From assembly GCA_035547915.1 (NCBI GenBank), contig DASZTS010000014.1:53134-117133 (forward strand): DNA of 64,000 bases, written 5' to 3'. A model generated the notes under the pieces. That model was not told the DNA's origin and made no database searches. It saw nothing but the letters and a program-made list of their open reading frames with translations. Positions 1 to 64,000 of the stretch are shown piece after piece; the stretch's first letter is position 1; the number at the start of each line of letters is the position of its first letter. The stretch comes from Pirellulales bacterium. Lineage in GTDB: Bacteria; Planctomycetota; Planctomycetia; Pirellulales; JAICIG01. The position numbers were made by a program, and so were the translations under genes.

Positions 1-1
1 T

Positions 2-214
2 GGCCCGTTGGTGAGCCTGGTTTCGGCCGAACGGCTCGAAAAGATCCGGACCCATCAGGTTGAAATGCCGCAGATCGGCATCAGCAGCCGCGAGATTCGT
101 CGCCGCGTCGCGGCCGGGCTGAGCATCCGCTATCAGACGCCCCGCGCGGTCGAGAAGTATATCGAGGTGGCCGGTCTCTACGTGCCGATCCGTGCAAGCG
201 TGCCGCACGGATGA
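2..214 (+). CDS. nadD: Nicotinate-nucleotide adenylyltransferase, C-terminal fragment (5' end outside window)
   Basis: Translation (...HQVEMPQIGISSREIRRRVAAGLSIRYQTPRAVEKYIEVAGLY) resembles the conserved NadD C-terminus (ISST-IR motif). The ORF runs off the left edge. Confidence 0.45.
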   Translation, partial: GPLVSLVSAERLEKIRTHQVEMPQIGISSREIRRRVAAGLSIRYQTPRAVEKYIEVAGLYVPIRASVPHG

Positions 215-293
215 TAAGGTTGTTGTGGGCGTTCGGCCGCGCGTCGCGTGTGCGGCCGACACCCCGAGTTGCGTACGCAGAAGAGGTGAGATT

Positions 294-3200
294 TTGAAAT
301 CATACCGTGCTGGCTCGGCTCGCGCCGTCTTGGGTCTGTTGACGATCGGAGTCGTCGCCTCACCGGCGGCTGCACAACCGGCGGTGCCGACTCCCGGCGT
401 GTTCAGCGGACACAAACATGCCGTGAGCGCGGTGCAGTTCGCGCCGCACGGCAAGATCTTAGGCACCGGCAGCTTCGATTTCTCGTTGAAGTTGTGGAAT
501 GTCGCCACCAGTCGCGAACTGCGCACGCTGACCGGGCATCAGCACCAAGTGTTGGCGCTCGACATCAGTCGCGACGGCACGTTGTTGGCATCCAGTTCTC
601 GCGACAATACCGTGCGGCTGTGGGACATGATCGTGCCCGACCCGGTGGCCGTGCTGGCCGGTCATGCGGCCGACACAACGAGTGTGGCCATCAATGGTGA
701 CGGCAGCCTGATCGTTTCCGGCAGTCTCGATCGAACGCTGAAGATCTGGCAGCGGGCCGACGGCAAGTTGGTGCGCACGCTCGAAGGTCATGCCGCCGAG
801 GTGGCCCGCGTGGCCGTCCGCAGAGACAATCAACAGATCGCCGGCGGCGATCGCGCGGGGACCGTCCGTCTGTGGAACCTGGCCGACGGTTTGCCACAAG
901 GCGAATTCGACTCGCCCGGCGGCCCTATCGCGGGTCTGGCCTTCCATCCGAACAATCAGGCGCTGCTCACCGCCAGTGGCGACGGCACGCTCCGTTACTG
1001 GCAACTGCCGCTCGCTCCACGCCTCGCCGCGGACTTGCCCGTGGAACCGACAGCCCTGGCAGCATCGGCCGATGGCAAACTGCTCGTGACCGGCGCGGCC
1101 GATGGGCTGGCCCGCGTCCACCACGCCACGGCGAAGTTGGTGCGGAACCTCGAAGGCGCGTCGGCACCGATCACCTCGGTGGCACTCAGTCCCGATAACG
1201 GCACGGCCGCCGCCGGCACCAACGCAGGTGGCATCAAGCTTTGGAACGTGAACGACGGCATCGATCGTTTCGTCGTCGTCGGAGCGTCAAGTCCGGTCCA
1301 GGCGCTCGCCTTCCAGCCGCAGAACCAACTACTCGCCTCGGCCAGCGGCGACGGTATGTTGCGCGTATGGCAATTGCCGCTCCTCGCGCCGCGCGTGCTG
1401 GAAGGGCACGCACAGGCCGTGCGAGCCGTGGCCGTCAGCCCCAACGGGCAACTCGCGGCCACGGCCAGTGCCGACAATACCGTGCGGCTGTGGAACGTGG
1501 CTAATGGGCAGACGGCGGTGACGCTGATGGGTCACGCCGGTCCGGTGCAGGCCGTCGCTTGGTCGGCCGACGGAGGGCGGCTCGTCACCGGAAGCGCCGA
1601 CAAGACGGTGCGCCTGTGGAACGCGGGCGACGGCAAACAGATCGCGCAGCTCGATGGCCATGCGGCCGAAGTGCGCGCCGTGGTGTTCCGTCCCGACGGC
1701 GCCCAAGTGGCATCCGCAGCCGCCGACGGTGCGGTGAAGCAGTGGAACACGGCCGACAATAAAGAAGCCCGCACGCTGGCCGGCCCGGCCGCAGCGGTGG
1801 TCGGCGTGGCCTATCTGGCGGGCGGTGCGCAGTTCGCGGCTGCCTCGGCCGACGGCAAACTGTTCGTCTGGACTGCAGCCGACGGCACCGCGGTACGCAC
1901 GATCGAACACGGTGGCCCGATCACGGCCATGACAGCCAGCCCCGATGGAACGCTTGTCGCCACGGCGGGCGCCGACAACGGCGTCAAGTTGTGGAAGGTG
2001 GCCGACGGTGCGGCGGCGGGCGTGCTGCCGGTCCATCCGGCGGCGATCGCCGGGTTGAGCTTCTCGGCCGACAACGGGCGCGTTGCCACCGCCGCGGCCG
2101 ACGGTGTGGTGCGCGTGTGGGACCTGGCCGGTCTGCTCTGGCAATCGTTCCCCACGCCGAACGTCGCAGCGACGGCGGTTGCCTTCGCGCCCGACAAGAA
2201 GACACTCGTGGCCGGCGGCGCCGACAATCGGGTACGCATCCATCAGTTCGCCGCCGTGCAAGCCATCGCCGCGCACCCGGCGGGCGCGACGACGCTGGCT
2301 TGGCATCCGAACGGCGGGCAACTGCTCAGCGGTGGTGTCGACAAGGTCGTGCGGCTGTGGAACGTCGCCGATGGCAAACCTGCCCGCGATCTGGCTGGTC
2401 AGACCGAAGTCGTGCTGGCTGTGGCAATGTCGCGCGACGGTGGCCGGGCCGTGGCCGCCGGGGCCGACGGCGCGGTGCGTGCCTGGAACCTCAACGCCCA
2501 GCCCGGCACCAAAGAAGCCGAGCCGCTTGTCCTGGCGCACGGCAAGCCGGTGCGCGGCGTGGTCCTGAGCACCGATAACCTCAGGCTGGCGACCGCCTGC
2601 GACGACGGCCTCGTGCGCGTGTGGGATCTGGCTACCGGCCTGGCGCTCGAGCAATTCGCCGGGCACAAAGGGGCCGTCACCGCGATCAGCCTGGCGGTCG
2701 ACAACAAGACGCTCATTTCCTGTTCCGCGGACAAGAGCGTGCGCGTGTGGAGTCTGGCCGCGGCGAAGGTCGTGGCGGCGCACGCCGGTCCGGCGCGCGA
2801 TCTGTTCGTGACGCCCGACGGTTCGGCCGCCACGGTCGGCGACGACAAGATCGTGCGGCTGTGGGACGGCAATGGCAACAAGGCGCGGGAGTTCGCCGGC
2901 AGCCAGGGGCCGCTGCTGTGCGTCGCCGTGCGGCCCGACTCCGGCCAACTGGCCGCCGGCGGGGCCGATCAGAAGTTGTACGTGTGGACCTACGGCGACG
3001 CCAAGCTGCTACGGACGCTCGATACGCCGGCCGCGGTGCAGGCGGTTGCCTTCAGCGCCGACAACCAGTCGCTCGCCTGCGGCGGTGCCGACAATCACCT
3101 GCGCGTCTTCGCCACCCTGGACGGTAAGCTCGTCGAAGAGTTCGTCGGTGTGGCGCCGGTGACGGCGGTGGCGTGGACACCCGACGGCAAGCAGCTCGCC

Positions 3201-3884
3201 AGCGCCGGCGGCAACAACTCCGTCAAACTATGGAAGCACGCGGCGGTCGGCCCGGTGAAGACGCTCGGCGGGCACGGAGGTCCGGTGTACTCCGTGGCGG
3301 TCAGCCCCGACGGTCAATCCATCGCCTCGTCGAGCGCCGACCAGACGATCCGCGTGTGGAGCGTGGCGGGCGGCAACCAGCTTCGCCAACTCACCGGCCA
3401 TCAGGGTTCGGTCTATACGATCGCCTATAATCACGACGGCGCGCTGCTCGTCTCCGGCGGCGCCGATATGACGGTCCGCCTGTGGGACGCGCTCGGTGGG
3501 CGTGAGCTGAGCCGGCTGAGTGGCAAAGACTCGCCGGTCTATAGCGTGGCCTTCAGCCCCGACGGCCGCACGGTGGCCGCGGCGGGGCTCGACAAGCTCG
3601 TCCATCTGTGGGACGTCGGCAGCGCGTCGATCAAGCAAACGATCTCCGGCCACGTCGACCACATCTATCACGTGGCCTTCAATCCCGCGGGCACGAGGTT
3701 GCTGACGTCGGGTTACGCCGGCCACCTGTTCGTCTGGGACCTGGCCAGCGGCAAGCAGCTCTTCACGCACAAAATGCCTGGCGTGGCCTACTACGCCTCC
3801 TACGCCCCCGACGGCACGCGGATGGTGGTCGGCAGCGCCGACGGCAATGCCTATCTGATCGAACTGCCCGCGGCCGCCCGTTGA
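294..3884 (+). CDS. Secreted WD40/beta-propeller repeat protein (~1200 aa, ~28 WD repeats)
   Basis: Long ORF with reiterated WD motifs (GH..V.AVAFSPDG.LASGS.D.TV.LW). In-frame TTG at 294 preceded by AGGTGAG, followed by a signal-peptide-like segment (AVLGLLTIGVVASPAAAQP). The listed ORF starts at 192, but 294 is the likelier start. Confidence 0.85.
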   Translation: MKSYRAGSARAVLGLLTIGVVASPAAAQPAVPTPGVFSGHKHAVSAVQFAPHGKILGTGSFDFSLKLWNVATSRELRTLTGHQHQVLALDISRDGTLLASSSRDNTVRLWDMIVPDPVAVLAGHAADTTSVAINGDGSLIVSGSLDRTLKIWQRADGKLVRTLEGHAAEVARVAVRRDNQQIAGGDRAGTVRLWNLADGLPQGEFDSPGGPIAGLAFHPNNQALLTASGDGTLRYWQLPLAPRLAADLPVEPTALAASADGKLLVTGAADGLARVHHATAKLVRNLEGASAPITSVALSPDNGTAAAGTNAGGIKLWNVNDGIDRFVVVGASSPVQALAFQPQNQLLASASGDGMLRVWQLPLLAPRVLEGHAQAVRAVAVSPNGQLAATASADNTVRLWNVANGQTAVTLMGHAGPVQAVAWSADGGRLVTGSADKTVRLWNAGDGKQIAQLDGHAAEVRAVVFRPDGAQVASAAADGAVKQWNTADNKEARTLAGPAAAVVGVAYLAGGAQFAAASADGKLFVWTAADGTAVRTIEHGGPITAMTASPDGTLVATAGADNGVKLWKVADGAAAGVLPVHPAAIAGLSFSADNGRVATAAADGVVRVWDLAGLLWQSFPTPNVAATAVAFAPDKKTLVAGGADNRVRIHQFAAVQAIAAHPAGATTLAWHPNGGQLLSGGVDKVVRLWNVADGKPARDLAGQTEVVLAVAMSRDGGRAVAAGADGAVRAWNLNAQPGTKEAEPLVLAHGKPVRGVVLSTDNLRLATACDDGLVRVWDLATGLALEQFAGHKGAVTAISLAVDNKTLISCSADKSVRVWSLAAAKVVAAHAGPARDLFVTPDGSAATVGDDKIVRLWDGNGNKAREFAGSQGPLLCVAVRPDSGQLAAGGADQKLYVWTYGDAKLLRTLDTPAAVQAVAFSADNQSLACGGADNHLRVFATLDGKLVEEFVGVAPVTAVAWTPDGKQLASAGGNNSVKLWKHAAVGPVKTLGGHGGPVYSVAVSPDGQSIASSSADQTIRVWSVAGGNQLRQLTGHQGSVYTIAYNHDGALLVSGGADMTVRLWDALGGRELSRLSGKDSPVYSVAFSPDGRTVAAAGLDKLVHLWDVGSASIKQTISGHVDHIYHVAFNPAGTRLLTSGYAGHLFVWDLASGKQLFTHKMPGVAYYASYAPDGTRMVVGSADGNAYLIELPAAAR

Positions 3885-3894
3885 TGGCTGCCTC

Positions 3895-4686
3895 GTGCGG
3901 AAGCCCTGCAACGACCGACGGTCGATTATCGGATACGGACTGTTGCCAACCGAAGAGTTCCGCGCGTTGTATAAAACCATGCCCACGTGCTTCCTCGACC
4001 GCTTCGTGGTGATCCTGCTCGACCTGAACGGAACGTTCATGTTCGGACAGGACCGGTTCGGCGAGGGTGAAGATTTTGGGGCGACCTATCGAGATTTGGG
4101 CGGCGCGAGGCTGGATCCTATGGCAGTCGAACGCATCGTGCGGACGACCTACGATCGGATGGCCTTGGATTACGAGAATCCCGCCAAGTTCGACGACTTT
4201 CCGCGGGTGGCCGAGGTGCTGAGATCGCTTCATCCATCGCTGCCGGACGACGAATTGGAACGCCTCGAAGAGGTCGTTGCCGTGCACGAACTCGGGCATG
4301 TGCCGGACAGCTACGCGGCCGGTCTCAAAGGCCTGGCGAGGAACCACCGCCTGGGTTTGGTGGCGAACATCTGGTGTCGCAAGGAACGTTGGTTGCGAGA
4401 GTTGACGCGGGCCGGCGTGCTCGACCTGCTCGAGTTCCCGGTCTTCTCTTCCGATCACCGCAGCATGAAGCCGTCACCGCGCCTATTCGATCTGGCCTGG
4501 AGTCGCTTCGGTGTCGGCAAGGAACAGACGGTATTCATCGGAGATAGCCTGGTGAACGATATCGCGGGAGCTCAGGCATTCGGCCTCGCGAGCGTGTGGG
4601 TCAATCCGGGAGGGCCGCCAACATACAATCCGCTCTCAGCGGATCATGTTGTGTCCGATCTACACGATTTATGGAACGGTTCTTGA
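3895..4686 (+). CDS. HAD-superfamily hydrolase
   Basis: HAD motif I (LLDLNGTF) and motif IV (FIGDSLVNDIAGAQAFG). An alternative start is the Met at about 3979. Confidence 0.65.
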   Translation: MRKPCNDRRSIIGYGLLPTEEFRALYKTMPTCFLDRFVVILLDLNGTFMFGQDRFGEGEDFGATYRDLGGARLDPMAVERIVRTTYDRMALDYENPAKFDDFPRVAEVLRSLHPSLPDDELERLEEVVAVHELGHVPDSYAAGLKGLARNHRLGLVANIWCRKERWLRELTRAGVLDLLEFPVFSSDHRSMKPSPRLFDLAWSRFGVGKEQTVFIGDSLVNDIAGAQAFGLASVWVNPGGPPTYNPLSADHVVSDLHDLWNGS

Positions 4687-4714
4687 GTTCTCAGCAGTCA
4701 AAAGGCCGATACTC

Positions 4715-6118
4715 ATGAAATCTTTGATCGACGATGCGAGACGTCGTACCGGAGGTGTGTTACGCAGCGTGCGGCGACTCGAGGCGCTGGTCGTTCTCGC
4801 GTTGGCAATCGCCATCCAGCAACGGACTGAGGCCGCGCCACCGGAACTGCAAAAGATCGCGCCCGGTGGATACCAGTGCTTCTTCTTGGTCGGTGGCGAT
4901 GTGGTCGGCATCGGGTCGAATCGTTGCGGGCAATTGGGCTTCGGCATCGGCGCGCCTTATCCGCCCGCTCCACCGGTCGCCATCCAGGTGCCGCCGCATA
5001 CGAAATTCATCGACGTCGTGGCGGGCGGATACCACAGTCTGGCCGTCGATACCACCGGCCATGTCTGGACGTGGGGTAGCAACCGTTACGGACAACGGGG
5101 CGACGGTAGCCCGCTTGAACGCGACGGCATTCCCGTGCCGCCCGAATACGGCCTGCCCAACCGAATCGCCCACGACAACGAGGGCCACGACTTCGACGGC
5201 GTGATCCGCGTTTGCAGCGGATGGTGGATCAACGGCGCCCTGAAGAGCGACGGCAGCGTCTGGGTGTGGGGCAAGAACTCGGAGGAAACGAACGGGCTGG
5301 CCGGCAGCGCGGAGGTCACGTCGGCCACAGTGGACCGGCCGACGCAGGTGCCGTTCGAGCGTGGAGTCTCGATCGTGGAAGTCGCAACCAGCGGCGCGAT
5401 GATGGTGGCTCGCGACGCCGACGGACGGGTCTGGTCGTGGGGAGGAAGCGACAACTCGTCGGAGAATCGTGGCTCCGGCGAGGGCGATTTCACCAAGCCC
5501 AGCTTGCTGCCGAATCTGCCCAAGATTCAGGCGATCGCCGTCGGCGACGGCTTCAGCTATGCGTTGGACGGTGCCGGAAACCTGTGGGGCTGGGGACTCT
5601 CCGGCACCTATCTCGGCCTCGGTCCGGCACAGGGCGGCTGGTTTCCGCAACCAACGCCAGTCAAGCTCTCGTTCCCGGAGTTTGGCGGCACCCCGGTGGC
5701 CACTGTCGCCGTCAGCGGTCACAGCACGCACGTGATTCTGGCGGATGGAACCTTGTGGGGTTGGGGCGATAGCGCACTGGGAGAGGTGGGCAACGGCGAG
5801 ATGCTCGACTTCGCGCAGTGCAACTACTCGTGGGACTGGGGCAAGTTCGAGCGGCTGGTCTTCCGCCCCGTGCGCATCGCACCGGATGTGGAGAACTTCG
5901 CCGCCCTCTATTCGACGGCGATGTGCTTCTATACCTACGCGGTCACGCAAGACGGTCGGTTCTATTCCTGGGGTCGCAACAAGACGGGCATTCTCGGCGA
6001 CGGAGTCATCCCGACCGGAAACGTGGCCGAGCATCCCGATAGCTGGAACGTGCCAACCGCGACGCGCGTCTCGCCGTTCTCGCGGCAAGGGATCCGCGAA
6101 GTTCCTGCCAAGCGTTAG
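4715..6118 (+). CDS. RCC1/ATS1-repeat protein, secreted
   Basis: Repeated '[28 protein letters not shown]'-type RCC1 motifs. Signal-like N-terminus from the ATG at 4715 (MKSLIDD...[16 protein letters not shown]). Confidence 0.75.
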
Positions 6119-7461
6119 GCCCGCGAGAAGATCGGCCCGTCGAGCACGCCGGTACTGTCGGCGAACGAATCCTGCTCGATGCCGAGCGAGCGTAGGATGC
6201 TCAGAAAGACGTTCGACATCCGCGTCTCACCCTGCTGCCAGTAGACGCCGTGCCGCAGCCCCATGTTCGCACCGCCGGCGATCAACGTGGGCAGGTTCTT
6301 CGGGTAATGCGTGGTGCTGGCGCCGCTGCCGTAGAGCACGATGCTGTTGTCGAGCAGCGAGCCGCTACGGTCCTTATATTCCCGTAAGCGGCCGAAGAAA
6401 TAGGCCAACTGCTCGCTGAGGAACAGGTCGTAGCGGGCGAAGGCGAGTTGGCCCTCCTTGTCTTCGGCGTGCGACAGGCTGTGGTGCGTGCGTCCCAGGC
6501 CGAGCTTCAACGGGAACGTGTCGCTGATTCCCATGCCGTCTTCGCGGTTGAGCATGAAGGCCACGCTGCGCGTGATGTCGGCGTCGAAGGCCAAAGCGAT
6601 CAGATCGAACATGTTGCGGTAGTACTCGCGCGGCTCGCCCTCCGACGTGGCGTCGAGGTTGAGGTGCGAGTAGTCCTGCTCCTTGAGCGGGATATCGATC
6701 CATTTCTCGGCCGTGGTGAGCCGCGACTCGACTTCGTCCAGCGAGGTCAGATACTGGTCCATCTTCTCGCGGTCGGATTTGCCCAGCCGCTTGTCGAGCG
6801 CGCGGGCGTTGTCGAGTACCGCGTCGACGAGCCGCATGCGGCGTTGTAGCTGGTCATGCCGCGAGGCGAGCGAAGCCTGATCGCCGCGGAACAGCCGATC
6901 GAACACCCGCTGCGGATTGTTCTCGGCCGGGATCGGCTTGCCGTCCAAGCTGTAGGAGATCGTGCCGGTGCGCGACAAGAAGCCCGTGCCGGCGTCGATC
7001 GACAGCACGAGCGACGGCTGGCGACAGAATTGCTTGGTGTGCAGCGCGACGACCTGATCGAGCGCGACGGAGTTGTACGTGCCCGGCTTCGGGTTGTGGA
7101 GCGGAGCGCCGGTCAACCACATGTCGGAGCAGACATGCGGGTCGGCCTTGGCGCCGCTCGGATGGTGGAGCCCGCCCAGGAAGCTCAGTTGGTTGCGAAA
7201 CGGAACCAGCGGCTCAGTCGACTTGCCGAACACGAACTGGCCGTCCTGCTCGGCCCGCGGAAACCAACTCCATTCGTCGATCCCGTGTTGCGTCCTCGGG
7301 AGCGACATGCCGTTGGCCGTATACAGGGCGCAGAACCGCCGCGGAATCTGCTGCGCGACCTCGTCGCCCATCGCTTCCAAGACGGGCAACGCCAGCGAGA
7401 TGCCGGCCATTCCTTTGAGCACCGAACGACGATCGAGCTTCACGGCGGGGGCCAGAGGCAT
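6115..7461 (-). CDS. DUF1501 domain protein (sulfatase-like, Tat signal)
   Basis: Typical planctomycete DUF1501 sequence with an RRSVLKG twin-arginine N-terminus. Paired with the downstream PSD1/DUF1553 gene. Confidence 0.85.
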
Positions 7462-7500
7462 ATGTGTTCTCGCGGCGGGGCGTCGGCAAAGGGCGGGCGG

Positions 7501-10500
7501 CTACTTCTCCAGAAACAGCTCGCTCTTCACGACAAAGCGGAGGAGGTCTTGCAGGCGGTACTCGGTGGATTTCAATTCTAGCCCCCGCTCCTTGAGGAAC
7601 TCAAGTTCCGGGTAGCTGAGCGTGCGGCCCGTGGCATAACCGGCCAGATGCTTGAGGAACGAGAACGCGACCTGGTCGAGCCGTTCGTCGGCCAAATAGG
7701 CCTTCAAGCCGTTGGCGTCGTCGACCTGCCTTCCATCGGGCAGGGTCGAACGGGCATCGACCGCCGGATCGGACAGCCCTTTGAATCGGCCGCCGGCATC
7801 GAATTGTTCCAAGGGTAGCCCCCAGGGATCAATGCCGGCATGACACTTCACGCAGCCCGGCTGATTGCGATGTCGCTCGAGTTTTTCGCGGAGTGTGAGC
7901 TTCAGCCCGTCGTCGTTCGGCAACGCCGGCACGTTGGGCGGTGGATCGTCCGGCGGCTCCGCGATGATCTTGCGCGCCAGCCACGCGCCCCGCTTCACGG
8001 GATTCACTTCGCGGCCGTCCGACAGGCCGGCCAAGATTCCGGCCTGGGCCAACAGACCGCCGAGGTTGGCGTTGTCGTGTGAGATGGCGACGAATTCGAA
8101 GCCGGTCTCCGTACGATCGGCCAGATCGTAATAGTTCGCCACGACCTCGTTGGCCACGATGAAGTCGGAACGGACCAGGTTCCGCAGCGGCAGATTGTTC
8201 CGCAACAGGTGCAGAAGGAATTCGACCGGCTCGCCGCGCAACTGAGTTTTGGCGTGGCGGGTGAGTCGCGGATAGCGTCGGCGGTCCGTCTCGACGACGT
8301 CGAGCTTGTCGAGGTTCAACCACTGCGACGCGAATTCACGCGCGAACTGGCCGCAGCGTGGATCTGCCACCATGCGTTCGATCTCCGGATCGAGTGACGC
8401 GAGCAGTTGGCCAGAGGCAGCAAGTTGCAGCAGCCGCTCGTCGGGCGGAGCATTCCAGAGAAAGTACGACAATTTCGCGGCCAGCTCATAACCGTCGAGA
8501 GGCTCACCTTGCGGGCTCTCGCTCTGCTCGATCAAGAACAAGAACTGCGGCGACGTCAGCACCACGAGCAGCGCATCTTTGATGCTCTGCCGGAATTCTC
8601 CGCATCGGCCGAACGAGTCCTGCCAGACCGCCATCAGCGCCTCCTCTTCTTGGGCTGCCAGGGGCCGACGAAACGCGCGCGTGGCGAACGACCGCAACAC
8701 GTCGCGGGCGTACTCGGCCGATTCGGACGGATGGGGCGAGGCGATAAAGATGTTGCGATGCGTGGCCGGGGGCCAAGTGTCGTAGAACGGCCCCTCGAAT
8801 TCCACCGAACGGAGCAGGAGTCGCGGCATATCGCGGCCATCGGTGTATTCGCTGCGGACGCCGATCTCCCGCACGCCTGCCAGGTAGTTGACGTTGTCCT
8901 TTTCCACATCGGGGCTGGGGAAATTCCCGATCGCCCCCTCGAACACATAGTCCTGCGGCTCGCACGAGGTGACGACCCGTGCCGTGCCGACCTGCGTCAA
9001 TGTGCTGCCGCAGTCGCGCCTCAGTCCGAGGTGCACGCCGATCCGCGGCTGACGCTTTGCGAAAGTCGAAAAGCGCGTGGCCGCTTCGTGTGCCGGGTCG
9101 AGTGGCGTAAGCACCAGGCGGGCCGCCGCCGGCTGGCCGCCGTAGATGGCGGACACATTTAGCGGACCGGCAGGCAGATGCAACGCTAGAAAGGCCGGTT
9201 GCGAGAGGGTTCCCGAAAACCGCAGCTCGCCCAGCAGCAGCGTCAGGTTCTGCCGTTTCTCGTTGTTGGGCTGGGGCGGCGTGGCCGCATCGGCCGCCAA
9301 GTAGATGTCGGCCTGATAGATGCCCGCCGTCGGAATCGACACCGATTGCGGCTGGCCCAGGTTCTCGACCGTCAACGCTCCGGCCGATGAAGCATCCTGG
9401 CTCGCGGCGCCGGGGTCGAGGAGCAGGCCGTCGTCGTACTTCGCGGCCTTGACCGTTACGCGAAATCGTCCCTCGTCGGGCAGTTCACGTAGCGAGATTT
9501 TGAAATTGGCCTTCGGGCCGTAGGTGCTGTCGACCTGGAACTCTTCGTCACTGGGGATGGCCGGCCGCAACAGCAGGCCCTGGGGCACCGTCTCGTAGGC
9601 CAGCCCCTTGGGATAACCTTCCGAGCCACGCATGCAGGCAAACACCGCATGGTAGATGCTGTCGTATTCCCGCCAGCCACGCACCGTATCGTTCCCCTGA
9701 TACCCCTCGATGAAGCGATACTGCGTGCGCATGAAGAACGGCCGGTATTCGAACGGCTTCGTGGGACTGAGCTGCGTGACCACGAAGTCGTCGTTCTTGA
9801 GCAGATGGCTGAGCGCCCCCAGAATCAGATTGTCGGGGCATGGCGTCGGGTTGATATGCTCGCCCAGATCCATGCGAAAATTCTGGATGCTGGGCGGCGA
9901 TCGTTCGTCGACGATGCACCGGTCGAGCAACTTCTCCGCGATGCCGAAATACGCGTCGATCAGCAGGGGCGAGAGCAGCATCGACTGGCCGTTGTTCAAG
10001 AAGCCCTCCTTGGAGACGGTGTCGGGGGGCAACACATCGGTCAGATCGTCGTCGAGACCCAGCAGGTCGCGTAGTGTGTTGCGATATTGGGCGACCGTCA
10101 GCCGACGCACCGAACCGTTCTTGTCGGGCTTGCGTGACCGCGCCACGGCGATGGCCTGGTCGATCCAGTCGGTCAGCGATCGCCGTTCGTCGGCCGTCGG
10201 TTGCGGCTCGTCTTCGGGCGGCATCGCCTCGTCGGCCAGTTGGCGGCGGATCTCGGTCCAGAGGAACGGTTGTCTACCCGCGAGCGAGCCGTCGAGATGA
10301 TCGACGCGCACACCCGATTTCATCTCTTCGGGGTTGTGGCAGCGCACGCAGTATTTGGCGAGCAGTGGTTGCACCTGCTCGCGGAAACGCGTTTGAATGG
10401 CCGCCAGCGGAGCGGCAGTCGGCGGCTCTTCCCCTCGCACGGCCGAAACCAACCCCGGCCCGGCCAATAGCATCAGGCTGATGACGCGGAATCGCCACGG

Positions 10501-10566
10501 CGAACCAAATTGAGCGCCCAGGCCATGCGATCGACGTGGGCAGCATCTACCGCACATCATGTTCAT
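7501..10566 (-). CDS. PSD1 (planctomycete cytochrome c) / DUF1549 / DUF1553 protein
   Basis: CxxCH motif ([21 protein letters not shown]) near the N-terminus and DUF1553-like [12 protein letters not shown] near the C-terminus. Canonical partner of DUF1501. Confidence 0.85.
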
Positions 10567-11185
10567 TGCCTCTCTAACGATCCGCCGCTGATCGTGGGAA
10601 ACCCTCTTCTCCCCTTCCCACGGAAAACATCTCGCTTGATCGGATTGTAGTCTGCGGAGAACTTGTGCGGCAGTGCGGGACCGGCAATGCGCCGGGACCC
10701 CGCATCTGCATTATCCGCATTCCCCGCGTCGCGGCTGTCACGGCATCGACAGTCAGCCGACGGCAGCGACCACAATTAGTTTTGCAAAAATCGTGTGAAC
10801 CTTCTGAAACCTTTCACGTCTATCAGGGTATAAGCTGACGGACGCGGACGACGCTGGGGTCGATCTGTGCCGCTTCGCAGGATGGCCTCACCGGGCCAGC
10901 GAGATTTCCGATGATGACCAAAAGGCCAAGCATCACCAACGAACGCATAGGGACGTGCTCGTTTGCCGGCAAACCGGCGAATCGGCTCCCCGCGCATCCG
11001 TTGCGCTTGTGACGCTCGGCCATTTGGCAAGCAAGGCTCATCAAAGGCCCGGTGTCACGCGACGCCGGGCCTTTTTCGTTGGCACACAACAAACATGGGT
11101 CGGTAGCTGAGACGGTATAGCACTTGGCTGAAAACCAGGAGACGAGGATTCGAGCGCCTCCCGACCCACTCACAGAAAGACATAC

Positions 11186-11258
11186 GGCTCGTTCGTCTAG
11201 CGGCCAAGGATGCCGGTTTTTCAAGCCGGAGACCGGGGTTCAACTCCCCGACGGGCTA
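11186..11258 (+). tRNA. tRNA-Glu(TTC)
   Basis: Cloverleaf folded by hand: acceptor GGCTCGT/ACGGGCT, anticodon arm CCGGT-TTTTCAA-GCCGG, T-arm CGGGG-TTCAACT-CCCCG. Confidence 0.75.
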
Positions 11259-11276
11259 CTCGGAAACACAGAACAA

Positions 11277-11348
11277 CGGGATGTAGGGTAACGGCGGCCC
11301 GCGTGCCTTGGGAGCACGAGCGAGTGGGTTCAACTCCCACCATCCCGA
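11277..11348 (+). tRNA. tRNA-Pro(TGG)
   Basis: C1:G72 acceptor (CGGGATG/CATCCCG), anticodon arm CGTGC-CTTGGGA-GCACG, T-arm GTGGG-TTCAACT-CCCAC. Confidence 0.75.
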
Positions 11349-11409
11349 CTTGGCCATCGCTCGGCGAGCGATCGGCAAGGAAGGGTGAGAGAGGTCGTCA
11401 TCGGAACAC

Positions 11410-11481
11410 GGTCCGGTGTTGTAAGGGAAGCATGGCGATCTGATACGTCGCCGGAGGTTGGTTCAACTCCACCCCGGACTA
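11410..11481 (+). tRNA. tRNA-Ile(GAT)-like, degenerate D-arm (possible pseudo-tRNA)
   Basis: Good anticodon arm GCGAT-CTGATAC-GTCGC and acceptor GGTCCGG/CCGGACT. T-arm has one mismatch and no convincing D-stem. Confidence 0.35.
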
Positions 11482-11547
11482 CTTCAACAGGAGACAACGA
11501 ATGCGGCAGCCACAACGATTCAAACGCATACGCCAGACCGGCAACAC

Positions 11548-11619
11548 GGGGTCGTGGCGTAACGGCAGCGCATCCGCCTTTTAAGCGGAAGGGTGAGGGT
11601 TCGATTCCCTCCGGCCCCA
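11548..11619 (+). tRNA. tRNA-Lys(TTT)
   Basis: Acceptor GGGGTCG/CGGCCCC, anticodon arm TCCGC-CTTTTAA-GCGGA, T-arm GAGGG-TTCGATT-CCCTC. Confidence 0.8.
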
Positions 11620-11626
11620 CTGATCT

Positions 11627-11698
11627 CGGCACGTAGCTCAGTGGCAGAGCGGGACTCTTATAAGGCCCTGGTCGAAGGTCCGATTCCTTCCGTGCCGA
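11627..11698 (+). tRNA. tRNA with UAU anticodon (Ile2-like)
   Basis: Perfect acceptor CGGCACG/CGTGCCG, D-stem GCTC/GAGC, anticodon arm GGACT-CTTATAA-GGCCC (one A.C mismatch), T-arm GAAGG-TCCGATT-CCTTC. Confidence 0.55.
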
Positions 11699-11723
11699 CT
11701 GGCAGAGGCGAACGACACAACAC

Positions 11724-11796
11724 GGGATCAAGGTGTTAGCGGCAGCATACCTGGCTCTTAACCAGGCTGGTGACGGTTCGAGCCCGTCTGGTCCCA
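11724..11796 (+). tRNA. tRNA-Lys(CTT)
   Basis: Acceptor GGGATCA/TGGTCCC, anticodon arm CCTGG-CTCTTAA-CCAGG, T-arm GACGG-TTCGAGC-CCGTC. Confidence 0.75.
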
Positions 11797-11810
11797 CTTG
11801 TGACAAGCAC

Positions 11811-11882
11811 GCACTGGTCGTCTAGCGGCGAAGACTCCGCACCCGTAATGCGGCGACGTGGGTTCGACTCCCGCCCGGTGCT
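11811..11882 (+). tRNA. tRNA-Thr(CGT), C33 in anticodon loop
   Basis: All four stems pair well (D GTCT/AGAC, anticodon CCGCA/TGCGG, T GTGGG/CCCGC). The loop reads CCCGTAA, which puts C at position 33. Confidence 0.55.
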
Positions 11883-11958
11883 CTCGATCTTTGACAATTC
11901 GGTGATCGCAAAAAAGCGGCCGACAGACCCGCAAGCCGAAGCGGGCTTTGTCGGCAAT

Positions 11959-12030
11959 GCACCCATGATGTAGCGGATGCCTATCTGCTTGCCATGCAGA
12001 AAGTGCCGGTTCGACTCCGGCTGGGGTGCT
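11959..12030 (+). tRNA. tRNA-Gly(GCC)-like
   Basis: Anticodon arm TCTGC-TTGCCAT-GCAGA, T-arm GCCGG-TTCGACT-CCGGC, discriminator U as expected for Gly. The acceptor has a bulge or mismatch at its base. Confidence 0.45.
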
Positions 12031-12052
12031 TTTGGAGCCGGACGAACAACAA

Positions 12053-12212
12053 TTCCCTCTCCCTTTGGGAGAGGGTTAGGGTGAGGGCGGATCGCCCGCT
12101 CTTGCATCGTTGATTCTCTTCGGACGTGGCTGGCGTTTTCGCTGAGCAAGAGACGACCCTATTGGTACTTTCAGCCGCCCTCACCCCGTCCCTCTCCCGA
12201 AAGGGAGAGGGA
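12053..12212. repeat. ~160-bp palindromic element (CCCTCTCCC...GGGAGAGGG family), copy 1
   Basis: Terminal mini-hairpins CCCTCTCCC-TTTG-GGGAGAGGG and CCCTCTCCC-GAAA-GGGAGAGGG. Long-range inverted repeat GGGTGAGGGCGG / CCGCCCTCACCC. Near-identical copy at 54203-54356. Confidence 0.8.
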
Positions 12213-12247
12213 GTAGTACTGCCGATGTTTTTTTGTTCGTTCCTTAA

Positions 12248-12321
12248 CGGCGTGTAGGAAAGCCTGGGACTCCGCGTGCGTCGGGAGCACGAGATCGCCG
12301 GTTCAAATCCGGCCACGCCGA
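12248..12321 (+). tRNA. tRNA-Pro(CGG)
   Basis: C1:G72 acceptor CGGCGTG/CACGCCG, anticodon arm CGTGC-GTCGGGA-GCACG, T-arm GCCGG-TTCAAAT-CCGGC. A T-rich tract follows. The serine recombinase gene ends 18 bp downstream. Confidence 0.8.
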
Positions 12322-13793
12322 CTTTTTTCAGAGATGAGCCCTTCGGCGAGAACGTCGAAGGGCTTTCTCATTGTGGTGACGAGAGTTACGCCGTCGAGGC
12401 GGCAGTTCAAAAACACGATTTCGAGCAAACGACGCTTTGTCGCGTAGTCGGCGGTAAGCCATTGCTGCCGAAGCGTTTGCGAAAGTTCAAAAACTTTCGA
12501 CGCCAGCTCCGCCGTTTCGTCGTGCGACCGGTCGAGCGCGTCGAGTTGCAGCTTGATCGACGCCATTCGGTCACGCAACTCCGTGTGTTTGCGGGCGAAC
12601 GTCTCCTGGTCGATGTCATCCGACAGTCGCATGTTGAGCAACCGGTCCTGCTGCTGCACGAGCAACGTCTCCTGCCGCTGAAGCTCCGAACGCTGGGCCA
12701 TCGACTCGGTCTGCGCATCCCGCGTCTGTGAAGCAAGTACCAGCCGGAACCAATCGCGGACGCTCTCATCCTCGACCTGCATCTTGTCGAACACGGCCAG
12801 CACCTGCTGGTCGATGTCGGCTTCCGTGACACGCACGCGGGGATGCCCAGCCCTGTTGTAGTACGTGCAGCGGTAATAGATGTAGAAGCGGTCGCCGTTC
12901 TTCGACTTTTTCCTGACCTTCTCGCCGGTAATCGGATGGCCGCAATGGCCGCATTGGATGATGTCGCCGGCGTACGTGATCGCGTGCGACTGGTAAATGT
13001 GATCGCCAAGCAGCACCTGCACGCGGTCCCACGTCGCACGGTCGATCAGCGGCTCGTGTTTGCCGGGATACCACTCGCCCTTGTGGAGGATTTCGCCGAT
13101 GTAGGCCCGATCCTTCAGAACGTTGTGGACCATGCTGCGGGGAAACTTCGGCTGTGCATCCCGAAAGACCCGCCCATCAGCTTCGAGCCGCTCGACCAGG
13201 CCGTCGAGGGTCACGTTCTCGTAGGCATAGAGATGGAAGATGCGTTTGACGTTGGCGGCAGCCGGGGGATCAACCTCGATGATGCCCCGCCCATCCTTGC
13301 GGACGTTGCGATAGCCATACGGAGCCAGTCCGATAAACCAGCCTTCCCGCACGCGACGGGCCAGCCCCTCGCGGACATCCACTGATTGCTGCTCGGTGTA
13401 GAAGCTTGCCATGTTGGCAAGCGTCCGCCGCATCATGCGGCCGGCGGGCGTATTTTCCGTCGGCTGCGACACGGAGATGAACGGCAGGTCGTATTCCGAC
13501 TCCAGCCGTTCCAGCTCAACGTAATCGAAGAGATTGCGGGCAGCCCGGTCCACCTTGTAGAACAGCAAGCCGTCGAGGAACGGGGCGTTCTTCTTGGCGT
13601 ACGCGATCAACTCGCGGAAGGTTTTCCGCTCATCAGTCTTGCTCGCCGTCTCGGCGATCTTGAACAGCTTGGCGATTTCGCCACCGGCCTGCATGGCGTA
13701 TCGCTTGAGGGCTTCTTCCTGTACTTCGAGGCTGAATCCCTCGCGTTCCTGTTCCCGGCTGCTTACCCGTGCCAACGCGACAAACTGTTTCAT
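12303..13793 (-). CDS. Large serine recombinase (site-specific integrase)
   Basis: N-terminal resolvase catalytic domain (ALARVSSREQ...), recombinase domain and Zn-ribbon (CGHCGHP...YYRC), coiled-coil C-terminus. Lies immediately adjacent to the 3' end of tRNA-Pro(CGG). Confidence 0.9.
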   Translation of the reverse strand: MKQFVALARVSSREQEREGFSLEVQEEALKRYAMQAGGEIAKLFKIAETASKTDERKTFRELIAYAKKNAPFLDGLLFYKVDRAARNLFDYVELERLESEYDLPFISVSQPTENTPAGRMMRRTLANMASFYTEQQSVDVREGLARRVREGWFIGLAPYGYRNVRKDGRGIIEVDPPAAANVKRIFHLYAYENVTLDGLVERLEADGRVFRDAQPKFPRSMVHNVLKDRAYIGEILHKGEWYPGKHEPLIDRATWDRVQVLLGDHIYQSHAITYAGDIIQCGHCGHPITGEKVRKKSKNGDRFYIYYRCTYYNRAGHPRVRVTEADIDQQVLAVFDKMQVEDESVRDWFRLVLASQTRDAQTESMAQRSELQRQETLLVQQQDRLLNMRLSDDIDQETFARKHTELRDRMASIKLQLDALDRSHDETAELASKVFELSQTLRQQWLTADYATKRRLLEIVFLNCRLDGVTLVTTMRKPFDVLAEGLISEKSRRGRI

Positions 13794-14050
13794 GGCGGGG
13801 ACCCCGAAGAAAGAGCCTGATACAACCGACCCACAGTCTGGATCATTGTAACGGCATCTTCGGGCGAAAGAAGGTCCGCATAATACGGCTGCCAGACACG
13901 GATCGTCTTCTCGATCAGTTCAGCCGTGATCCAGTCCGGCGTCCCGGCCGGAACGACGCCGGGGCGGGCATCGTTGCCGGTAGTGTCAGCCTTCTTTCGA
14001 TTGCTGCGGGACATGACTGGACACCACCACGAAATGCGCGCACGGTCCAA
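13790..14050 (-). CDS. Hypothetical protein
   Basis: ORF translationally coupled (4-bp overlap) to the recombinase gene. No recognisable motif. Confidence 0.35.
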   Translation of the reverse strand: MDRARISWWCPVMSRSNRKKADTTGNDARPGVVPAGTPDWITAELIEKTIRVWQPYYADLLSPEDAVTMIQTVGRLYQALSSGSPP

Positions 14051-14098
14051 CTGGCACCGCCGCGCGGAATTGTCGAACGCGAGGATCGGCGTTGCCGG

Positions 14099-14356
14099 TC
14101 AGCGGCCCGGCAACAAACCCTCCCGCTGGTAACGCCGAAGTTCATCATGGCTTATTGACCACGAGGCAAAGCTGGCACGACCGCTGAGCTTCTTGCTGGC
14201 CTGGATGCGACCGCCACGTGCCCATCCACGCACTGTCAAACTGGCACGCCCCACGATCCGGGCGAATTCCTCGACCGAATACCACTCCTGCTGCCGCGTC
14301 TCGACCAGCACGGCCAGCATCGCCTCGATCTTCTCAAGCCGTTGTTCCAGCGTCAT
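14099..14356 (-). CDS. Excisionase/MerR-like HTH DNA-binding protein (putative recombination directionality factor)
   Basis: Motif 'YSVEEFARIVGRASLTVRGWARGG' is typical of excisionase-family HTH domains. Located next to the serine recombinase. Confidence 0.5.
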   Translation of the reverse strand: MTLEQRLEKIEAMLAVLVETRQQEWYSVEEFARIVGRASLTVRGWARGGRIQASKKLSGRASFASWSISHDELRRYQREGLLPGR

Positions 14357-14529
14357 GCTCCACCTCAGCTCGCGCCTGTGTCAAAGTCCGACTTGAAATT
14401 CCCGTCGCTCGCAGCAACGCTCACCACGAGCGCTTCGATCACTACCAACACGATGAATTCAAACATCGGTACTCCTTCAAAAAATCCGGGAAAGATGATT
14501 GCCAGATGGGCACTGCCAGGCCCATGCGG

Positions 14530-14811
14530 CTAGTTTTTACTGGCTGTGATGGCCGCTCGCGCCGCGGCGATACCGGCCACCACCGCCCCGATGTCGTCGA
14601 TCAGCCCGAACGGCCCCAGCAACGCTTCGGGCACGATGTCGATCGGCGAAATGCAGTAAATCCCGCAGAAGATTGCGACACTCCAGCCCACGATCGGCAT
14701 AAGGAATTCCCGTAGCTTGCTGTTGGGCATCGACAGCAGCACTCCAAAGGCCACCGCCAGGAGGGTGCCGCAAAACACCATCAACTGAATTGTTCCAAAG
14801 AAACTGCTCAT
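14530..14811 (-). CDS. DUF1232-like small membrane protein
   Basis: Two TM segments and a 'ISPIDIVPEALLGPFGLIDDIGAV' motif characteristic of DUF1232/YkvA. Confidence 0.5.
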   Translation of the reverse strand: MSSFFGTIQLMVFCGTLLAVAFGVLLSMPNSKLREFLMPIVGWSVAIFCGIYCISPIDIVPEALLGPFGLIDDIGAVVAGIAAARAAITASKN

Positions 14812-14860
14812 GATTACCTCCTCTCAAAAAATGCGACGGCTTTGTTGTGGCCGCCGGTGG

Positions 14861-15082
14861 CTACATTTCCATTCCCTGACTCTGCTCCTCGATCTGTTGC
14901 TGCGGCTCTGGCTGGGCAACCTCCGGGCCGCCCTCCCGGCTCGCGTCCGGCCACTGGCCGGGACCGTAGGGAACGAACGCACTGCCGTTGAAGATGGCGT
15001 TGGCCAGTTCCATTTGGCCCTGCGTGGCCATCCGGCTCATCTCTTCGCCCACTTCGTTAAGAATGTCGCCAAGAATTGACAT
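14861..15082 (-). CDS. Hypothetical small acidic protein
   Basis: ORF only. Confidence 0.3.
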   Translation of the reverse strand: MSILGDILNEVGEEMSRMATQGQMELANAIFNGSAFVPYGPGQWPDASREGGPEVAQPEPQQQIEEQSQGMEM

Positions 15083-15105
15083 GCTTCACCTCCAGTGATT
15101 GGGAA

Positions 15106-15972
15106 CTATTGCTTCGCCGCACGTAAGTTAGTGGCAGCCGGTGCGGCATCGGTTCGAGTATGGTTCCAAGACGTATCGTCACGTGTGCCGCCGATCGAAC
15201 GCTGCTCGACCGATCGCCGGGAAACACGCGGTCTGCTAGCCTGGTCGGGCAATGCGCGACCAGCTTCTTTCGGATTGCCGTCCCGGTCGAATTCATCCAT
15301 CGTGTAGCGGAGCGCCTCACGTGACATCATTCGACCTTGCAACACGGCCCGGCGATGCGATCCGCTGTACTGGTGCATGAGTGTCAGGGTGCCGAGCGAC
15401 ACCAGGATTGCCGCCGCCAGCACAGCCACACACCCCCGTTTGATTCTGGCCTGTGCCCGCCGCCGGTCGTCTGCACTCGGCGGACCGAAGGATTCTTCGT
15501 AATAGCGGACCGTCGTCGTCCACAGCGGGGGAATGCCGGGCGTGAATATGATCGCGGTTCGCGGTGACAGTCCCTCTATTTCTTCGGGCTTCAGCAGCTT
15601 GCGGACCTGCTGGCCCCAACCGCTATTCTGGTTCTCCGAATAGCTGCTGCTTCCTTGCCCCGCCCCCGATGGCGACTGCACAGATTTCCCGGTGCTGCTG
15701 CCGCCGTTGTCCACCACGACCGTTTCCTCGCCCAGCCGGGTACTGACATACTGCGAAGTCTGTGGGTCGTTGACGCCGACGAACACTTGCGACGTGTTCG
15801 ATAAAATAGTTTGATCCTGGCCGTCGGGGCCTAGCTTCTTGAGCTGACCCAGCGATTGCAGCAGGTAAATCAGATGCACGCCGTAGCCTCGATATTTATC
15901 CTGCGCGTCATCGAGGGCGTCCATGTGACCCAGGCTGCCCGCTTCATCAAGGACAAAATGGACCTTTTTCAT
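15106..15972 (-). CDS. Type IV coupling protein TraG/VirD4, C-terminal fragment (Walker B onward)
   Basis: Begins MKKVHFVLDEAGSLG (Walker B DEAG), then LIYLLQSLGQL and TAIIFTPG. Overlaps the upstream fragment by 4 nt (ATGA). Confidence 0.7.
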   Translation of the reverse strand: MKKVHFVLDEAGSLGHMDALDDAQDKYRGYGVHLIYLLQSLGQLKKLGPDGQDQTILSNTSQVFVGVNDPQTSQYVSTRLGEETVVVDNGGSSTGKSVQSPSGAGQGSSSYSENQNSGWGQQVRKLLKPEEIEGLSPRTAIIFTPGIPPLWTTTVRYYEESFGPPSADDRRRAQARIKRGCVAVLAAAILVSLGTLTLMHQYSGSHRRAVLQGRMMSREALRYTMDEFDRDGNPKEAGRALPDQASRPRVSRRSVEQRSIGGTRDDTSWNHTRTDAAPAATNLRAAKQ

Positions 15973-17240
15973 TGCTGGAGTCCTCCTTCAACCACCGCCC
16001 GGAGCATCGCGCCAATCCACATCCGCATCAGGGCTGCTTGTGCCCGCAAATGCTCCGGCGGCAGGACCAGGTACACCGTCATCTTTCCGTTTCGTAGTCT
16101 GGCGGGATCGAAGCTGCTGGTCCGCGTATTCTCCGCGACGGCGATTGTGTCGAGGAATCGCAGGAAGCGGTTGGTTGTCGTGAGGACTGAGCTAAGTTCC
16201 TTGTCCTTGAAATGTGCGAGTTGGCCGCCTATTCGCCGAAGCATTCCGCCCCAGGCATCCGAGCCTTGCATCAATGCGATTGCGGCTTCCAGCTTTTTCG
16301 GATTTGAAAGAAGCGTGCGGACCGCCTGCAACGACCGGTCATCGCCGGGTTCTGCAAACTGCACGACCATCGAGCACAGCCCCGCTATAAGTGCTTCCGC
16401 ACTGTCTGGAAAATGCGGGTCTCTCTCTTGTCCAGTCCGAATCACAAATGCGTTGGCGAGATCAAAACATGCGTCGATCGCCAGCGGTGATTCCCTCTTG
16501 ATGAAATCCAGCGGATTGAAGGTGTCCGGCGTCTGCGTCACCACTTTGTAGGGATCGAGGATTCGCACCTCGTGCCCAAACACTTTCTCTCTGTGCGTCC
16601 CCGTTAAGGACGCTAATTCCCCTTTGACATCGACCACGACGCATGAATCGGGGCAAGTTTGCAGGAAGGGGATGACAAACGAAACGCCTTTGCCCACACC
16701 CGTGGGAGCGAACACCGCCGTATGTACGGCGTTTGGCAGCCTTACCAGCTTCTGTTCGGGCTGCCTGAACATTGCCAGAAACTCCTTGCACGCGGTTTCA
16801 TCATCAATCTGCCGGTCAAACAGGGCTTTGATTGCCGGACCGGCTCTCTGAGGGGAATCGGTGACTCGCCCAAGGATTAAGCCACTGTCGGCATCAAGCA
16901 TTCCGGCTCGCCTCAAATCCTCAGAGCCGGCCCAGCGGGCCGACCCCAACGTGGTCAACCGGTTTTTCTTCTTCCTGCAATGGACCACGATGACGACGGC
17001 CACGACCGTGAGCACGAAGTAGGGGTACATCCAAGCCGCGAGGCCACAAGGCAAAGCAATTGCCACGACGGCCACGACCAGCATTTGGCGATAGAAACTC
17101 ATTCCGCACCTCACTTCAAACTCGGATAAGCGGCCACATGCGGCGCTGCCTTCGGGTCCAGACCGTCCACGCTTGATTCTGCCGTGTCCTTCAGATGCTC
17201 TCGCATTGCAGACAGCCATGTCTCGGCCGCATTTCGCCAA
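15969..17240 (-). CDS. Type IV coupling protein TraG/VirD4, N-terminal fragment (TM + Walker A)
   Basis: N-terminal TM helices, Walker A APTGVGKGVSFVIP and TraG/VirD4-like all-alpha domain. Stops immediately before the Walker B encoded by the next ORF, so the gene is split (frameshift). Confidence 0.75.
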   Translation of the reverse strand: MAKCGRDMAVCNARASEGHGRIKRGRSGPEGSAACGRLSEFEVRCGMSFYRQMLVVAVVAIALPCGLAAWMYPYFVLTVVAVVIVVHCRKKKNRLTTLGSARWAGSEDLRRAGMLDADSGLILGRVTDSPQRAGPAIKALFDRQIDDETACKEFLAMFRQPEQKLVRLPNAVHTAVFAPTGVGKGVSFVIPFLQTCPDSCVVVDVKGELASLTGTHREKVFGHEVRILDPYKVVTQTPDTFNPLDFIKRESPLAIDACFDLANAFVIRTGQERDPHFPDSAEALIAGLCSMVVQFAEPGDDRSLQAVRTLLSNPKKLEAAIALMQGSDAWGGMLRRIGGQLAHFKDKELSSVLTTTNRFLRFLDTIAVAENTRTSSFDPARLRNGKMTVYLVLPPEHLRAQAALMRMWIGAMLRAVVEGGLQQ

Positions 17241-17273
17241 TGCTCGACCATCGCGATTTCCTCAATGGGCGTG

Positions 17274-18089
17274 TCAGTCGTTTGCATGACTAACCCTCTT
17301 GGCTCTGTCCCGCATCGCTGATTGCCATTTCTTCACGTCATACCGCTTCGCCGCTTTACGAGCCTCCTGAAGCGTCTCGGCAAGTAGCTGTACTATTTCC
17401 GACATTCCGAGTTCCTTGCCGGTAATCACGACCGTGGCTTGCGACATCGGTATCTTCACTCGCGACAGGTGGACCGCCTGAGCCTGGCCCTGCCGGGCCT
17501 TGCGGCTTTGCCGCTCAACTTCATCGCGCGAGCTTCCCGACCGAATCGCGGCCAGCATCCGCCGTTGCTCCTCCTCCTCACCGGCTTTCTTGATCGCATA
17601 AGCTTTTGAGAAGCCGAACTCGCCGTTCAAGAAGGCTTCCTTCGCTTCCGGGATCAGGTCGTCCACCGAGAGAATCCGCGGCATCATCGACGGGTCGAAA
17701 CGCATGTCCGCCGCCAGTTCCTTCTTTGACCGGTCAGGGCTCTCCGCCGCAATTTCCTTGCAGGCCCGGTACACCTCTGCGTCGGTCAACCCTTCCCGCA
17801 GCAGGTTTTCGATCAATTGCAGCCTCTTGATCTCGCCGGGGCTCACCTCGCCATCGAGCACTTTCACGTCAGCGTGCGTAATTCCGGCGAGCTTCATAGC
17901 CCGCAGCGACCGTTCCCCGGCCACCAGCGTCCGGTCACGCAGCACGACCAGCGGGCGAAGCTGCCCGTCGCGTTTCAGGCTTTCGGCGTGCCGCCGAAGT
18001 CCCTCTTCGTCAAACTGCTTGCGGACGTTTTCCTTGACGATGATGTCTTCCACCGCCCATCGCTCGTAGGTTCCGATTGTGGTCTTCAT
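17274..18089 (-). CDS. ParB-like nuclease / partition-domain protein
   Basis: ParB/Srx N-terminal motif (VAGERSLRAMKLAG) and HTH middle domain. Confidence 0.75.
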   Translation of the reverse strand: MKTTIGTYERWAVEDIIVKENVRKQFDEEGLRRHAESLKRDGQLRPLVVLRDRTLVAGERSLRAMKLAGITHADVKVLDGEVSPGEIKRLQLIENLLREGLTDAEVYRACKEIAAESPDRSKKELAADMRFDPSMMPRILSVDDLIPEAKEAFLNGEFGFSKAYAIKKAGEEEEQRRMLAAIRSGSSRDEVERQSRKARQGQAQAVHLSRVKIPMSQATVVITGKELGMSEIVQLLAETLQEARKAAKRYDVKKWQSAMRDRAKRVSHAND

Positions 18090-18484
18090 TGCGACCTCCT
18101 TTCATCTCTCAAAGGTTCACTCAACTTGCCCTGCTTCGATTTCCCCCGATCCGCCTCCCACTGCTTCAACTCCGTGAAGAGTTCGACCGCCCTGATCGCG
18201 TCTTGCAGATTCCCCTGACTCTCCTTCCACCTGACGAACTCAAGAAACCGGTCGAAGAATCTGGCCCGCCATGCCGATTCCGTTTCCGTTTTTGATGCCC
18301 ACCACACCAGTGCCAGGCTGAAAATCGTCGCTGCCGGAAACAGCGGCATGTACACTCGCGGATCGTGAAGGCCATCCCTGTCCCAAAGCTCTGGATGCGT
18401 CAGGTCATCGTGAATGACCCAGCCGTACCAGACCGGTCCCACGGTTAAGAAAAGCAGGAGAATGGCGGCCTGAATGTTTTTCAT
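18086..18484 (-). CDS. Hypothetical membrane protein
   Basis: ORF with TM segments, coupled to parB-like gene. Confidence 0.4.
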   Translation of the reverse strand: MKNIQAAILLLFLTVGPVWYGWVIHDDLTHPELWDRDGLHDPRVYMPLFPAATIFSLALVWWASKTETESAWRARFFDRFLEFVRWKESQGNLQDAIRAVELFTELKQWEADRGKSKQGKLSEPLRDERRSQ

Positions 18485-18551
18485 GATCCGTTTCCTTCAT
18501 GCGGGTTGCCTGCTGCGGGCAAAGGGCGCTTTGCGCCCCTTATCCTGCTGG

Positions 18552-18767
18552 CTAGGCGTAGAGGCACTTCACCGTTTCGATGACCCACTTCAACTGATGG
18601 GATGACAGCTCCTGAAGCGCCGTGTTGTAAAACTTCCTTGCGTACTCGGCGGCGGCACGATCCGCCTGTTCCTGTTCCTCCTTGCTGAGCCTGTAGTACC
18701 ACCACAGCGTGAAAATTCCGGCTGCGGCTGCCACGGCGGCGAGAATTCCAGTGATTGGGTATGCCAC
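18552..18767 (-). CDS. Small single-TM protein (paralog A)
   Basis: 71 aa with an N-terminal TM helix followed by a WWYYRLSKEEQEQAD motif. Paralogous to the adjacent ORF. Confidence 0.4.
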   Translation of the reverse strand: MAYPITGILAAVAAAAGIFTLWWYYRLSKEEQEQADRAAAEYARKFYNTALQELSSHQLKWVIETVKCLYA

Positions 18768-18824
18768 GACGATCCTCCTCTCTCTTCAGTCCGAATTGCT
18801 TTCCACATGCCTTCGCCGCCCGGC

Positions 18825-19052
18825 CTACTGGCCGCCGTCAAAGTGCCTACGCTTCACGTGAGCGTACACGTCGTTCAACTCCTGCTTGCTGAGCTGGTCG
18901 ATTCCCTTGCGGAACAGGCTGATCGCATATCGCTTTGCCAGTTCGTCAACCTTTGCCCGCTCTTCCTTGCTCAGCGTCCAATACCAAACAGAGTGCATGA
19001 GGCCCAATCCCGCGAGAATCCCGGCTCCAATTGGGATGAGTGGAAAAAACAT
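18825..19052 (-). CDS. Small single-TM protein (paralog B)
   Basis: 75 aa with the same architecture (TM helix, then VWYWTLSKEERAKVDEL). Tandem duplicate of 18552-18767. Confidence 0.4.
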   Translation of the reverse strand: MFFPLIPIGAGILAGLGLMHSVWYWTLSKEERAKVDELAKRYAISLFRKGIDQLSKQELNDVYAHVKRRHFDGGQ

Positions 19053-19078
19053 GCTTCAAGCTCCTTTCGATTCTGTGC

Positions 19079-19798
19079 TTAAACCTTGACTAATGATTCC
19101 GTCGCCCCGTCCAAACCAGCAACAACCATCCTCGCTGTTTGCTCGTGCGGAGAGTTGGCCTCGAACACCGCCCTGCTGAACCCAATGGGCGTGGCCGAAC
19201 GCAGGTTGGCCCGTTCCTCGGATGGCGGCAGCAAGTGCATCTTGCTGCCCAGCGTCGGTTCAACCCGCCTGGGTTCCGGCAGGCGAAACCCGCCGCCAAC
19301 CCAGAGGCACGTTCGCTTCGTGTACGCCTCTGGGCTGGGATCATCCAGATAGCCGGCGTAGTCGCAGGGATCGAACGAGTAATCCGGCTTCCGCCAGTAC
19401 GTCGAGAGTGTGCTGACCGGGTTCTCAATGAGAAACGGGGCGTTGCTTGCTTCACATATCGCATTGCACGCAGCGACGACGCGGAGAGAATCTGCCAGTG
19501 CGTCCAACCCCTTGTCCTTGAACCACCTCGCCCCGGAAACAGCCAGATGGGTGCAGGGTGGGAAGGCGAATACAAATGCCACCGGACGCCCGAGCGGCGG
19601 GCAGAACCGTGTCACGTCGGCTCCTACCTTGCGGATACCATTGAGCAGCGGACCGGTGCCGGACGGATGCTGTAAATCGACCGTCCAGCATTCGTACCCA
19701 ACTGCGGCCCACGGCGCGACCGCGTGGCCGGTTAGGTCGCAGAGCGACAGAACGAGCGGAGGGCATTCCAAACACGATGTTTTCGATTTCTGATTCAT
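19079..19798 (-). CDS. Short C5-cytosine DNA methyltransferase-like protein
   Basis: Motif IV-like FPPCTHLAVSG (compare GPPCQGFS) and motif VI-like FLIENPVSTL (ENV). Only 239 aa, with no obvious target-recognition domain. Confidence 0.4.
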   Translation of the reverse strand: MNQKSKTSCLECPPLVLSLCDLTGHAVAPWAAVGYECWTVDLQHPSGTGPLLNGIRKVGADVTRFCPPLGRPVAFVFAFPPCTHLAVSGARWFKDKGLDALADSLRVVAACNAICEASNAPFLIENPVSTLSTYWRKPDYSFDPCDYAGYLDDPSPEAYTKRTCLWVGGGFRLPEPRRVEPTLGSKMHLLPPSEERANLRSATPIGFSRAVFEANSPHEQTARMVVAGLDGATESLVKV

Positions 19799-20986
19799 GG
19801 CGTTACTTGAGTGTTTCCCGCACTCACTTCCGATAACCTTTGTCTCTGGTCTGAATCGCGATGCTGTCGATCAGCGTCGCCAGGGGCTCCGCAAGCGGCG
19901 GCCCTGGATGCGTCCTTGCGAAGCCCCGCTGATCCACGTTCCTTTCCAGCGGCGGCTTTCATCGGCCACTGCCGTTCTCGTTGTCTGTTAAACTCTACGA
20001 ACGGTGCCTCCTGGCCTCCAAACCGCAAGCTGCCGCATTCGGGCTAGAGCAAGCCATTCACCCAGTAAATGAGCGGCAAATGACTAACATCACCGGCGAA
20101 GTGGCCTCGTTCTAAACCGCAGCGATCATTTCAATGGGGGTCGCGATGATCTCTCCGCTGGCCGCTTCGCCGTTCGCTCCACAGAGGCTGGCTTGTTGTC
20201 GCCCGCCTCGGCGGGCGTCTGAGGATTCTTCGTTTGATGGTGTTCAAGCAGGCATTTGTTTCGCCTGTCGCGAACTGGTCGTGTGGCCGATCACAGCCGC
20301 AACGTGCGGCAGAATAGCCATTTGCGCCTTGCGGACTACTGTTTAGGCAGGGGAATCACGACTTTCCCAACGTGGATCGACCGATCGACGCAGCCGTGAA
20401 CGTGCGCTGGATACGGGCTAGGATTTGTGTATGCCCGTGATCTTGTCCGTCTGATCGCGCCACAGTTCCATGAATTCGTTGTCCTCCGCAGCCTGCGGTA
20501 TTCCGGCTCGTTGGTACCGCCAAGAGGCATTCTCCCGTATCTGCCCGCGATTCCCCGATTAAGTCGATCATTTCGCGGTTCGCAACGTTCAAGTCGCCGC
20601 CACAATGAAAACGGTTGCTCTACCTTCGACGTGCCCAGGCAATAACCCTGTCGATTAAAGTTTGCTGCGACTGCCCTGACGTGACCTGCCGTTCTTATCC
20701 CGGAGTTGCAGGTAAAGCGGTTCGGCCGCTTCTCGTGCCGCGTGTAGGCATTCACGTAATCGCTGCACTGTGCCGGTCACCGGCCGGCGGGCTCAAGATA
20801 CGTGCGGAATCGCCACCGTGGCACTTGGGCTCGCTTCGACCCGCGTACTGGCGCGTATAGCGGAATGACTGCACAGCCACTCAGGCGGGCAAACCCTCGT
20901 AAACCGGCTCTCAGAGCCACTTTCCGCGGGACATTGCTCACAAACTGTGATATTCTGAGCTTGTTGGAATTGAGAGGGGCGGCAAC

Positions 20987-21190
20987 ATGCTAGATATTCC
21001 AGAAACCGGCTTTCTACGACTACCGCAGGTGTTGAGCGTCATTCCTGTTGGCAAAACCAGTTGGTGGAAAGGCGTCAAATCGGGACGCTTCCCAAAGCCA
21101 GTGAAGTTGTCGGAGCGCTGCACAGCTTGGCGCGCTGAGGATATTCGCCAGTTAATCACACAGTTATCTCAAGCCGAGCCCAACGCATAG
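20987..21190 (+). CDS. alpA: AlpA-family phage/island transcriptional regulator
   Basis: Canonical AlpA sequence (TGFLRLPQVLSVIPVGKTSWWKGVKSGRFPKPVKLSERCTAWRAEDI). Confidence 0.8.
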   Translation: MLDIPETGFLRLPQVLSVIPVGKTSWWKGVKSGRFPKPVKLSERCTAWRAEDIRQLITQLSQAEPNA

Positions 21191-21454
21191 CATTGTTGAT
21201 TGCCAAAGACTTCAAGTACTGGTAATACAACTGCGCGACTGGCATTACTCGCATTTGTGCTAGGGGTACAAATCTGGGGTATCTATCTTCGCAGCACCGG
21301 ACAATCTTCATTTAATCCAGTCACTTGCTTTCGCAATGTGATTCCGACCCGGGGCACCATCTATTTGGACCATGACGTTCCCAGGTGTCCGCGCAATAGA
21401 GGATGAGAGCCGATCTCCGAGTGACCGGCTCTCATAGTGGTCCAACGAGAATCG

Positions 21455-21500
21455 TTGACATGTAGCTACGAAGTGGGGTATATTTGTATACATATACCCC
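21455..21500 (+). promoter_or_regulatory. Sigma70-like promoter (TTGACA-17-GTATAT) overlapping a 26-bp GC-clamped palindrome, upstream of int
   Basis: TTGACA at 21455. Palindrome GGGGTATAT-TTGTATAC-ATATACCCC at 21475-21500. The int ATG is at 21525. Confidence 0.4.
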
Positions 21501-21524
21501 GGTTAAACGTAAAATGTACCCCAG

Positions 21525-22715
21525 ATGCCTACGTGTCTTTCAGATGCCAAAGCCCGCAATGCCAAGCCGAGACCTAAGCCATACAAGATAGCGGACGGCG
21601 ATGGGTTATTCCTCGTAATCATGCCGTCGGGCAGTAAATACTGGCGGCTCAGGTATTTCTTCGGTGGCAAGGAAAAGCTCCTGGCGTTGGGGGTCTACCC
21701 TGACATCAATCTCGCCGATGCTCGTGAACGGCGTGCGGCGGCCCGAAAGGTTCTTGCAACTGGGAGCGATCCCGCTGAAGTAAAGAAAGAGGCCAAGCGG
21801 GTCGCGACGCTCAAAACGGCCAACGCCTTTGAGGTTGTAGCCAGGGAATGGTTTGCGAAACGCAAGCACGAATGGGCGGCCATCACCGCCGACCGAGCGC
21901 TTGGTCGTCTTGAGGCATATATTCTTCCCAAGCTGGGACAGAGACCGATTGCGGACATTACGCCACCTGAAGTCCTTGCTATGCTTCGAGCAGTTGAGGA
22001 CAGAGGCACGTTGGAGACTGCACATCGCCTCATGAACATTTGCAGCCAAATCTTCATGTATGCAATCGCCACCGGTCGAGCTGAACGTAACCCTGTTCCT
22101 GATCTGCGCGGTGCGTTAAAAACTCCTGTTGTGAAACATCGTTCATACCTAAAGGAAGCCGAACTACCAGAATACCTGAAGAAGCTCGGTGTCTACGATG
22201 GTAGTCCGCAAACGAAGCTGGCGCTGCGATTGCTCTTGCTGAGCTTCGTTCGCACGACCGAGTTGCGAGCAGCACAATGGAGCGAGATTGATTGGGACAA
22301 GGCGGAGTGGCGAGTTCCGGCCGAGCGAATGAAGATGAAGGAGTTGCATATCGTTCCATTGTCGAAGCAAGCACTCGCTGTTCTCAGGGAATTGCAGAAG
22401 CTGTCTGGCGATCGGATGTATGTTTTTCCGAATGAACATACCCCCAGCACCTTCATGAGCGAAAACACGATGCTGTACGCGCTTTATCGCATGGGTTATC
22501 ATTCCCGTGCTACCGGACACGGTTTTCGCAGCACGGCCAGTACGATCCTGAATGAACACGGGTTTCGGCCGGATGTAATCGAACGGCAGCTTGCCCATAG
22601 TGAGCAGAACTCCGTGCGGGCTGCCTACAATCATGCTCAATACCTGCCGGAACGCCGAAAGATGATGCAATGGTGGGCCGACTATCTTGATAAAGCTGCC
22701 AAGAAGAAGAAATAG
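21525..22715 (+). CDS. int: Tyrosine integrase (P4-type, DUF4102 arm-binding N-terminal domain)
   Basis: N-terminus KPYKIADGDGLFLVIMPSGSKYWRLRYFFGGKEKLLALGVYP. C-terminal catalytic R...HxxR...Y (HGFRSTASTILNE...AAYNHAQY). Confidence 0.9.
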   Translation: MPTCLSDAKARNAKPRPKPYKIADGDGLFLVIMPSGSKYWRLRYFFGGKEKLLALGVYPDINLADARERRAAARKVLATGSDPAEVKKEAKRVATLKTANAFEVVAREWFAKRKHEWAAITADRALGRLEAYILPKLGQRPIADITPPEVLAMLRAVEDRGTLETAHRLMNICSQIFMYAIATGRAERNPVPDLRGALKTPVVKHRSYLKEAELPEYLKKLGVYDGSPQTKLALRLLLLSFVRTTELRAAQWSEIDWDKAEWRVPAERMKMKELHIVPLSKQALAVLRELQKLSGDRMYVFPNEHTPSTFMSENTMLYALYRMGYHSRATGHGFRSTASTILNEHGFRPDVIERQLAHSEQNSVRAAYNHAQYLPERRKMMQWWADYLDKAAKKKK

Positions 22716-22745
22716 CTGTCGATGCGGGGACCGTCCTGTTCCCGA

Positions 22746-22979
22746 TCAGTGAGGCCGCCAACGGGTAGATGCCCGTGGATCGTGGAATTCCTCCACCGCC
22801 ATCTCCGCCCAGGCACTGTAGAGTGTCCGGATGCCGGCATCGCTCTGATCGACTTGCCGTGCGAGGCAGCAGACCAGGTGCTGCACAATAGTGGCGTGCG
22901 CCTTGATCCGCCTTTCCAGTTCGTCAGGGCTCTTGCACTTCGCCAGCATCCATGCCATTACGACATCAGCCTCGTCCAT
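22746..22979 (-). CDS. Hypothetical protein
   Basis: ORF downstream of 22966-23529. The 5' end of the listed ORF overlaps its neighbour, so a shorter version starting at an internal Met is likelier. Confidence 0.3.
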   Translation of the reverse strand: MDEADVVMAWMLAKCKSPDELERRIKAHATIVQHLVCCLARQVDQSDAGIRTLYSAWAEMAVEEFHDPRASTRWRPH

Positions 22980-23529
22980 GACCATCCTCCATTCCGACTG
23001 TTCCCCGCAAGAACCCCGGAGCCTTCTTGCTAAGCCACTCCCTGATTGCCTGATGTGACTCAAATTCCGCGACTTCAATGCTGTCGATCGTCGGGCCGTT
23101 TTCGCCCACCCTGCTGATTTCGTCGTCACTCATTTCACGGATGAACAGCACTCGGTGACGCTGTAACCCGGCGTGCGTCAGGTTGATCGCTCCTTCGTTC
23201 AGTGGCTTGGCGAGGTTGCTGCCTCTGATGAGGACGACATACACGACGGCCGAATTGAACGTGAGCAGCAAGCCCTCCGAGGGATCGTATTTCCACGGCC
23301 CCATGATGGAGTATGGAAACCACATGCTCCCGCCGTTCCTGAAACGAAGCTCCAGCGCCGCCGACTGGTCCCGCAATCCCCGCAGGTAGCCAAATGCCAA
23401 CGACGACGCTTCTCCTTCGTCGGTGTCCGCGTCTTTCGACTGCAATATCCCACTCAGGCCCGGCGGGGCTCCCCCGCGTTTAAGGCGATCCTGTATGAGA
23501 CGATCCTGATGTGTGGTGTCATCCGGCAT
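22966..23529 (-). CDS. Hypothetical protein
   Basis: 187-aa ORF coupled (overlap) to the relaxase gene stop. No recognised motif. Confidence 0.45.
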   Translation of the reverse strand: MPDDTTHQDRLIQDRLKRGGAPPGLSGILQSKDADTDEGEASSLAFGYLRGLRDQSAALELRFRNGGSMWFPYSIMGPWKYDPSEGLLLTFNSAVVYVVLIRGSNLAKPLNEGAINLTHAGLQRHRVLFIREMSDDEISRVGENGPTIDSIEVAEFESHQAIREWLSKKAPGFLRGTVGMEDGHGRG

Positions 23530-26185
23530 GGTCCAATCCTCGATCCGGGGTTAAATCCTTCCCCGCTCCGAATACCGACAGTCCGCGTTCAATCGCCAGC
23601 CGCTTCAGCCGGTCTCGCAGATTCGCCTGCCGGGGTGCGGTTTCTGCAAGTTCGGTCGCCGACATCGGCTGGTCGGTCCGGCTGATTGCCTTGAGCAGCC
23701 CGAGATGGTCATCGGTGTACACCACCGCCTGCTCTTTGCCGCGTGTGAGCGCCACATAGGCGGTTCGCTGGTTGGTCGCGGGCAGCGATTCGCTGCCGAT
23801 GGCGACGAACACCTTATCCACCGTCGCCCCCTGACTGGCATGGCTCGTCGTGCAGTAGCCGTGCGTCAAATGCCCGAAATCCTTATCAATGATCCAGCCG
23901 TGATCGACGATGATGTCGCCACGTTTCGTAAAACCGTGGACGCTGAACAACGAGCCGTTGCTCAGGCGGTGCTTGCCGTCTCTGGTTTTGCCACCCGCCG
24001 TAATGCGGATACGGTCGCCTGCCGCCAGCGGCAACGCGACTGGCCGGTACACCTCGAACCGATCGGCAAGTTTCGTCGGTATTTCAGCCCCTTCGCTCAC
24101 CATCAGCCGCGATCCTTTGGTGTAGCCCGGTGAATTCTGCTGGAACTGGAGCAGGTAACCGGGCTCGTATTCGGTGGCGTCGGCTTTCTGTGCGTCGGTC
24201 AGGTGCGCCGGCACCCAGGCACCGACCATCCGCTCCTTGCCTAGCCGACCTTGACCGGCCAGCCCGGCACGGACTGCCGCCGTAACGCGGTCGCCTTCGA
24301 CGTGCGTTGGCGAAACGACCAGTGCCGACTTGTAATCTCCGTTCTTCTTCTTTTCGGAAGCGGCCGACAGGTACGCATCGGCAAGTGTCTGGTAGCGGTC
24401 TTTATCCGCTACCTGCCTGATCCAGCCGAGCTTATCGAGTTCATCGAATGCTTCCACGGCCCGGCCTTCGCTCAATAGTTTTGCAGCCTTTTTGTAATCG
24501 CCCTGCTGCCGCAGGATTTCAGTCATCTCAGCCACACGCAGGCCCGCATTGTCTTCGAGCAGCCGCAACGGTTCGCCTGCCGTCACACTCCGGTGCTGCC
24601 GGCGGTCGCCGACCAGCACCACGCGGGCCTTCAAGTCTTCGGCCACGTCAAACAGCTTGAGCATTTCCTTTGTCCCAAGCTGGCTGGCTTCATCCACCAG
24701 CAGCACGCCGCCCCGCGCAGATTCCTGCATCTCCTTGTCCTTGAGGAAGCGGGCCACGGTGTCGGCATCCTTGAACCCGGCTTCGTTTCGCAGCACTTCG
24801 CGGCTGGCTTTCACGGACTGCGCCATCGCCACCACCGGCTTGCCGGCTTCGGCCAGTGCCTCGCCGATTTCCTGTTCGAGCGTCGTCTTTCCGGTTCCGG
24901 CGACGCCGCGAATCAGAGTTACGCGGTCGCGGGAGCCCAGCACATGCCGCACCGCTGCTTTCTGGTCGTCGTTCAGCCATTCGCGGGAGAATGGACGCTC
25001 CGGGTTGCCAAGCGGCCGGAAGCGGCCGCGTCCATCGCGGGCGAATGCGATCAATTGCGATTCCATGTCCCGCATGAGCTTCGTGGTCGCCATCTTGCGG
25101 CCATCGACATCCTTGCGAATGAGCGGCCGGCTGGCGACTTCACGGGTTACGTCTTCCACGGTCACGCCGCCCAGGCCCCGCTTCAGGGCTTCTGTCACCA
25201 GCGCGCGTTCCGGCACCACCGCCTCACGCACGTAACTGTGCTCGATCGCATGGTCCACCGCTCCCGCTTCGCCATGCACCAGCCGGACATCGACACGCTC
25301 ACGGCGATGGACCGATGCCAGTACCTGCCGTTCCGGCTCCGTGAGTCGCCCGTTCCATTCCTTGCGAAGCTCTTCCCAGCCAAGCGGCTTGCCTTTCTTT
25401 TCACGGGTTTCGGCCCCAAGCTCGGCCTTGCGGTCAGGATTAGTGATCCCTTTTTCCGCTGCCACCTTCTCGATGAGCGTCGTTCGCCGCGAATAGCGTT
25501 GCAGCACATCCTTCGGGATTCCCGCGATCTCAAAGTCGTCGCGTTTCCGCTCGACGCCGAAGCCCAAATCCTGAAGCTTGTTGGCCAGCCGCACGCGGAA
25601 TGCCGCCTGAAAATACGGGGCATCCCGCTTCAGTTCGCGGAACTGGCCGGCTTTCCACCGTTCTTCCCGCTGGTCCCACGTGGTATTGAAGGCGAATACG
25701 TGGGCGTGCAACTGCGGATCGGGCACGCCATCGACCGGCCGCGTTGTCGTGTGGATGAATTCGGCCCACACCATGTTGCCGGTCGTGCGGTCCTTATCCT
25801 GCCCGGCCCTGCGGACGCGGGTTTTCATTTCGCTTTCAATCTCGGTCATCGTGTCATTGACCGCACCACGAAAGGCATCCATGATTCCCTGATCGCCGCT
25901 CATGGCGTAAAGCACCGACACCGACTTGGGCACGGAGAAGGTGAAGTCGTACCCGACCGTCCGATCCGTGCGCGTCCTGACCGTGAGTTGCTTACCGGTC
26001 CTTGGATCGAGATTGTCGCAGAGCCGCTCGAAGGAGAATTTGTCTACGGTGCCTTCCAGTCCCAGACGCGACGCGGCTTTTCCACCCCAGGAGCCGACAA
26101 TCTCCTGCCCTTCGCTGTAGTAATCTGCCGTGGTGTAGTATTGCTTGGCAGCCCCGGCACTATCCTGTTGCGTGATGCGGATCAT
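23519..26185 (-). CDS. MobF-family relaxase / TrwC-TraI-like relaxase-helicase
   Basis: N-terminal TrwC relaxase motifs (MIRITQQDSAGAAKQYYTTADYY, HAHVFAFN). C-terminal P-loop helicase (LIRGVAGTGKTT, VLVDEASQL, VGDRRQ). Confidence 0.9.
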   Translation of the reverse strand: MIRITQQDSAGAAKQYYTTADYYSEGQEIVGSWGGKAASRLGLEGTVDKFSFERLCDNLDPRTGKQLTVRTRTDRTVGYDFTFSVPKSVSVLYAMSGDQGIMDAFRGAVNDTMTEIESEMKTRVRRAGQDKDRTTGNMVWAEFIHTTTRPVDGVPDPQLHAHVFAFNTTWDQREERWKAGQFRELKRDAPYFQAAFRVRLANKLQDLGFGVERKRDDFEIAGIPKDVLQRYSRRTTLIEKVAAEKGITNPDRKAELGAETREKKGKPLGWEELRKEWNGRLTEPERQVLASVHRRERVDVRLVHGEAGAVDHAIEHSYVREAVVPERALVTEALKRGLGGVTVEDVTREVASRPLIRKDVDGRKMATTKLMRDMESQLIAFARDGRGRFRPLGNPERPFSREWLNDDQKAAVRHVLGSRDRVTLIRGVAGTGKTTLEQEIGEALAEAGKPVVAMAQSVKASREVLRNEAGFKDADTVARFLKDKEMQESARGGVLLVDEASQLGTKEMLKLFDVAEDLKARVVLVGDRRQHRSVTAGEPLRLLEDNAGLRVAEMTEILRQQGDYKKAAKLLSEGRAVEAFDELDKLGWIRQVADKDRYQTLADAYLSAASEKKKNGDYKSALVVSPTHVEGDRVTAAVRAGLAGQGRLGKERMVGAWVPAHLTDAQKADATEYEPGYLLQFQQNSPGYTKGSRLMVSEGAEIPTKLADRFEVYRPVALPLAAGDRIRITAGGKTRDGKHRLSNGSLFSVHGFTKRGDIIVDHGWIIDKDFGHLTHGYCTTSHASQGATVDKVFVAIGSESLPATNQRTAYVALTRGKEQAVVYTDDHLGLLKAISRTDQPMSATELAETAPRQANLRDRLKRLAIERGLSVFGAGKDLTPDRGLDHAG

Positions 26186-26260
26186 GCCTCATTTTACCGT
26201 ATCACATTAACGTTAACGAAATGTTAACGCTTTTGTGCTCCACCGCAGTTTTCCTTGCTT
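26186..26260. other. Candidate oriT (AT-rich region with reiterated TTAACG/GTTAAC palindromes immediately upstream of relaxase gene)
   Basis: Sequence ATTAACGTTAACGAAATGTTAACGC at 26206-26230 in an otherwise GC-rich context. Confidence 0.35.
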
Positions 26261-26320
26261 TGCGAGGATTCGATTTCCTAAATATCACCGGCGCGCCACC
26301 GCAACGTCACACCTACGCCG

Positions 26321-26405
26321 CGCGTCCGGTTACACAGCGTGCCGCTTACTTCAACGGCCTTTTGCGTCGCCGCTGGACACTTAGGTACGCCCACGTTCGC
26401 CTTTC
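26321..26405 (+). repeat. 85-bp direct repeat, copy 1 (flanks oxygenase-like cassette)
   Basis: GCGTCCGGTTACACAGCGTGCCGCTTACTTCAACGGCCTTTTGCGTCGCCGCTGGACACTTAGGTACGCCCACGTTCGC is ~92% identical to 27341-27425. Confidence 0.8.
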
Positions 26406-26583
26406 ACTGGATCACTCACTCCATCAGCACCATTACCCTTCTTACAGCACATACCATCCAGTTGAGATTCGTTCGCAACTCCGTCCATACACCGTGTCTT
26501 GCCGCTTTACTCTTTGCTGGCCCTCTGCTATAGCACCTTCGTTTGTCAATAATCCGTGCCACCTCATGCAAGCACACACGACT

Positions 26584-27330
26584 ATGGATCACATGAACTT
26601 TGCTCATGCTCGTTTCGATTACGAGCCTTATCCTATCTGCTATATCCCTGACTTTCTCAGCCCTGCGGACTACGAAGCGTTGGCCGACACCTATCCGTCG
26701 CTCGACAGCTTCAACCATAAGCCGATGCTTGGAGACAAGTATTCCCTCGCTGAGGGGAACAACGCCGACTTTTACTTCCGTTTCCTCCACGACAATCCAT
26801 GCTGGCTGGAATTCTATAACCGCATAAAAAGCAAGGCGTTTGTCGAAGAAGTCCTCACCCTATTGAAGAACAATTACATCGACTTGGGAATCGGTGACTT
26901 TAGACTTACACGCAGTACCAGTGGGGGTTGGAGTGATTTGTTGGCCCGTGCTTTTACAACGAATACCCTACGCACGCGATTTGAGTTTTCAATCATGTCG
27001 GCCGACGGCGGCCACATCCTGCCGCATACCGACGCTGAAGCAAAGCTTGTGACCATCGTTGTATCGTTCATCAGGGGTGGAGAATGGCAAAGCGAATGGG
27101 GAGGGGGCACGGACGTCTTGACACCCGCGGACCCGACCAGCGTGTTTGCCAGAGCGAATCGTCGTTTGCCTTTTGACAAAATGCGGGTTTCTAGGACATT
27201 ACCGTTCGCCCCAAATCAGGCCGTGCTCTTTGTCAAGACATACAACTCCTGGCATGCTGTTTCGCCAATGCACGGCCCGCCTAATGCGGTCAGAAAGACC
27301 GTCACGATCAACATCGAACGCCTGATGTGA
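26584..27330 (+). CDS. Putative 2OG-Fe(II) oxygenase-fold protein
   Basis: HxD...H-like arrangement (ILPHTDAEAK ... SWHAVSP). Lower GC than its surroundings. The upstream part of the listed ORF 26221-27330 covers the repeat and is probably not coding. Confidence 0.45.
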   Translation: MDHMNFAHARFDYEPYPICYIPDFLSPADYEALADTYPSLDSFNHKPMLGDKYSLAEGNNADFYFRFLHDNPCWLEFYNRIKSKAFVEEVLTLLKNNYIDLGIGDFRLTRSTSGGWSDLLARAFTTNTLRTRFEFSIMSADGGHILPHTDAEAKLVTIVVSFIRGGEWQSEWGGGTDVLTPADPTSVFARANRRLPFDKMRVSRTLPFAPNQAVLFVKTYNSWHAVSPMHGPPNAVRKTVTINIERLM

Positions 27331-27340
27331 CGCCTACCAG

Positions 27341-27425
27341 CGCACTGTCGATGTCCGCCATGCGTCCGGTTACAAATCGTGCCGCTTTCTTCAACGGCCT
27401 TTTGCGTCGCCGCTGGACACTTTGG
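27341..27425 (+). repeat. 85-bp direct repeat, copy 2
   Basis: See copy 1. Confidence 0.8.
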
Positions 27426-27698
27426 TACGTCCACGTTCGCTTCGGATCGAACCACTGTCAGCGTTTCATCGCGTGAGCAGTTTCTTCCACGCCCATGAAT
27501 TCCTGCTGGCTGCATGTAATGTAAACGATGACGCTTTCTGCGTTGCCGACGCCTTTCCGGTTTCCCATTGTCGTTACTGAGCTTGCAGGACTGGATTTCA
27601 CCATGCTGGTCACATGGCGTCATGCCTTCTTCGGGCTTTAAGCCGTCCGGGACACACGCGGCCTCACTTCGGGACTCTTAAAGCCGCCGCCGGTCCGC

Positions 27699-27749
27699 GC
27701 AAGCAGAAAATCGGTTCCCCCTGAAGGTCTCCCCCAATTTTCCGCTTGC
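27699..27749 (+). promoter_or_regulatory. Conserved hairpin element, copy A (12-bp stem, 27-nt loop TCGGTTCCCCCTGAAGGTCTCCCCCAA)
   Basis: Stem GCAAGCAGAAAA / TTTTCCGCTTGC. Lies ~100 bp upstream of the ATG at 27848. Second copy at 31693-31743 has compensatory stem changes. Confidence 0.6.
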
Positions 27750-27847
27750 CCGGTACGCATGCGCCCCGGACTCAAGCGGCTTTTTCTGTGCAGTCCCGTA
27801 AGGCCGCGATGGTCGCGGCCGGAAACTTAAATCAGAAGGAGAACACC

Positions 27848-28108
27848 ATGTCACAACCAGCACACAAAATCCGTACCGGCGTCCTGCAAGTCACGATCTG
27901 GAGAAACCACGGCGAAAGAGGCAACTGGTACAGCGTCATACCGAGCCGCAGCTACAAGCAGGAGGACGCATGGAAGGAAACCGACAGTCTCGGTTTCGAT
28001 GACCTGCTGACAATGGCCAAACTATTTGACCTCGCTCACACGTGGATCATGCACCAGCAGCAGGCCGACGCCAAGGGCCGTAAGGAAGCGGCGAAGGCTG
28101 CCGCCTGA
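27848..28108 (+). CDS. Hypothetical protein
   Basis: RBS AAGGAGA then ATG. 86 aa. Confidence 0.45.
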   Translation: MSQPAHKIRTGVLQVTIWRNHGERGNWYSVIPSRSYKQEDAWKETDSLGFDDLLTMAKLFDLAHTWIMHQQQADAKGRKEAAKAAA

Positions 28109-28176
28109 GCCGGACGCCGGCGGGCTACGGCCCGCCGGTTCCATTTTAAATCAACCATTCAGAAAGGAATGTCAAA

Positions 28177-28590
28177 ATGAACACGTTCAACGATCGTTTA
28201 CCCGCCCGCTTTGATGATTATGAAATCCAGCCGTGCCGCCGCTACATCGACGCGGACGAGCCTGAGCTGTCCTTCGTCGAACCGTGCGAAGCCGTCGAGG
28301 CGGATTTCTGGACGCTTTACGGCCACGTCAACGGCGAGGGCGCTCACGCCATCGGCGATTTCCACGACCGCAAGCACGCCGAGGAAGTCTACGCCCGGAT
28401 TACCGGGCTGGAGTTCACCGGCTCCGGAAAGGCCGACGCTCACCTTCGCGTCATGCACGCCGGGCCGAAATTGCTGGAAACCCTGATCGCGGCATCCGAC
28501 TGGATCAATGCCCAGCTTGGAAAACGCCGCACTGACATACAGGCAATGGTGCAGCAGGCCATCGCCGAAGCGACCGGGAGGGCAGCATGA
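28177..28590 (+). CDS. Hypothetical protein
   Basis: RBS AAAGGAA then ATG. 137 aa. Coupled to the next ORF. Confidence 0.5.
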   Translation: MNTFNDRLPARFDDYEIQPCRRYIDADEPELSFVEPCEAVEADFWTLYGHVNGEGAHAIGDFHDRKHAEEVYARITGLEFTGSGKADAHLRVMHAGPKLLETLIAASDWINAQLGKRRTDIQAMVQQAIAEATGRAA

Positions 28591-29018
28591 CGAACGCAAA
28601 CTGCCTCGAAGGCATCCGCTGCCCGGCGTGCGGGCAGCAGGATCGTTTCAAAATCACTGCCCTCATCACCTGCCTTGTCACTGACAATGGCAGTGAGCCG
28701 GTTGGCGATCACGAATGGGACGACGACAGCAGCACCCATTGCCCGGAGTGTGGGTTCGATGGGAAGCTGAAATGCTTTCGCAAACGAAACCGATTGCCGC
28801 CCGACCCGGAGAACATGAACGGCAGCCGCGCCGCATGGGCGGCAGTTGCCCTGCGGGCTTTCATGGAAGTGACCAGAACCGACGAGGAAGACGCCCTCGG
28901 CGACCTGCTGGCCGACCTGATGCACTGGGCCGACCGAAACAACTTTGACTTCGAGTTGGCATTTGACCGTGCCCGCTGGCATTATGAGGCCGAGACCGGT
29001 GGACCACAGCCCGCCTAA
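28587..29018 (+). CDS. Hypothetical Zn-ribbon protein
   Basis: CPACGQQ...CPECGF cysteine pairs. ATGA overlap with the upstream ORF. Confidence 0.5.
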   Translation: MTNANCLEGIRCPACGQQDRFKITALITCLVTDNGSEPVGDHEWDDDSSTHCPECGFDGKLKCFRKRNRLPPDPENMNGSRAAWAAVALRAFMEVTRTDEEDALGDLLADLMHWADRNNFDFELAFDRARWHYEAETGGPQPA

Positions 29019-29149
29019 TTCACGGCCTTGCCGGGGCCTGCCGCGCAGGCCCCGGCGACCGCGACAAGTTTGATTGACTCGCTCCGGCCTTGGGTCTATA
29101 TCCATCGAGAGTGCCACGTCCGCCACCCGACGTGTGCCGACTGCCAAGG

Positions 29150-29377
29150 ATGCCGTACAGAATCAACATCGGCGACATGATCGCCTACACCGACACGTTC
29201 CTCGACCGCCAAAGCCGATACCACCCTGACATGCTCTCCGCACAGGGGAAAGTAACGGCGCTGCACCACCTCAATAGCGGCCAAATCCTGGCTGACATCG
29301 AATGGGACAAGCCCGGCCTCCCAAAGCGGGTCAACATCAAGTTTCTCATCAAAAAGAACGCTGCCTACGGAACATGA
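29150..29377 (+). CDS. Hypothetical protein
   Basis: ORF only. Confidence 0.3.
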   Translation: MPYRINIGDMIAYTDTFLDRQSRYHPDMLSAQGKVTALHHLNSGQILADIEWDKPGLPKRVNIKFLIKKNAAYGT

Positions 29378-30172
29378 CCGTTTATCCCTGCCAGTGGTTC
29401 CTTTTGTTCCAATCCAACCACCCTTCGTCCAACTGACCGAGCCTATGGGCACATCGCCATCCCGGCGACCACGTGCTCACGGGCTGCGCTCCGCTCCGGT
29501 CCTCTGCGAGGGACGGCTGTTGCCCCCTTACGCCCGTTTGTGCTGCGGCCGGCCGGCCTGATGCGGACACCTACGGTGCCGACGTTTTTTGACGGATGAC
29601 AGGGGAGCATCCCCAGCCCGTCAAGGACCGGGGCAAGCGACCGTTCGCGGCCCCCTCCCAACCTTCCGCGCTCGTGCCTCGCTTGTGCAGGTCGGTGCCC
29701 TCCGCTCCGGTCGTCCTATGACTGGCTCCCCCCTTTCACATCACGGGCTTTCGCCCCCCTTCCGCCGAAAAACGCTGTTCGCGTTTGCGTAAGGGGCCAT
29801 TCCAATCAAAGGCCCCGGAACATGCCGCCGCTCGTTGGCGGCTCCAGATACCAGCCCCGAACTGGCCCCCAGCCGATCGGCTGCATTATCACGCTATCCC
29901 CACGCGACCGCCGTAGCTGGCGGACGGCGGTTGGCCCGACCGGAGGCCACTGCATCCGGGAGGGATCGCGTCCTCCGCCACCCCATGCCTCACCGGCCTG
30001 TTTGCACCCTAATTCCATCACAACAGACGTGAGGTTCCTTCACAGGTTTTTGGTATGTTCCTAAAAAGTTTTTCCATCAGGCGTCTTCCCTATGCACAGC
30101 ATAGGCCCACTGGAACGGTTCCAGCCGGGAAGACGCCTTCATGCACGGCATTATTTGCCGGGCTCCGTGTGC

Positions 30173-30376
30173 TTAAGCGGGGCCTGCGAATATCCGCTTC
30201 CAGGCCCAGCACGCAAGAGCGCCGACAACGATGCCGACCACCATCCCGCCATTCAGAACGCCCCAGGCGTTGCCCAGCGGCGGGAAGAACGCCCAGCCGT
30301 AGTTGAGCGCCCCCAGCACTGCCAGGATAATCACCAGGCCGGCATCCCCTGCCTTCACACTGCCGATGCCCCTCAT
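30173..30376 (-). CDS. Small membrane protein
   Basis: 67 aa with two TM helices. ATGA-coupled to 30376-30576. Confidence 0.3.
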   Translation of the reverse strand: MRGIGSVKAGDAGLVIILAVLGALNYGWAFFPPLGNAWGVLNGGMVVGIVVGALACWAWKRIFAGPA

Positions 30377-30576
30377 CAGTGAAGTTTCCCCTGCTTCGCG
30401 TGCTGAAGGTCGTCAATGGCCGCACCAACGGACAGCCATACGGCAGCCCCTTTAACGTCGTCCCTTTGCCTAAGCTCGTTCATCTTCTGCCAGGCAAAGT
30501 CTGCGGCCTCAGTCCCAAACACCTGTATGAGCAGGTTTGCGGCACCGTACCTGTTTATGCGTCTGTAGCTATCCAT
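30376..30576 (-). CDS. Hypothetical small protein
   Basis: 66-aa ORF coupled to the downstream membrane protein. Confidence 0.3.
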   Translation of the reverse strand: MDSYRRINRYGAANLLIQVFGTEAADFAWQKMNELRQRDDVKGAAVWLSVGAAIDDLQHAKQGKLH

Positions 30577-31270
30577 AGGGCGGCATCATACGCCCTTTTA
30601 TCTGGCCCGGAAGTGATATTTCATCCGCTGGCGTTCGGCGTGGTTTTTCGTTGTCCTTGCCCGATAAACGGCCGCCGGCTCACCCTCGCAAGATGCCAAT
30701 TCTCGACAGCCGGAAACACCAGTGTTTCTGCGCTTCTCCACGCGCTGACACGCGGAGATGCCTTATTTTCTGCGGCTCTTGACGTGTTAATCCTCGCAAA
30801 CCAGCGGCCTGCCTATTGCGCAGCGATTTGAACAGTGGTACAATTTGCCTATGTCCATGCCTCCGACATATCACCTCAACGAGCTGGGTCCACAGGCCCA
30901 GATGATGTCGAAATCGTGCGGTAACGAGCGAATGGCGATGATCCTCCAATACGTCGCCCTTGGGTCCATGATCGTCATGGCCGGAGTTGCCGCAAGCCAG
31001 GTTCTGCGGGATGCGTTCGGTTCGTCCGATCATCGCGGAGGCCGCGGCTGGTCGAGGTGACCATGCCGCAGCATCCCATCCCGGACCTACGCCAGCTTCC
31101 ACGCCCTGACCAACGCCGGGCGCTCCCCATCACGCAGCGGACGGAGGCATACCCTTGACGTATGCCGAAGAAGCCGCCGTCGTGGGACCAGCCCACACTC
31201 TTTCCGCTTCACCCTGACGATTCACATGAACCGACAAATGATGTAACATCACCACCTAAAGGAGATGACG

Positions 31271-31585
31271 ATGCAGTACAAGACCATAGTTCACGAACTC
31301 CTGCAACAACAGACGGAGTTGCACGAGAGGCTGCGGCTGACACGCCGGCTCCTGCCGACGATCGAAACCTACGCCAAGGAACTGAAGGCCAGCCACGAGG
31401 AGTGGAAGGAAACGCTCTCGGAGGCGCGGCCGGACAGCGACCCGATCCAGATCAGCAGCGAAGCAATGGAGATGGCCGTTCAGGAAATGGAAGATCGTTT
31501 GCAGAACGAATCGCAAACGAACGACGAGGCGCTCTCCCTCGACGCGGCAATGGCGTTTCTCCGCAATCCTACGTCGCGCGGCTGA
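31271..31585 (+). CDS. Hypothetical alpha-helical protein
   Basis: RBS AAAGGAG 8 nt before the ATG at 31271. 104 aa with no low-complexity sequence. Overlaps, in another frame, the unlikely N-terminal extension of the large downstream ORF. Confidence 0.45.
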   Translation: MQYKTIVHELLQQQTELHERLRLTRRLLPTIETYAKELKASHEEWKETLSEARPDSDPIQISSEAMEMAVQEMEDRLQNESQTNDEALSLDAAMAFLRNPTSRG

Positions 31586-31692
31586 AGGCACAGCGATCGC
31601 TGTTTGATTCCTTCCCCGACGCACACTCTTCCGCCACGGCTGCCCCGCCTGGGGCTTTCAATGACGGCACGCTAATCAGCCCGCCGGGCCGT

Positions 31693-31743
31693 GCAAGCGG
31701 AATTCCGGTTCCCCCTGAAGGTCTCCCCCAAAATTCCGCTGGC
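31693..31743 (+). promoter_or_regulatory. Conserved hairpin element, copy B
   Basis: Stem GCAAGCGGAATT / AATTCCGCTGGC with the same 27-nt loop as copy A. Lies 97 bp upstream of the GTG at 31840. Confidence 0.6.
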
Positions 31744-31839
31744 ACGGTCGCTGCGCGAGCGGAGCCCCGGACCGGGGCTGATTCTTCCGCGAGCCGTCAG
31801 GCCCCAGTTGCGGGGCCGGTAACTAGAGGAGACCGCGAC

Positions 31840-34800
31840 GTGCAAGGAACACAGCTCAGCTTTCAATTAGACGTACCACCCATCCGTTTTGCCGCCCCGC
31901 CACCGGAGCAGACGACACCACGAAAACTTTTCACAGATCAACCACGGCCCGCACCAGCACCGGCGACGATTGCAAGCGGTGAGAAATCCAAGGCACGCGA
32001 CATCATCACCGCCATCCGCACGCTGAAGGCCATCGAGCAGGAGCAGCGGCCGGCCACCACCGACGAACGGCAAATGCTCGCCCGCTTCGGCGGTTTCGGT
32101 GCAGTGGCCCTGTCCATCTTTCCCGACCCGGTGACCGGCAAATACAAGGACGCCGGCTGGCAATCTCTCGGCGAAGAATTGCAATCGTTGCTCTCGCCCC
32201 AGGAATACGACAGCGCCAAACGCACCACCTTCAACGCCTTCTACACGTCACCCACCGTCATCGCCGGCATCCACGAGGCGATCAGCCAACTGGGCGTGCC
32301 CAACACGGCGACGATCCTGGAGCCAGGCTGCGGCACCGGCAATTTCATGAGCCAGGGCAAACCCGGCAACCACTTCATCGGCGTCGAACTCGATTCTATC
32401 TCCGGCCGCATCGCCCGTGCGTTGCATCCCGAACACGACATCCGCATCGAAAGTTTCCGCGACACGACGCTGCCCGAAAACCGCATCGACGCCGTGATCG
32501 GCAACGTGCCGTTTGCCGACGTGAAGCTCGACCACCACGGCCAGAAATTCTCCCTGCACGATTATTTCTTCGCCAAGTCGGTTGACGCACTGAAGCCCGG
32601 CGGGGTGCTGGCACTGGTCACGTCGCATTACACGCTCGACAAGCAGAATGCCGCGATCCGTGAATATCTTGCCGCCAAAGCCGATTTCGTGGGAGCGATC
32701 CGCCTGCCATCGGATGCGTTCAAGCGGGAAGGAACCGCCGTAGTGACCGACATCGTGTTTCTTCGCAAGCGGGCACCAGGGGAGCCGGCCAACCATGCAG
32801 ACAAGGATTGGCTGGGCATTGCCCCGCTGGCGATAGATGGCGCAGAGGTTCCGGTCAACCGCTACTTCCTGAACCATCCCGAAATGGTGCTGGGCACCTG
32901 GAGCCGCAAGGACACGCTCTACGGAGGCGAGGGATTCAGCGTCGCCGGCAACGGCGACCTTGAGGGCAATCTCAGGAAAGCCGTTGATCGGCTTCCGAAA
33001 TTCGAGCCGCTTCAATCCTCACCAGCCGAGGCCGAAGCCGTTCCGGCATTCACGCCGCCCCCGCAGCAGCGCCACATCAACGAAGGCAGTTTCTTCGTCG
33101 GCGACGACCGGATCATTTACCAGACCGACGGCGGCCAGGGTGTGCCCGTCGTCTATGGCGGCAGCACGCTGAGGGCTGACGGCAACCTGACCGGCAGGCG
33201 CATGGCCGCACTGATCGAGCTGCGTGACAAGGCCCGCCGGGTGCTGCAATCGCAGAATGAAGGCTGGCCCCAGTCGCACCGCGACGATGCACGCCGCGAA
33301 CTGAACCGGGCTTACGACCGCTTCGTCATGGCCTACGGCCCGATCAACAAGGCTTCCTTAAGTGAAACCAAAGACGGCAGCGTCATCCGCCGCACGCCCA
33401 ACCTTGTGAAATTCAAGGAAGACCCCGACGCCATGCTGGTCATGTCGCTGGAGAATTACGAGGACGAATCCGGCAAGGCGACCAAGGCCGCCATCATGTC
33501 GAGGGACGTGGTTGGCAAGAACCCGCCCATCACGCAGGTACGAAGCGCCGAGGAAGGATTGCTGGTGTCGCTCAATCAACGCGGCACGGTGGACCTGCCT
33601 TACATCGCATCACTCTACGGCAAGCCTGAACCGCAGGTTATCGACGAGCTGGGCGACCTGATTTTCCAGAACCCGCAATCGAAGGAATGGGAAACCGCCG
33701 ACGATTATTTATCCGGCAACGTGCGGTCGAAACTGGCCGCCGCCGACGCGGCAGGCCCGCAATACCAACGCAACGTCAGTGCTTTGCAACACGTGCAGCC
33801 CGAAGACGTGCTGCCCGGCGACATCGACGCCGGGCTGGGTGCCCCGTGGATACCGGCCGGCGACATCCAGGCATTTGCGGCCGAACTGTTCCACGTCGAT
33901 CCGGGCGCAGTCCCGGTCGCCCACCTGAAGAAAGATGCCGTCTGGAGCCTCGATGCCGGCTACGCCGCAAAGGCATCCGTCGCCGCTACGTCAGAATTCG
34001 GCACTCCACGGGCCAACGGCACCTGGCTGCTGGAAATGGCCCTCAACATGAAGTCGCCGACGATCTACGACACCATCCAGAATGGCGACCGCGAGGAGCG
34101 CGTCGTCAACCAGGAAGATACGATGGCCGCCCGCGAGAAACAGAAGCTCATCAAGGAACGCTTCCGGTCGTGGGTGTTCAGCGATCCCGAACGTACCGAA
34201 CGGCTGGTCCGCCTCTACAACGACACCTACAACAACCTGCGGCCCAGGCTGTTCGATGGATCGCACCTCGATTTCCACGGGATGAACCAGGCCCTCGCAC
34301 TCCGGCCGCACCAGAAGGATGCGGTCTGGCGTGGCATGAGCAGCGGCAATACGCTGCTGGCCCACCTCGTCGGTGCCGGCAAGACGTTCACGATGGCCGC
34401 GACCGGCATGAAGATGAAGCAGGCCGGGCTCATCAAGAAGCCGATGTACGTCGTGCCCAACCACCTGCTGGAGCAATTCGCCCGCGAATTCATGCAGTTG
34501 TACCCGAACGCCAAGCTGCTGGTCGCCGCCAAGGAAGACCTGACACGCGACCGCCGCAAGTTTCTGACGGCCAAGATTGCCAGCGGCGAATGGGACGGCA
34601 TCATCGTGACGCACAGTTCCTTCGAGCGGATCGGCATGTCGCGGGATTATCAGGAGAAATTCCTGCTGGAGCAGATCGCCGAATACGACGAGTTGCTCCG
34701 CGAACACGCCGCCGACAAGGGCAGCAACCGCAACCTCATCAAGCAGATCGAGAAGCAGAAGGCGGCACGGGCCGAGCGGCTCAAAAACCTGCTGGCCGAG

Positions 34801-37011
34801 GATAAGAAAGACGACGGGCTGGTGTTCGACGAACTGGGCGTCGATCACGTTTTCATCGACGAGGCCCATTACTTCAAGAACCTGGAGACGCCAACCAAGA
34901 TGGAGCGTGTGGCCGGCATCCAGACCGGCGGCTCCGAACGGGCGTTCGACGTGTACATGAAGGCCCGCTACCTCGACGAGCAGCACGCCGGCCACGGGGT
35001 CACCTTTGCCACAGGAACGCCGATAAGCAACACGATGGTGGAGATGTACACCATGCAGCGTTTCCTCGATCCAGAGGGCCTGAGAAGCCGGGGAATCGAG
35101 CATTTCGACGCATGGGCAGCCACCTTCGGCGAAGTGGTCGACACGATGGAGATTTCCCCGGACGGTGCCGGACTGCGGCCCCGCAGCCGGTTTGCCCGGT
35201 TCACCAACCTGCCGGAACTCCAGCAGATGTTTCGGGCATTTTCCGACGTGCAGACGGCCGACATGCTGAACCTGCCGCGGCCGACCCTGAAAGGCGGCAA
35301 ACCGATTGTGGTTGCCTGCCCGATGTCCGATGAGCAGCGGGAGCTGCAAGACGAGCTTGTCAGACGCTACGAACGGCTGCGGTCGGAGAAGATAGACCCG
35401 CGTGTCGATAACGCCCTGGCCATCACCACGGACGGCCGCAAACTGGCCACCGACGCCCGGATGCTGTCGGAGACCGCCCAGGACTTCACGGAATCAAAGG
35501 TTAACCGGCTGGTCGAAAACGTCTTTTCGATCTGGCAGCGGACCGCCCCGACGCGCGGCACGCAGATGATTTTCGCCGATATGGGCGTCAATCCGACCGC
35601 GTGGGGCTATTCGCCCTACGACGAGATCATCCGTAAGCTGGTCGCCCACGGCATCCCGCGTGAGCAGATCGCCACCATCGGCGACGCCGAATCCGACGCC
35701 AAGAAACAGGCATTGTTCGAGAAGGTCCGGCAAGGCTCGGTGCGCGTCCTGATCGGCAGCACGCAGAAAATGGGCACCGGCACCAACGTCCAGAAACGGC
35801 TGGCCGCCCTGCATCACCTCGATGCACCGTGGAAGCCGGCGGAAGTCGAACAGCGTGACGGCCGCATACTCCGGCAGGGCAACGAGAATAAGGAAGTCGA
35901 GATTTACCGTTACGTTACCGAAGGTTCCTTCGACGCCTACATGTGGCAGGCCCTCGAAACCAAGGCCCGCTTCATTGGTCAGGTCATCACCGGCGACAAC
36001 GCCGCCCGCCGCGCCGACGACATCGGTGGGCAGGAACTCTCCTACGCCGAGGTTAAGGCGATTGCCTCCGGCAACCCGGCCGTGCTCACGCTGGCCGAGG
36101 CCGACGCCGAGCTACAGCGGCTTAACCTCCTGAAAAAGAACCATCTCGACGAGCAATACGTTGCCCGCCGCAACGTGCGGGATTTACCGGCGACCATCAC
36201 CAGGCTGACCGACCGGCTCACGAAACTCACGGCCGACGAGGCGACCGCCACGGCCCACGCCGCCGAGCCGATAAGGATCGGCAGCCATTCTTATTCACGG
36301 GAGGACGCACCGGCCGTGCTTGCCAACCGGCTGGATGCAATGCCCGGCAACGTCCGCGACACCACCCGCGTGCCGGTGGGCACCTACCGGGGCCTGCAAT
36401 TCGGTCTGCTGCTGCATCCGCAGTTTCCGCCCGACGTTTACCTCGAAGGGGCGATCATCCGCCATACCGGGCTCTCCCGTGAGCACCAGGGACCGCGTGC
36501 AGTCCTGAACGCACTGGAACGCATCGCCGGTGCCTACGGCTCGGAATGTGTCGGAACCCGGCAGGAACTGGCGATTGCCGAATCGCAGCTACGCGACTAC
36601 CAGGCCCGGCTGGGCAAGCCGTTCCCGCACGACGCATATCTCTTGGAAATGACCGGACTCCGTGACCAGCTCAAGGCCGGCTTATCCGCCACGCCGCACG
36701 AAGCTGCCGAATCAGGGCCGACCGTTTCCGAACTGGCCGACCGGATCAAGGCGATCAAGGCCGCCAACACCATCGACGCCACGCCACAGCGCGTGCAGCG
36801 GAAACATGCAACTGCCGAAGAGCCAATCACCGCCCGCATCCGCCGGCGGCAGGAGGCCATGCCTACGCCCGACCAGGCGATTGAGCATGAGGAAGCACCG
36901 GAAGCAGTGGCAGCCACGACGCCGGAGCCGAATTCATCCGCAAGGCCGATGACCTTCCGGGAACGCATCCTGCGTGAACGGGGTCAGGCTGACGAGCACA
37001 CTCCGCAGTGA
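31840..37011 (+). CDS. DarB-like antirestriction N6-adenine DNA methyltransferase - SNF2/DEAH helicase fusion (~1720 aa)
   Basis: MTase motifs (ILEPGCGTGNFMS and GNVPFADVK, i.e. motif I and an NPPF-like motif IV). Helicase motifs (LVGAGKTFTMAATGMK, IDEAHYFKN, helicase-C QRDGRILRQGN). The listed ORF starts at 31162 but its first ~225 codons are low-complexity and cover the hairpin repeat. GTG at 31840 with RBS AGAGGAGA is the likelier start. Confidence 0.85.
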   Translation: MQGTQLSFQLDVPPIRFAAPPPEQTTPRKLFTDQPRPAPAPATIASGEKSKARDIITAIRTLKAIEQEQRPATTDERQMLARFGGFGAVALSIFPDPVTGKYKDAGWQSLGEELQSLLSPQEYDSAKRTTFNAFYTSPTVIAGIHEAISQLGVPNTATILEPGCGTGNFMSQGKPGNHFIGVELDSISGRIARALHPEHDIRIESFRDTTLPENRIDAVIGNVPFADVKLDHHGQKFSLHDYFFAKSVDALKPGGVLALVTSHYTLDKQNAAIREYLAAKADFVGAIRLPSDAFKREGTAVVTDIVFLRKRAPGEPANHADKDWLGIAPLAIDGAEVPVNRYFLNHPEMVLGTWSRKDTLYGGEGFSVAGNGDLEGNLRKAVDRLPKFEPLQSSPAEAEAVPAFTPPPQQRHINEGSFFVGDDRIIYQTDGGQGVPVVYGGSTLRADGNLTGRRMAALIELRDKARRVLQSQNEGWPQSHRDDARRELNRAYDRFVMAYGPINKASLSETKDGSVIRRTPNLVKFKEDPDAMLVMSLENYEDESGKATKAAIMSRDVVGKNPPITQVRSAEEGLLVSLNQRGTVDLPYIASLYGKPEPQVIDELGDLIFQNPQSKEWETADDYLSGNVRSKLAAADAAGPQYQRNVSALQHVQPEDVLPGDIDAGLGAPWIPAGDIQAFAAELFHVDPGAVPVAHLKKDAVWSLDAGYAAKASVAATSEFGTPRANGTWLLEMALNMKSPTIYDTIQNGDREERVVNQEDTMAAREKQKLIKERFRSWVFSDPERTERLVRLYNDTYNNLRPRLFDGSHLDFHGMNQALALRPHQKDAVWRGMSSGNTLLAHLVGAGKTFTMAATGMKMKQAGLIKKPMYVVPNHLLEQFAREFMQLYPNAKLLVAAKEDLTRDRRKFLTAKIASGEWDGIIVTHSSFERIGMSRDYQEKFLLEQIAEYDELLREHAADKGSNRNLIKQIEKQKAARAERLKNLLAEDKKDDGLVFDELGVDHVFIDEAHYFKNLETPTKMERVAGIQTGGSERAFDVYMKARYLDEQHAGHGVTFATGTPISNTMVEMYTMQRFLDPEGLRSRGIEHFDAWAATFGEVVDTMEISPDGAGLRPRSRFARFTNLPELQQMFRAFSDVQTADMLNLPRPTLKGGKPIVVACPMSDEQRELQDELVRRYERLRSEKIDPRVDNALAITTDGRKLATDARMLSETAQDFTESKVNRLVENVFSIWQRTAPTRGTQMIFADMGVNPTAWGYSPYDEIIRKLVAHGIPREQIATIGDAESDAKKQALFEKVRQGSVRVLIGSTQKMGTGTNVQKRLAALHHLDAPWKPAEVEQRDGRILRQGNENKEVEIYRYVTEGSFDAYMWQALETKARFIGQVITGDNAARRADDIGGQELSYAEVKAIASGNPAVLTLAEADAELQRLNLLKKNHLDEQYVARRNVRDLPATITRLTDRLTKLTADEATATAHAAEPIRIGSHSYSREDAPAVLANRLDAMPGNVRDTTRVPVGTYRGLQFGLLLHPQFPPDVYLEGAIIRHTGLSREHQGPRAVLNALERIAGAYGSECVGTRQELAIAESQLRDYQARLGKPFPHDAYLLEMTGLRDQLKAGLSATPHEAAESGPTVSELADRIKAIKAANTIDATPQRVQRKHATAEEPITARIRRRQEAMPTPDQAIEHEEAPEAVAATTPEPNSSARPMTFRERILRERGQADEHTPQ

Positions 37012-37154
37012 GCCCGCCGCAGGCACTGGCAGATGAAATCCTACCTGCCCCGGAGCAAATCTGGGGCGGGACCATCAGGCCCCATTTCCCGCCCCAGGCC
37101 CCACCCTTTTCCCCACTTCTCTGTTCCGGTGAAAAACTCAGAAGAAAGAGCCGC

Positions 37155-37183
37155 TTGACAACTCTATCACCGACCGATAGACC
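37155..37183 (+). promoter_or_regulatory. Sigma70-like promoter (TTGACA-17-TAGACC) with embedded 17-bp palindrome CTATCACCGACCGATAG (putative operator)
   Basis: Read directly from the sequence upstream of the HTH regulator gene (RBS AAAGGAG, ATG 37211). Confidence 0.45.
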
Positions 37184-37210
37184 CTACCTCAAGCGAAAGG
37201 AGAATCCGAA

Positions 37211-37470
37211 ATGCCATTTGAGCGTTCCCTAGAAATCGAACAGCGGTTGGATAACGTTCTCCACCTGATCCGTACCGGCCGTTATTCTACGCCAGCGTTG
37301 GCCGAAGAGGTCGGGGTTTCAGTTCCGACGATTTCACGGATCGTCGCCGCCCTTCGAGGGAGAGGGCACGAAATCCAGGCGGAGAGAACAGAAAAGGGCT
37401 GGCGCTACTTTCTTGTCCGACAGACCAAGATGCCCGCCCACGCCGACTCACGGCAACATCATGCGCGTTC

Positions 37471-37474
<4 letters not shown>
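37211..37474 (+). CDS. Small HTH transcriptional regulator (possible controller protein of the Type I R-M operon)
   Basis: Winged-helix/HTH segment [22 protein letters not shown]. Stop overlaps the hsdM start. Confidence 0.55.
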
Positions 37475-39061
<1,587 letters not shown>

Positions 39062-39072
<11 letters not shown>

Positions 39073-40396
39073 CTGGCGCACGTGCAAAATCGGAGATGTC
39101 TTCACACTGACTCCAGGCTTTGCCTTCAAAAGCAGCGATTTCATCGACCATGGCACGCCGGTATTGAAAATCAAAAATGTAAAGGCAGGCGAAGTCGTAT
39201 TCAATGACTTGAGCTACGTGGCTGACAGTTTTGTGCAGAGTCGCAGCAACTTCCTTGTTCAACATGGCGATATTCTGATTTCCTTGTCAGGGAACCGTAT
39301 CGACGGCTCAAAAGATACTTGGGTAGGAAAAGTTGCCCAGTTTCGACGAAATGGCAACTACCTTCTCAATCAGCGCGTTGGTATCCTGCGGCCGAAAACT
39401 GATGTAACGATTGACACGCGTTGCAGCGCGTACTTGCTGGGTTCAGAACAATACCAACAACTCTTCATCTCAATAGCAACGAGTTCAGGTGGTCAAGCCA
39501 ATCTGTCATCAGCACAGGTGCTGAATGCAGAAATTAGGCTGCCACCGTTCGCTGAGCAGCAGGCTATCGCATGTATTCTTGGGGCATTGGACGACAAGAT
39601 CGCGTTAAACCATCGGCGGAACAGCGGGCTCGAAGCAATCGCGCGCGCGATATTTCAGAGTTGGTTCGTGGACTTCGCTCCAGTGCAAGCGAAAGCAGAA
39701 GGCCGCAAGCCTGCCGGATTGCCGCCGGAACTCATGGCACTGTTTCCCACCTCGTTTGAGGAAAGCGAACTCGGAGAAATTCCGAAGGGATGGCATATCG
39801 GGACGGTTGGGGATGTCGTTGAGATCAACGGTTGGACATTGGGAAAACGGGATGAACTCGACGAGATCAACTACATCGAAATCAGTGAAGTCATGCGAGG
39901 AGAGGTTGCCAATATCACTCGCTATGTTCGTGGAGAAGAGCCCGGACGAGCGAGAAGACGATTGCGACATGGCGACACGGCAATTTCGACCGTCCGACCA
40001 GATCGAGGCGCATATTTTCTGTGTCTTGAGCCCCCGACAAGCCTGATAGCCTCAACCGGCTTCGCGGTTCTCACTGCGAGGGGTGGGCATTGGGCTTTCG
40101 TGCATGTACTCACGACAAGGAACGAATTCGGCCAAGAACTCGGTCGGCTGGCGGATGGTGGCGCGTACCCTGCCGTTCGTCCAGAATTAATCTCGGCTCG
40201 GCCAGTCGTGATCCCCGCAAATGGTAGTGTTTTATCTGCGTTTGAAAAACTCACTCAGCCACTTTTCTTGAAGGTCGAAGCTGAAAGAAAGGAATCCCGC
40301 ACCCTCGCAGCCCTGCGAGATACGCTCTTGCCGAAGCTGATTAGCGGAGAGCTACGTGTGCCGGACGCCGAGCGGATCGTTGGGATGGTGGTATGA
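39062..40396 (+). CDS. hsdS: Type I R-M specificity subunit HsdS (two TRDs)
   Basis: Duplicated TRD and conserved-region architecture. Overlaps hsdM. Confidence 0.88.
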
Positions 40397-41043
40397 GCAC
40401 ACCGCTCAAGCCCTGGACCAGGGGACCATTTGAACTGTTGGTCCATGCCGAGTTGCACCGCCTTGACGGTGACGACTTTGATCGCCGTATGGCGATGATT
40501 AGCTTCGACAACGCAATCGAAGTTGCGATCACAACCTACCTCAACCTAAATCCAATTCAACGCAACAAACGACAGTATCCGAAAGCGGATGTGGAGAAGT
40601 GGCTGACGAATTTTCACACCAAAATCGACTTTTTCATGATCGAACTTGACACCCGTGGCCTTGCAGTTCTGCACGAGCAGGCGGACATCGTTTGGTATCA
40701 CGATTCCAGGAACGAGCAGTATCACGGTGGAAAGCCATCGGTCCCATTGATCGCCGAGCTGGAGACTATTCGTGGGATTGCAATCTGGGTATTTAGCGTG
40801 CTGTTTGAGATACCAGATACGGAGCCAAGGATTGGCGAGGCCATCGCGTTGAGACGCCCACAAACGATGGAAGGGAGAACGCCGGAATATGATGGCTTGA
40901 TCGACGATACGTATGGTACTTGCTCGGTCGCAGGCGACCAATACAAGACGAGCGATGTGCTTCATGCTCTTGATGCAGCGGCTTATGCAGAACTCGGTGA
41001 GGCTCTCAAGCAGCAGCTTGGGCAGGAAGGAAATCCGTCATGA
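40393..41043 (+). CDS. Hypothetical protein embedded between hsdS and hsdR
   Basis: 216-aa ORF with ATGA overlaps at both ends (40393-40396 and 41040-41043). Locally lower GC. No motif recognised. Confidence 0.55.
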
Positions 41044-44000
41044 ACCTGAATAACTTTACCGAATCCGTTGTTGAGGAAGCAACACTCGCGTGGTTGGAAT
41101 CTCTTGGTTACTCCATCGCCCACGGCCCGGACCTGATCGAAACCGAGCGCGGCGGCGAATATGGCCGAGTCGTCCTCGAAGATCGCTTGCGCCAGGCGCT
41201 CCAGCGTCTTAACCCGAAACTGCCCGCAAGCGCTCTCGATGAAGCGTTCCGCAATCTGACGCGGCCTGACTCGCCCTCGCTAGTTGGCGGCAATCATGCC
41301 ATGCACCGGCTGCTGGTCGAGGGTGTGCCGGTGGAAGTGCAGCGCCCTGATGGCACCCTTGGCGGCGACATCGTGCGGGTTTTCGATTATGAGAATCCCA
41401 ACAACAACGACTTTCTTGCGGTGAACCAATTCACGATTGTGGAAAACAAGATTGAACGTCGGCCAGACGTTCTGCTGTTCATTAACGGCTTGCCGCTTGC
41501 TGTGATCGAATTGAAAAACGCTGCTGACGAGAACGCCACCCTTTGGAACGCCTTCAACCAGCTACAGACCTACAAGCAGCAAATCCCGTCCCTGTTCACC
41601 TGGAACGCAGCTCTGCTGGTCTCAGACGGCGTGCAAGCTCGCATCGGCACGCTGACGGCAGACCGCGAGCGGTTTATGCCGTGGAGGACTATCGCTGGCG
41701 AAGACTTGGCCCCGGCGTCGATGCCCGAACTGCAAGTGGTGTTGGAAGGCGTGTTCGAGAAGACGCGGTTTCTGCAACTGCTGCGGCACTTCATTGTGTT
41801 TGAGGACGAAGGCGGCGGTAAGCTCACCAAGAAAATGGCCGGCTATCACCAGTTCCATGCAGTGAACCTCGCCCTGGTAGCGACCATCAAAGCCACCGGT
41901 ATGGGCGGCGACCGTCGCGTCGGGGTGGTCTGGCATACTCAAGGTTCGGGCAAGAGCCTGACGATGGCGTTCTACGCCGGGCGGGTGGTTCTCGAACCGG
42001 CGATGAAGAATCCCACCATCGTCGTCATCACCGACCGCAACGACCTGGACGACCAGCTCTTCGGCACGTTCGCCCGTTGCAACGAACTCCTCCGGCAAAA
42101 GCCTGTGCAGGCCGAGAGCCGCGAGCAACTCCGCACTCTGCTGAAGACCGATTCGGGCGGCGTGATTTTCACCACCGTTCACAAGTTTTTTCCAACCGTT
42201 GAGGAAGCGAAGTTCCCGCTGCTGTCTGAACGGCGAAACATCGTCGTGATGGCGGATGAGGCTCATCGCAGCCAGTACGACTTCGTGGACGGTTTCGCGG
42301 CCCACATGCGGAACGCCTTGCCGGGAGCATCGTTTATCGGATTCACCGGAACGCCCATCGAACAGGCCGACGCCAACACGCGGGCCGTCTTTGGGAATTA
42401 TGTCAGCGTTTACGACATCGAGCGTGCCGTGAAAGACGGCGCAACGGTGCCGATCTACTACGAAAGCCGGCTTGCGAAGCTCAAACTCGACGAGTCGAAA
42501 AAGCCCAAGCTCGACGAGGAATTCGAGGAGGCGACCGAGGGTGAGGAAGAAAGCGCCAAAGCCAAACTGAAAACAAAATGGGCCGCCCTGGAATCCCTTG
42601 TCGGGGCGAAGGAACGCATCAAGCTGGTGGCAGCCGATATCGTGGCTCACTGGGAGAAACGGCTGGAGGCAATGGATGGAAAGGCGATGATCGTCTGCAT
42701 GAGCCGACGCATCTGCATTGATCTTTACAACGAGTTGGTCGCACTCCGCCCGGACTGGCACCACGGCGACGACGATAAGGGCGTGTTGAAGATCATCATG
42801 ACCGGCTCGGCGTCCGATCCTACCGAGTGGCAACCGCATATCCGCTCGAAGTCCCGCCGCGAGGAATTGGCAAAGCGGTTCAAGACCCCGCAAGACCCAT
42901 TCAAAGTGGTGATCGTCCGCGATATGTGGCTCACAGGCTTCGACGCTCCGTGCCTGCATACGATGTACGCCGATAAGCCAATGCGCGGACACGGTCTGAT
43001 GCAGGCCATCGCCCGCGTCAACCGCGTGTTCAAGGACAAGCCCGGCGGCCTGATCGTCGATTACCTCGGCCTTGCCCATGAACTGAAACAGGCGCTCGCC
43101 ACCTACACCGAAAGTGGCGGCCACGGGCAGACAGCGATTGACCAGGAGGAAGCCGTTGCGCTGATGCGCGAGAAACACGAAGTCTGTGCAGCCTTCTTCC
43201 ACGGTTTCGACTACTCAGGCTTTGCGGCCGGCAACGCCATGCAGAAACTCGGCATTCTGCCCGCAGCACAGGAACACATCCTGAAGCAGGAGGACGGCAA
43301 GAACCGTTTCGTTAAGGCGGTAGTCGAGTTATCCAAGGCATTCGCACTGGCGGTACCCGCCGACGACGCGATGGCCGTCGTGGACGACGTGGCGTTTTTC
43401 CAAGCGGTCAAATCCGTGTTGTCCAAGTCCATCGGCGACCAAATGCGCGACCCGGGCGACGTTGACCACGCGATCCGCCAGATCGTGTCGCGGGCCGTGT
43501 CGTCTGACGAAGTGATCGACATTTTCGCCGCAGCCGGGCTGAAGAAGCCGGACATTTCCGTCTTATCCGATGACTTCCTCGCCGAGGTGCGCGGGATGCC
43601 GCAACGGAATCTAGCCGTCGAAATGTTGCGAAAGCTGCTCCAAGGCGAGATCAAGCAGCGGTCGAAGAGAAACGTTGTTCAGGCCCGGTCGTTCCTAGAG
43701 ATGCTAGAGAAGTCCATCACCCGCTACCAGAACCGAGCCATCGAGACGGCGGCAGTGATCGAGGAATTGATCGGGCTGGCGAAGGACATGCGCGAGGCCC
43801 AGCAGCGCGGTGAACAACTCGGCCTAACCGACGACGAGATTGCGTTCTACGACGCCCTGGAAGTCAACGACAGTGCCGTGAAGGTACTCGGCGACGATGT
43901 GTTGAAACTGATCGCCCAGGATTTGGTGAAAGCGGTGCGGAACAACCTTACCATCGACTGGACTGTTCGGGAGAACGTGCGGGCTAACCTGCGTGTCATC

Positions 44001-44111
44001 ATCAAGCGGATTCTCCGCAAGCACGGCTACCCGCCGGACAAGCAGGAGAAAGCGACCAATACCGTGCTGGAGCAAGCCGAGGCCCTGTCGCGGGCCTGGG
44101 TCGATGTGTAA
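41040..44111 (+). CDS. hsdR: Type I restriction endonuclease subunit HsdR
   Basis: N-terminal nuclease domain, SF2 helicase motifs ([25 protein letters not shown]) and a C-terminal helical domain. Confidence 0.92.
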
Positions 44112-44190
44112 AGCAACAGATGTTGAATCAGGAATGAGGGCTTTATGAAAGAAGGAACGATCTGGGGCAACCGAGCATGAGGTACAAGTT

Positions 44191-44574
44191 GTGAGAATCA
44201 TTGGACATGGAATCGACATAGTTGAAATTGCCCGCATTCAACGCCTGCTCGATATGCCAAACAGCGAATGGACACGGGCTGCATTCACTTCAAAAGAACG
44301 CGAACTTGCCGACGCACCACCGGCAGACACCCGATATTTCGCAGCACGCTACGCCGCCAAAGAAGCAGTAGGTAAGGCACTCGGAACAGGAATAAGCGGG
44401 GAGATCGCATGGATGGACATCGAAATCCTGCGCCAAGCGACAGGTGAACCGGCGGTGTCCCTGACGCATGCCGCACTGGAGTCCGCCAATGAGCTTGGGG
44501 TAACCCGCTGGATCATCAGCATCAGCCATAGCGGCACGTATGCCGTGGCCAGCGCTATTGCCGTCAGTGAATGA
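44191..44574 (+). CDS. acpS: Holo-[acyl-carrier-protein] synthase (4'-phosphopantetheinyl transferase, AcpS type)
   Basis: MRIIGHGIDIVEIARI...AAKEAVGKALGTG matches AcpS throughout. Confidence 0.8.
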   Translation: MRIIGHGIDIVEIARIQRLLDMPNSEWTRAAFTSKERELADAPPADTRYFAARYAAKEAVGKALGTGISGEIAWMDIEILRQATGEPAVSLTHAALESANELGVTRWIISISHSGTYAVASAIAVSE

Positions 44575-44590
44575 CCAATCTTACTCGCTT

Positions 44591-46555
44591 CTATTGAGTC
44601 TCCTTCATCGTGATCGAGTGCGCATCCAGGTCAACGATGAGACTGCCCGCACCGCGCCGTTTGATTTCCCTCCAAACAGCAAATCCCTCGATGATCGCCT
44701 GTTCCCACTCGCCTGGTGTACAGCAGGATACCTCCAGATGTGACGTCATGTTTTTAATCATCCGGAGGAGTTCGGCGCTCACGCTCGCCTTTCCCTCAAG
44801 CCAGTTGTAATCCTTGGCGTAGGCGAAAATCATGGCAGAAAGCCCTTCCTCCGTCGCGATGGCCCTGCCTCCATCCTCGACTTGATCCACAATTGGATTG
44901 CTCTTCCGTTTCTTCTTCAACATCCTCCGGGTCAGTGGAGACCAGCCAAGCACGGCGGCAAAGGAAAGATGCAGCACGTCATGGAAACCATAGCCATCTT
45001 TCTCGTAGGCGTTATCCGTGAGCGGGTCGCCAAATGGCTCGCCCTTGTAGAAGACCCGGACAACTTCCTTCTCGTCCTTGTCGTGGGTGGTTGCGAAGTC
45101 GATCACAAACCGACGCGGGAATCGTTCCCCCTCTGGGAAGCCTGCATCCAGCGGCTTGCGTTTCGGCAAAGCCCCCCAGCGCTGTTCGCACTTTGCGAGG
45201 TTCCGTTCGGCGACCTCTGCCAGATCAAGGCCGAACTTCGTAGCCAGATTTGACAAATACCAGAGCAGGTCGCCGAGTTCCTCCACAAAGCGATCTTGAA
45301 ACAATGTGTGGGATTCGCCATCGCGCAAGAACTTCTTGTACTCGGTGAGCAATTCACCTGCCTCGCCGGCAAGGCCAAGGAGCGGAATCATGACGCCCTT
45401 TTGATCGGAACCTGGATTCCGGTCGGTCTTCGCCGCTCGCTGTTGATATGCACGCAGGTCCATTTTTGTTCCTCCTGAAGTTGTGATCGTTGTAGCGTCA
45501 AGGCAGTGCGCTGCTACTGCCGCATTGAGGCCCCACTTCGGCGGATACCAATACGAGATCGGTTCAGGATTCGGCCTGAATCGTTGCTTGATGCGGGTTC
45601 GCCCGTTCTGGCCACTAAATTCGGGATGCCGGACGCGGGCGTATTTATCCACCTCACAGAAGAGGTTCTGGCAGTCAATAAGCTGGAGCCTTCGCCCCCA
45701 TAAACTTTGGAATTCAAGGCCCAAGCGAGCAAACTCAGCCTCCTGCCGATCCGCCATGAACCGGATGACTTCAGCATCGTTCAATCCTGCTGTGTCATGA
45801 AAGCACTTGCGAATGCCGTCCATAGCACCAGGCCCAGGAACGACAAACTCCATCTCTGAGAAGCTCGTAAGCGGGCTATAGTTCACATCCGTTGCGTACT
45901 GATATGCCAAGAAATCGCCGATGGTCGCATATCCGCGCAACAGGTCGAATGCGCGCTGCATATTTGGCGCGTCCTTCAAGCGGCGAGGCAAGCCATCGCT
46001 CAACATTGTCTCGATTAGGACAAGGTGATTGCGATGCTTCTTCACGTGACCGAAGGATTGTCCCGACGGCATGATGTAGGCAGCGGAGTATACTTTCGCA
46101 CCGCGAGACATGGCGCGCGTGAGAATCTGGTCGTAGCGCTTGAATGAGTAGTCCTCGTAAGTGACCTGCCCAAGGGATTGCTCCAAAAGCTCCCACGTCT
46201 CAATCCGATTGAACACCTTGAAAAGGATAAGACGGAAGAACACTTCCTGTGGGTCGCTCGGCAAGTCGTCACGATAGATGACTCGCCGGATAAGGTATTG
46301 GCTAACGCGATCCGAAGCGCGGTAAGCGTTCGTGAATTTGTGGGCAAGCAATACAGCGTCATCTGTCCAGGGTGGCAGTTCTTGCGCTAGGCGTTTGAAG
46401 AATATCCGCTGCCGTTCGGCGGCGAGCCGCCAGTACGTGTCAAAGACAGCCGTCGGCTTCAGCGGTGCAATACACGGCGGTGCATATTCGCCCTGTGGCG
46501 CTTGCTTCTGGGCGAAGAGTCCCGCCCCTGACCTACGTGCTGACTTCATGGGCAA
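44591..46555 (-). CDS. Multidomain protein: N-terminal ~370-aa domain of unknown function + MazG-like NTP pyrophosphohydrolase domain + C-terminal domain
   Basis: MazG all-alpha NTP-PPase signature (MIPLLGLAGEAGELLTEYKKF...EELGDLLWYLSNLATKFGLDLAEVAERNLAKCEQRW). The N-terminal region (FKRLAQELPPWTDDAVLLAHKFTNAYRASDRVSQYL) was not recognised. Overlaps the TS-like gene by 10 nt. Confidence 0.7.
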   Translation of the reverse strand: MPMKSARRSGAGLFAQKQAPQGEYAPPCIAPLKPTAVFDTYWRLAAERQRIFFKRLAQELPPWTDDAVLLAHKFTNAYRASDRVSQYLIRRVIYRDDLPSDPQEVFFRLILFKVFNRIETWELLEQSLGQVTYEDYSFKRYDQILTRAMSRGAKVYSAAYIMPSGQSFGHVKKHRNHLVLIETMLSDGLPRRLKDAPNMQRAFDLLRGYATIGDFLAYQYATDVNYSPLTSFSEMEFVVPGPGAMDGIRKCFHDTAGLNDAEVIRFMADRQEAEFARLGLEFQSLWGRRLQLIDCQNLFCEVDKYARVRHPEFSGQNGRTRIKQRFRPNPEPISYWYPPKWGLNAAVAAHCLDATTITTSGGTKMDLRAYQQRAAKTDRNPGSDQKGVMIPLLGLAGEAGELLTEYKKFLRDGESHTLFQDRFVEELGDLLWYLSNLATKFGLDLAEVAERNLAKCEQRWGALPKRKPLDAGFPEGERFPRRFVIDFATTHDKDEKEVVRVFYKGEPFGDPLTDNAYEKDGYGFHDVLHLSFAAVLGWSPLTRRMLKKKRKSNPIVDQVEDGGRAIATEEGLSAMIFAYAKDYNWLEGKASVSAELLRMIKNMTSHLEVSCCTPGEWEQAIIEGFAVWREIKRRGAGSLIVDLDAHSITMKETQ

Positions 46556-47412
46556 CCCTTCGCGCCGACGAGCGAGTCAACGTTTTCGGTCTCGATGCAC
46601 GCCCGCGACAGTGCCATCAGCCGGTCGAGGAGAACACCACGCTTCGGGCGCATCGCAGAGTCCATTTTCTGAATGCCCGTGTAACAACAGAGCTGACTGA
46701 AACGCAGGCCAGTTTGACTGGCGACGAACTCGCCAAGCCGGCACAATCCCAGCCAGTTTCCATATGCCTTCACGAACAACTGCTGAGTTGCATAGAAGGC
46801 GTTGAGTGCCAACGTCCCGTCGGTGAAATCGGGCACGAAAGTGATGTGCTGGAGGCACGGGAATCCTTGCTGCGCCGCGCCAGTCAGGTCGCGCACTGGG
46901 TCATAGACCGCAGCTTGAAGCATTGCTCGCCTTTTTCCCTTTTGGCAGTGCTCAATGATGAACTCGATTTGATTGCCGTCGCTGCTCCATGCAGTCGCGG
47001 GCAGGTGCTTTACACGCTGCCCTGTTCTTGGATCAGTCCCGAATGCGATCAACCGGGCGAAATACATCCCGTGTCCATTCTTGGATGGCTCCATCGTCAC
47101 GTAGTCGGGGAGGTAAGTGAGATAGTCCTTGTACAGTTTGTAGCGGTCGCCATTGGCACGCCGCCACAATGCCTGCGGGAAGATCGACTTCGCCACCTTC
47201 TCGACAAGCTGATGCCCGGCTTCGTCAAGGCAAGCGTCGAGCGCGGCACGCACGTCCTTATCCTCTGTGACAACGCCATCGGCGAAGCCGGTGACACTGA
47301 CCAGACATGGCGTCAGCTCGTGACCGCGCCGTGAAAGCGCTTCGAGGAAGCACCGTGACCAGGCCATTGAGAGACTCGGATCGCTGCTCGCGTACAGACC
47401 ATTCTTACTCAT
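46546..47412 (-). CDS. Divergent thymidylate synthase-fold protein (ThyA / dNMP hydroxymethylase family)
   Basis: GFPCLQHITFVPD...GTLALNAFYATQQLFVKAYGNWLGL aligns with the TS catalytic-Cys region (LPPCH..[33 protein letters not shown]). Confidence 0.5.
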   Translation of the reverse strand: MSKNGLYASSDPSLSMAWSRCFLEALSRRGHELTPCLVSVTGFADGVVTEDKDVRAALDACLDEAGHQLVEKVAKSIFPQALWRRANGDRYKLYKDYLTYLPDYVTMEPSKNGHGMYFARLIAFGTDPRTGQRVKHLPATAWSSDGNQIEFIIEHCQKGKRRAMLQAAVYDPVRDLTGAAQQGFPCLQHITFVPDFTDGTLALNAFYATQQLFVKAYGNWLGLCRLGEFVASQTGLRFSQLCCYTGIQKMDSAMRPKRGVLLDRLMALSRACIETENVDSLVGAKGCP

Positions 47413-48286
47413 CGTCGCCTTCCTCTCGTGCCAGGTGCCGATATTGACTCCAACCGGCGTACTGGTACGGCGATATCCGAACCACCACGGCCCATTGACC
47501 AGGGGCCTCGACTCGGCTCAAGCCAGCCCTTTCAGCTCTAAACAGTCGGCCTGCGGACAGATCGCCGATCGGTGTAAGGCAAGTGCGATACTCAGGTTCG
47601 CTGCCCGCAGGCAGCAACAGAAACGTGCCGACTTCGGCGTCAACTTGCGCCAAAGCATAATGTTGGTCGGCGACGATCAATCGTTCCGCCGCATCTGAAC
47701 CGAGTAGCGCACGGCGGATGGCGGGCAGCTTCGCGCGCCGCAGCTTTTCCGCCTGCCTTGTACCGATCTCGCCCAGACCATAAGCCAAGTGGCTCACTAT
47801 GGTCTCATATCCAACGCCGAAGTGGCACGCGACCACGTAAAGCTGCTCTGGCGAGGCCGCATTTAGAGACCACTTTCGGGCCGTAAACGCGCGCCGAACC
47901 CCGAGCTTCGGCATCAGGAGAAAGCCGGCGAACGCATTGACTAAAAACTCATTCGGGTCGGTGCGTGGATTGGCATGGCTGTCCTCTTGAAGCTCGTCGA
48001 TTGTGGAGCCGTGGCCGAACACATGATGCCCAAGTTCATGTGCACAGTTAAAGACCCGACGCGGTAGTGGGCGCAATGCCGAGACTTGGATCAAGGGGCG
48101 ACTTGACCGAAGGTAGCACCCTTCCATGTTGTAATCGACGAACAGCACACGTACCTTCGGTGAAAGCCGGTCGCATAGGTCGAAGACGTTCAAGGGCGTG
48201 CCGAAGTCGATTCCTGCACGCTCGCGGACCTCCAGCGCCATCTGCAATGCGTCCTGGGCCAGTGCGGTTCGGTCCACCACGGTCAC
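47405..48286 (-). CDS. ImmA/IrrE-family metallopeptidase (DUF955)
   Basis: HEXXH motif (CAHELGHHVFGH) in the ImmA-like context, directly downstream of the XRE repressor gene. Confidence 0.8.
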   Translation of the reverse strand: MTVVDRTALAQDALQMALEVRERAGIDFGTPLNVFDLCDRLSPKVRVLFVDYNMEGCYLRSSRPLIQVSALRPLPRRVFNCAHELGHHVFGHGSTIDELQEDSHANPRTDPNEFLVNAFAGFLLMPKLGVRRAFTARKWSLNAASPEQLYVVACHFGVGYETIVSHLAYGLGEIGTRQAEKLRRAKLPAIRRALLGSDAAERLIVADQHYALAQVDAEVGTFLLLPAGSEPEYRTCLTPIGDLSAGRLFRAERAGLSRVEAPGQWAVVVRISPYQYAGWSQYRHLAREEGDDE

Positions 48287-48633
48287 TCTCCTTCACGTGG
48301 GCCGCGGAGCGCCGCCAACGCGCGCATTAGTTTGTCCAAGTCATCTGGTTTTAGTTTTTGCAATTCGCGAAACGCAAGTTGCAGTCGCTCGTCTTGGGGC
48401 TGGAGCTGATCCCCTCCCTCGCCCGATAGCCAAGCGACACTGACATCGTATATTTCCGCGAAGCGGGTCAGCTCCGTTACGGTCACGTTCCGGTTACCCG
48501 CCTCAATCTCCGAAATCGTCGGGCGGTGCAGGTCCATCATTTTTGCCACCTGCCCCTGTGACAGGCCCGCCAGCTTGCGCGCTTCCCGGAGCCTTCGGGC
48601 GATGAGCTGCTTCTTGTCCAATGTGTCGCTCAT
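48283..48633 (-). CDS. XRE-family HTH transcriptional repressor (ImmR-like)
   Basis: LREARKLAGLSQGQVAKMMDLHRPTISEIEAGNRNVTVTELTRFAEIY helix-turn-helix. Confidence 0.8.
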   Translation of the reverse strand: MSDTLDKKQLIARRLREARKLAGLSQGQVAKMMDLHRPTISEIEAGNRNVTVTELTRFAEIYDVSVAWLSGEGGDQLQPQDERLQLAFRELQKLKPDDLDKLMRALAALRGPREGE

Positions 48634-48935
48634 GTCTTGGCCTCCTGTCCAGCGTAGGCTTCAATGAAGCGGTGCGCGATCTCCTCGATGGACAGCTTGC
48701 GCTTGCCGTCTTGAGATACGTAAATGTTCTTCACCCGCGTTCCCTCTGGCAGTGGGTTGCCCAAATCCCGGGCAAGCCTGCGGACGATTTCGGGAATGAA
48801 GTCACTCTCAAAGCCCTTTAGACCATCCAACGGGCAAATTGACGGACGAATTTTGTCTTCGTCGTCGTAGCCTCCGCCGCGCTGGTAATCGCGATGGATT
48901 TCGACGAGCTTGGCGACCACATCGTCTTTTTTCAT
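48630..48935 (-). CDS. Hypothetical protein
   Basis: RBS AAAGGAGA then ATG (MKKDD...). First gene of the XRE-ImmA-TS-like-MazG operon. Confidence 0.45.
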   Translation of the reverse strand: MKKDDVVAKLVEIHRDYQRGGGYDDEDKIRPSICPLDGLKGFESDFIPEIVRRLARDLGNPLPEGTRVKNIYVSQDGKRKLSIEEIAHRFIEAYAGQEAKT

Positions 48936-49233
48936 CGGTAAATCTCCTTTATGTAAGATAATCTTACCAACCGGTAAGGAGGCTGTCAAGGAGAATTTCG
49001 TCATGCACCTTCTGCCTGACGCACGTGACCGCTTCCGCCGCCTTGCGGCACACCTTGCGATGCGAACTACTTTGCGGCCCCTGCCATTTCATGTCTGAAC
49101 GCCGCCCCAGCCAGACGTCAAGCGGGACTAAGCCCATCGAAAAAGACGTGACAATCGGGCGTGGAGTGGTTTGCTCTCAGGCAAATCGCCCAGAACCAGG
49201 GTCAAGACTGGCTGAAGACAGTGCAAGCAATCA

Positions 49234-50436
49234 TTACGCCTTCGCCGCAGCTTCAAGCTGCTTCTCGTTGGCGACGACATCGACATGCCACACTCCCGCC
49301 TCCGCAAGGAACTTAGCCGCACGCTTCGCGAGGTTCAGCAGTCGTGTGTCGTGTGTGAGAAAGATGTTCATCGTGCTCAACATTGCGGCATGCTCGCAGT
49401 CGAACGACAGCCCACCCGTCGGAATCTCCCCCTTGGCCAGGCACATTTCCAACTCTCCCAACACTACCTCGTCAGGCACGCGGGCGTATAAAAGGCACGT
49501 GCGCGACAGATTGCGGAATAGTATTTGGAGCGCCTTGGCCAGGAGCTGAGCGTCGGACGCGCACTGCGCCGGGGCCGCCTCCGCGAGAAACTTCGGCGGC
49601 GCCATCGCCTTGTTTCCGTGGATGACACCCCAGTAATCCCGGATCGCAGCCGTGTCAAACGTCATGAGCAGGAACGAATTGCGGTGGAACACGCTGGCCA
49701 TACACTGCCCTAATTCCGCCGCGCTATACGCCTCCGCAACCTGCTTTTTGTTCTTTTGAAGGCGTCCACGCGTGGCGTCGTCCATCGGCGTTGCCTGCGC
49801 CACATTCTGGTCGATCTCGTCGCGCAGGTCCTGGAGTGGCCGTGCATCGAATTCGGCCCAAATGTCGTCGGTCGTTACCAGAAATTCTTTGGCGCATTTG
49901 ACCATCTCGTCCACGAACGCCGCCGGGGCACGGGCGAATCGCGAGTGAAGCAATCGGCTGGTGATCTTCGACCGTAAAAGATCATCAATCGCCTCTGGGC
50001 GGTTGAGCGTCCGGAGCGCCGCAAGCATGGCGAGCAGGCCCGCATATACCTGTTGGCTGGTAGTCTGCGCGAACTCGAAATAATCCAAGCACCGGATGGC
50101 CGCCGGGGCCGCAGCGTCAATGACCTGGAGCAAATTCCGCACAAGCAGAAACTCGAATCCGGGTGCCATCCGGCGGCAATTGGTCAGTTCGACAAGTGCC
50201 TGGGCGAGGCGCACGCGAAGGTCCAGCTTCGGCGTGTCCCTCAAGCAACTCTGCTCATCGAAATCAGCGCATAGGAAAATCTCCAGCACATTGACCGGGC
50301 TGGTCCACACTTCGACCGCTCCTTCAGCCGCCAGATTGGCGATCATGCCGCCGAGTTTCGTCTCACTCCACGGTGTCGCAGCATCCTCGCACATGGTAGA
50401 AAGGCAACACTGGTCGATGTATAGCTTCTTTGGCAT
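49234..50436 (-). CDS. Hypothetical protein
   Basis: 400-aa ORF with no recognised motif. Last gene of the element before the tRNA array resumes. Confidence 0.5.
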   Translation of the reverse strand: MPKKLYIDQCCLSTMCEDAATPWSETKLGGMIANLAAEGAVEVWTSPVNVLEIFLCADFDEQSCLRDTPKLDLRVRLAQALVELTNCRRMAPGFEFLLVRNLLQVIDAAAPAAIRCLDYFEFAQTTSQQVYAGLLAMLAALRTLNRPEAIDDLLRSKITSRLLHSRFARAPAAFVDEMVKCAKEFLVTTDDIWAEFDARPLQDLRDEIDQNVAQATPMDDATRGRLQKNKKQVAEAYSAAELGQCMASVFHRNSFLLMTFDTAAIRDYWGVIHGNKAMAPPKFLAEAAPAQCASDAQLLAKALQILFRNLSRTCLLYARVPDEVVLGELEMCLAKGEIPTGGLSFDCEHAAMLSTMNIFLTHDTRLLNLAKRAAKFLAEAGVWHVDVVANEKQLEAAAKA

Positions 50437-50690
50437 TCAGATCAGGCTCCGCATTTACGCATCCGCGTGTCGCACCGGCGCGCAGTTCCTCTCCGCCTCC
50501 CCAAGTTACGACGCTGGTACGTGGCCAAGGTTCGCGCCTACCTAGCTAGGGTAAATTCGCTCATTTCTGCAAGCGGTCTCCGAAGCCGGGTATCGCCGCA
50601 AGTGCTTGCCCTGCAAGCGGTAGCTGCGAACAAAGTGATTTGACGCCGGCGATAAAAAGTTCAATAGCCGTCTTGTCGCCCCGACTCGAT

Positions 50691-50765
50691 TGCGGTGGGA
50701 CCCGTGTTGGTACGGGTAGGCGGCTGTTAACCGCCCGGACGCAGGTTCGATTCCTGCCACCGCAG
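50691..50765 (+). tRNA. tRNA-Asn(GTT)
   Basis: U1:A72 acceptor TGCGGTG/CACCGCA, G73, anticodon arm GGCGG-CTGTTAA-CCGCC, T-arm GCAGG-TTCGATT-CCTGC. Confidence 0.8.
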
Positions 50766-50805
50766 CTTTTTTAAGCCTAATCTGGTTTTGTCGGTTGCTC
50801 TAAAT

Positions 50806-50877
50806 GTGCCCTTGGCCGAGCGGCAAAGGCTCCAGCCTTCCAAGCTGGCGAGGCGAGTTCGACTCTCGCAGGGCACT
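50806..50877 (+). tRNA. tRNA-Gly(TCC)
   Basis: Acceptor GTGCCCT/AGGGCAC, U73, anticodon arm CCAGC-CTTCCAA-GCTGG, T-arm GCGAG-TTCGACT-CTCGC. Confidence 0.8.
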
Positions 50878-50891
50878 CTGCATCGGATTGA

Positions 50892-50962
50892 TCGGGGATC
50901 GGCTAACGGTAGGCTGCCTGGCTTTGACCCAGGTGATGGAGGTTCAAGTCCTTCTCCCCGAA
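50892..50962 (+). tRNA. tRNA-Gln(TTG)
   Basis: U1:A72 acceptor TCGGGGA/TCCCCGA, anticodon arm CCTGG-CTTTGAC-CCAGG, T-arm GGAGG-TTCAAGT-CCTTC. Short D-arm. Confidence 0.65.
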
Positions 50963-50998
50963 CTTTGCTCGCGATGGTGTGTCTCAAGTAATACCCGA

Positions 50999-51072
50999 TC
51001 CGGGGCAGTCGCTGCTGGTAGCGATGCCTGGCTCTGAACCAGGAGGCGTTGGTTCGATTCCAACCCCCGGAA
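50999..51072 (+). tRNA. tRNA-Gln(CTG)
   Basis: Acceptor TCCGGGG/CCCCGGA, D-stem GTCGC/GCGAT, anticodon arm CCTGG-CTCTGAA-CCAGG, T-arm GTTGG-TTCGATT-CCAAC. Confidence 0.75.
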
Positions 51073-51121
51073 TTTTTATGGTCGAAAGAGATCTGCAACA
51101 AGTCGTGAACAACAGATAGAT

Positions 51122-51209
51122 GCGGAGGTCATCCGGCTGGATGAGGAACTTGTCTCGAAAACAAGTAGCGGCCCTGCCGCTTGTGAGTTCGAGTCTCACG
51201 GCCTCCGCC
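51122..51209 (+). tRNA. tRNA-Ser(CGA) (class II)
   Basis: Acceptor GCGGAGG/CCTCCGC, anticodon arm CTTGT-CTCGAAA-ACAAG, long variable arm GCGGCCCTGCCGC, T-arm GTGAG-TTCGAGT-CTCAC. Confidence 0.75.
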
Positions 51210-51322
51210 TTGAGTAAGAGCGGCTGATAGAAACCAAAAGCCCGAGCGCCATGGCAAAAATTGGCTGTGAAACGCCAATTTTTCGGCAGCTCGATCCAAT
51301 TTTGTCGGCTGCAATAAAACAC

Positions 51323-51395
51323 GGTCCCGTGGCCTAGCAGCGAAGGCAGCACCCTTACAAGGTGACGATCGACAGTGCGAGTCTGTCCGGGACTA
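51323..51395 (+). tRNA. tRNA-Val(TAC)
   Basis: Acceptor GGTCCCG/CGGGACT, anticodon arm GCACC-CTTACAA-GGTGA, T-arm GACAG-TGCGAGT-CTGTC (G55 in place of U). Confidence 0.65.
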
Positions 51396-51410
51396 CTTCA
51401 AACGCGAATC

Positions 51411-51484
51411 GCCTAGGTACGCCAACAGGCAGAGCGGCTTGGCTTAAACCCAAGTGTTTGCGGGTTCAACTCCCGCCCTGGGCA
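51411..51484 (+). tRNA. Class-I (short variable arm) tRNA with UAA anticodon (Leu anticodon, atypical)
   Basis: Acceptor GCCTAGG/CCTGGGC, anticodon arm CTTGG-CTTAAAC-CCAAG, T-arm GCGGG-TTCAACT-CCCGC. 74 nt with only a 5-nt variable loop. Confidence 0.55.
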
Positions 51485-51546
51485 CTCGTGAAGACAGCTT
51501 AGAGCAACCGGCAAGATCGGACGCCGGTCTTGTCAGCCGCTCTTAC

Positions 51547-51619
51547 GGCTCGGTAGGCAACGGCAGACCACCTTGGCTTAGAACCAGGGATGCTGTGGGT
51601 TCGAGTCCCACCTGAGCCA
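51547..51619 (+). tRNA. Class-I tRNA with UAG anticodon (Leu anticodon, atypical)
   Basis: Acceptor GGCTCGG/CTGAGCC, anticodon arm CTTGG-CTTAGAA-CCAGG, T-arm GTGGG-TTCGAGT-CCCAC. 6-nt variable loop. Confidence 0.55.
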
Positions 51620-51624
51620 TTCGC

Positions 51625-51742
51625 ATAAGAACGGCTGACGAAACCTGGAAGCCGGAGCGCGGCGGGCGAAAAATCGGTCGTGAAACGCCGAGTTTTTGAA
51701 ACATCGAGTCGGTTTCGTCAGTTGCTCGAAGAATTTCGTCCT
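51625..51742. repeat. Palindromic ~110-bp spacer element (TAGAGCGGCTGACAAAACCGG ... CCGGTTTTGTCGGTTGCTCTA family)
   Basis: Inverted terminal arms and internal hairpin ATCGGCCGTGAAACGCCGAT. Further copies at 52014-52108, 52352-52473, 52553-52660 and 55491-55600. Partial copies at 51497-51545, 52905-52950, 53290-53350 and 56451-56512. Confidence 0.75.
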
Positions 51743-51747
51743 CGTGG

Positions 51748-51822
51748 AGCAGCCTGGAGTGCTCGCCACCCTGTCAAGGTGGAGGTCGTGGGTTCAAATC
51801 CCATCGGGGACGCCTTTGAAAG
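51748..51822 (+). tRNA. tRNA-Asp(GTC)
   Basis: Acceptor GTCCTCG/CGGGGAC, G73, D-stem GAGC/GCTC, anticodon arm CCACC-CTGTCAA-GGTGG, T-arm GTGGG-TTCAAAT-CCCAT. Confidence 0.8.
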
Positions 51823-51835
51823 CACGGCGCGGTAC

Positions 51836-51913
51836 GCAAACGGGAAAAGCGGCCAAGCTCAAACCTTGGTGATTCTTTGTCGGTTCGACTCCGACCCGCG
51901 CCACTCGAACACG
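51836..51913 (+). tRNA. tRNA with CAA anticodon (Leu anticodon), 9-nt variable loop, atypical
   Basis: Acceptor GGCGCGG/CCGCGCC, anticodon arm CCAAG-CTCAAAC-CTTGG, T-arm GTCGG-TTCGACT-CCGAC. 78 nt, without the long class-II variable arm. Confidence 0.55.
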
Positions 51914-51931
51914 AACAACATGCGTCGGTTG

Positions 51932-52013
51932 GGCATTGGCAAGCTCCAGTGGCCGTAACCCACCCGCCTTCGGGCTCTGCAGGTTCGACTCCTGCCCGGC
52001 GCACTAAGAGCGG
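51932..52013 (+). tRNA. tRNA-Tyr(GTA) (class II), C33
   Basis: Acceptor GCGTCGG/CCGGCGC, A73, anticodon loop CCGTAAC, variable arm CCGCCTTCGGGCT, T-arm GCAGG-TTCGACT-CCTGC. Confidence 0.55.
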
Positions 52014-52117
52014 CTGACAAAATCGGGAAGCCGGAGTGCCGCGGGCGAAAAAATCGGCCGTGAAACGCCGGTTTTTGTGGCTCGATCCGGTTCTGTCGGT
52101 TGCTCTAGATACAACTT

Positions 52118-52188
52118 GGCCCGTTCGTCTATCGGTAGGACACGAGCCCCTCAAGCTCGGAAGGCGGGTTCGATTCCCGTGCGGGTCA
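52118..52188 (+). tRNA. tRNA-Glu(CTC), C33
   Basis: Acceptor GGCCCGT/GCGGGTC, D-arm of Glu type (TCGTCTATCGGTAGGAC), anticodon arm CGAGC-CCCTCAA-GCTCG, T-arm GCGGG-TTCGATT-CCCGT. Confidence 0.6.
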
Positions 52189-52192
52189 CTTC

Positions 52193-52276
52193 GGCCAAGT
52201 GGTGCAATTGGAAGACACACGACGCTCAGAACGTCGGCCCCTCGCGGGCGTGGGAGTTCGAGTCTCCCCTTGGTCA
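52193..52276 (+). tRNA. tRNA-Leu(CAG) (canonical class II)
   Basis: Acceptor GGCCAAG/CTTGGTC, anticodon arm CGACG-CTCAGAA-CGTCG, long variable arm GCCCCTCGCGGGCGT, T-arm GGGAG-TTCGAGT-CTCCC. Confidence 0.8.
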
Positions 52277-52282
52277 TTTCGA

Positions 52283-52351
52283 CGCAGGTGGGCCAGTGTC
52301 CAGCGAAGCCTCATAAGCTTCGCGCGCCGGGTGCGACTCCCGGACCTGCAA
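52283..52351 (+). tRNA. tRNA-Met(CAT), short (69 nt), initiator-like C1.A72 mismatch
   Basis: Anticodon arm (GC)GAAGC-CTCATAA-GCTTC(GC), T-arm CCGGG-TGCGACT-CCCGG, acceptor CGCAGGT/ACCTGCA with unpaired C1.A72 and A73. Reduced D-arm. Confidence 0.5.
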
Positions 52352-52476
52352 CTTTGGAGTTGCTCTTAGAGCGGCTGACAAAACCCGGAAGCCGGAGCGC
52401 CCGTGGGCGAAAAATCGGCCGTGAAACGCCGATTTTTGTGGAGCGAAGTCCGGTTTTGTCGGTTGCTCTTAGATGC

Positions 52477-52552
52477 GGCCGGGTACGCAAACCGGAAAAG
52501 CGGCGAGGTCGAGAGCCTCGTGACTCTGTGGGTTCGACCCCCACCTCGGCTA
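52477..52552 (+). tRNA. tRNA with GAG anticodon (Leu anticodon), 7-nt variable loop, C33, atypical
   Basis: Paralog of the CAA tRNA (same TA-CGC-AAACCGGAAAA-GCG D-arm). Anticodon arm CGAGG-TCGAGAG-CCTCG, T-arm GTGGG-TTCGACC-CCCAC. Confidence 0.5.
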
Positions 52553-52660
52553 CTAAGAGCGGTTGACAAAAGCTAGACGCCGGCGCGCCGCGGGCGAGAA
52601 ATCGGCCGCGAAACGCCGATCTTTGTGGAGCGCGATCTGGTTTTGTCGATTGCTCTAAAC

Positions 52661-52732
52661 GATCTCGTGGTCCAACGGCGACGACGCTTGGCTGACGTCC
52701 GGGAAACGATGGTTCAACTCCATCCGGGATCA
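52661..52732 (+). tRNA. tRNA-Val(GAC)
   Basis: Acceptor GATCTCG/CGGGATC, anticodon arm CTTGG-CTGACGT-CCGGG (two G.U pairs), T-arm GATGG-TTCAACT-CCATC. Confidence 0.55.
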
Positions 52733-52737
52733 CTCAT

Positions 52738-52808
52738 GGTCTGTAGGTGTTTCGGCAGCACACCGCCGTGGTAAGGCGGAAGACCCGGTTCAATTCCGGG
52801 ACGGACCT
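52738..52808 (+). tRNA. tRNA-Thr(GGT)
   Basis: Acceptor GGTCTGT/ACGGACC, anticodon arm CCGCC-GTGGTAA-GGCGG, T-arm CCCGG-TTCAATT-CCGGG. Confidence 0.75.
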
Positions 52809-52829
52809 CTGACACGACAAACACAACAC

Positions 52830-52901
52830 GGGCCTGCATGTCCCCGGAGGCGACTGACCCTTGCAAGGTCGGTGTGATGGGTTCGACCCCCATCAGGTCC
52901 A
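52830..52901 (+). tRNA. tRNA-Ala(TGC)
   Basis: G3.U70 identity pair, acceptor GGGCCTG/CAGGTCC, anticodon arm TGACC-CTTGCAA-GGTCG, T-arm ATGGG-TTCGACC-CCCAT. Confidence 0.8.
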
Positions 52902-52955
52902 CTTGTTAGAGGAACCGACAGAACCGGATCGAGCTTTCCTCGGATCGACTGATAT

Positions 52956-53026
52956 GGGCTGCTGGTCCAACGGGACGACGCCGGCTCCGCAGGCCGGAAA
53001 TCGGAGTTCGACTCTCCGGCGGTCCA
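52956..53026 (+). tRNA. tRNA-Ala(CGC), C33
   Basis: G3.U70 present. Anticodon arm CCGGC-TCCGCAG-GCCGG, T-arm CGGAG-TTCGACT-CTCCG. Confidence 0.6.
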
Positions 53027-53036
53027 CTGACAACGA

Positions 53037-53107
53037 GGGCTCATCGTCAAAAGGGAAGACGCCAGTCCGGCAGGCTGGAGATCTGGGTTCGATTCCCAGT
53101 GGGTCCA
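53037..53107 (+). tRNA. tRNA-Ala(GGC), C33
   Basis: G3.U70 present. Anticodon arm CCAGT-CCGGCAG-GCTGG, T-arm CTGGG-TTCGATT-CCCAG. Confidence 0.6.
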
Positions 53108-53124
53108 CTCAACCGAGGAGAAAG

Positions 53125-53211
53125 GGAAGGTAGGCGGATACGGCTTGCCGCGCCGCTTTGCTAAAGCGGTTCCCGGGACACGGGATGAGGGTTCGACTCC
53201 CTTGCCTTCCG
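53125..53211 (+). tRNA. tRNA-Ser(GCT) (class II)
   Basis: Acceptor GGAAGGT/GCCTTCC, G73, anticodon arm CCGCT-TTGCTAA-AGCGG, variable arm TCCCG-GGACA-CGGGA, T-arm GAGGG-TTCGACT-CCCTT. Confidence 0.75.
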
Positions 53212-53217
53212 CTCGTT

Positions 53218-53289
53218 GCCCCGATGGTGAAACGGACATCATCCCCTGCTTCTAACTGGGTGTTCCGGGTTCGAGTCCTGGTCGGGGTA
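53218..53289 (+). tRNA. tRNA-Arg(TCT)
   Basis: Acceptor GCCCCGA/TCGGGGT, anticodon arm CCCTG-CTTCTAA-CTGGG (one U.U mismatch), T-arm CCGGG-TTCGAGT-CCTGG. Confidence 0.5.
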
Positions 53290-53366
53290 CTGATAAGAGC
53301 AACCGAAAAGACCGGATTGCGCTCTCGGCTTCCGGTTCTTGCCGGCCACTGTAAGGAGGACCGTTT

Positions 53367-54170
53367 ATGACAACCGACATCGAGAGGCAATTCGCCAAGA
53401 TGGGTGCGCGGATCAAGCTGCACGAGCGCGAGCAGATCGGCAGCATGGCCGGCGTCTCGATCGACATCGGTCGCGACCGGTTGGGCGAGTTTTATGACGT
53501 CTCTGTGGACAACCGCGACGACAAGAACTTGTCGGTGCTCGACGTGCGACCCCGCATCCGGCACTTGCTGTTGTCGTACCATCGGCCGGCGGTGAACACC
53601 AACAGCCGGTTCCTGTGCGGTCACGACGAGCGGCATTGGTTCGTCGCGGCGATCCCCGAAACATCGGCGTCGTCGTCGGTGCGGACCGCCATGGAGTCGC
53701 TCAAGCCGATGGCCGTTCGCCGCCTGCAGGAGAGACTTCGCGTCAAGCCACAGAAGCGGAACCGCCGGCGCAACGCAGCGTTCGTCCGACAGGGCGAGTG
53801 GTTCTTCATCCGTATTGCTCCATCCGTCCGCATCGACGAGTGGATGGTTCTGCGGAACGAGCCATTGCGGCGTGGCAACGGCAAGCCGCATTTCGTCGAG
53901 GAGCTGATTCGCGTCGGCGGAGAAGCGGTCTATGTCAGCAACCAATACCCGCAGGGTCTCACGTTCCGCGAGTATCAGAAGCTGATCGGCCGCAAGCCGG
54001 AGCTACGGCACTTGCAATGGGTTGTGCAGCGGCGCAACCCGCAGGTTTTTGTACGGGGTAGGGTTCGCCATGCCGATCACAAGACGATTTTCTTGGACGG
54101 CTGGCACCAGGTACTGATGAACACCGAGACGCAGTCGCTCGCGATGCGTCATGTGGCGTTCATCGACTGA
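53367..54170 (+). CDS. Hypothetical protein (inside tRNA array)
   Basis: RBS AAGGAGG then ATG. 267-aa basic protein with no recognised motif. Confidence 0.5.
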   Translation: MTTDIERQFAKMGARIKLHEREQIGSMAGVSIDIGRDRLGEFYDVSVDNRDDKNLSVLDVRPRIRHLLLSYHRPAVNTNSRFLCGHDERHWFVAAIPETSASSSVRTAMESLKPMAVRRLQERLRVKPQKRNRRRNAAFVRQGEWFFIRIAPSVRIDEWMVLRNEPLRRGNGKPHFVEELIRVGGEAVYVSNQYPQGLTFREYQKLIGRKPELRHLQWVVQRRNPQVFVRGRVRHADHKTIFLDGWHQVLMNTETQSLAMRHVAFID

Positions 54171-54202
54171 GAGTCGGACGATAAAGAGAGCCGGACGATA
54201 AA

Positions 54203-54356
54203 TTCCCTCTCCCTCCGGGAGAGGGTTAGGGTGAGGGCCGATCGCGCGCTCCTGTGTTGTCGACTCTCTTCGGACGTGGCTGAGTTTTCGCTGAACAGGG
54301 GACCGACCCCATTAGTACTCTCAGCCGCCCTCACCCAACCCTCTCCCCGAGGAGAG
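54203..54356. repeat. ~160-bp palindromic element (CCCTCTCCC...GGGAGAGGG family), copy 2
   Basis: Near-identical to 12053-12212. Partial copies at 55112-55170 and 55320-55345. Confidence 0.8.
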
Positions 54357-54414
54357 GACGGAAGACTGCGGAAGTTATTCGATCGCGGGTTGGCGGAACC
54401 GTCGACCCGCATAC

Positions 54415-54490
54415 GGTGTCTGTGGTGTAGCGGTATTCTGCACGCCCGGCTGTGAACCGGATGGTATGGGTTCGACTCCCGTCAGACACC
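54415..54490 (+). tRNA. tRNA-His(GTG) with encoded G-1
   Basis: G-1 pairs with C73. Acceptor GTGTCTG/CAGACAC, anticodon arm CCCGG-CTGTGAA-CCGGA, T-arm ATGGG-TTCGACT-CCCGT. Followed by a CTTTTTTTG tract. Confidence 0.8.
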
Positions 54491-54517
54491 CTTTTTTTGA
54501 CAAGGAGGAATTTGGTC

Positions 54518-55111
54518 GTGGTTGCAAAGATGTTGAACAGACCGGCGCTGGTGCTCAACCGTAACTGGCAGCCGGTGAACGTCGCTACCGTCGCTCGCGC
54601 GCTGGTCATGCTCTTCAACGAGGCGGCCCGCGTCGTCGACCCGCACGACTACCAGCTCTACACCTGGACTGACTGGTCGCGGCTGGCTCCGCGCGACGGC
54701 GAGCCGTTCATCCGGGCGGTGAGCCTGCGGCTGCGCGTGCCGGAGGTGATCGTGCTGGCGGGTTACGATCGGCTGCCCGAGGCGGCCGTCTCGTTCAGCC
54801 GGCGCAACATCTTCAAGCGTGACCACTACACGTGCCAGTATTGCGGCGTGCAACCCGGCCTCGCGGAGTTGTCGATCGACCACGTCGTCCCGCGGTCGCA
54901 GGGCGGCACCTCGACCTGGGACAACTGCGTGCTGGCATGCGTGGACTGCAACAAGACGAAGGCCGACCGCACGCCCGCCGAGGCCGGCATGAAACTGCGC
55001 AAGCAGCCTTGCCGGCCACAATGGAAGCCACTCTACGCCGCGCACAACGTGCGCATCGAGAGCTGGTCGAAGTTCATCAGCGAAGCCTACTGGAGTGTCG
55101 AACTCCGCTAG
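54518..55111 (+). CDS. HNH endonuclease
   Basis: C-terminal HNH motif (DHVVPRSQGGTSTWDNCVLACVDCNKTKADRTP) and Cys-rich CQYCG. RBS AAGGAGG, then a GTG at 54518 or an ATG at 54530. Confidence 0.75.
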   Translation: MVAKMLNRPALVLNRNWQPVNVATVARALVMLFNEAARVVDPHDYQLYTWTDWSRLAPRDGEPFIRAVSLRLRVPEVIVLAGYDRLPEAAVSFSRRNIFKRDHYTCQYCGVQPGLAELSIDHVVPRSQGGTSTWDNCVLACVDCNKTKADRTPAEAGMKLRKQPCRPQWKPLYAAHNVRIESWSKFISEAYWSVELR

Positions 55112-55245
55112 ATCCCCTCTCCCTCTGGGAGAGGGTTAGGGTGAGGGCGGCTTGCATTACAAGCCGCGTCCAACCTGCCTCTCGCTGACAATAGTTTCTT
55201 CGTTCGTTTCCCGATCCAAGCTGGGGCAGCTTGGATCGGCCTTAT

Positions 55246-55315
55246 AGGATCGTGCTCCTGGGAGAGCACGCGGTCTCCAAAGCCGCTTCACGGGGTTCGA
55301 CTCCTCGCGATCCTG
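55246..55315 (+). tRNA. tRNA-Trp(CCA)
   Basis: A1:U72 acceptor AGGATCG/CGATCCT, G73, D-stem GCTC/GAGC, anticodon arm GCGGT-CTCCAAA-GCCGC, T-arm CGGGG-TTCGACT-CCTCG. Confidence 0.8.
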
Positions 55316-55414
55316 CTCGATCCCCTCTCCCTCCGGGAGAGGGCAAACAGGTCGATACCCGTGCCCAGTGACAACTACATAACACGCGAGTCATCGGCCT
55401 TACATGAACAACCT

Positions 55415-55486
55415 GTCCTGATGGTGTAACGGAACGCATTCGACCCTCCGAAGGTCGTGGTCCTGGTTCGAGTCCAGGTCGGGACA
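55415..55486 (+). tRNA. tRNA-Arg(CCG)
   Basis: Acceptor GTCCTGA/TCGGGAC, anticodon arm CGACC-CTCCGAA-GGTCG, T-arm CCTGG-TTCGAGT-CCAGG. T-tract follows. Confidence 0.8.
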
Positions 55487-55613
55487 TTTTTTAGATTACA
55501 GAGCAACCGACAAAACCGGATGCAGCTCCGACAAATCGGCGTTTCACGGCCGATTTTTCGCCCACCGCGCTCCTGCTTCCGAGTCTTGTCAGCCGCTCTG
55601 GCGATCCAACCTT

Positions 55614-55684
55614 GCCCTGCGAGTGTGATGGAAGCACGGCAGTCTTCGGAACTGCAAGACGGGGTCCGATTCCTCGGCGGGGTA
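55614..55684 (+). tRNA. tRNA-Arg(TCG)
   Basis: Acceptor GCCCTGC/GCGGGGT, anticodon arm GCAGT-CTTCGGA-ACTGC, T-arm CGGGG-TCCGATT-CCTCG. Confidence 0.7.
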
Positions 55685-55703
55685 CTGCTGCTCGAAAAAA
55701 CTT

Positions 55704-55777
55704 GTCCTCGGAGTGTGCCGGATTTCGCACGCGAGCCCGCGAAGCTCGTAGACCAGGTTCGATTCCTGGCGAGGACG
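55704..55777 (+). tRNA. tRNA-Arg(GCG), C33
   Basis: Perfect acceptor GTCCTCG/CGAGGAC, anticodon arm CGAGC-CCGCGAA-GCTCG, T-arm CCAGG-TTCGATT-CCTGG. Confidence 0.55.
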
Positions 55778-55788
55778 CTTGAACGATT

Positions 55789-55860
55789 GACGCTGGAGCC
55801 AGACGGCACGGCAACCGCCTGCAAAGCGGTTCGAAGCGGGTTCGACTCCCGCCGGCGTCT
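55789..55860 (+). tRNA. tRNA-Cys(GCA)
   Basis: Acceptor GACGCTG/CGGCGTC, U73, anticodon arm ACCGC-CTGCAAA-GCGGT, T-arm GCGGG-TTCGACT-CCCGC. Confidence 0.8.
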
Positions 55861-55868
55861 CTTGAAGA

Positions 55869-56033
55869 CAGGCATTGGGATGCCGACCAGGCCAGCGGCA
55901 CACCGACCCCGCGTAATGCGGTCGGCCGAGTGTGTTCCGTGCATGGGTTCTGACAACGGTCGGCATCACGTGGTAGCTCAAAGGTGAAAAACCCGAGAGT
56001 TGCGGGTTCGACTCCCGTCGAATGCACCACAGT
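55869..56033 (+). ncRNA. tRNA-like element: canonical T-arm + acceptor 3' strand with encoded CCA, but ~80 nt too long for a tRNA
   Basis: 3' end GCGGG-TTCGACT-CCCGT-CGAATGC-A-CCA (55995-56033). A possible 5' acceptor partner GCATTGG sits at 55870-55876. No canonical anticodon arm could be folded in between. Confidence 0.3.
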
Positions 56034-56528
56034 CGGCTCATAACCGACCGGGTGGAAAACACCCTCGCGAAAGCCCGAGGGAGGCGGACGTTTCGGCCGG
56101 TCAGCCCTAAACCGTACGGCGGGCGTTCGACGTGATGCGCTTCGGCACCGGACCGAAAGGTCGGTGTCCGGGGCCGTCGCCAGAACGGCGTTGACGGTTT
56201 TCGGCAGCATCACCAACTGCCATGTAGTGCGTGGATACCGCTTCTCGCGGGCGGTCGGCTACGGCGGCGAAGGCAGGCGAGCCGTGAAGGGCGTTGCCCG
56301 ACATGACAAGCCGATCCTTGCCGGCCAACGCCAGCAGTCCGTGGTTGCTCAAGCAGCACTCCGCGGACGGTGGTGTGACCGACGTTGCGTTCCGCCGCCC
56401 GACGGCGTTTTTTATTGCATACAATCCGGCCGCATGAGCGCGCCGGCGATCGTTAGAGCAAACGACAAGACCGGATCGAGCTCCGACTTCGCAGTCTTGT
56501 CCGCCGCTCTCAGGAAGGAAGGTGCAGC

Positions 56529-57629
56529 ATGTTGAAGACCGTGAAGATTGCCAGCTACGAAATGGGCCTCTACTTCCGCAACGGCGAATTCAAGGGCCTG
56601 CTCGCGCCGGGTCGGCACTGGTTCGTCGACCCGACGTTGAAGGCTCAGGTGCAGGTCGCGTCGCAGCGCGATCCGTGGATCGTCCACGACAAGCTCGACG
56701 TGATCGTCAAGTCGGGCGTGCTCAAGGACCGCGCCGTGGTGATCGACCTGAAGGACCATCAGCGGGCACTGGTCTGGATCGACGGCCGCTTCAGCCACGT
56801 GCTGCCGCCCGGCCTGTACGCCTACTGGACCGGCTTCCGCGACGTGAAGGTGGAGACCGTCGATGCGCGGCGCGTGCGCTTCGTGCACAAGGATCTGCAC
56901 GTCATCACTCGCTCGGCCCTGGCCGACCGGGTGCTGGAGGTTTTGGCGGTCGAGCAGGGCCACGTGGGCGTGCTCTACGTGGACGGTACTTACGTCGAGA
57001 CGTTGCCTGCGGGCCGCCACGCCTTCTGGAAGAACGTGGCCAAGGTCACGCTCGTGCCGGTGGACCTGCGCGAGGCGATGTACGACGTCGCCGGCCAGGA
57101 GATCATGACGGCCGACAAGGTGACGCTGCGCCTCAACGCCGTGGTAACCTACCGGGTGACCGACGCGTTGAAGGTCGTCAGCATCACCGACGACGCTCGG
57201 CAGGCCCTGTACCGCGAGGCGCAGTTGGCCCTGCGGGCGGTGATCGGTGCCCGCGAGCTCGACAGCTTCTTGACCGCCAAGGATGGCGTGGCCGGCGAGC
57301 TGGAAGAGTTGCTGCGCCCCCGGGCGATCACGCTCGGCTTCGAGTTGATCGCCGTGGGCGTCCGCGACGTGATCCTGCCGGGCGAGATGAAGACGCTGCT
57401 CAACCGGGTGACCGAGGCCAAGAAGGCCGCCGAGGCCAACCTGATCGTGCGGCGTGAAGAGACGGCGGCCATGCGCAGCCAGGCGAACACCGCCAAGCTG
57501 CTCGAGGATAACCCCACCCTCATGCGCCTGCGTGAGCTGGAGATCCTCGAAAAGGTCGCCGCCGGCAGCAAGCTGAACGTCGTGCTCGGCGAGAAGGGAT
57601 TGGCCGAGCGGATTGTGAATCTGCTGTAG
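56529..57629 (+). CDS. SPFH/band-7 domain protein
   Basis: SPFH core (…LRLNAVVTYRVTDALKVV…) and coiled-coil C-terminus (EAKKAAEANLIVRREETAAMRSQANTAKLL). Confidence 0.75.
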   Translation: MLKTVKIASYEMGLYFRNGEFKGLLAPGRHWFVDPTLKAQVQVASQRDPWIVHDKLDVIVKSGVLKDRAVVIDLKDHQRALVWIDGRFSHVLPPGLYAYWTGFRDVKVETVDARRVRFVHKDLHVITRSALADRVLEVLAVEQGHVGVLYVDGTYVETLPAGRHAFWKNVAKVTLVPVDLREAMYDVAGQEIMTADKVTLRLNAVVTYRVTDALKVVSITDDARQALYREAQLALRAVIGARELDSFLTAKDGVAGELEELLRPRAITLGFELIAVGVRDVILPGEMKTLLNRVTEAKKAAEANLIVRREETAAMRSQANTAKLLEDNPTLMRLRELEILEKVAAGSKLNVVLGEKGLAERIVNLL

Positions 57630-57794
57630 TGAATCAACGCCCCTGGTTGCCTTTAGGCGCCAGGGGCGTTTTTGTTTTCGTGTTTGGAATCGTACTTCCG
57701 AACCGTACGACGTCCCACGAACACTTTATGCCAACGTCGAACGCCGGTACGATGTGCGATATTCTCAGCCGTGAATCAGAGCCGTTTTCAACGT

Positions 57795-58868
57795 ATGAGC
57801 TCGATCTTTCGTGTGGCGCTCACGGGCGATTTTCTCGATGAATCGGGACAACCTGGATATGGAGATCTGGGGCTGCCGTTGTGGGCCGACATGCCGTCGA
57901 TCCGCTATCACTTTCTGCGCGACCAGGCGCCGCGCGATGATGCGGCCTATTGGCGGAATTTCTATTCAATGGAGGTCGAATCGCGGCACATCTCCGACGT
58001 CGATGGGTTGGTTGTGCTGCGGCCATGGGTCAAGAGGACAACCTTCGCCGAAGGCGCTGAGACCTTGGTCGTCATCGGTCGCTCGGGAGCCGGCTACGAC
58101 AAGATCGATGTCGAGGCCTGCACCGAGAATGACGTGGCGCTCTTCAATGCTCCGCACGGCCTGCACCATGCCACGGCGTCGTCGGCGCTGCTGTTCATGC
58201 TCGCGCTCGCGAAGCGGCTGCCGGAGCAAGAACGAGTGGCCCGCACGGGCGACTGGCGGCAGCAGCCGCGGATCATGGGAGGCGAACTGCTCGGTCGCAC
58301 ACTGGGTATCGTCGGCCTTGGTAATAGTGGCCGCGAACTGGCCCGTCTCGTCGCACCTTTCGAGATGACGGTGCTGGCCTACTCGGAGCATACCGAGCCT
58401 TCGCAGGCCGCCGAATTGGGCGTCCGTCTCGTACCACTCGACGAGTTATTACGCTCGGCTGATGTCGTGAGCTTGCACAGCCGCCTCACACCGGCCAGCC
58501 GAGGCATGATCGGCGCCGCGCAGCTCGCCCTTTTGAAGCCGACGGCGTTCTTTGTGAACGTGGCGCGGGGGGAGCTGGTCGATCAGGCGGCACTGGTGAC
58601 GTTGCTGCGCGAGCGGCGCATCGCCGGCGCGGCACTCGATGTCTTCGAGCATGAGCCACTCCCGGCCGATGATCCTCTCACGTCTCTCGACAACGTGATT
58701 CTCACACCGCACTGGAACGCTTCGACAAGCGACGTGTGGCGGGCCACCGGCCGTGCCATGGCGCTGGGCATCCTGCGCGCCGCCCGCGGCGAACTGCCCG
58801 AAAACATCGTTAATCGCGACGTGCTCGGACGGCAAGGGTTCATCGACAAGCTGAAGCGATTTGCCTAA
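57795..58868 (+). CDS. D-isomer-specific 2-hydroxyacid dehydrogenase (NAD-binding)
   Basis: GIVGLGNSGRELA Rossmann motif and catalytic-domain layout. ATG at 57795 (MSSIFRVALTGDFL). Confidence 0.8.
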   Translation: MSSIFRVALTGDFLDESGQPGYGDLGLPLWADMPSIRYHFLRDQAPRDDAAYWRNFYSMEVESRHISDVDGLVVLRPWVKRTTFAEGAETLVVIGRSGAGYDKIDVEACTENDVALFNAPHGLHHATASSALLFMLALAKRLPEQERVARTGDWRQQPRIMGGELLGRTLGIVGLGNSGRELARLVAPFEMTVLAYSEHTEPSQAAELGVRLVPLDELLRSADVVSLHSRLTPASRGMIGAAQLALLKPTAFFVNVARGELVDQAALVTLLRERRIAGAALDVFEHEPLPADDPLTSLDNVILTPHWNASTSDVWRATGRAMALGILRAARGELPENIVNRDVLGRQGFIDKLKRFA

Positions 58869-59280
58869 GAAGTCTTCTTGCCCGGCGCCTTGATGTATTC
58901 AACGCGCCGGAACCGCAAGGCCGACCAATCGTCGTCGATGGAGATTTGGCGAACGGAATCGAAGCCCGCCGCGCGGACTGCGTCCCAGCCCGTATCGCGG
59001 TTGAAGTCGCACTGATATTGCTTGGAAGAGCCTTTGGGATAGGCGAACCAGAGCAACGCATCGCCCGCGGCTTTGCGGCACAGGGCTTTGGCCAACCGAT
59101 CGACCTCCGCCTGTTTGACGGCGAACGCCAAGGCGAAGTGAAATGCCTTGGTTGACTTGGGATCGCGTAGAATCGTGACGTCTTGCAATCGGGCCAACCC
59201 GGCTCGAAACTGGCGGGCGCATTGACGACGAGGATCTCGGTTTGATCCTTCAGATTGAGCTTCTCGAAGACGGAAGCCAT
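58865..59280 (-). pseudogene. DUF3052-like gene interrupted by a frameshift at a short G/C run
   Basis: N-terminus (MASVFEKLNLKDQTEILVVNAPASFEP) runs from 59280 in one frame. The conserved remainder (…ILRDPKSTKAFHFALAF…LLWFAYPKG…) continues in the +1 frame down to 58865. The switch is at the CCGGG run near 59196-59202. Confidence 0.4.
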
Positions 59281-59353
59281 GCTCGCTCACCAGCACTGAG
59301 AAGTCTCGATCAAGGTCGCGTCGCGTTCGGCCGGCCATGCATTATAATCCGGC

Positions 59354-59878
59354 ATGGCTCTCGTCGATGTGACCGTGTATTACCTCGAAATGCTGCAAAA
59401 ACCCCCGCAGCAGATCGTGTCGGCACCGCGGACCAGCCTGACCGTGGTCCGGGCCGTGCAGCCGACCGTCGGATTCTACCGCTTTCTCTACACGACGGTG
59501 GGTCAGGACTACAACTGGCGTAGTCGCGGGAGGCGTTCTGACGCTGAACTCGGCGCCCTGATCCAAGACCCGCTCAACGAGCTCCATGTGCTCTATGCGG
59601 ACGGCACGCCGGCCGGTTTCGCCGAGTTCGATCGGCGCGTCGTGGGCGAAATCGAGTTGATCCAATTCGGCTTGATTCCCGAATTCATCGGGCAGGGTTT
59701 GGGGAAATGGTTCCTGCAATGGACGATCGAACAAGCGTGGAGCTATCAACCCCGCCGTTATTGGCTGCACACGTGCACCCTCGACCATCCGTCCGCTCTG
59801 AACAACTATCTGCGGCGCGGCTTCACGCTTTATAGGCAAGAGACGAAACCGCAGACTGTACAGCCCGACCCGGTTTAG
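59354..59878 (+). CDS. GNAT-family N-acetyltransferase
   Basis: Acetyl-CoA-binding motif (QGLGKWFLQWTIEQAW) and GNAT fold length. Confidence 0.7.
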   Translation: MALVDVTVYYLEMLQKPPQQIVSAPRTSLTVVRAVQPTVGFYRFLYTTVGQDYNWRSRGRRSDAELGALIQDPLNELHVLYADGTPAGFAEFDRRVVGEIELIQFGLIPEFIGQGLGKWFLQWTIEQAWSYQPRRYWLHTCTLDHPSALNNYLRRGFTLYRQETKPQTVQPDPV

Positions 59879-59923
59879 CCGCGCCGAACGGTCGAAGATG
59901 ATCGCCGCAATCCTTGCGTTGCG

Positions 59924-61141
59924 TCATTGAGTGCCGGGTGTCCGTTCGTCGGGCTTGCGAGGCCTCGGCGCCGCTTCGTGTTTGACTCCGTGCAACAGTA
60001 TACTGCCGCGTTTCAAGGCGTCGGCCCCGAATCGCTCCTTGAGCGTGTCGGCCGTCTTGTCCAATCGGCTTTGACGCTCATCGACGGGATCTTCGAAAAG
60101 AGATCGCTGCGTCTGCTCCGGGTTCTCGAAGTGACTAACGCCGATGCCCAACAGGCGGATGAGCAGGCGGCGGGTGGGAAGTCGATCGACGAGCAGGCGA
60201 GCCGCCGTCTGCCAGATCACTTCGGTCACGTCGGTGGGGGCTGCCAGCGTTTCGGCACGCGTGATCGTGTGAAAATCGGCGTACCGGACCTTGATTTGCA
60301 CGGTGCGTCCACGCAGTCGGTGTCGCCGCAATCGCCACCCCACCTGCTCGGTCAATTCGGCTGCCCAGGCGCGTAGCGTCTCCATATCGTCGACATCGGA
60401 CGCAAACGTCGTTTCGTGCGAGATCGACTTCGCGTCGCGATCCGGAACGACCCGCCGCTCGTCGATGCCGTGGGCCAGTTGCCATAGGTGGTCTCCGGTC
60501 TGACCGAAATGCTTTCGCAGCAGCTCACGCGGTGTTCGCCTCACCTCTCCGATCGTCTTGATACCGAGTTCGTCGAAAACCTGGCCGGTGACGCGGCCGA
60601 CGCCCCACAATCGGCCGACCGGCAACGGGTCGAGAAACTCATGAACTCTCTCCCCATCGACCATGACCAGGCCATCGGGTTTTTTCAGGTCGCTGGCGAT
60701 CTTGGCCAGAAACTTATTGGGGGCTACGCCGACCGAGGCCGTTAGCCGCAATCGCTGGCGTATCGTCCGCTTGATCTCGCGGCCGATGTCGACGGAAGAC
60801 CCGAACAGTTGTTCGCTCCCCGTCGCATCGAGAAAGGCTTCGTCGAGCGACAGCGGTTCGACGAGCGGGGTGTATTGATCGAATATCTCGCGAATCTGCT
60901 CCGAGATCGCGGTATAGAAGGCCATGCGCGGGCGAACGACGATGGCGTGGGGACAGAGACGCAGGGCGGTCGCCGTCGGCATGGCACTATGGACGCCATA
61001 CTTGCGCACTTCGTAATTGGCCGCTGCCACCACTCCGCGCCCCTCGGGCGTGCCACCGACGATCAGCGGCTTGCCGACCAACTCGGGCTGCTCGCGCTCT
61101 TCGACCGAGGCGTAGAAGGCATCCATGTCGACATGGAGAAT
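59924..61141 (-). CDS. dinB: DNA polymerase IV (Y-family)
   Basis: MILHVDMDAFYASVEEREQPELVGKPLIVGG plus thumb and little-finger regions. The listed ORF extends upstream to 61393, but the conserved start is the Met at 61141. Confidence 0.88.
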   Translation of the reverse strand: MLHVDMDAFYASVEEREQPELVGKPLIVGGTPEGRGVVAAANYEVRKYGVHSAMPTATALRLCPHAIVVRPRMAFYTAISEQIREIFDQYTPLVEPLSLDEAFLDATGSEQLFGSSVDIGREIKRTIRQRLRLTASVGVAPNKFLAKIASDLKKPDGLVMVDGERVHEFLDPLPVGRLWGVGRVTGQVFDELGIKTIGEVRRTPRELLRKHFGQTGDHLWQLAHGIDERRVVPDRDAKSISHETTFASDVDDMETLRAWAAELTEQVGWRLRRHRLRGRTVQIKVRYADFHTITRAETLAAPTDVTEVIWQTAARLLVDRLPTRRLLIRLLGIGVSHFENPEQTQRSLFEDPVDERQSRLDKTADTLKERFGADALKRGSILLHGVKHEAAPRPRKPDERTPGTQ

Positions 61142-61398
61142 CATCCTTGCCACACCCCCGTGAGACGCAACGATGGCGCGCGGACACCGGCACGAGTGTA
61201 CTCGCGGAAACGGTCCCTTCCTCGTGGAAACTGGCAGAGTTGCCGTCGGAGACGCAGCAGTGGAGTGGACGTGAGGTTCATGCCGGTCAGTCCGAGCTGG
61301 GCGCACCGCGGTGGATGGTCTGACCGCGTTCGCGGGCGCCGCTGCGAGGCTTGTGAGGCGTTCCGATACCAGGGACAGTCTGGCGTCGCCCATGGTTC

Positions 61399-62682
61399 GT
61401 GTCCAGATTGCCTTGGGCCCTGCCGTCCTCTCGTCACGCGCGAGCAGGGGACTATCGAACGCGGCGGCGGAATCCTACCATTGCAGGCACGAAGCCGGTC
61501 GGGTGGGCCGACCTCATGCTCTGCACGGAGATGCTCATGCACTTTCTGTCCGGTGTAACGGGTCTCATCCTGATCGGGGTCGTGCTCGTCGACGCCTTCG
61601 AGGCCATGGTGCTGCCGCGCCGCGTGACGCGACCCTATCGTCTCGCGCGGGCCTTTTATCGGGTGGCCTGGGGCTTCTGGCGTGGCGTGGCTTGCCGATT
61701 GCCCAGAGGGAAACGTCGCGAGAATTTCTTGAGCGTCTTCGGCCCCTTTTCATTGATCGTGCTGTTCGTCTTGTGGGCTTGCGGTTTGATCATCGGTTTC
61801 ACGCTGATCCACTGGTCGCTCGGCACGCCGGTCTATCGCACGGTGCAGTCCGATCCCGTGACCATTGTCGACTATTTGTACTTGAGCGGCGTGACCTTTT
61901 TCACGCTCGGCTACGGCGACGTCGCGCCCACGGCGCCGCTGGGCCGACTGCTGACCGTCATCGAGGCAGGCATGGGTTTCGGCTTCTTGGGAGTTGTCGT
62001 GGGGTACTTGCCCGGCCTGTCGCAATCGTCGTCGCAGCGCGAGCTGACGATCTCGCTGCTCGACGCGCGGGCCGGTTCGCCGCCGACGGCCGCCGAAGGG
62101 ATCACGCGGGCCGCGAAGCTCGGTTACCTGTCGACCAACGCGGCTTTCTTCTCCGAGTGGGAGCACTGGGCGGCCCAGGTCCTGGAAAGCCATCTCTCCT
62201 ACCCCGTGCTGATGTATTATCGGTCCCAGCACGAGAACCAGTCGTGGTTGGCCGCGTTAACTTCCGTACTCGATTCCAGCGCGTTGATCTTGTCGGGCGT
62301 CACGAAACTGGATTCGTACCAGGCGCAACTGACCTTCGCCATGGCGCGGCACGTGCTCGTCGATCTCTCGCTCATCATCAAGGCTCAGCCGCTCGAACCC
62401 CCACCCGACCGATTGCCGCCGGAGGAGTTCGCGCGGTTGCGTACGATGTTGCACGAGGCGGGTCTCGAAATGGCCGACCCTGAGCGGGTCGAACAGCGGT
62501 TGACGGAATTGCGGGCGATGTACGAGCCGTTCGCCGGCGGGTTGGCCAAGCGGTTGCTGTTCGAGATCCCGCCGATCGTTCCGAAGGCGAAGCCGGTCGA
62601 CAACTGGCAGACCAGCGCTTGGACCCGCCGCACACCCGGCATCGGCGATCTGCCCGGCAGTCAAATCGAGGAGCATTTTTGA
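61399..62682 (+). CDS. Potassium channel family protein (pore-loop TLGYGD)
   Basis: TM helices flanking the selectivity filter FFTLGYGDVAP, with a C-terminal cytoplasmic domain. The start may be a downstream Met. Confidence 0.65.
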   Translation: MSRLPWALPSSRHARAGDYRTRRRNPTIAGTKPVGWADLMLCTEMLMHFLSGVTGLILIGVVLVDAFEAMVLPRRVTRPYRLARAFYRVAWGFWRGVACRLPRGKRRENFLSVFGPFSLIVLFVLWACGLIIGFTLIHWSLGTPVYRTVQSDPVTIVDYLYLSGVTFFTLGYGDVAPTAPLGRLLTVIEAGMGFGFLGVVVGYLPGLSQSSSQRELTISLLDARAGSPPTAAEGITRAAKLGYLSTNAAFFSEWEHWAAQVLESHLSYPVLMYYRSQHENQSWLAALTSVLDSSALILSGVTKLDSYQAQLTFAMARHVLVDLSLIIKAQPLEPPPDRLPPEEFARLRTMLHEAGLEMADPERVEQRLTELRAMYEPFAGGLAKRLLFEIPPIVPKAKPVDNWQTSAWTRRTPGIGDLPGSQIEEHF

Positions 62683-62741
62683 CCGCCGGTGGCCGAGCGT
62701 CTGCGACAATCGCCGGGTCAAGACTGTCGGTCGAACCTCAA

Positions 62742-63998
62742 TTAGCGACTGCGGTTCCAGGCGAGCGCCAGCGGGGCGGCGGCAAGGGGGGCGAGCGCCA
62801 AGGCACCGATCCCCACGAGCGCGACATACAACACGGGGCGCTGCCAGACATGCCACACGTCGGCGATCCCCATGAGCGCTGCGAGCGCCACCCAGAGGCT
62901 GGCCGCCACATAGATGGTGATCCACTCGATGAGTCGCCGGCGACGAGCCGCCACGAACATCCAAGTAGTCGCCAACATGGCGGCGACCGCGGTGGCGGAT
63001 GCCACACACTGCACGAATAACTCCTGCCCCGACCGCGAGAGGGCGAATTTTGAAAACAGCGCGAGACCGATGTACAGGGCGGGTAGGCCGCACAGCAAAA
63101 CCATCACCCACTGCGAGCGTCCCGCTAGCCCGAGGGAAGTGAGCAGCCCCATCACGGTCCAGGCGGCGATCAGGGTGGCCGGGACATAGGCCCAGTCCAA
63201 TCCCCTGGGAAACGGGCACATGGGGGAGGCGACGACCAGCACAATGAAATAGACGGCGAAGAAGGCCGCCGCCCAAATCAGCCAGCTCAGGAGCACGCTC
63301 TTGGCCGCCGCCCTGAGCGTCGCGCGCGACATCTCGACGGTCGTCAACGGGCGACTGGCCAGAAAGGTTCCGATCTCGTACGTCGTGTCGGTCGCCCCGC
63401 AGTTACCCATGATCAGTCCGCAGATCATCGCCACGGCCGAGAGCAACCCGCCGCCAACGAGCACGCTCTCGGTCAGGCCCTGCGCGGTGCGATTGAAGAG
63501 CAACCAGCCACACAGACCGAGCATCAGTCCAAGAATCACCGAGGCCGGCATCGCCGACCCCTTCTTCCTCCATTCGAACCAGGCATGTGCTTGGAAAGCC
63601 GAGCGGAAGGGCGGCCCGGCGTACGGCGCCAGCTTGAACAGTTGGTCGAGCGCGGCGACGACGCCCAGCGACGGCAAGGGCTCGCTCCGGCGATGGCGCG
63701 ATATTCCGATCACCCCCACACCGTAGGCGACGACCGCGAATGCGAGCATCGTCACGACCTCCGTGAACGTCACGTTCTGCCACATCTGCGTGGGCTGTGA
63801 AAAAGCTTCGCCGTACCGAGTCTTGAACCACAGTCCGAGCGACCCCGAGACGACCGCTAAGCCGAGCAGTATCCAGGCCGAGTCTTCGGTGAGCCAAAAG
63901 AGAGCCGTCACGGCGGCGATCGCGACTGCGGCGAACAGGGCCGGCCCCCAGAGCGGCCAGCCCAGATCGAACAGCGCATTGAGCACCGCGGTGCTCAA
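62742..63998 (-). CDS. Hypothetical polytopic membrane protein (5' end near or at window edge)
   Basis: ~418-aa ORF with at least 10 predicted hydrophobic helices. The Met at 63998 is 2 bp from the window end. Confidence 0.5.
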   Translation of the reverse strand: MSTAVLNALFDLGWPLWGPALFAAVAIAAVTALFWLTEDSAWILLGLAVVSGSLGLWFKTRYGEAFSQPTQMWQNVTFTEVVTMLAFAVVAYGVGVIGISRHRRSEPLPSLGVVAALDQLFKLAPYAGPPFRSAFQAHAWFEWRKKGSAMPASVILGLMLGLCGWLLFNRTAQGLTESVLVGGGLLSAVAMICGLIMGNCGATDTTYEIGTFLASRPLTTVEMSRATLRAAAKSVLLSWLIWAAAFFAVYFIVLVVASPMCPFPRGLDWAYVPATLIAAWTVMGLLTSLGLAGRSQWVMVLLCGLPALYIGLALFSKFALSRSGQELFVQCVASATAVAAMLATTWMFVAARRRRLIEWITIYVAASLWVALAALMGIADVWHVWQRPVLYVALVGIGALALAPLAAAPLALAWNRSR

Positions 63999-64000
63999 TG

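What the first reader, a model, noticed from the sequence alone, without database searches (positions are those of the whole stretch)
26321..27425. Oxygenase-like gene cassette bracketed by 85-bp direct repeats
Two ~92% identical 85-bp repeats (26321-26405 and 27341-27425) flank a ~0.9 kb lower-GC segment encoding a 2OG-Fe(II)-oxygenase-fold protein. The arrangement resembles a mobile cassette or the scar of a site-specific insertion. The repeats may be recombination sites or a duplicated regulatory or terminator element.
Basis: seen in the sequence. Interest (0 to 1): 0.5.

Follow-up and report, generated by a model that had tools for sequence, protein, structure and literature searches.

The report
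Cargo gene flanked by duplicated backbone leader
A foreign 2OG-Fe(II) oxygenase gene has been inserted into the variable cargo slot next to the relaxase gene of a planctomycete mobile element, and the two 85-bp repeats are a duplicated piece of the element's own non-coding DNA, most likely left by homologous recombination; this is an ordinary way for mobile elements to pick up cargo, not a new cassette system.

Summary
The repeats are real: 85 nt, 78/85 identical, at 26316-26400 and 27356-27440. They flank a 51.5%-GC segment in a ~60%-GC element, and that segment holds one intact 248-aa 2OG-Fe(II) oxygenase.

The window is a Pirellulales (Planctomycetes) contig carrying a ~38-kb integrated mobilisable element. 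The repeat (R) is a non-coding backbone segment. It lies ~105 nt upstream of the MobF relaxase gene, between an oriT-like hairpin and the structured leader of a highly conserved 86-aa gene.

Related elements show:
- an empty site with one R (L008);
- the same cassette between two R copies (L088, L002);
- R plus ~290 nt duplicated around a different 6-kb cargo (L004);
- many other cargos at this slot, mostly without duplications.

R does not fold like attC, there is no IntI, and R is not dispersed. Between two cassette-bearing elements the cassette is 95% identical but the R cores only 63-67%. The cores follow the resident backbone, and only the cassette-proximal edges of R travel with the gene. 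That pattern fits Campbell-type ("ends-in") homologous recombination with gene conversion, not a fixed-core site-specific recombinase.

Verdict: real, explained, modest interest.

The parts
23519..26185 (-). MobF/TrwC-type relaxase-helicase gene (888 aa), left backbone flank
   Evidence: PF08751 TrwC 243 bits plus AAA_30. 100% identical to a protein named 'MobF family relaxase [Pirellulales bacterium]'.
26211..26247 (+). oriT-like core (inferred): inverted repeat CGTTAAC-GAAAT-GTTAACG followed by the conserved block TGTGCTCCACCGCAG
   Evidence: The best-conserved non-coding stretch among relatives with 78-95% identical relaxases. The resemblance to the R388 IR2+nic layout is from memory plus PMC3264647. 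The nic site is not mapped.
26290..26400 (+). R copy 1 (core 26316-26400; weaker left extension from ~26290). Its left part and core are of the resident backbone type; its last ~18 nt are of the type linked to the cassette.
   Evidence: It is syntenic with the single R of L008, L005/6, L092 and L093.
26401..26583 (+). C/T-rich 183-nt untranslated leader of the cassette
   Evidence: Conserved with the gene in L002 and L088. GC skew about -0.3. No similarity to the backbone.
26584..27330 (+). 2OG-Fe(II) oxygenase gene (248 aa), the only cargo gene
   Evidence: PF13640. 517 homologues with E <= 0.001; one cluster at 96% identity, the next best 58%. Catalytic residues invariant. Predicted fold matches PolD/PasI, TM 0.63-0.78.
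27332..27440 (+). R copy 2 (core 27356-27440). Its degenerate left extension (CCAGCGCA...) is linked to the cassette; its core and right end are of the resident type.
27441..27646 (+). Backbone leader spacer D, between R and the structured element E
   Evidence: Colinear with L008 and L004. In L004 most of it is duplicated together with R.
27647..27847 (+). Element E: conserved ~180-nt long hairpin directly upstream of the 86-aa gene (right backbone flank)
   Evidence: Found by nhmmer in essentially all of the related loci fetched, 2-4 copies per long locus. Fold z = -4.6 as DNA on the - strand and -3.0 as RNA on the + strand. Covariation supports it.
27848..28108 (+). Highly conserved 86-aa gene, right anchor of the cargo slot
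   Evidence: 91-99% aa identity even where the relaxase is only 78-82% identical. 135 relatives in JGI metagenomes.

Best explanation
R is not a cassette-specific recombination site. It is a ~85-110-bp non-coding segment of the backbone of a planctomycete integrative mobilisable element. In the ancestral state it occurs once, about 105 nt upstream of the relaxase gene, as the last conserved block before a hypervariable cargo slot. That slot ends at the structured leader (E) of a conserved 86-aa gene.

The 930-bp low-GC unit (leader plus oxygenase gene) entered this slot on a DNA molecule that carried its own copy of R. That molecule was either a circle of about 1040 bp or a fragment broken within R. 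It recombined with the resident R by homologous, RecA-type 'Campbell' or 'ends-in' recombination, which necessarily leaves the insert between two direct copies of R.

Gap repair or gene conversion copied the resident sequence into the cores of both copies. Only the R edges next to the insert therefore keep the donor's variants. The reverse crossover between the two copies would delete the gene precisely and release the 1040-bp circle.

Shown: the repeat, the empty site, recurrence of the same cassette, different cargos at the same slot, and the mosaic variant pattern. Inferred: the recombination pathway, the circular or broken intermediate, the oriT assignment, and the view that this slot lies at the start of the leading region. 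The gene itself is an intact Fe(II)/2-oxoglutarate hydroxylase. Its relatives sit in glycan and methyltransferase clusters. Its role on the element is unknown.
For: (1) Empty site. L008 has relaxase-A-R-D-E-86aa in 619 nt. It is colinear with the window once the cassette is removed (82% identity over 617 aligned nt, 12 gap columns) and has one R.

(2) R is a backbone sequence. nhmmer finds it only at the syntenic position next to the relaxase gene (window, L004, L005/6, L008, L092, L093; weak in L076, L043, L012, L028, L016). Second copies occur only in the window, L004 and L002.

(3) The same cassette between R copies elsewhere. The L088 unitig has a cassette interior 100% identical to the window's. 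It starts with the last 30 nt and ends with the first 30 nt of the 34-nt stretch shared by c1 and c2, which is what a k=31 graph gives at a repeat. L002 behaves the same way, with a 35-nt shared stretch.

(4) Discordant divergence. The 930-nt cassette interior is 94.95% identical between the window and L002, but the R core-left block is only 27-29/43 identical. L002's core matches the other allele (L004_c2, 36/43), while c1 and c2 within the window match each other at 39/42. The 18 nt of c1 next to the insert are 18/18 identical between the window and L002. A single fixed crossover cannot give resident-type cores in both copies. Ends-in recombination with gap repair, or conversion, can.

(5) A hotspot, not a site. 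The relaxase-to-86aa distance ranges from 398 to more than 9600 nt. The contents include PIN/Phd, ankyrin and Sel1 proteins, IS1595/IS3/ISL3, a P4-type integrase, ParB-like plus ArdC, and a YhcG nuclease. Junctions lie at different points of the leader.

(6) Duplications of other leader segments flank other cargos: R+D' of about 240-375 nt in L004, 93 nt and 160 nt of E in L076 and L087, and 41 nt in L044. Most occupied sites have no duplication. That is the expected mix of single and double crossovers.

(7) The lower GC marks the insert as foreign.
Against: Only two independent cassette-bearing backbones are available (window/L088 and L002), and L002 and L088 are ~1-kb unitigs that stop inside R. 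Their outer junctions are therefore unseen, and a free circle alongside an empty site would give the same assembly graph. The a/b allele argument rests on a handful of R sequences. No reads were available to show excision or the circular form. The element encodes a tyrosine integrase, a serine recombinase and a TrwC-type relaxase, and TrwC-type relaxases can catalyse site-specific recombination (PMC3264647). None of these can be excluded as a catalyst, with later gene conversion blurring the crossover point. R's own function is unknown.
Confidence: 0.6

Rival explanations
1. R is an attachment site for a dedicated site-specific enzyme of the element: the P4-type tyrosine integrase at 21525-22715, the serine recombinase at 12303-13793, or the TrwC-type relaxase acting on a nic-like sequence. 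The cassette is a small satellite that integrates into and excises from R by that enzyme.
For: All three enzymes are encoded in the element. The left extension of R contains GCGCCACCGCAA, which resembles the conserved nic-like block GTGCTCCACCGCAG 56 nt upstream. TrwC integrates DNA into short oriT-like targets (PMC3264647). Cargo junctions in the window, L092 and L005 lie at or within about 70 nt of the 3' end of R. The R copy sits directly after the stop codon of the ORF.
Against: The R cores follow the resident backbone in both copies, while the cassette is 95% conserved. One fixed crossover cannot produce that. Duplications flanking other cargos involve other leader segments and other lengths. 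Most occupied sites have no repeat. R has no similarity to the element ends or to the tRNA genes. CCASCGCA is a short GC-rich word expected several times by chance in 64 kb.
Confidence: 0.15
2. The repeat exists because R is a functional regulatory module (promoter, terminator or leader). Each transcription unit in this region needs one, so the gene was recruited together with, or selected to keep, its own copy.
For: R precedes co-oriented genes in both the window and L004. The neighbouring element E is repeated upstream of several co-oriented genes. R contains a short hairpin followed by CTTTTG, and the L004_c1 allele has a different hairpin at the same place.
Against: The hairpin and T-run are not conserved in the type-b, L005 or L008 alleles. 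Folding is no better than for shuffled sequence. No sigma-70-like promoter or terminator hit falls inside R, though that scan is uninformative for Planctomycetes. R is found only next to the relaxase gene, never upstream of other genes of the element. This idea explains retention of the repeat, not its origin, and it is compatible with the best explanation.
Confidence: 0.12
3. An integron-like gene cassette, with R as an attC site.
For: Repeats of about 110 bp flank a single ORF, one of them directly 3' of it. The R ends GCAACGT...ACGTTCGC can pair over 7 bp.
Against: No IntI: the only tyrosine integrase scores 305.8 bits on the integrase-domain model NF007246 (below its 434-bit cutoff) and only 38 bits against the Xer/integron-integrase model (cutoff 220). 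There is no end-to-end imperfect palindrome, and z-scores are about 0 on both strands. The boundary GTTCGCC does not fit GTTRRRY. The left repeat is ordinary backbone, present once in empty sites. There is no cassette array.
Confidence: 0.02
4. A transposon or MITE insertion with target-site duplication, or an assembly chimera joined at a repeat.
For: Direct repeats flank a segment of different GC content in a metagenome-assembled contig.
Against: There are no terminal inverted repeats and no transposase. 85-110 bp is far beyond known target duplications. The cassette-linked variants at both inner edges of R show that the insert carried its own R. Independent assemblies from two other samples reproduce both inner junctions.
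Confidence: 0.04

Closest known systems
Variable-region hotspots of integrative conjugative/mobilisable elements (e.g. HS1-HS5 of SXT/R391 ICEs; Wozniak et al. 2009, PMC2791158)
   Same: A conserved backbone with one intergenic slot that holds different accessory genes in related elements. An empty state exists. The cargo differs in composition from the backbone. Exchange is attributed to recombination between related elements.
   Different: This is a different, undescribed planctomycete element family (MobF relaxase, split coupling protein, no mating-pore genes seen in the window). Here the insert is bracketed by a duplicated backbone segment, which is not typical of SXT hotspots. The recombination pathway has not been tested.
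Campbell-type / 'ends-in' homologous integration of a circular or gapped DNA carrying one region of homology
   Same: The product is homology-insert-homology in direct orientation. The reverse crossover gives precise loss. Gap repair makes both copies resemble the resident sequence, while the insert-proximal edges keep donor variants, which is the pattern seen.
   Different: The process is known mainly from genetics with suicide plasmids. Here it is inferred from sequence alone, with only about 85-110 bp of homology.
Integron gene cassettes / attC (including VCR-type arrays)
   Same: A single ORF with a ~110-bp repeat immediately 3' of it. The flanking repeats are alike, as in chromosomal arrays.
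   Different: No IntI, no attI, no attC palindrome or core sites, no array. The left repeat is native backbone.
Leading-region islands of conjugative plasmids with repeated Frpo/ssi single-strand promoters (Samuel et al. 2024, PMC11541004)
   Same: The slot lies between a putative oriT and co-oriented early-type genes. ArdC and ParB-like genes occur there in relatives. A long-hairpin non-coding element (E) recurs upstream of those genes.
   Different: The nic site and the transferred strand are unknown. If the nic is where I infer it, the genes point away from it, which does not fit transcription from the entering strand. No -35/-10 was recognised in E. The oxygenase is not preceded by E and has no known anti-defence role.
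TrwC (R388) relaxase-mediated oriT-specific recombination/integration (Agundez et al. 2012, PMC3264647)
   Same: The adjacent gene encodes a TrwC-family relaxase. The repeats lie within about 60-200 nt of the oriT-like core.
   Different: R does not contain the hairpin-plus-conserved-block motif. The variant pattern does not fit a fixed strand-transfer point.

Membership tests
Integron gene cassette (attC) | IntI-type tyrosine integrase with attI next to the cassettes | tested here: not met
   The only tyrosine integrase (21525-22715) scores 305.8 bits on the integrase-domain model NF007246 (cutoff 434) and 38 bits on the Xer/integron-integrase model (cutoff 220). It lies 3.5 kb away, beyond the relaxase gene.
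Integron gene cassette (attC) | attC: imperfect palindrome R''-L''...L'-R' that folds as single-stranded DNA, with RYYYAAC / GTTRRRY core sites at the cassette boundary | tested here: not met
   DNA folds of both copies on both strands give z = -0.07, +0.91, +0.57 and -0.67, with no end-to-end stem (RNA folds). The boundary reads GTTCGCC.
IS / transposon / MITE insertion | Terminal inverted repeats, short target-site duplication, transposase (or derivation from one) | tested here: not met
   No inverted repeats at the insert ends. The only credible ORF is the oxygenase. The duplication is 85-110 bp.
Site-specific integrative element (attL/attR) | One fixed crossover point within a short identical core, so that each hybrid site is half element and half target | tested here: inconclusive
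   The cores of both copies are of the resident type in two different backbones, and only the insert-proximal edges are linked to the cassette. This argues against a fixed point, but it rests on two alleles, and later gene conversion could mimic it.
ICE/IME variable-region hotspot cargo | The same backbone interval carries unrelated genes in related elements, and an empty state exists | tested here: met
   Interval of 398 to more than 9600 nt with at least 10 different contents. Empty with a single R in L008.
ICE/IME variable-region hotspot cargo | The host is a mobile element: relaxase, coupling protein, integrase/recombinase, integration in or near tRNA genes | tested here: met
   TrwC relaxase. 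T4CP in two ORFs, ParB, serine recombinase. Tyrosine integrase. The element splits a 38-gene tRNA array. No mating-pore genes were seen, so it is probably mobilisable rather than self-transmissible.
2OG-Fe(II) oxygenase superfamily (PF13640 branch) | Double-stranded beta-helix fold with an HxD...H iron triad and a basic residue that binds 2-oxoglutarate | tested here: met
   PF13640 30.5 bits, cutoff 27. H148, D150, H224 and R237 are invariant in 17 sequences. Model pLDDT 88.5. Best PDB matches are PolD 9blq and PasI 9ei6, E about 5e-11, then Tpa1/OGFOD1/PHD2.
Leading-region (early-entry) gene island | Position directly 3' of the nic site on the transferred strand; genes oriented for transcription from that strand | not testable with these tools
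   Only an oriT-like hairpin plus a conserved block was found. The nic site and the transferred strand need experiment. ArdC and ParB-like genes in the homologous slot of L087 are suggestive.

The most novel reading that the evidence does not exclude
In this widespread planctomycete element family, the non-coding leader blocks next to the relaxase gene (R, D, and the ~180-nt covarying hairpin E, which recurs 2-4 times per element) might act as portable adapters. Cargo genes would travel with a copy of a leader block and be captured or lost by recombination between these blocks, possibly on the entering single strand during conjugation. That would amount to an integrase-free cassette system for the first-entering region, with E as a new Frpo-like single-strand promoter or RNA leader.
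Probability: 0.12. Interest if true: 0.65.

Novelty: new member of a known kind. Interest (0 to 1): 0.3.

Why it matters
In itself this is one more example of how mobile elements acquire cargo at a permissive slot. Its use is mostly negative: it shows that 85-bp direct repeats around a lone gene need not signal an integron-like or other site-specific cassette system. The mosaic of repeat variants can separate homologous from site-specific insertion. The wider context may be worth more. It defines a large, undescribed family of planctomycete mobilisable elements (more than 130 loci in public metagenomes) with a hypervariable slot beside the relaxase gene. It also turns up a conserved, strongly covarying long-hairpin element upstream of the element's conserved early-type genes, and that element has no Rfam family.

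Tried and rejected
(1) An exact 25-mer of the R core in 185,579 representative genomes gave one hit, inside a glutathione-transferase-like ORF of Pandoraea.

(2) A degenerate 24-mer from the 3' part of R gave 0 hits in viral contigs and 0 in JGI metagenomes. R is too divergent for exact-pattern scans.

(3) blastn of 26100-27900 against PLSDB plasmids gave only a 107-nt, 79% match on a Singulisphaera acidiphila conjugative plasmid. It covers the 3' end of E and the start of the 86-aa gene. Nothing matched R or the oxygenase.

(4) Rfam gave nothing for R, D or E at gathering threshold or at E <= 1. There was only a weak Xoo2 hit at 28076-28144.

(5) An exact-sequence look-up of the window's oxygenase failed, although the protein is in the collection as HVX10263.1.

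(6) The sigma-70 promoter and terminator scan gave no promoter, and no terminator inside R. The scan is not informative for Planctomycetes.

(7) R as a tRNA fragment or a copy of the element ends: no match longer than 12-14 nt anywhere in the window.

(8) R as coding sequence: rejected, because of the 1-nt indel between alleles and non-synonymous differences.

(9) A long target-site duplication made on insertion: rejected, because variants shared by the window and L002 at both inner edges of R show that the insert carried its own R ends.

(10) A link between the oxygenase and the 5-hmdU DNA kinase/MazG gene at 44591-46555 (a DNA hypermodification idea): considered but not supported. The gene lies 17 kb away, the oxygenase is not of the TET/JBP type, and its relatives sit in glycan clusters.
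Full report
OBSERVATION. The window contains a direct repeat of 85 nt at 26316-26400 and 27356-27440, 78/85 identical, spacing 1040. A 61-nt degenerate core pattern matches only these two places in 64 kb and none of 100 shuffles. Weaker similarity continues about 25-30 nt to the left of both copies. I call the repeat R, its copies c1 and c2, and the 930 nt between them (26401-27330) U. U has 51.5% GC, against 61.8% for the gene on its left and 60% for the DNA on its right.

U holds one credible ORF, 26584-27330. It encodes a 248-aa protein that matches PF13640. It keeps the invariant H148-x-D150, H224 and R237 of its family. It is predicted with pLDDT 88.5 to adopt the 2OG-oxygenase fold. The best solved matches are the sugar-nucleoside enzymes PolD and PasI, followed by prolyl hydroxylases. 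R is non-coding: its alleles differ by a 1-nt indel, and the c1/c2 differences would be non-synonymous.

CONTEXT. The gene to the left (23519-26185, - strand) is a MobF/TrwC relaxase-helicase. It is 100% identical to a protein of a Pirellulales metagenome-assembled genome. The window reads as follows:
- planctomycete chromosomal genes up to 10.6 kb;
- ten tRNA genes at 11.1-12.3 kb;
- a large serine recombinase, a coupling protein in two ORFs, ParB, a P4-type tyrosine integrase, and the relaxase;
- R-U-R, then a conserved 86-aa gene and small ORFs;
- a 1949-aa methylase/SNF2 protein, a type I restriction system, a 5-hmdU-kinase/MazG gene, and an M78 peptidase;
- 28 more tRNA genes at 50.7-55.9 kb, then chromosomal genes again.

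So a ~38-kb integrated element splits a 38-gene tRNA array. I saw no mating-pore genes, so it is probably mobilisable rather than self-transmissible.

Directly upstream of the relaxase start there is an inverted repeat, CGTTAAC-GAAAT-GTTAACG (26211-26229). It is followed by TGTGCTCCACCGCAG. This is the most conserved non-coding stretch among relatives. By analogy with R388 (partly from memory; PMC3264647) I take it as the oriT core. That is an inference.

WHAT R IS. I fetched relatives through the relaxase and through the 86-aa protein. That protein stays 91-99% identical where the relaxase is only 78-82% identical, and it recovered 80 loci from JGI metagenomes.

The distance from the relaxase start to the 86-aa gene start ranges from 398 nt to more than 9.6 kb. 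The shortest class is an uninterrupted leader.

A profile of R finds it only at this syntenic place, about 105 nt from the relaxase start. It is strong in L004, L005/6, L008 and L092, and weak in L093, L076, L043, L012, L028 and L016. Second copies occur only in the window, L004 and L002. Nothing else in the window resembles R, including the tRNA genes and the element ends. R is therefore a piece of backbone, not a dispersed or cassette-borne site.

THE SLOT IS A HOTSPOT. At the same interval, relatives carry:
- a PIN/Phd toxin-antitoxin pair (L005/6);
- ankyrin genes with an IS3 (L007, L092);
- 6 kb with Sel1, DUF6471 and an IS1595 transposase (L004);
- a 568-aa repeat protein (L093);
- the P4-type integrase in either orientation (eight loci);
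- ParB-like plus ArdC (L087);
- a YhcG nuclease and an ISL3 transposase (L048), and others.

Junctions lie at different points: at the 3' end of R (window, L092), 72 nt after it (L005), about 290 nt after it (L004), or inside element E (L076, L087).

Some cargos are flanked by duplicated leader segments. These are R plus about 290 nt in L004 (75-80% identical copies), 93 and 160 nt of E in L076 and L087, and 41 nt in L044. Most have none.

THE SAME CASSETTE ELSEWHERE. The closest oxygenase cluster (96% aa identity; all other homologues 58% or less) comes from two ~1-kb Logan unitigs. L088 matches U at 100%. It begins with the last 30 nt and ends with the first 30 nt of the 34-nt stretch that is identical in c1 and c2. 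A k=31 de Bruijn graph produces exactly this when a unique segment lies between two copies of a repeat. L002 behaves the same way with a 35-nt shared stretch, and its U is 94.95% identical to the window's. So R-U-R, or a circle of U plus R, exists in two further samples.

MECHANISM. The informative result is a discordance. Between the window and L002, U is 95% identical. The left core of R is only 27-29/43 identical. L002's R belongs to another allele, shared with L004_c2 (36/43) and resembling L008. The window's two copies agree with each other at 39/42 and with L004_c1.

Only the R edges that touch U travel with the cassette. The last 18 nt of c1 are 18/18 identical between the window and L002, including a C at R position 74 that every cassette-free R lacks. 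The left extension of c2 has CCAGCGCA in both, against CCACCGCA in the backbones.

Three things follow:
- The insert carried its own R. That rules out a target duplication.
- The cores of both copies have the resident sequence. A single reciprocal exchange at one fixed point would leave one core of donor type, so that is ruled out too.
- The pattern is what 'ends-in' (Campbell-type) homologous integration of a circle or a fragment broken within R gives, with gap repair or conversion from the resident copy.

Together with the variable junctions and the variable duplicated segments at other cargos, this favours RecA-type recombination between related elements over a dedicated recombinase (confidence 0.6). 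The reverse crossover would delete the gene precisely.

The limits are plain. There are only two independent backbones, the unitigs stop inside R, no reads were available, and gene conversion after a site-specific event cannot be excluded.

RIVALS. attC/integron:
- no IntI;
- both copies on both strands fold no better than shuffled sequence, z from -0.67 to +0.91;
- the boundary GTTCGCC does not fit GTTRRRY;
- the left repeat is plain backbone.

Transposon or MITE: no inverted repeats and no transposase. Assembly artefact: both inner junctions recur in independent assemblies.

Site-specific action of the tyrosine integrase, the serine recombinase or the TrwC-type relaxase remains possible (0.15). 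The left extension of R resembles the nic-like block, and TrwC can integrate DNA at short targets. But this does not explain the mosaic.

R as a regulatory module (0.12) could explain why the copy is kept. Its hairpin and T-run are not conserved among alleles, though, and R is never found upstream of other genes.

THE GENE. Homologues at 50-58% identity sit in clusters of glycosyltransferases, several SAM methyltransferases, ABC exporters and paralogous oxygenases (L003, L089), or alone (Roseibium). The best structural matches act on sugar nucleosides. A carbohydrate-type substrate is plausible. What the gene does on the mobile element is unknown. No defence or anti-defence family was tested for it.

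COMPARISON AND NOVELTY. Functionally this is cargo in a variable-region hotspot of an integrative element, as in SXT/R391 ICEs (PMC2791158). The insertion has the topology of Campbell integration. It is not an integron cassette. It resembles leading-region islands (PMC11541004) in its position next to a putative oriT and in the ArdC and ParB-like genes of relatives, but the nic site and the transferred strand are unknown. I rate it a new member of a known kind, interest 0.3.

SIDE FINDING. Directly upstream of the 86-aa gene lies element E (27647-27847), with a second copy at 31641-31831. It was found in essentially all of the related loci fetched, with 2-4 co-oriented copies in long loci. It folds into a ~180-nt hairpin, z = -4.6 as DNA on the - strand and -3.0 as RNA on the + strand.

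Covariation on 64 sequences supports the hairpin:
- 81% of cells are paired, against 33-48% when the partners are slid;
- 38 of 56 pairs show compensatory changes;
- 0 of 500 shuffles reach the observed score.

A 5' segment and both arms of the 3' terminal hairpin co-vary three ways, which suggests alternative pairings. Rfam has no match. In L087 a copy of E precedes a ParB-like/ArdC operon. This is a candidate new structured leader or single-strand promoter. It is probably the most interesting thing near the finding, and I followed it only partly.

Noticed in passing
window 27647-27847 and 31641-31831; one or more copies in nearly all related loci L004-L087: Element E is a conserved ~180-nt long hairpin directly upstream of the 86-aa gene and of other co-oriented genes, 2-4 copies per element. 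Covariation is strong: 38/56 pairs have compensatory changes, and 81% of cells are paired against 33-48% in slid controls. Alternative pairing involves a 5' segment and both arms of the terminal hairpin. There is no Rfam family. It is a candidate RNA leader or Frpo-like single-strand promoter.
   Followed up: partly
window 11097-12322 and 50691-55861: 38 tRNA genes, all on the + strand, covering nearly all amino acids. They form one large array split by the ~38-kb mobile element. The serine recombinase ORF (12303-13793, -) abuts tRNA-Pro(cgg), which suggests integration into or beside that tRNA gene.
   Followed up: no
window 15106-15972 and 15969-17240 (- strand); L004 16995-18664: The type IV coupling protein (T4SS-DNA_transf/TrwB/TraG-D_C) is split into two ORFs overlapping by 4 nt, in both the window and L004. 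L007 has a single 591-aa gene. This is either a conserved split or a frameshift.
   Followed up: no
window 26211-26247; same place in L004-L008, L012, L016, L018, L092, L093: An inverted repeat GTTAAC-N5-7-GTTAAC followed about 8 nt later by TGTGCTCC(A/G)CCGCAG is the most conserved non-coding block next to the relaxase start. It is a likely oriT core. A related block, GCGCCAC(C/T)G(C/A)AA(C/T)GTCAC, lies 56 nt downstream and forms the left edge of R.
   Followed up: partly
L020, L027, L033, L044, L046, L048, L079, L087 (interval between the relaxase gene and the 86-aa gene): A P4-type tyrosine integrase (Arm-DNA-bind_3, Phage_int_M, Phage_integrase) sits inside the variable slot in eight loci, in either orientation. 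In the window, L004 and L007 the homologous integrase is on the other side of the relaxase gene.
   Followed up: no
window 44591-46555 (- strand) and 37471-44111 (+ strand): The element carries a 5-hmdU DNA kinase / MazG fusion (PF18723, PF18722), a marker of thymidine hypermodification pathways. Next to it is a complete type I restriction-modification system (HsdM, HsdS, HsdR).
   Followed up: no
window 27848-28108; NC_019895.1 (Singulisphaera acidiphila plasmid) 2558-2661: The 86-aa protein has no Pfam or NCBIfam match but is extremely conserved: 91-99% identical across elements whose relaxases are only 78-82% identical, and at least 135 relatives in JGI metagenomes. It also occurs on a conjugative planctomycete plasmid.
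   Followed up: partly
L089 5258-9221; L003 186-9513: The closest non-mobile homologues of the oxygenase lie in clusters with up to three paralogous PF13640 oxygenases, four or five SAM methyltransferases, GT1/GT2/GT8 glycosyltransferases and ABC exporters. These are presumably loci for a heavily modified glycan.
   Followed up: no

Follow-up and report, generated by a model that had tools for sequence, protein, structure and literature searches.

The 64-kb window (the whole stretch of DNA analysed here) carries an integrated element of Planctomycetota, whose integrase, a tyrosine recombinase of the phage type, has an arm-binding domain. Two rightward genes of this element are preceded by related hairpin-forming modules, A and B. 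The genes and the non-coding block referred to below are as follows.

23519-26185, minus strand: TrwC-type (MOBF) relaxase-helicase gene (PF08751, E 4.6e-72)
26186-26400: conserved, oriT-like non-coding block immediately upstream of TrwC (conservation across loci)
27848-28108, plus strand: 86-aa gene downstream of module A, followed by a terminator-like hairpin (28116-28139)
31840-37011, plus strand: methyltransferase plus SNF2/ResIII helicase gene (methylase-helicase, 1723 aa; Pfam, NCBIfam) downstream of module B

The 86-aa protein has ~800 homologues (80-97% identity among the 120 matches listed), and its AF2 model (pLDDT 92) consists of four strands and one helix. Judging from the alignment of methylase-helicase homologues, which start in the same column with either ATG or GTG, GTG 31840 is the true start of this gene; a 1949-aa ORF from 31162 was rejected as an open-frame artefact because the homologues begin in the GTG 31840 column. 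The oriT-like region contains an inverted repeat (GTTAAC..GTTAAC), a TAAAAT -10 element five nt before the TrwC ATG, and CAACGTCAC, with its motif CAATGTCAC present twice in most loci; conservation ends after CTGGACACTTAGG. The region is partly repeated at 27356-27440 (direct repeat D1, 85 nt, 92% identity). The host uses canonical -10 boxes, as shown by a TAAAAT or TATAAT that in most loci lies 5-7 nt ahead of the TrwC ATG. The minus strand is G-rich in the TrwC genes (28/28 loci) as well as in the methylase genes (16/16 loci).

An earlier note on this DNA had described two short hairpins, copy A (27699-27750) and copy B (31690-31743), both of which are present at these positions. Their 27-nt loops, reported as identical, match at 26 of 27 bases (the first being T vs C), the fully identical part being a 25-nt core, GGTTCCCCCTGAAGGTCTCCCCCAA. 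The 64 kb contain precisely two occurrences of this core, both on the plus strand (0 expected, 100 shuffles). The AA/TT (A) to TT/AA (B) stem swap is a genuine compensatory change, GGAG-type ribosome-binding sites do precede both ATG 27848 and GTG 31840, and the distance from hairpin end to start codon (98 nt for A, 97 nt for B) agrees with the claimed 97-99 bp. The repeat is longer than first noted, the resemblance running from ~60 nt upstream of the hairpin to the ribosome-binding site, with 68 nt common at 85% identity (direct repeat D2).

In fact, each short hairpin forms just the tip (H1) of a much larger conserved fold-back of ~180 nt, in which it is surrounded by long-range helices P0, P1 and P2; a side hairpin, P3, is optional. 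Next come a second hairpin (H2), then the ribosome-binding site and the start codon. The parts of the two modules are:

27643-27822, minus strand: module A, whole fold-back with its two arms and the tip hairpin between them (inverted repeat I9, CM match)
27670-27675: P0 left strand of module A, CGGGAC (partner GTCCCG, 27793-27798)
27680-27693: P1 (AAAGCCGC) and P2 (GCCGG) left strands of module A (partners 27776-27783 and 27766-27771; from the fold)
27699-27750: H1 of module A (copy A), type I, loop 27715-27733
27697-27702, read on the minus strand: -35-like hexamer TTGCGC of module A
27675-27680, minus strand: -10-like hexamer TAAGAG of module A, 16 nt after the -35-like hexamer
27802-27820, plus strand: H2 of module A, GGCCGCGA-tgg-TCGCGGCC, then GGAAAC, ribosome-binding site (27837-27842) and ATG 27848
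31644-31817, minus strand: module B, whole fold-back (DNA folds, CM match)
31663-31670, 31674-31682 and 31683-31688: P0, P1 and P2 left strands of module B (right partners 31791-31798, 31775-31783 and 31766-31772; from the MFE structure, model structure and pair counts)
31689-31747: H1 of module B (includes copy B), loop 31709-31727
31750-31765: optional side hairpin P3 of module B
31691-31696, read on the minus strand: -35-like hexamer TTGCAC of module B
31669-31674, minus strand: -10-like hexamer TAGCGT of module B, 16 nt after the -35-like hexamer
31800-31817, plus strand: H2 of module B, GGCCCC-agttgc-GGGGCC, then ribosome-binding site (31827-31832) and GTG 31840

Module A, which takes up the space separating the 86-aa gene from a minus-strand ORF that starts at 27623, is bounded by inverted repeat I9 (27643-27667 / 27798-27822); its minus strand folds as DNA into one long hairpin (-57 kcal/mol, z -5.65), and the CM match covers 27669-27798 (85.9 bits). 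Module B, between a 106-aa gene (ending at 31585) and the methylase-helicase gene, has a CM match at 31662-31798 (163.8 bits), and either strand of 31628-31826 folds as DNA into one long hairpin.

Approximately 90 module copies were found across 76 Planctomycetota loci (six loci on one Gemmataceae chromosome), with 2-4 copies per element. The suggestion that selection acts on structure is borne out by very strong covariation once these relatives are aligned. Among 53 type I copies aligned with the CM, 91.5% of cells are paired versus 77.4% in shuffled alignments (0/500) and 30-45% in slid controls, and compensatory (double) changes occur at 36/45 pairs, including 8/8 pairs of helix 1 (P0, elsewhere represented by compensatory variants of ACGGCAC/GTGCCGT), and 9/9 of helix 2 (P1). 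An alignment of H1 shows compensatory changes at 11/19 pairs. H2, which is kept in all module types, covaries as well (GGCCGCG/CGCGGCC vs GGCCCCG/CGGGGCC). Four or more types of tip hairpin, unrelated in sequence, occur on an outer stem and lower helices that are retained, and tip types vary among elements with similar relaxases.

The proposed link to rightward genes also holds throughout the family, as every copy is co-oriented with the gene downstream and lies at a fixed distance (~105-130 nt) from its start codon, the genes encoding the 86-aa protein, methylase-helicase, SLOG/YspA, DUF4326, DUF7417 and other proteins. At least 16 loci have a type I module ~115 nt upstream of a methylase-helicase homologue. 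Matches to the left-arm HMM are all on the plus strand (113/113), and a CM search returned 89 plus-strand matches, the 6 on the minus strand being weak mirror images. The long terminal inverted symmetry of the modules and their multiple copies per element and genome would suit a selfish miniature inverted-repeat element, or a neutral repeat, having no role in the host element. We consider this extremely doubtful given the total strand bias, the fixed distance to start codons, the covariation kept over ~90 diverged copies, and the absence within the window of any copy away from these elements.

The 52-nt hairpin proposed as a promoter does not itself contain a -35/-10 pair; the promoter-like hexamers are located in the lower stem, on the template (minus) strand. 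What is constant there is a TTG, a 16-nt paired spacer and a T/C-A at a small bubble, the -10-like hexamer of module A being at the boundary of P1 and the internal loop. In a 99-module profile, the first three -35-like positions are T in 99, T in 99 and G in 84 modules, and the -10-like element has T or C first in 93/99 and A second (-11) in 81/99. This hexamer is weak, its last-position T being present in only 42-48/99 copies, and in methylase-type modules it reads TACAGT, TAGCGT, TAGAGT, TACCGT, TACGGT or TAACGT (TACAGC in two exceptions). The pattern holds for tip types I, II and IV; most type III copies lack a profile anchor, with one copy fitting by eye. By scoring rules for the E. coli sigma-70, 56/99 modules reach 7-9/12, similar to the best match in the validated Frpo2 region of F (8/12). 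No rightward sigma-70 match was found inside module A or B; a sigma-70-like site is present at 31221-31249, before the conserved 106-aa gene.

These hexamers do make a leftward promoter in duplex DNA, and in some A-type copies a divergent ORF starts 10-100 nt from the left arm. One could thus regard the module as a double-stranded palindrome, i.e. a long operator or divergent promoter for a dimeric repressor, with TTG-16-YA an ordinary leftward promoter and the B-type copies duplicated baggage. It is very unlikely, in our judgement, that this is the explanation: P1 and P0 sequences vary freely with complementarity kept, which points to base pairing and not to the conserved specificity of a protein; the best -10-like hexamers are in B-type copies, where there is no leftward gene; the divergent ORFs belong to no single protein family; and TrwC has its own promoter beside its ATG.

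As to which strand folds, mismatch types and DNA folding energies favour the minus strand. A wobble-blind fold yielded 102 A.C versus 15 G.T mismatches (49 versus 14 distinct contexts); in the CM alignment the counts are 51 A.C to 29 G.T, 70 C.T to 18 A.G and 22 C.C to 7 G.G. The ratio expected from base composition is 1.0. The minus-strand core is more stable in 53/53 copies, by a mean of 4.8 kcal/mol compared with 1.0 in control windows. On the other hand, the two strands of full-length module B show no difference in stability (-62.5 kcal/mol for minus, -62.2 for plus), and the share of standard pairs in the CM alignment differs by only 0.9 points between strands.

The same asymmetry bears on the possibility, unlikely as we see it, that the modules function as structured plus-strand RNA, in a long 5' leader or as an intercistronic element. 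Its role could be that of an RNase III processing site, an mRNA stabiliser or a switch, in which an upstream GGCCTT segment and the 3' arm of H2 would compete for the 5' arm of H2. The same fold can equally form in plus-strand RNA (-70 and -86 kcal/mol), the left flank and the two arms of H2 covary so that two alternative pairings are possible, and B-type copies always lie 3' of the 106-aa gene, with the 31221-31249 site before it and no strong terminator after it. Read-through from this site could place the whole B-type module in RNA, a point against a single-strand-DNA promoter. However, the wobbles are reversed relative to RNA helices, G.U being rare on the plus strand and A.C, C.U and C.C common; A-type copies lack a conserved upstream gene or promoter, their left arm starting in variable sequence or bordering a divergent ORF; no Rfam family matched; and the swapping of tips around a constant TTG-16-YA is left unexplained. 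Phage T7 has long irregular RNase III hairpins ahead of successive early genes, including an anti-restriction gene. Those act in RNA, whereas the module wobbles oppose a plus-strand RNA helix and A-type modules have no upstream transcription unit. At A-type copies an upstream promoter would have hardly any space, which counts in favour of a single-strand-DNA promoter.

If the plus strand is the one transferred, as convention would have it, it could instead form a DNA-processing hairpin, serving as a priming site (primase- or PriA-type ssi) for piecewise duplexing of the leading region or as a secondary relaxase or recombinase site bounding gene cassettes. The oriT-like block is on the TrwC side, its conservation ending at GGACACTTGG, which fits a nick on the plus strand and a leading region that includes the modules. 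Variable cargo lies next to the modules, and a cargo gene close to the oriT-like region is flanked by the 85-nt repeat. Nevertheless we find this quite improbable, since the fixed register with H2, ribosome-binding site and start codon, together with the 113:0 co-orientation, argues for expression rather than priming alone, the mismatches make the plus strand a poorer hairpin, its arm lacks any -10-like element, and tips differ among elements with similar relaxases. Integron attC sites are also strand-specific ssDNA fold-backs next to exchangeable genes, and they too combine conserved outer inverted repeats with a variable centre. Their position is 3' of cassettes, and IntI recombines them, whereas the modules are 5' of genes in register with a ribosome-binding site, the integrase is phage-type rather than IntI, and the attC R'/R'' core (GTTRRRY) is absent from the modules.

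In F and pESBL, large stem-loops upstream of leading operons are ssDNA promoters of several unrelated sequence classes (PMC9849209; PMC12672017; PMC11541004); the Frpo/ssi promoters of IncF and IncI1 leading regions fall into classes 1-3 (Masai and Arai 1997, via PMC9849209; PMC12672017; PMC11541004). The analogy drawn earlier is supported in that the modules are arranged like Frpo1/Frpo2 of F and like the ssDNA promoters of pESBL, of which there are six, one of them ahead of a methylase gene (PMC9849209; PMC12672017). Like these, the modules are large imperfect non-coding stem-loops directly upstream of operons, all co-oriented with the genes, which include methylase, anti-restriction-type and ssDNA-related genes. 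As with Frpo1/Frpo2 (92% identical, ~5 kb apart), they are repeated a few kb apart in one element, their hexamers are moderately canonical, and a dual role in transcription and priming is proposed. They differ in size and stability (~180 nt and -57 to -62 kcal/mol, versus ~310 nt and -96 kcal/mol for Frpo2), in having a three-way junction, an optional side hairpin, an interchangeable tip and the -10 at a conserved bubble, and in their host, an integrated element of Planctomycetota, where conjugation has never been shown (10.1101/2024.01.22.576637). Their energies miss the pESBL cut-off of -75 kcal/mol, which applies to 300-nt windows. A blastn search of 72,556 plasmids gave no sequence similar to the modules.

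RNA-polymerase-dependent single-strand origins are known in rolling-circle plasmids (ssoA, ssoU, ssoT), and a functional one, sso1, in ICEBs1 (PMC4595007). They resemble the modules in being strand- and orientation-specific, active only in ssDNA and dependent on structure more than on primary sequence, and in many of them host RNA polymerase reads the folded DNA as a promoter to make a primer. Unlike the modules, an sso is usually single and uncoupled from a ribosome-binding site and gene.

Our preferred, albeit tentative, reading is that the modules form a new family of ssDNA promoters or single-strand origins, analogous rather than homologous to Frpo/ssi. Its basis is the fold, covariation, orientation, position relative to genes, hexamer positions and strand asymmetry described above; the canonical -10 boxes of the host and the G-rich minus strand of the TrwC and methylase genes also count in its favour. 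We infer that it is the minus strand, which serves the downstream genes as template, that becomes single-stranded, whereupon each ~180-nt module would fold back on itself. The arm nearer the 3' end would then present TTGNNC, a fully paired G+C-rich 16-nt spacer (P2, P1) and T/C-A at the internal-loop edge, possibly mimicking for RNA polymerase a sigma-70 promoter with a pre-melted -10 region, with the A/T-rich inner stem of the tip hairpin in the position of an UP element. The polymerase would template on the other arm, travel from tip to base and exit the hairpin rightwards, with the RNA starting probably at ~AAGG/CAGG just before H2. The mRNA would thus consist of a protective 5' stem-loop (H2 being the predicted mRNA 5' end for module A), the ribosome-binding site and the gene, and the same RNA may prime complementary-strand synthesis, i.e. 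function as a single-strand origin. Modules A and B would drive the 86-aa and methylase-helicase genes, respectively.

The earlier argument that the genes lie on the side of oriT transferred first is insufficient here. A Frpo-type mechanism needs the transferred strand as template, and the genes should therefore point toward the nick, as in F, where leading and tra genes share one direction, that of oriT. In this element the module genes run divergently to the TrwC/T4CP genes and face away from the oriT-like block beside TrwC. Transfer genes usually enter last, in which case the plus (sense) strand would be transferred and could not be the template; this geometry is the main weakness of the ssDNA-promoter reading.

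Compared with the precedent of F-type plasmids, the sequence, architecture and phylum are new. If the ssDNA-promoter reading is right, in duplex DNA the hexamers would face leftwards and the rightward promoter would be gone, and the 86-aa, methylase-helicase and other accessory genes would therefore be expressed only in the single-stranded phase, which would confine their expression to conjugative transfer or rolling-circle replication.

The paired hairpins described in the earlier note (copies A and B) lie exactly at the positions claimed for them, and the 25-nt core of their shared loop is found at two places in the 64 kb and at none in shuffled sequence. The swap of AA/TT for TT/AA in the stem is present, each strand forms the hairpin, and the distance of about 100 bp to a gene holds, the hairpin ending 98 nt before the ATG at 27848 (A) and 97 nt before the GTG at 31840 (B). 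A long ORF from 31162 was dismissed as an artefact because all methylase-helicase homologues begin in the alignment column of GTG 31840. In a search of the window against Rfam 15 only tRNAs scored above gathering scores, and no hit overlapped the modules at E up to 10. The original observation is confirmed and considerably extended; each hairpin is the tip (H1) of a fold-back module of ~180 nt within an integrated mobile element, which the window contains. The features concerned are as follows.

21525-22715: tyrosine integrase
left of TrwC, minus strand: split coupling-protein gene and ParB-like gene
22966-26185, minus strand: 187-aa ORF and TrwC-type relaxase-helicase
27643-27822: module A, before the 86-aa gene
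31644-31817: module B, before the methylase-helicase gene

From TrwC on, the gene order is copy A with the 86-aa gene, small ORFs with a 106-aa gene, and copy B with the methylase-helicase (a methyltransferase-SNF2 helicase of 1723 aa), beyond which lie an HTH gene and a type I restriction-modification system. Two overlapping ORFs (15106-17240; 288 and 423 aa) encode the type IV coupling protein, a split that suggests either a frameshift or decay of the transfer gene. The 86-aa protein (27848-28108) has ~800 relatives and is unusually conserved (at least 80% identity in the 120 best clusters); the best 120 of the ~800 are 80-97% identical, and the two named ones among them come from a Planctomycetes MAG and an unclassified bacterium. 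Its high-confidence predicted structure consists of four strands and a long helix, for which no convincing match to a family or solved fold was found. Two dense tRNA gene arrays (11097-12321 and 50692-55860; 29 tRNA hits in total) flank the island, a serine recombinase gene (12303-13793) adjoining the first. A gene at 44591-46555 fuses a 5-hmdU DNA kinase helical domain to MazG domains, a combination suggestive of DNA hypermodification, and has an IrrE/M78 peptidase gene (47405-48286) beside it. The ~650 nt at 29400-30050 contain no convincing ORF, give no match to Rfam, and carry C-rich runs and a repeated motif CTCCGCTCCGGTC (at about 29489 and 29700).

The comparison set comprised 76 related loci. 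All Planctomycetota loci share a conserved region before the 86-aa gene, the hairpin interior taking at least four unrelated sequence types (type I being that of the window) and the outer stem CCGGxCAAGC/GCTTGxCCGG and the flanks remaining constant across tip types. Alignment of 49 window-type copies uncovered a long-range complementarity made up of three helices. In the outermost, P0, ACGGCAC ~40 nt before the hairpin pairs with GTGCCGT ~45 nt after it, with variants that include ATGTCAC/GTGACAT, CGGGAC/GTCCCG (window copy A), GATGGCGC/GCGCCATC and GGGGTC/GACCCC; in P1, which has many variants, AAAGCCGCC pairs with GGCGGCTTT; and in P2, GCCGG pairs with CCGG(A)C. All three are present in the minimum-energy folds of both window copies. 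Downstream of P0 come 1-3 nt (AA or CA), a further hairpin H2, GGAAAC, the ribosome-binding site and the start codon. H2 itself covaries (GGCCGCG/CGCGGCC versus GGCCCCG/CGGGGCC), and the left flank outside P0 (..CCCCGCC.GGGGCCTT) is complementary to the H2 region, so that the whole fold-back spans ~180 nt. Folded as DNA, the minus strand (the template of the downstream genes) gives a single long hairpin in each case, at -57 kcal/mol (z -5.7) for A and -62.5 kcal/mol (z -4.8) for B.

A covariance model built from 13 methylase-type copies retrieved 89 copies on the plus strand and 6 matches on the minus strand that are weak mirror images. Among 53 type I copies, 91.5% of the cells are paired as compared with 77.4% in shuffled controls (a level reached in 0 of 500 shuffles) and 30-45% when the partners were slid. 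Changes on both sides affect 36 of the 45 pairs in these copies, including 9/9 of P1 and 8/8 of P0. A terminator or attenuator (a short hairpin with a T-run after H1) was rejected since its T-run belongs to helix P1, as the 3' strand. The type I loop (27715-27733 and 31709-31727; tips in ~50 loci) is nearly invariant, a feature that none of the models considered here accounts for; it carries two direct C5 runs, GGTTCCCCC .. GGTCTCCCCC, and its T/C and T/G positions appear to covary (TT, CG or TG). As an anti-Shine-Dalgarno sequence this C-rich loop was discarded, offering only 5-7 nt of complementarity and varying across tip types.

The association with gene starts held up among the relatives searched: every copy is co-oriented with the 86-aa gene (108 by regular expressions, 113 by a left-arm HMM, 113:0, and 89 by the model) and lies ~105-130 nt before a start codon. 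Besides the copy before the 86-aa gene, an element carries one to three others, for the most part 1-7 kb downstream. In no fewer than 16 loci the gene after a module is the methylase-helicase, and the tip is then invariably of the window type; other downstream genes encode a 57-81-aa protein, DUF7417 proteins, a SLOG/YspA protein and a DUF4326 protein. Multiplication within an element is what a selfish repeat would also produce, but given this fixed placement and orientation we hold such a repeat to be extremely unlikely. A common divergent gene beside the A-type copies was considered and dropped, the ORFs being heterogeneous and mostly spurious-looking. In two Rhodobacteraceae MAGs (L074 and L076), which encode distant homologues of the 86-aa protein (41-47% identity), the upstream region contains no module and is a different one with its own hairpins; the family therefore seems to be restricted to Planctomycetota.

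The mismatches were used to tell which strand folds. When all copies were folded without wobble pairs, which puts G.T and A.C on an equal footing, single mismatches within helices numbered 102 A.C versus 15 G.T (49 versus 14 distinct contexts), the module base composition predicting a ratio of 1.0. The model alignment, itself biased toward G.U, gave 51 A.C versus 29 G.T, 70 C.T versus 18 A.G, and 22 C.C versus 7 G.G. The least stable mismatches thus fall on the plus strand and the most stable on the minus strand. With DNA parameters, the minus-strand core is the more stable in 53 of 53 copies, by 4.8 kcal/mol on average, as compared with a strand difference of 1.0 kcal/mol in control windows from the same loci. 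The strand effect is modest: standard pairs differ by just 0.9 points between the strands, and over its full length module B is as stable on one strand as on the other. A plus-strand RNA, acting as a structured leader or a processing element, could adopt the fold equally well. On the other hand, the module helices do not have the common G.U and rare A.C of a functional plus-strand RNA helix; their mismatch pattern is the reverse of what such a helix should show, which leaves an RNA role unlikely, if still credible.

The earlier note had proposed folding the hairpin as single-stranded DNA in search of -35/-10-like pairing. The conserved elements found in the minus-strand stem are a TTG and A(-11), and the -10-like sixth position, T(-7), stands in only 42-48 of 99 copies. 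In the reverse complement of the left arm, TTG comes first (T, T and G in 99, 99 and 84 of 99 copies), followed by a G+C-rich stretch of 16 nt, fully paired in P2 and P1, and by T/C-A, with A(-11) in 81/99 copies precisely where P1 ends and the internal loop starts.

module A, minus strand: hexamers TTGCGC-16-TAAGAG
module B, minus strand: hexamers TTGCAC-16-TAGCGT

Tip types I, II and IV all show the TTG-16-T/C-A pattern, a type IV example being TTGCGG-16-TAGGTT; the majority of type III copies lacked an anchor in the hexamer profile, and one that was inspected by eye fits. A proximal UP element would be expected where the type I tip has its A/T-rich inner stem, the site of the AA/TT swap. 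In the validated Frpo2 region of F, too, the best sigma-70 match reaches only 8/12, and most loci have a canonical -10 box of the elements' own (TAAAAT or TATAAT) 5-7 nt upstream of the TrwC start; both observations speak for applying the sigma-70 consensus here. A consensus scan found no rightward sigma-70 site in either module. A rightward promoter in the right arm (TTGACC...) was rejected because insertion of the side hairpin P3 shifts its distance to any -10, and sigma-54 (GG-N10-GC) and ECF-type (GAAC..CGT) promoters in the left arm, read by eye, had inconsistent spacing. Hexamers on the minus strand could also belong to a leftward promoter, or the modules could be a duplex operator; next to helices with changes on both sides, we consider either very unlikely. 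In a minus-strand hairpin, the TTG-bearing arm would serve as the non-template strand, and RNA polymerase would travel along the opposite arm from the tip to the base and leave the hairpin rightwards. By this geometry, RNA would start near AAGG/CAGG before H2, and the mRNA would begin with H2.

The polarity of transfer is the weak point of the reading as a single-stranded promoter. A conserved non-coding block (26186-26400) adjoins TrwC upstream, with an inverted repeat GTTAAC..GTTAAC and two CAATGTCAC motifs, and ends at CTGGACACTTGG, beyond which the sequences diverge. It looks like an oriT, being conserved, repeat-bearing and relaxase-proximal as in MOBF systems, and lies outside the modules, which are themselves unlikely to be the oriT because they are duplicated before other genes. 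The R388 nick sequence gave no match with up to 3 mismatches.

candidate TrwC nick sequence: ..CTGGACACTTGGT..
minus strand, its complement: ..ACCAAGTGTCCAG..

At the TrwC start (26186-26200, the same position in ~30 loci) the -10 box overlaps the GTTAAC..GTTAAC repeat, and TrwC appears to be leaderless. An 85-nt direct repeat of 92% identity (26316-26400 and 27356-27440), which contains the CTGGACACTT.GG end of the block, lies on both sides of a cargo gene resembling 2OG-Fe(II) oxygenases (26221-27330) and may have been left by a relaxase- or recombination-mediated insertion beside oriT.

In F (pOX38 serving as the geometry control), the leading genes run in the direction of the tra genes and toward oriT, whereas in the window element both the module genes and those for TrwC and the coupling protein run away from the oriT-like block. 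In known plasmids the transfer genes enter last; by this rule the plus (sense) strand would be transferred, and the modules would be unable to work on it. A priming or processing hairpin on the plus strand would suit that polarity, but is distinctly unlikely. Indirectly, the mismatch asymmetry, promoter geometry, GC3 skew and a GTGTCC motif favour the minus strand. This strand is G-rich in TrwC (28/28 loci) and the methylase gene (16/16), as at third codon positions in the window, and its conserved ..AAGTGTCC recalls what we take to be MOBF nick cores. Throughout the element (14000-38000 of the window; loci L001-L073) the strand opposite the module genes is G-rich whatever the gene orientation, a composition bias opposite to that of the flanking chromosome in the window. 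One locus with TrwC inverted relative to the modules (L010) was set aside as uninformative on polarity because the arrangement is secondary: the TrwC-orf187 segment is inverted between IS-/MITE-like inverted repeats GGGTGTGAAAC.ACCA.ATTCAC.CGCCTTCA (4300-4690 and 7880-7940 of that locus), which truncates the oriT-like block.

Overall, we tentatively read the modules, with confidence somewhat short of even, as a single-stranded DNA promoter that is also a priming site, its sequence family and architecture being new. With their strand-specific structure they may also act as single-strand origins, with a putative orientation-specific stimulation of complementary-strand synthesis. It is rather unlikely that they are promoters on the strand not conventionally transferred. 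They might then fire in the donor as the relaxase-helicase unwinds the element, which would couple production of the methylase-helicase and other factors to DNA processing; or the element family might transfer its relaxase end first, placing the modules at the trailing 3' end, where one primer could copy the whole strand. Either version, if true, would mean that conjugative DNA processing is sensed by a new logic, and in a phylum without demonstrated conjugation.

To our knowledge, experimental evidence for single-stranded promoters comes only from enterobacterial IncF and IncI plasmids, and the promoter structures there rest on energy predictions. Modules A and B share with these Frpo/ssi promoters a large, stable, imperfect intergenic stem-loop on one DNA strand, and a place upstream of, and co-oriented with, genes for which the modules offer no rightward sigma-70 match. 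Searches with blastn and megablast against the PLSDB plasmids gave no match, revealing no homology to known Frpo/ssi, and no similarity of the modules to plasmids or phages was found. The pattern of copies before genes is that of Frpo1/Frpo2 in F and of the six single-stranded promoters of pESBL, one of them before a methylase gene (PMC9849209, PMC12672017, PMC11541004). A survey of planctomycetes counted 29 MOBF relaxases in 21 chromosomes, conjugation having never been shown in the phylum (10.1101/2024.01.22.576637).

The ~90 diverged copies provide comparative proof of a single-strand fold at the level of base pairs and define its minimal conserved core (TTG, a 16-bp stem and YA at the bubble), with a tip that is naturally interchangeable, in integrated MOBF elements of Planctomycetota. 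If confirmed, the single-strand promoter strategy would be ancient or convergent, the covariance model could be used to find such elements in metagenomes, and the 86-aa protein, the methylase-helicase and the other downstream genes would be flagged as establishment factors.

Follow-up and report, generated by a model that had tools for sequence, protein, structure and literature searches.

A horizontally mobile cassette joining a divergent thymidylate-synthase-fold enzyme to HMUDK_hel, MazG and carrier-protein-like components is probably an anti-phage or DNA-conflict system

A 64-kb stretch of DNA from a Pirellulales bacterium, hereafter the window, carries a leftward operon that combines XRE/ImmA-type regulators with a thymidylate synthase (TS)-like enzyme and a MazG-domain fusion protein, and that had been predicted to be an undescribed nucleotide-modification or nucleotide-depletion system. 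Does such a combination decorate the DNA of the element that bears it, or does it act against invaders? The five proposed ORFs are all present on the minus strand from 48935 to 44591, with overlaps of 4-10 nt at every junction (Table 1), and a relaxase, a coupling protein, two recombinases and a type I restriction-modification system in the surroundings bear out the suggested mobile-element setting. The assignment of the two regulators likewise held up: beyond its Pfam match, the XRE repressor has the capH model as its best PADLOC match (2e-13) and is recovered, under cutoff, by an NCBIfam RstR-type repressor model (7e-14), while the best PADLOC match of the peptidase is capP (2.2e-12).

Table 1. 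Coordinates of the cassette components in the window
Feature	Position	Strand	Evidence
AcpS-type 4'-phosphopantetheinyl transferase (PPTase), 127 aa	44191..44574	+	PF01648 9.6e-18
MazG_C domain, residues 467-653 of the 654-aa protein	44597..45157	-	PF18722 1e-70
MazG NTP-pyrophosphohydrolase domain, residues ~367-460 of the 654-aa protein	45176..45457	-	
HMUDK_hel / aGPT-Pplase clade 1 domain, residues 35-314 of the 654-aa protein	45614..46453	-	PF18723 1.5e-110, end to end
Divergent TS-fold enzyme, 288 aa, catalytic-type Cys186	46546..47412	-	AF2 + Foldseek
ImmA/IrrE/CapP-type Zn metallopeptidase, 293 aa, HELGH motif	47405..48286	-	Peptidase_M78 1.5e-12
XRE-family HTH repressor, 116 aa	48283..48633	-	Pfam HTH_3 7e-16
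ACP-like protein, 101 aa, first gene of operon	48630..48935	-	HMM, profile comparisons, synteny
Promoter-like site + operator	48953..48989	-	TTGACA, 17 nt, TAAGAT (TG-extended); promoter score 10/12 in scan

The 654-aa protein is a fusion of three domains. Its N-terminal domain, originally considered unrecognised, is a full-length HMUDK_hel domain, and comparison with the families singled out in the original prediction places it in the aGPT-Pplase/5-hmdU-kinase-associated family of thymidine-hypermodifying phages. It adopts an HhH-glycosylase-like fold in which Cys300 and Glu301 form an invariant pair, and its family is present in 493 phage records, including those of ViI-like and M6/PaMx11-like hypermodifying phages. 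The PF18723 family was earlier named aGPT-Pplase clade 1. The MazG core, as anticipated, retains the acidic metal ligands of the EXXE...EXXD signature: E398, E426 and D429, as well as E405 and E425, are invariant (41/41), and E401 is found in 34/41; among solved structures it is nearest to pyrimidine dNTPases such as DCTPP1. The C-terminal domain spans ~190 aa rather than the ~100 aa first assigned to it, and corresponds to the MazG_C family, for which a search for structural relatives returned none. A kinase role for MazG_C is a published prediction, the domain being termed a 'predicted nucleotide kinase' by DeWeirdt et al. 2026 (PMC13092281).

The 288-aa protein, which had been suggested to be TS-like, is modeled by AF2 with a TS fold (pLDDT 87.6), and the best 50 Foldseek PDB matches listed for it are all members of the TS superfamily (MilA, ThyA, dCMP hydroxylase), with E ~2e-8 and TM 0.42-0.56. 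MilA, the CMP hydroxymethylase of mildiomycin biosynthesis, is its best match by both structure and profile; TIGR03283 is matched under cutoff (1.2e-9). Cys186, in the motif FPCLQH, never varies among close relatives and is at least 90% conserved in distant ones, within a family of 879 cluster representatives. Motif alignment showed that the enzyme lacks several catalytic and phosphate-binding residues of ThyA, with Gln or a variable residue at the Glu58 position and Ala at the Arg166 position; consequently its substrate and activity are uncertain.

One promoter-like site precedes the whole five-gene operon, followed by an AAGGAG ribosome-binding site 8 nt upstream of the ATG at 48935. Its -10 element is overlapped by a 15-bp palindrome, GTAAGATtATCTTAC (48953-48967), in which GTAAGAT-t-ATCTTAC forms a perfect 7+7 inverted repeat, and a second palindrome, CTTACC-ggtt-GGTAAG (48963-48978), lies within the promoter spacer. 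As the promoter scan overall gave 2 sites against a shuffle mean of 2.1, that is, no excess over shuffles, the promoter call is based on position and on the conserved palindrome. The core GTAAGA-N3-TCTTAC occurs once within the window, and the 1.08 Mb of related loci contain 53 copies, against a chance expectation of ~0.06; 52 of these copies are at the same position upstream of the small ORF; the palindrome is kept in 52 of the 75 related loci holding an XRE gene, across phyla. The operator palindrome had been overlooked in the original prediction.

The small first ORF of the operon looks like a divergent acyl-carrier protein (ACP) at the level of sequence comparison, the individual scores being weak. 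Across 33 diverse homologues only M1, P35 and S44 are invariant, and PP-binding is the only Pfam family matched by more than one of them (3/33). Searching the PDB with the family profile yielded 27 matches at E<=10, mostly ACPs or PKS ACP domains, with a best E-value of 0.054 and with Ser44 aligned on the ACP serine, while hhalign against an ACP profile gave E 4.9e-5. Further, in a Streptomyces cassette the syntenic gene carries an ACP annotation and matches TIGR00517 at 1.8e-7. The protein of the window itself has no Pfam match and falls below every curated threshold. Ser44, in the motif GFES, is a putative phosphopantetheine attachment site. Convergent with the operon, and separated from its end by 16 nt, is an AcpS-type PPTase that exceeds the curated cutoffs (TIGR00516, 80.8 vs 59.8; TIGR00556, 90.7 vs 45.35) and whose motifs GxD, KEA and SxSH are kept in 45 copies. 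Among the 73 related loci extending far enough, an AcpS gene lies within ~100 nt of the cassette end in 46, and locus L048 has one upstream of the small ORF instead, giving 47/73 linked, whereas about a third of these cassettes have no adjoining AcpS. We conclude that this PPTase, just beyond the range originally delimited, belongs to the cassette. The pair resembles AcpP/AcpS in that the PPTase passes the NCBIfam acpS cutoffs and the small protein has a Ser motif and profile-level ACP similarity. Unlike AcpP, however, the ~100-aa carrier has GF(D/E)S in place of GADSL, is very divergent, and is the first gene of a repressor-controlled operon of nucleotide enzymes, with no fatty-acid or polyketide genes in the vicinity. 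Both components had escaped the original prediction, and they change the likely chemistry.

A pattern scan of a one-genome-per-species collection recovered TS-like relatives in 333 stretches from about seven phyla, and MazG/MazG_C relatives are found on 35 plasmid records, 18 of them typed conjugative. In a synteny set of 86 loci from Planctomycetota, Cyanobacteria, Acidobacteriota, Myxococcota, Actinomycetota, Gemmatimonadota and Proteobacteria, we detected the TS-like gene in 86, HMUDK_hel in 85, MazG in 79, the M78 peptidase in 76 (phmmer E-values down to 1e-190), and the XRE repressor, MazG_C and, by HMM, the carrier protein in 75 each. The parts are also linked by gene fusions, namely TS with HMUDK_hel (P0123), Tmk with HMUDK_hel, and HMUDK_hel with MazG and MazG_C as in the window. 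A dCTP-deaminase-like gene adjoins the cassette in 12/86 loci, and the neighbors are often defence genes, namely type I restriction-modification in the window and, at other loci, genes for an MmeI-like enzyme with a WYL protein, E2/E1/JAB, SIR2 with an AAA protein, and AbiEii with TIR. TS-like relatives are almost missing from viral collections, and tblastn with the family against 50,697 phage records returned no match. The description of the system as undescribed stands in part: the cassette matches no PADLOC effector model and we found no paper on it, but its families are in Pfam, its relatives bear RefSeq/PGAP names ('putative DNA base hypermodification protein' or 'thymidylate synthase'), and the related system DS-4 has been validated (PMC13092281).

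DS-4 ('NTTI') of E. coli, comprising TS, a dNMP kinase, HMUDK_hel, TIR and Nmad2, is an experimentally validated phage-defence system (DeWeirdt, Mahoney & Laub, Science 2026; PMC13092281), its mechanism being unpublished, and is the closest tested relative of the window cassette, with only TS and HMUDK_hel in common. Its HMUDK_hel protein, named 'putative DNA base hypermodification protein' in RefSeq, shares 29% identity over 310 aa with our N-terminal domain (E 6e-32), including the motifs KF.N..R..DR, SAAYI, IGDFLAYQ, GPG and CE.DK. Its TS, in contrast, is assigned to Pfam Thymidylat_synt in the authors' table at an HHpred probability of 100% (PMC13092281), and by hhalign it aligns weakly with our TS-like family (probability 35%, E 4e-4). 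The five listed DS-4 genes include a P-loop dNMP kinase, TIR and Nmad2, and lack MazG, MazG_C, carrier protein, PPTase and XRE/M78 genes. Phage thymidine hypermodification (PhiW-14, SP10, ViI, M6, PaMx11) employs a dUMP hydroxymethylase, a 5-hmdU DNA kinase and an aGPT-Pplase2 transferase (PMC5889632, PMC8989533, PMC11472151); in the clade-2 enzymes a Cys turns 5-PmdU into an exocyclic methylene that takes amines, hydroxyls or an added thiol (PMC8989533; PMC11472151). PaMx11 gp50, flanked by gp49, a 5-hmdU DNA kinase, and by gp51, which is TS-like, belongs to the family of our N-terminal domain, and we found no functional test of a clade-1 (gp50-type) protein in the literature, phages included. 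Relative to these pathways, the window cassette lacks the P-loop 5-hmdU kinase, the clade-2 transferase and the PLP, radical-SAM or FAD tailoring enzymes, whereas a carrier protein, PPTase or XRE/ImmA switch is unreported for the phages. Its regulators share with CapH/CapP, ImmR/ImmA and DdrO/IrrE an HTH repressor, an M78 HEXXH peptidase and a palindromic operator over the promoter, although their sequences show little similarity to members with solved structures. In CapH/CapP systems the regulator genes are found upstream of the operon and are encoded on the other strand (10.1101/2022.04.27.489752); those of the window, unlike them, are genes 2 and 3 of their own operon, after the carrier-protein gene.

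Taken as a whole, the locus is probably an anti-phage or DNA-conflict system. We give a probability of about one half to the specific reading that it is a self-contained, horizontally mobile, autoregulated and damage-inducible six-part cassette, most likely anti-phage, that uses 5-hydroxymethyl-pyrimidine chemistry. The trigger, chemical steps and outcome that we infer are as follows. By analogy with ImmR/ImmA, DdrO/IrrE and CapH/CapP, the repressor would keep the operon off by binding the palindrome GTAAGATTATCTTAC over the -10 element, until the M78 peptidase, activated by ssDNA (an assumed trigger) or by DNA damage, would cleave the repressor and induce all genes. The DCTPP1-like MazG domain could then supply a pyrimidine dNMP and/or remove a canonical dNTP, a step to which the dCTP-deaminase-like neighbor of some relatives could contribute. 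Via Cys186, the TS-fold enzyme would convert the dNMP, probably dUMP, to a 5-hydroxymethyl-type derivative that either enters newly replicated DNA or is kept at the nucleotide level. HMUDK_hel, with its presumably base-flipping fold and a Cys-Glu pair that we liken to the catalytic Cys of the phage 5-PmdU transferases, might activate the 5-substituent together with MazG_C, or with a Tmk-like kinase in some relatives. The PPTase would convert the carrier to its holo form, whose pantetheine thiol, or a group attached to it, may serve as nucleophile or donor, so that the thiol is possibly tethered to nucleotides or DNA. The resulting bulky base adduct, or nucleotide- or DNA-protein thioether, would block replication of the invader.

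The same enzymes could instead serve the element itself, replacing or decorating thymine in its own DNA once it is induced to transfer, so as to survive restriction in the recipient. This is the role of the homologous phage pathways, in which N-domain relatives sit in restriction-protective hypermodification (PMC8989533, PMC5889632), and ImmR/ImmA switches govern ICE mobilisation, as cited in 10.1101/2022.04.27.489752. The integrative element in the window and the conjugative typing of about half the plasmid records point the same way, and as regards carriage on conjugative elements an anti-restriction role fits equally well. Nevertheless, the cassette travels together with its operator as one block and recurs in quite dissimilar contexts, many of which show no transfer genes within the stretch examined, viral collections are nearly devoid of TS-like relatives, and the window cassette lacks the clade-2 transferase and tailoring enzymes. 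DS-4, the only tested relative, is moreover defensive. We regard self-modification as fairly unlikely and favour defence by analogy, given the precedent of DS-4 and an operon under repressor/protease control, although the sequence is not decisive.

Depletion of dNTPs is an established defence strategy, as exemplified by dCTP deaminase and dGTPase, and the cassette might work by this means alone, with MazG draining a dNTP and the TS-like enzyme diverting dUMP/dCMP or sequestering folate, such that phage replication is starved, no DNA adduct is made and HMUDK_hel, MazG_C, carrier and PPTase are regulatory or accessory. The conserved MazG ligands, the dNTPase relatives of this domain and the occasional dCTP-deaminase-like neighbor are consistent with this, but it leaves unexplained why the TS-like enzyme is almost always coupled, and sometimes fused, to a DNA-glycosylase-fold domain with an invariant Cys-Glu pair, as well as the conserved carrier with its invariant Ser and PPTase, and we consider it unlikely. 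The pairing of a carrier protein with its own PPTase is characteristic of natural-product pathways and, together with the MilA-like character of the TS-fold enzyme, might suggest synthesis of a small nucleoside-type toxin or signal that does not act on DNA. This is highly improbable: the loci whose gene tables were consulted, like the commonest neighbor families, show no adenylation, condensation, ketosynthase or thioesterase genes, N-domain relatives act on DNA bases, and the damage-type switch and defence-island neighbors suggest conflict rather than metabolism.

The original reading, in which an XRE/ImmA switch controls a TS-like enzyme and a MazG fusion engaged in nucleotide or DNA conflict, thus survives, with its domains redrawn and the carrier and PPTase added. 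The cassette recurs in hundreds of bacterial species, and its enzymes are bacterial versions of those used by phages for thymine hypermodification.

The fourth of the five minus-strand genes of the cassette encodes a 288-aa protein, to which the original prediction had assigned a thymidylate synthase (TS) fold and the catalytic-cysteine signature of that superfamily. Both assignments stand. An AlphaFold2 model built from 38 homologues (pLDDT 87.6, pTM 0.88) recovered 396 matches at E<=0.001 in a Foldseek search of the PDB, and the best 50 of these are members of the TS superfamily, led by the CMP hydroxymethylase MilA, ThyA and a phage dCMP hydroxylase and including AfhB; the leading matches have E-values of about 2e-8, TM-scores of 0.42-0.56 and 12-16% identity. 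Cys186, in the motif FPCLQH, is invariant in 38 close relatives, at least 90% conserved in 62 distant ones, and aligns with the FPC of gp51 of phage PaMx11, with which the family otherwise gives a short motif-level alignment only (hhalign). At the sequence level the protein matches no Pfam family, the PF00303 threshold included; its match to the NCBIfam model of archaeal thymidylate synthase, TIGR03283 (1.2e-9, 38 bits), does not reach the cutoff of 174.55; and a single-sequence phmmer search of the PDB returned nothing useful for it and only marginal matches for MazG. A motif-level alignment with E. coli ThyA would equate Tyr117 with Tyr94, Arg161 with Arg126/127 and Asn219 with Asn177, the uracil-specifying residue of ThyA, whereas the positions of Arg166 and Glu58 appear to be occupied by Ala208 and by Gln80, the latter variable among relatives. 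Fold and nucleophile are thus kept in a protein that, with its Glu58 and Arg166 positions apparently altered, is not an orthodox ThyA. The family comprises 879 cluster representatives at E<=1e-3.

The protein encoded by the last gene (654 aa, or possibly 652 aa, as ATG 46549 makes an ATGA overlap with the preceding stop codon) has no record in an exact-sequence look-up, and was modeled over its whole length with a pLDDT of 84.6. It is fully assignable to domain families. The N-domain, previously described as unrecognised, is HMUDK_hel (PF18723), the family formerly named 'alpha-glutamyl/putrescinyl thymine pyrophosphorylase clade 1', a name still found in one phage record; the proposed profile comparison with the aGPT-Pplase families was hence positive, and the cassette contains a member of this superfamily of the phage hypermodification pathways. 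The MazG core (residues 394-459) had been correctly recognized: it has the all-alpha MazG fold with its EXXE...EXXD acidic ligands, and resembles SSO3215, iMazG and DCTPP1/RS21-C6, with E398, E405, E425, E426 and D429 invariant in 41 of 41 sequences and E401 conserved in 34. The C-domain had been put at about 100 aa; the match to PF18722 (MazG_C; 1e-70) covers residues 467-653, and we found no solved structural relative for it. A Pfam search detected no P-loop kinase domain in the protein, and hence no P-loop 5-hmdU DNA kinase. In the N-domain, an invariant Cys300-Glu301 pair is shared with PaMx11 gp50 and the HMUDK_hel protein of the E. coli anti-phage system DS-4, and in relative position it appears to come close to Cys247, the catalytic residue of gp46, a phage transferase of clade 2 of the superfamily. 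With gp46 itself hhalign finds no sequence relationship to the fusion family, the link being at the fold level only.

Two further features, the carrier-like character of the small first protein and a phosphopantetheinyl transferase (PPTase), had escaped the original prediction; the gene for the latter, of the AcpS type, lies just outside the stretch it covered. The PPTase passes the curated models TIGR00516 (80.8 against a cutoff of 59.8) and TIGR00556 (90.7 against 45.35), and its Mg-binding and KEA motifs are conserved in 45 cassette-linked copies. Where look-ups of homologues in public assemblies revealed this cassette in distant bacteria, its last gene was in each case followed directly by a convergent gene of the ACPS family. 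Of the 73 loci long enough to show it, 47, from different phyla, have AcpS linked to the cassette, and we therefore rule out a housekeeping gene placed there by chance. The small first ORF has no match in Pfam, NCBIfam, PHROG or PADLOC. However, in an alignment of 33 diverse homologues only Met1, Pro35 and Ser44 are invariant, and Ser44 sits in a conserved (G)F(D/E)S motif. A profile of this alignment gave 27 matches at E<=10 against all PDB sequences, mostly ACPs or ACP domains of polyketide synthases, with the HMMER alignments placing Ser44 on the phosphopantetheine-bearing serine that ACPs have at the start of helix II (D-S-L type motif); profile-profile comparison with ACPs by hhalign (E 4.9e-5) puts it there as well. 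PP-binding is the sole Pfam family matched by more than one homologue (3 of 33, best E 0.0016), and on a Streptomyces cathayae plasmid the gene in the equivalent position, ahead of those for XRE, ImmA and the TS-like protein, bears the annotation 'acyl carrier protein' (TIGR00517, 1.8e-7). The protein from the window itself does not pass the curated PP-binding or ACP thresholds of Pfam and NCBIfam. The scores are individually modest but concordant, and on these sequence comparisons the small protein is quite likely a phosphopantetheinylated carrier.

Genes 2 and 3 encode an HTH repressor and an M78 peptidase with an HEXXH motif, a pair of the CapH/CapP type whose best PADLOC matches are indeed capH and capP. 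Published CapH/CapP pairs are divergent from, and upstream of, the operon that they regulate; those of the window, in contrast, are co-directional and overlapping, and lie inside the operon itself, in which all junctions overlap by 4-10 nt. The analogy with CapP, IrrE/PprI and ImmA suggests that single-stranded DNA or DNA damage probably acts as the trigger (PMC13228613). A palindrome, GTAAGAT-t-ATCTTAC, the candidate XRE target, overlaps the -10 hexamer of the promoter-like site upstream of the first gene, and a second palindrome built from the same half-sites is located within the spacer. The 1.08 Mb of related loci hold 53 copies of the core GTAAGA-N3-TCTTAC, against about 0.06 expected by chance; all but one of these copies lie at the equivalent site upstream of the carrier gene, accounting for 52 of the 75 XRE-bearing loci, and the motif spans cyanobacteria to proteobacteria, with a single occurrence in the 64-kb window. 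Such conservation is strong evidence both for a conserved operator and for a cassette that travels as a self-contained autoregulated unit. Promoter-like sites overall show no excess over shuffled sequence (2 versus a mean of 2.1), so the promoter call rests on position and on the operator. At the other end of the operon, the 3' ends of the last gene and the AcpS gene (44574-44591) are 16 nt apart, and many of the related loci show an overlap of 7-27 nt; the tail-to-tail layout is conserved and might serve antisense or transcriptional-interference control.

Features of the cassette and of the surrounding element, in coordinates of the window
Feature	Position	Strand	Remarks
Small first ORF (carrier-like)	48630-49004 (ORF call)	-	start almost certainly ATG 48935
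XRE protein, 116 aa	48283-48633	-	
M78 peptidase, 293 aa	47405-48286	-	HELGH in sequence
TS-like protein, 288 aa	46546-47412	-	
Fusion protein, 654 aa	44591-46555	-	
AcpS-type PPTase gene	44191-44574	+	convergent, 16 nt from operon end
RBS AAGGAG	upstream of ATG 48935	-	
Sigma-70-like promoter	upstream of ATG 48935	-	TTGACA, 17 nt, TAAGAT, TG-extended; 10/12 matches
Palindrome	48953-48967		GTAAGATTATCTTAC
tRNA genes, block of 10	11097-12322	+	
tRNA genes, block of 28	50691-55861	+	
Serine recombinase ORF	12303-13793	-	overlaps 3' end of tRNA-Pro(CGG)
Coupling protein ORFs	15106-15972; 15969-17240		overlapping
2OG-Fe(II) oxygenase-like ORF, 369 aa	26221-27330		
85-nt direct repeats	26316-26400; 27356-27440		92% identical, 1040 nt apart
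Methyltransferase-helicase, 1949 aa	31162-37011		
216-aa ORF	40393-41043		between hsdS and hsdR, overlapping both
400-aa ORF	49234-50436		between cassette promoter and tRNA array
Spacer repeats in tRNA array	51215-52660; 12046-12186 / 54196-54336 / 55106-55155 / 55315-55343		families of 36-85-nt direct repeats
HNH endonuclease ORF, 219 aa	54452-55111		start overlaps tRNA-His (54416-54491)

To gauge the spread of the cassette we ran a pattern scan over 185,579 species, each represented by a single genome, and recovered 333 stretches with TS-like relatives from about seven phyla; relatives are also found on conjugative plasmids and integrative elements. We compared 86 loci, 80 from these stretches and six from assemblies. 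The hosts include Planctomycetota, many Cyanobacteria, Acidobacteriota, Myxococcota, Actinomycetota, Gemmatimonadota, and Alpha-, Beta- and Gammaproteobacteria. The TS-like protein is present in all 86 loci, HMUDK_hel in 85, MazG in 79, the M78 peptidase in 76, and XRE, MazG_C and, after an HMM re-search, the carrier in 75 each. In 46 of its 47 occurrences AcpS is no more than about 100 nt away from the end of the cassette, and in the other (L048) it is upstream of the small ORF; it is mostly convergent, and in several beta- and gammaproteobacteria it runs in the same direction as the cassette. MazG/MazG_C relatives were found in 35 plasmid records, 18 of them typed as conjugative. A RefSeq copy on a Rhizobium rosettiformans plasmid reads, in order, hypothetical, HTH, ImmA/IrrE, thymidylate synthase, nucleotide kinase domain protein, NTP pyrophosphohydrolase and acpS, and adjoins genes for SIR2 and an AAA ATPase. 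A primarily phage-borne cassette is rejected, as only three relatives were found by pattern scan in 2.9 million viral contigs, and the TS-like family has no tblastn match in 50,697 phage genomes.

The domains of the cassette are variously combined. HMUDK_hel is fused to MazG-MazG_C in the window, and is most commonly encoded apart from it; in some relatives it is fused to a thymidylate kinase-like P-loop domain (Thymidylate_kin), and in one 624-aa protein (P0123) to the TS-like enzyme. A dCTP-deaminase-like gene (Pfam DCD), absent from the window, stands directly beside AcpS in 12 of the 86 loci, from several phyla (L009, at 10318-11106, L037, L042, L053, L055, L064, L070, L071, L079, L082, L084 and L085), and may supply an optional feeder enzyme converting dCTP to dUTP or be a separate co-travelling gene. 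Five cyanobacterial loci (L046, L058, L061, L065 and L077) are without carrier, XRE and M78, in place of which they have in common a conserved ORF of some 270 aa, upstream of the gene for the TS-like protein; these variants may be constitutive or differently regulated. In Azonexus and Dechloromonas (L059 and L086) AcpS follows HMUDK_hel directly and neither MazG nor MazG_C was detected; thus, the MazG module appears dispensable in some lineages. In a Phycisphaerales MAG (L003-L006, 11915-16345) a second XRE/M78 pair, unrelated to the first, comes after the cassette and controls a prokaryotic E2 / E1(ThiF) / JAB ubiquitin-like operon, so that two cassettes with damage-type switches stand back to back.

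In the window, the cassette lies in a region of lower G+C (about 12.3 to 50.7 kb) flanked by genes for planctomycete-specific PSD/PSCyt proteins. This region encodes a serine recombinase, a split coupling protein, a ParB-like protein, a tyrosine integrase and a TrwC relaxase, as well as a type I R-M operon that stops 80 nt before the AcpS gene; the placement of the cassette in an ICE beside R-M genes was therefore right. The type IV coupling protein (VirD4/TraG family) is divided between two ORFs, a split that may be a frameshift, and the element may thus no longer be self-transmissible. In its 1949-aa protein a DUF6094/Eco57I-type methyltransferase region is joined to an SNF2/ResIII helicase, as is typical of the large methylase-helicases, anti-restriction or 'orphan', that conjugative elements carry. 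The element, of about 38 kb, lies between two blocks of altogether 38 tRNA genes with a nearly full anticodon set, as if inserted into one large array. A search for attachment-site direct repeats of the island found only tRNA-derived and spacer repeats. Within the array, the spacers carry families of direct repeats, and a hairpin recurs in them, CCCTCTCCCT-nn-GGGAGAGGG, with TTAGGGTGAGGGC after it; the roughly 140 nt upstream of tRNA-Pro(CGG) are about 88% identical to a segment upstream of tRNA-His, and an HNH endonuclease ORF is also present. Elsewhere in the element, two direct repeats occur at a 2OG-Fe(II) oxygenase-like ORF, the first within its 5' end and the second immediately beyond its 3' end, and the ORF between hsdS and hsdR has no Pfam match. 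The 400-aa ORF next to the cassette promoter has no significant family match, and is rejected as a cassette member because it lacks a homologue in any of the 86 loci.

Homologues of the N-domain occur in 493 phage records of the collection searched, among which thymidine hypermodifiers predominate, such as ViI-like Salmonella phages and M6/PaMx11-like Pseudomonas phages. One of these homologues is PaMx11 gp50 (hhalign probability 99.1%), whose gene lies between those of gp49 and gp51 and just downstream of that of gp46; gp49 is a 5-hmdU DNA kinase, gp51 a TS-like enzyme and gp46 a glycine transferase (PMC8989533). In the clade-2 transferases of phages, a cysteine expels phosphate from 5-phosphomethyl-dU to give an exocyclic methylene that accepts amines and hydroxyls and, in vitro, also beta-mercaptoethanol (PMC8989533, PMC11472151). 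One study reports that 5-hmU in the template DNA need only be phosphorylated for transcription in vitro to be switched off (PMC6457204). The tested system closest to the cassette is DS-4, which consists of TS, a dNMP kinase, HMUDK_hel, TIR and Nmad2 (DeWeirdt et al. 2026, PMC13092281). The two have the TS-fold and HMUDK_hel components alone in common, the N-domain being 29% identical to the DS-4 HMUDK_hel protein (E 6e-32); as the other components differ, the cassette is a relative of DS-4 and not a member. The same study lists aGPT-Pplase, MazG and MazG-C among predicted, unvalidated defence domains, and credits Burroughs et al. 2015 with earlier predictions (PMC13092281).

The observed parts list of the cassette, together with its folds, conserved nucleophiles, fusions, operator and mobility, leads us to favor, with a probability of roughly 0.5, an inducible conflict system built on 5-hydroxymethyl-pyrimidine chemistry and involving the carrier. 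Once the operon is derepressed, its DCTPP1-like MazG domain would turn a pyrimidine dNTP into the dNMP and/or remove a canonical dNTP, a step that the dCTP-deaminase-like gene could assist in some relatives, and the TS-fold enzyme would produce a 5-hydroxymethyl-type pyrimidine nucleotide. The base-flipping N-domain, with MazG_C or the Tmk-like kinase, would then activate the 5-substituent, either on the nucleotide or on DNA containing it, and the pantetheine thiol of the holo-carrier, or a group carried by it, would be joined to the activated position. The invader's replication would then be expected to stall at a bulky adduct or at a link between DNA and protein. Phage clade-2 transferase chemistry offers a precedent for the proposed addition of the carrier thiol. 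It is a speculative refinement that the thiol or a thioester-loaded group is placed on a 5-methylene- or 5-phosphomethyl-uracil generated by the TS-fold enzyme and the clade-1 domain, as an inducible weapon against invading DNA; as tentatively, the product of the carrier step might be a covalent protein-nucleotide or protein-DNA thioether, or a pantetheine-derived DNA hypermodification.

Carriage on conjugative elements would also suit a cassette that modifies the DNA of its own element to evade restriction, but the phenotype of DS-4 is defensive and cassettes occur away from transfer genes, and we regard this explanation as unlikely. Depletion of the nucleotide pool alone, for which there is somewhat less to be said, would leave both the DNA-glycosylase-fold domain and the carrier unexplained. 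The carrier could instead serve the synthesis of a nucleoside natural product, which is highly improbable given that no assembly-line enzymes appear in the gene tables of the loci inspected or among the families that most often adjoin the cassette; the remaining probability belongs to something else.

In the 7.7 million papers searched we found no description of the cassette, though its gene neighbourhood may already be catalogued in Iyer et al. 2013 or Burroughs et al. 2015. We likewise found no report linking a carrier protein and a PPTase to nucleotide or DNA modification in defence, and none of the operator GTAAGA-N3-TCTTAC. In PADLOC-DB v2.0 only the regulators have matches (to the capH, capP and RmrA models), and none was found for the TS-like protein, the 654-aa fusion or the small ORF.

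Enzymes of thymidine hypermodification are known as counter-defence tools of phages, and DS-4 is the only tested bacterial system that uses two of them; the cassette is a different, widespread combination of such enzymes. Its carrier and PPTase predict a specific, testable chemistry, and the cassette offers a clean genetic handle, with a single promoter-like site, a single conserved operator of 15 bp, and one repressor with one protease. If true, the carrier-adduct chemistry would be categorically new, being known in no other system. A defence that marks or cross-links DNA through a 5-substituted uracil would be a new immune mechanism and also an enzyme source for site-selective DNA derivatisation. 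Finally, the function of the cassette would assign a first function to the clade-1 aGPT-Pplase (gp50-type) proteins.
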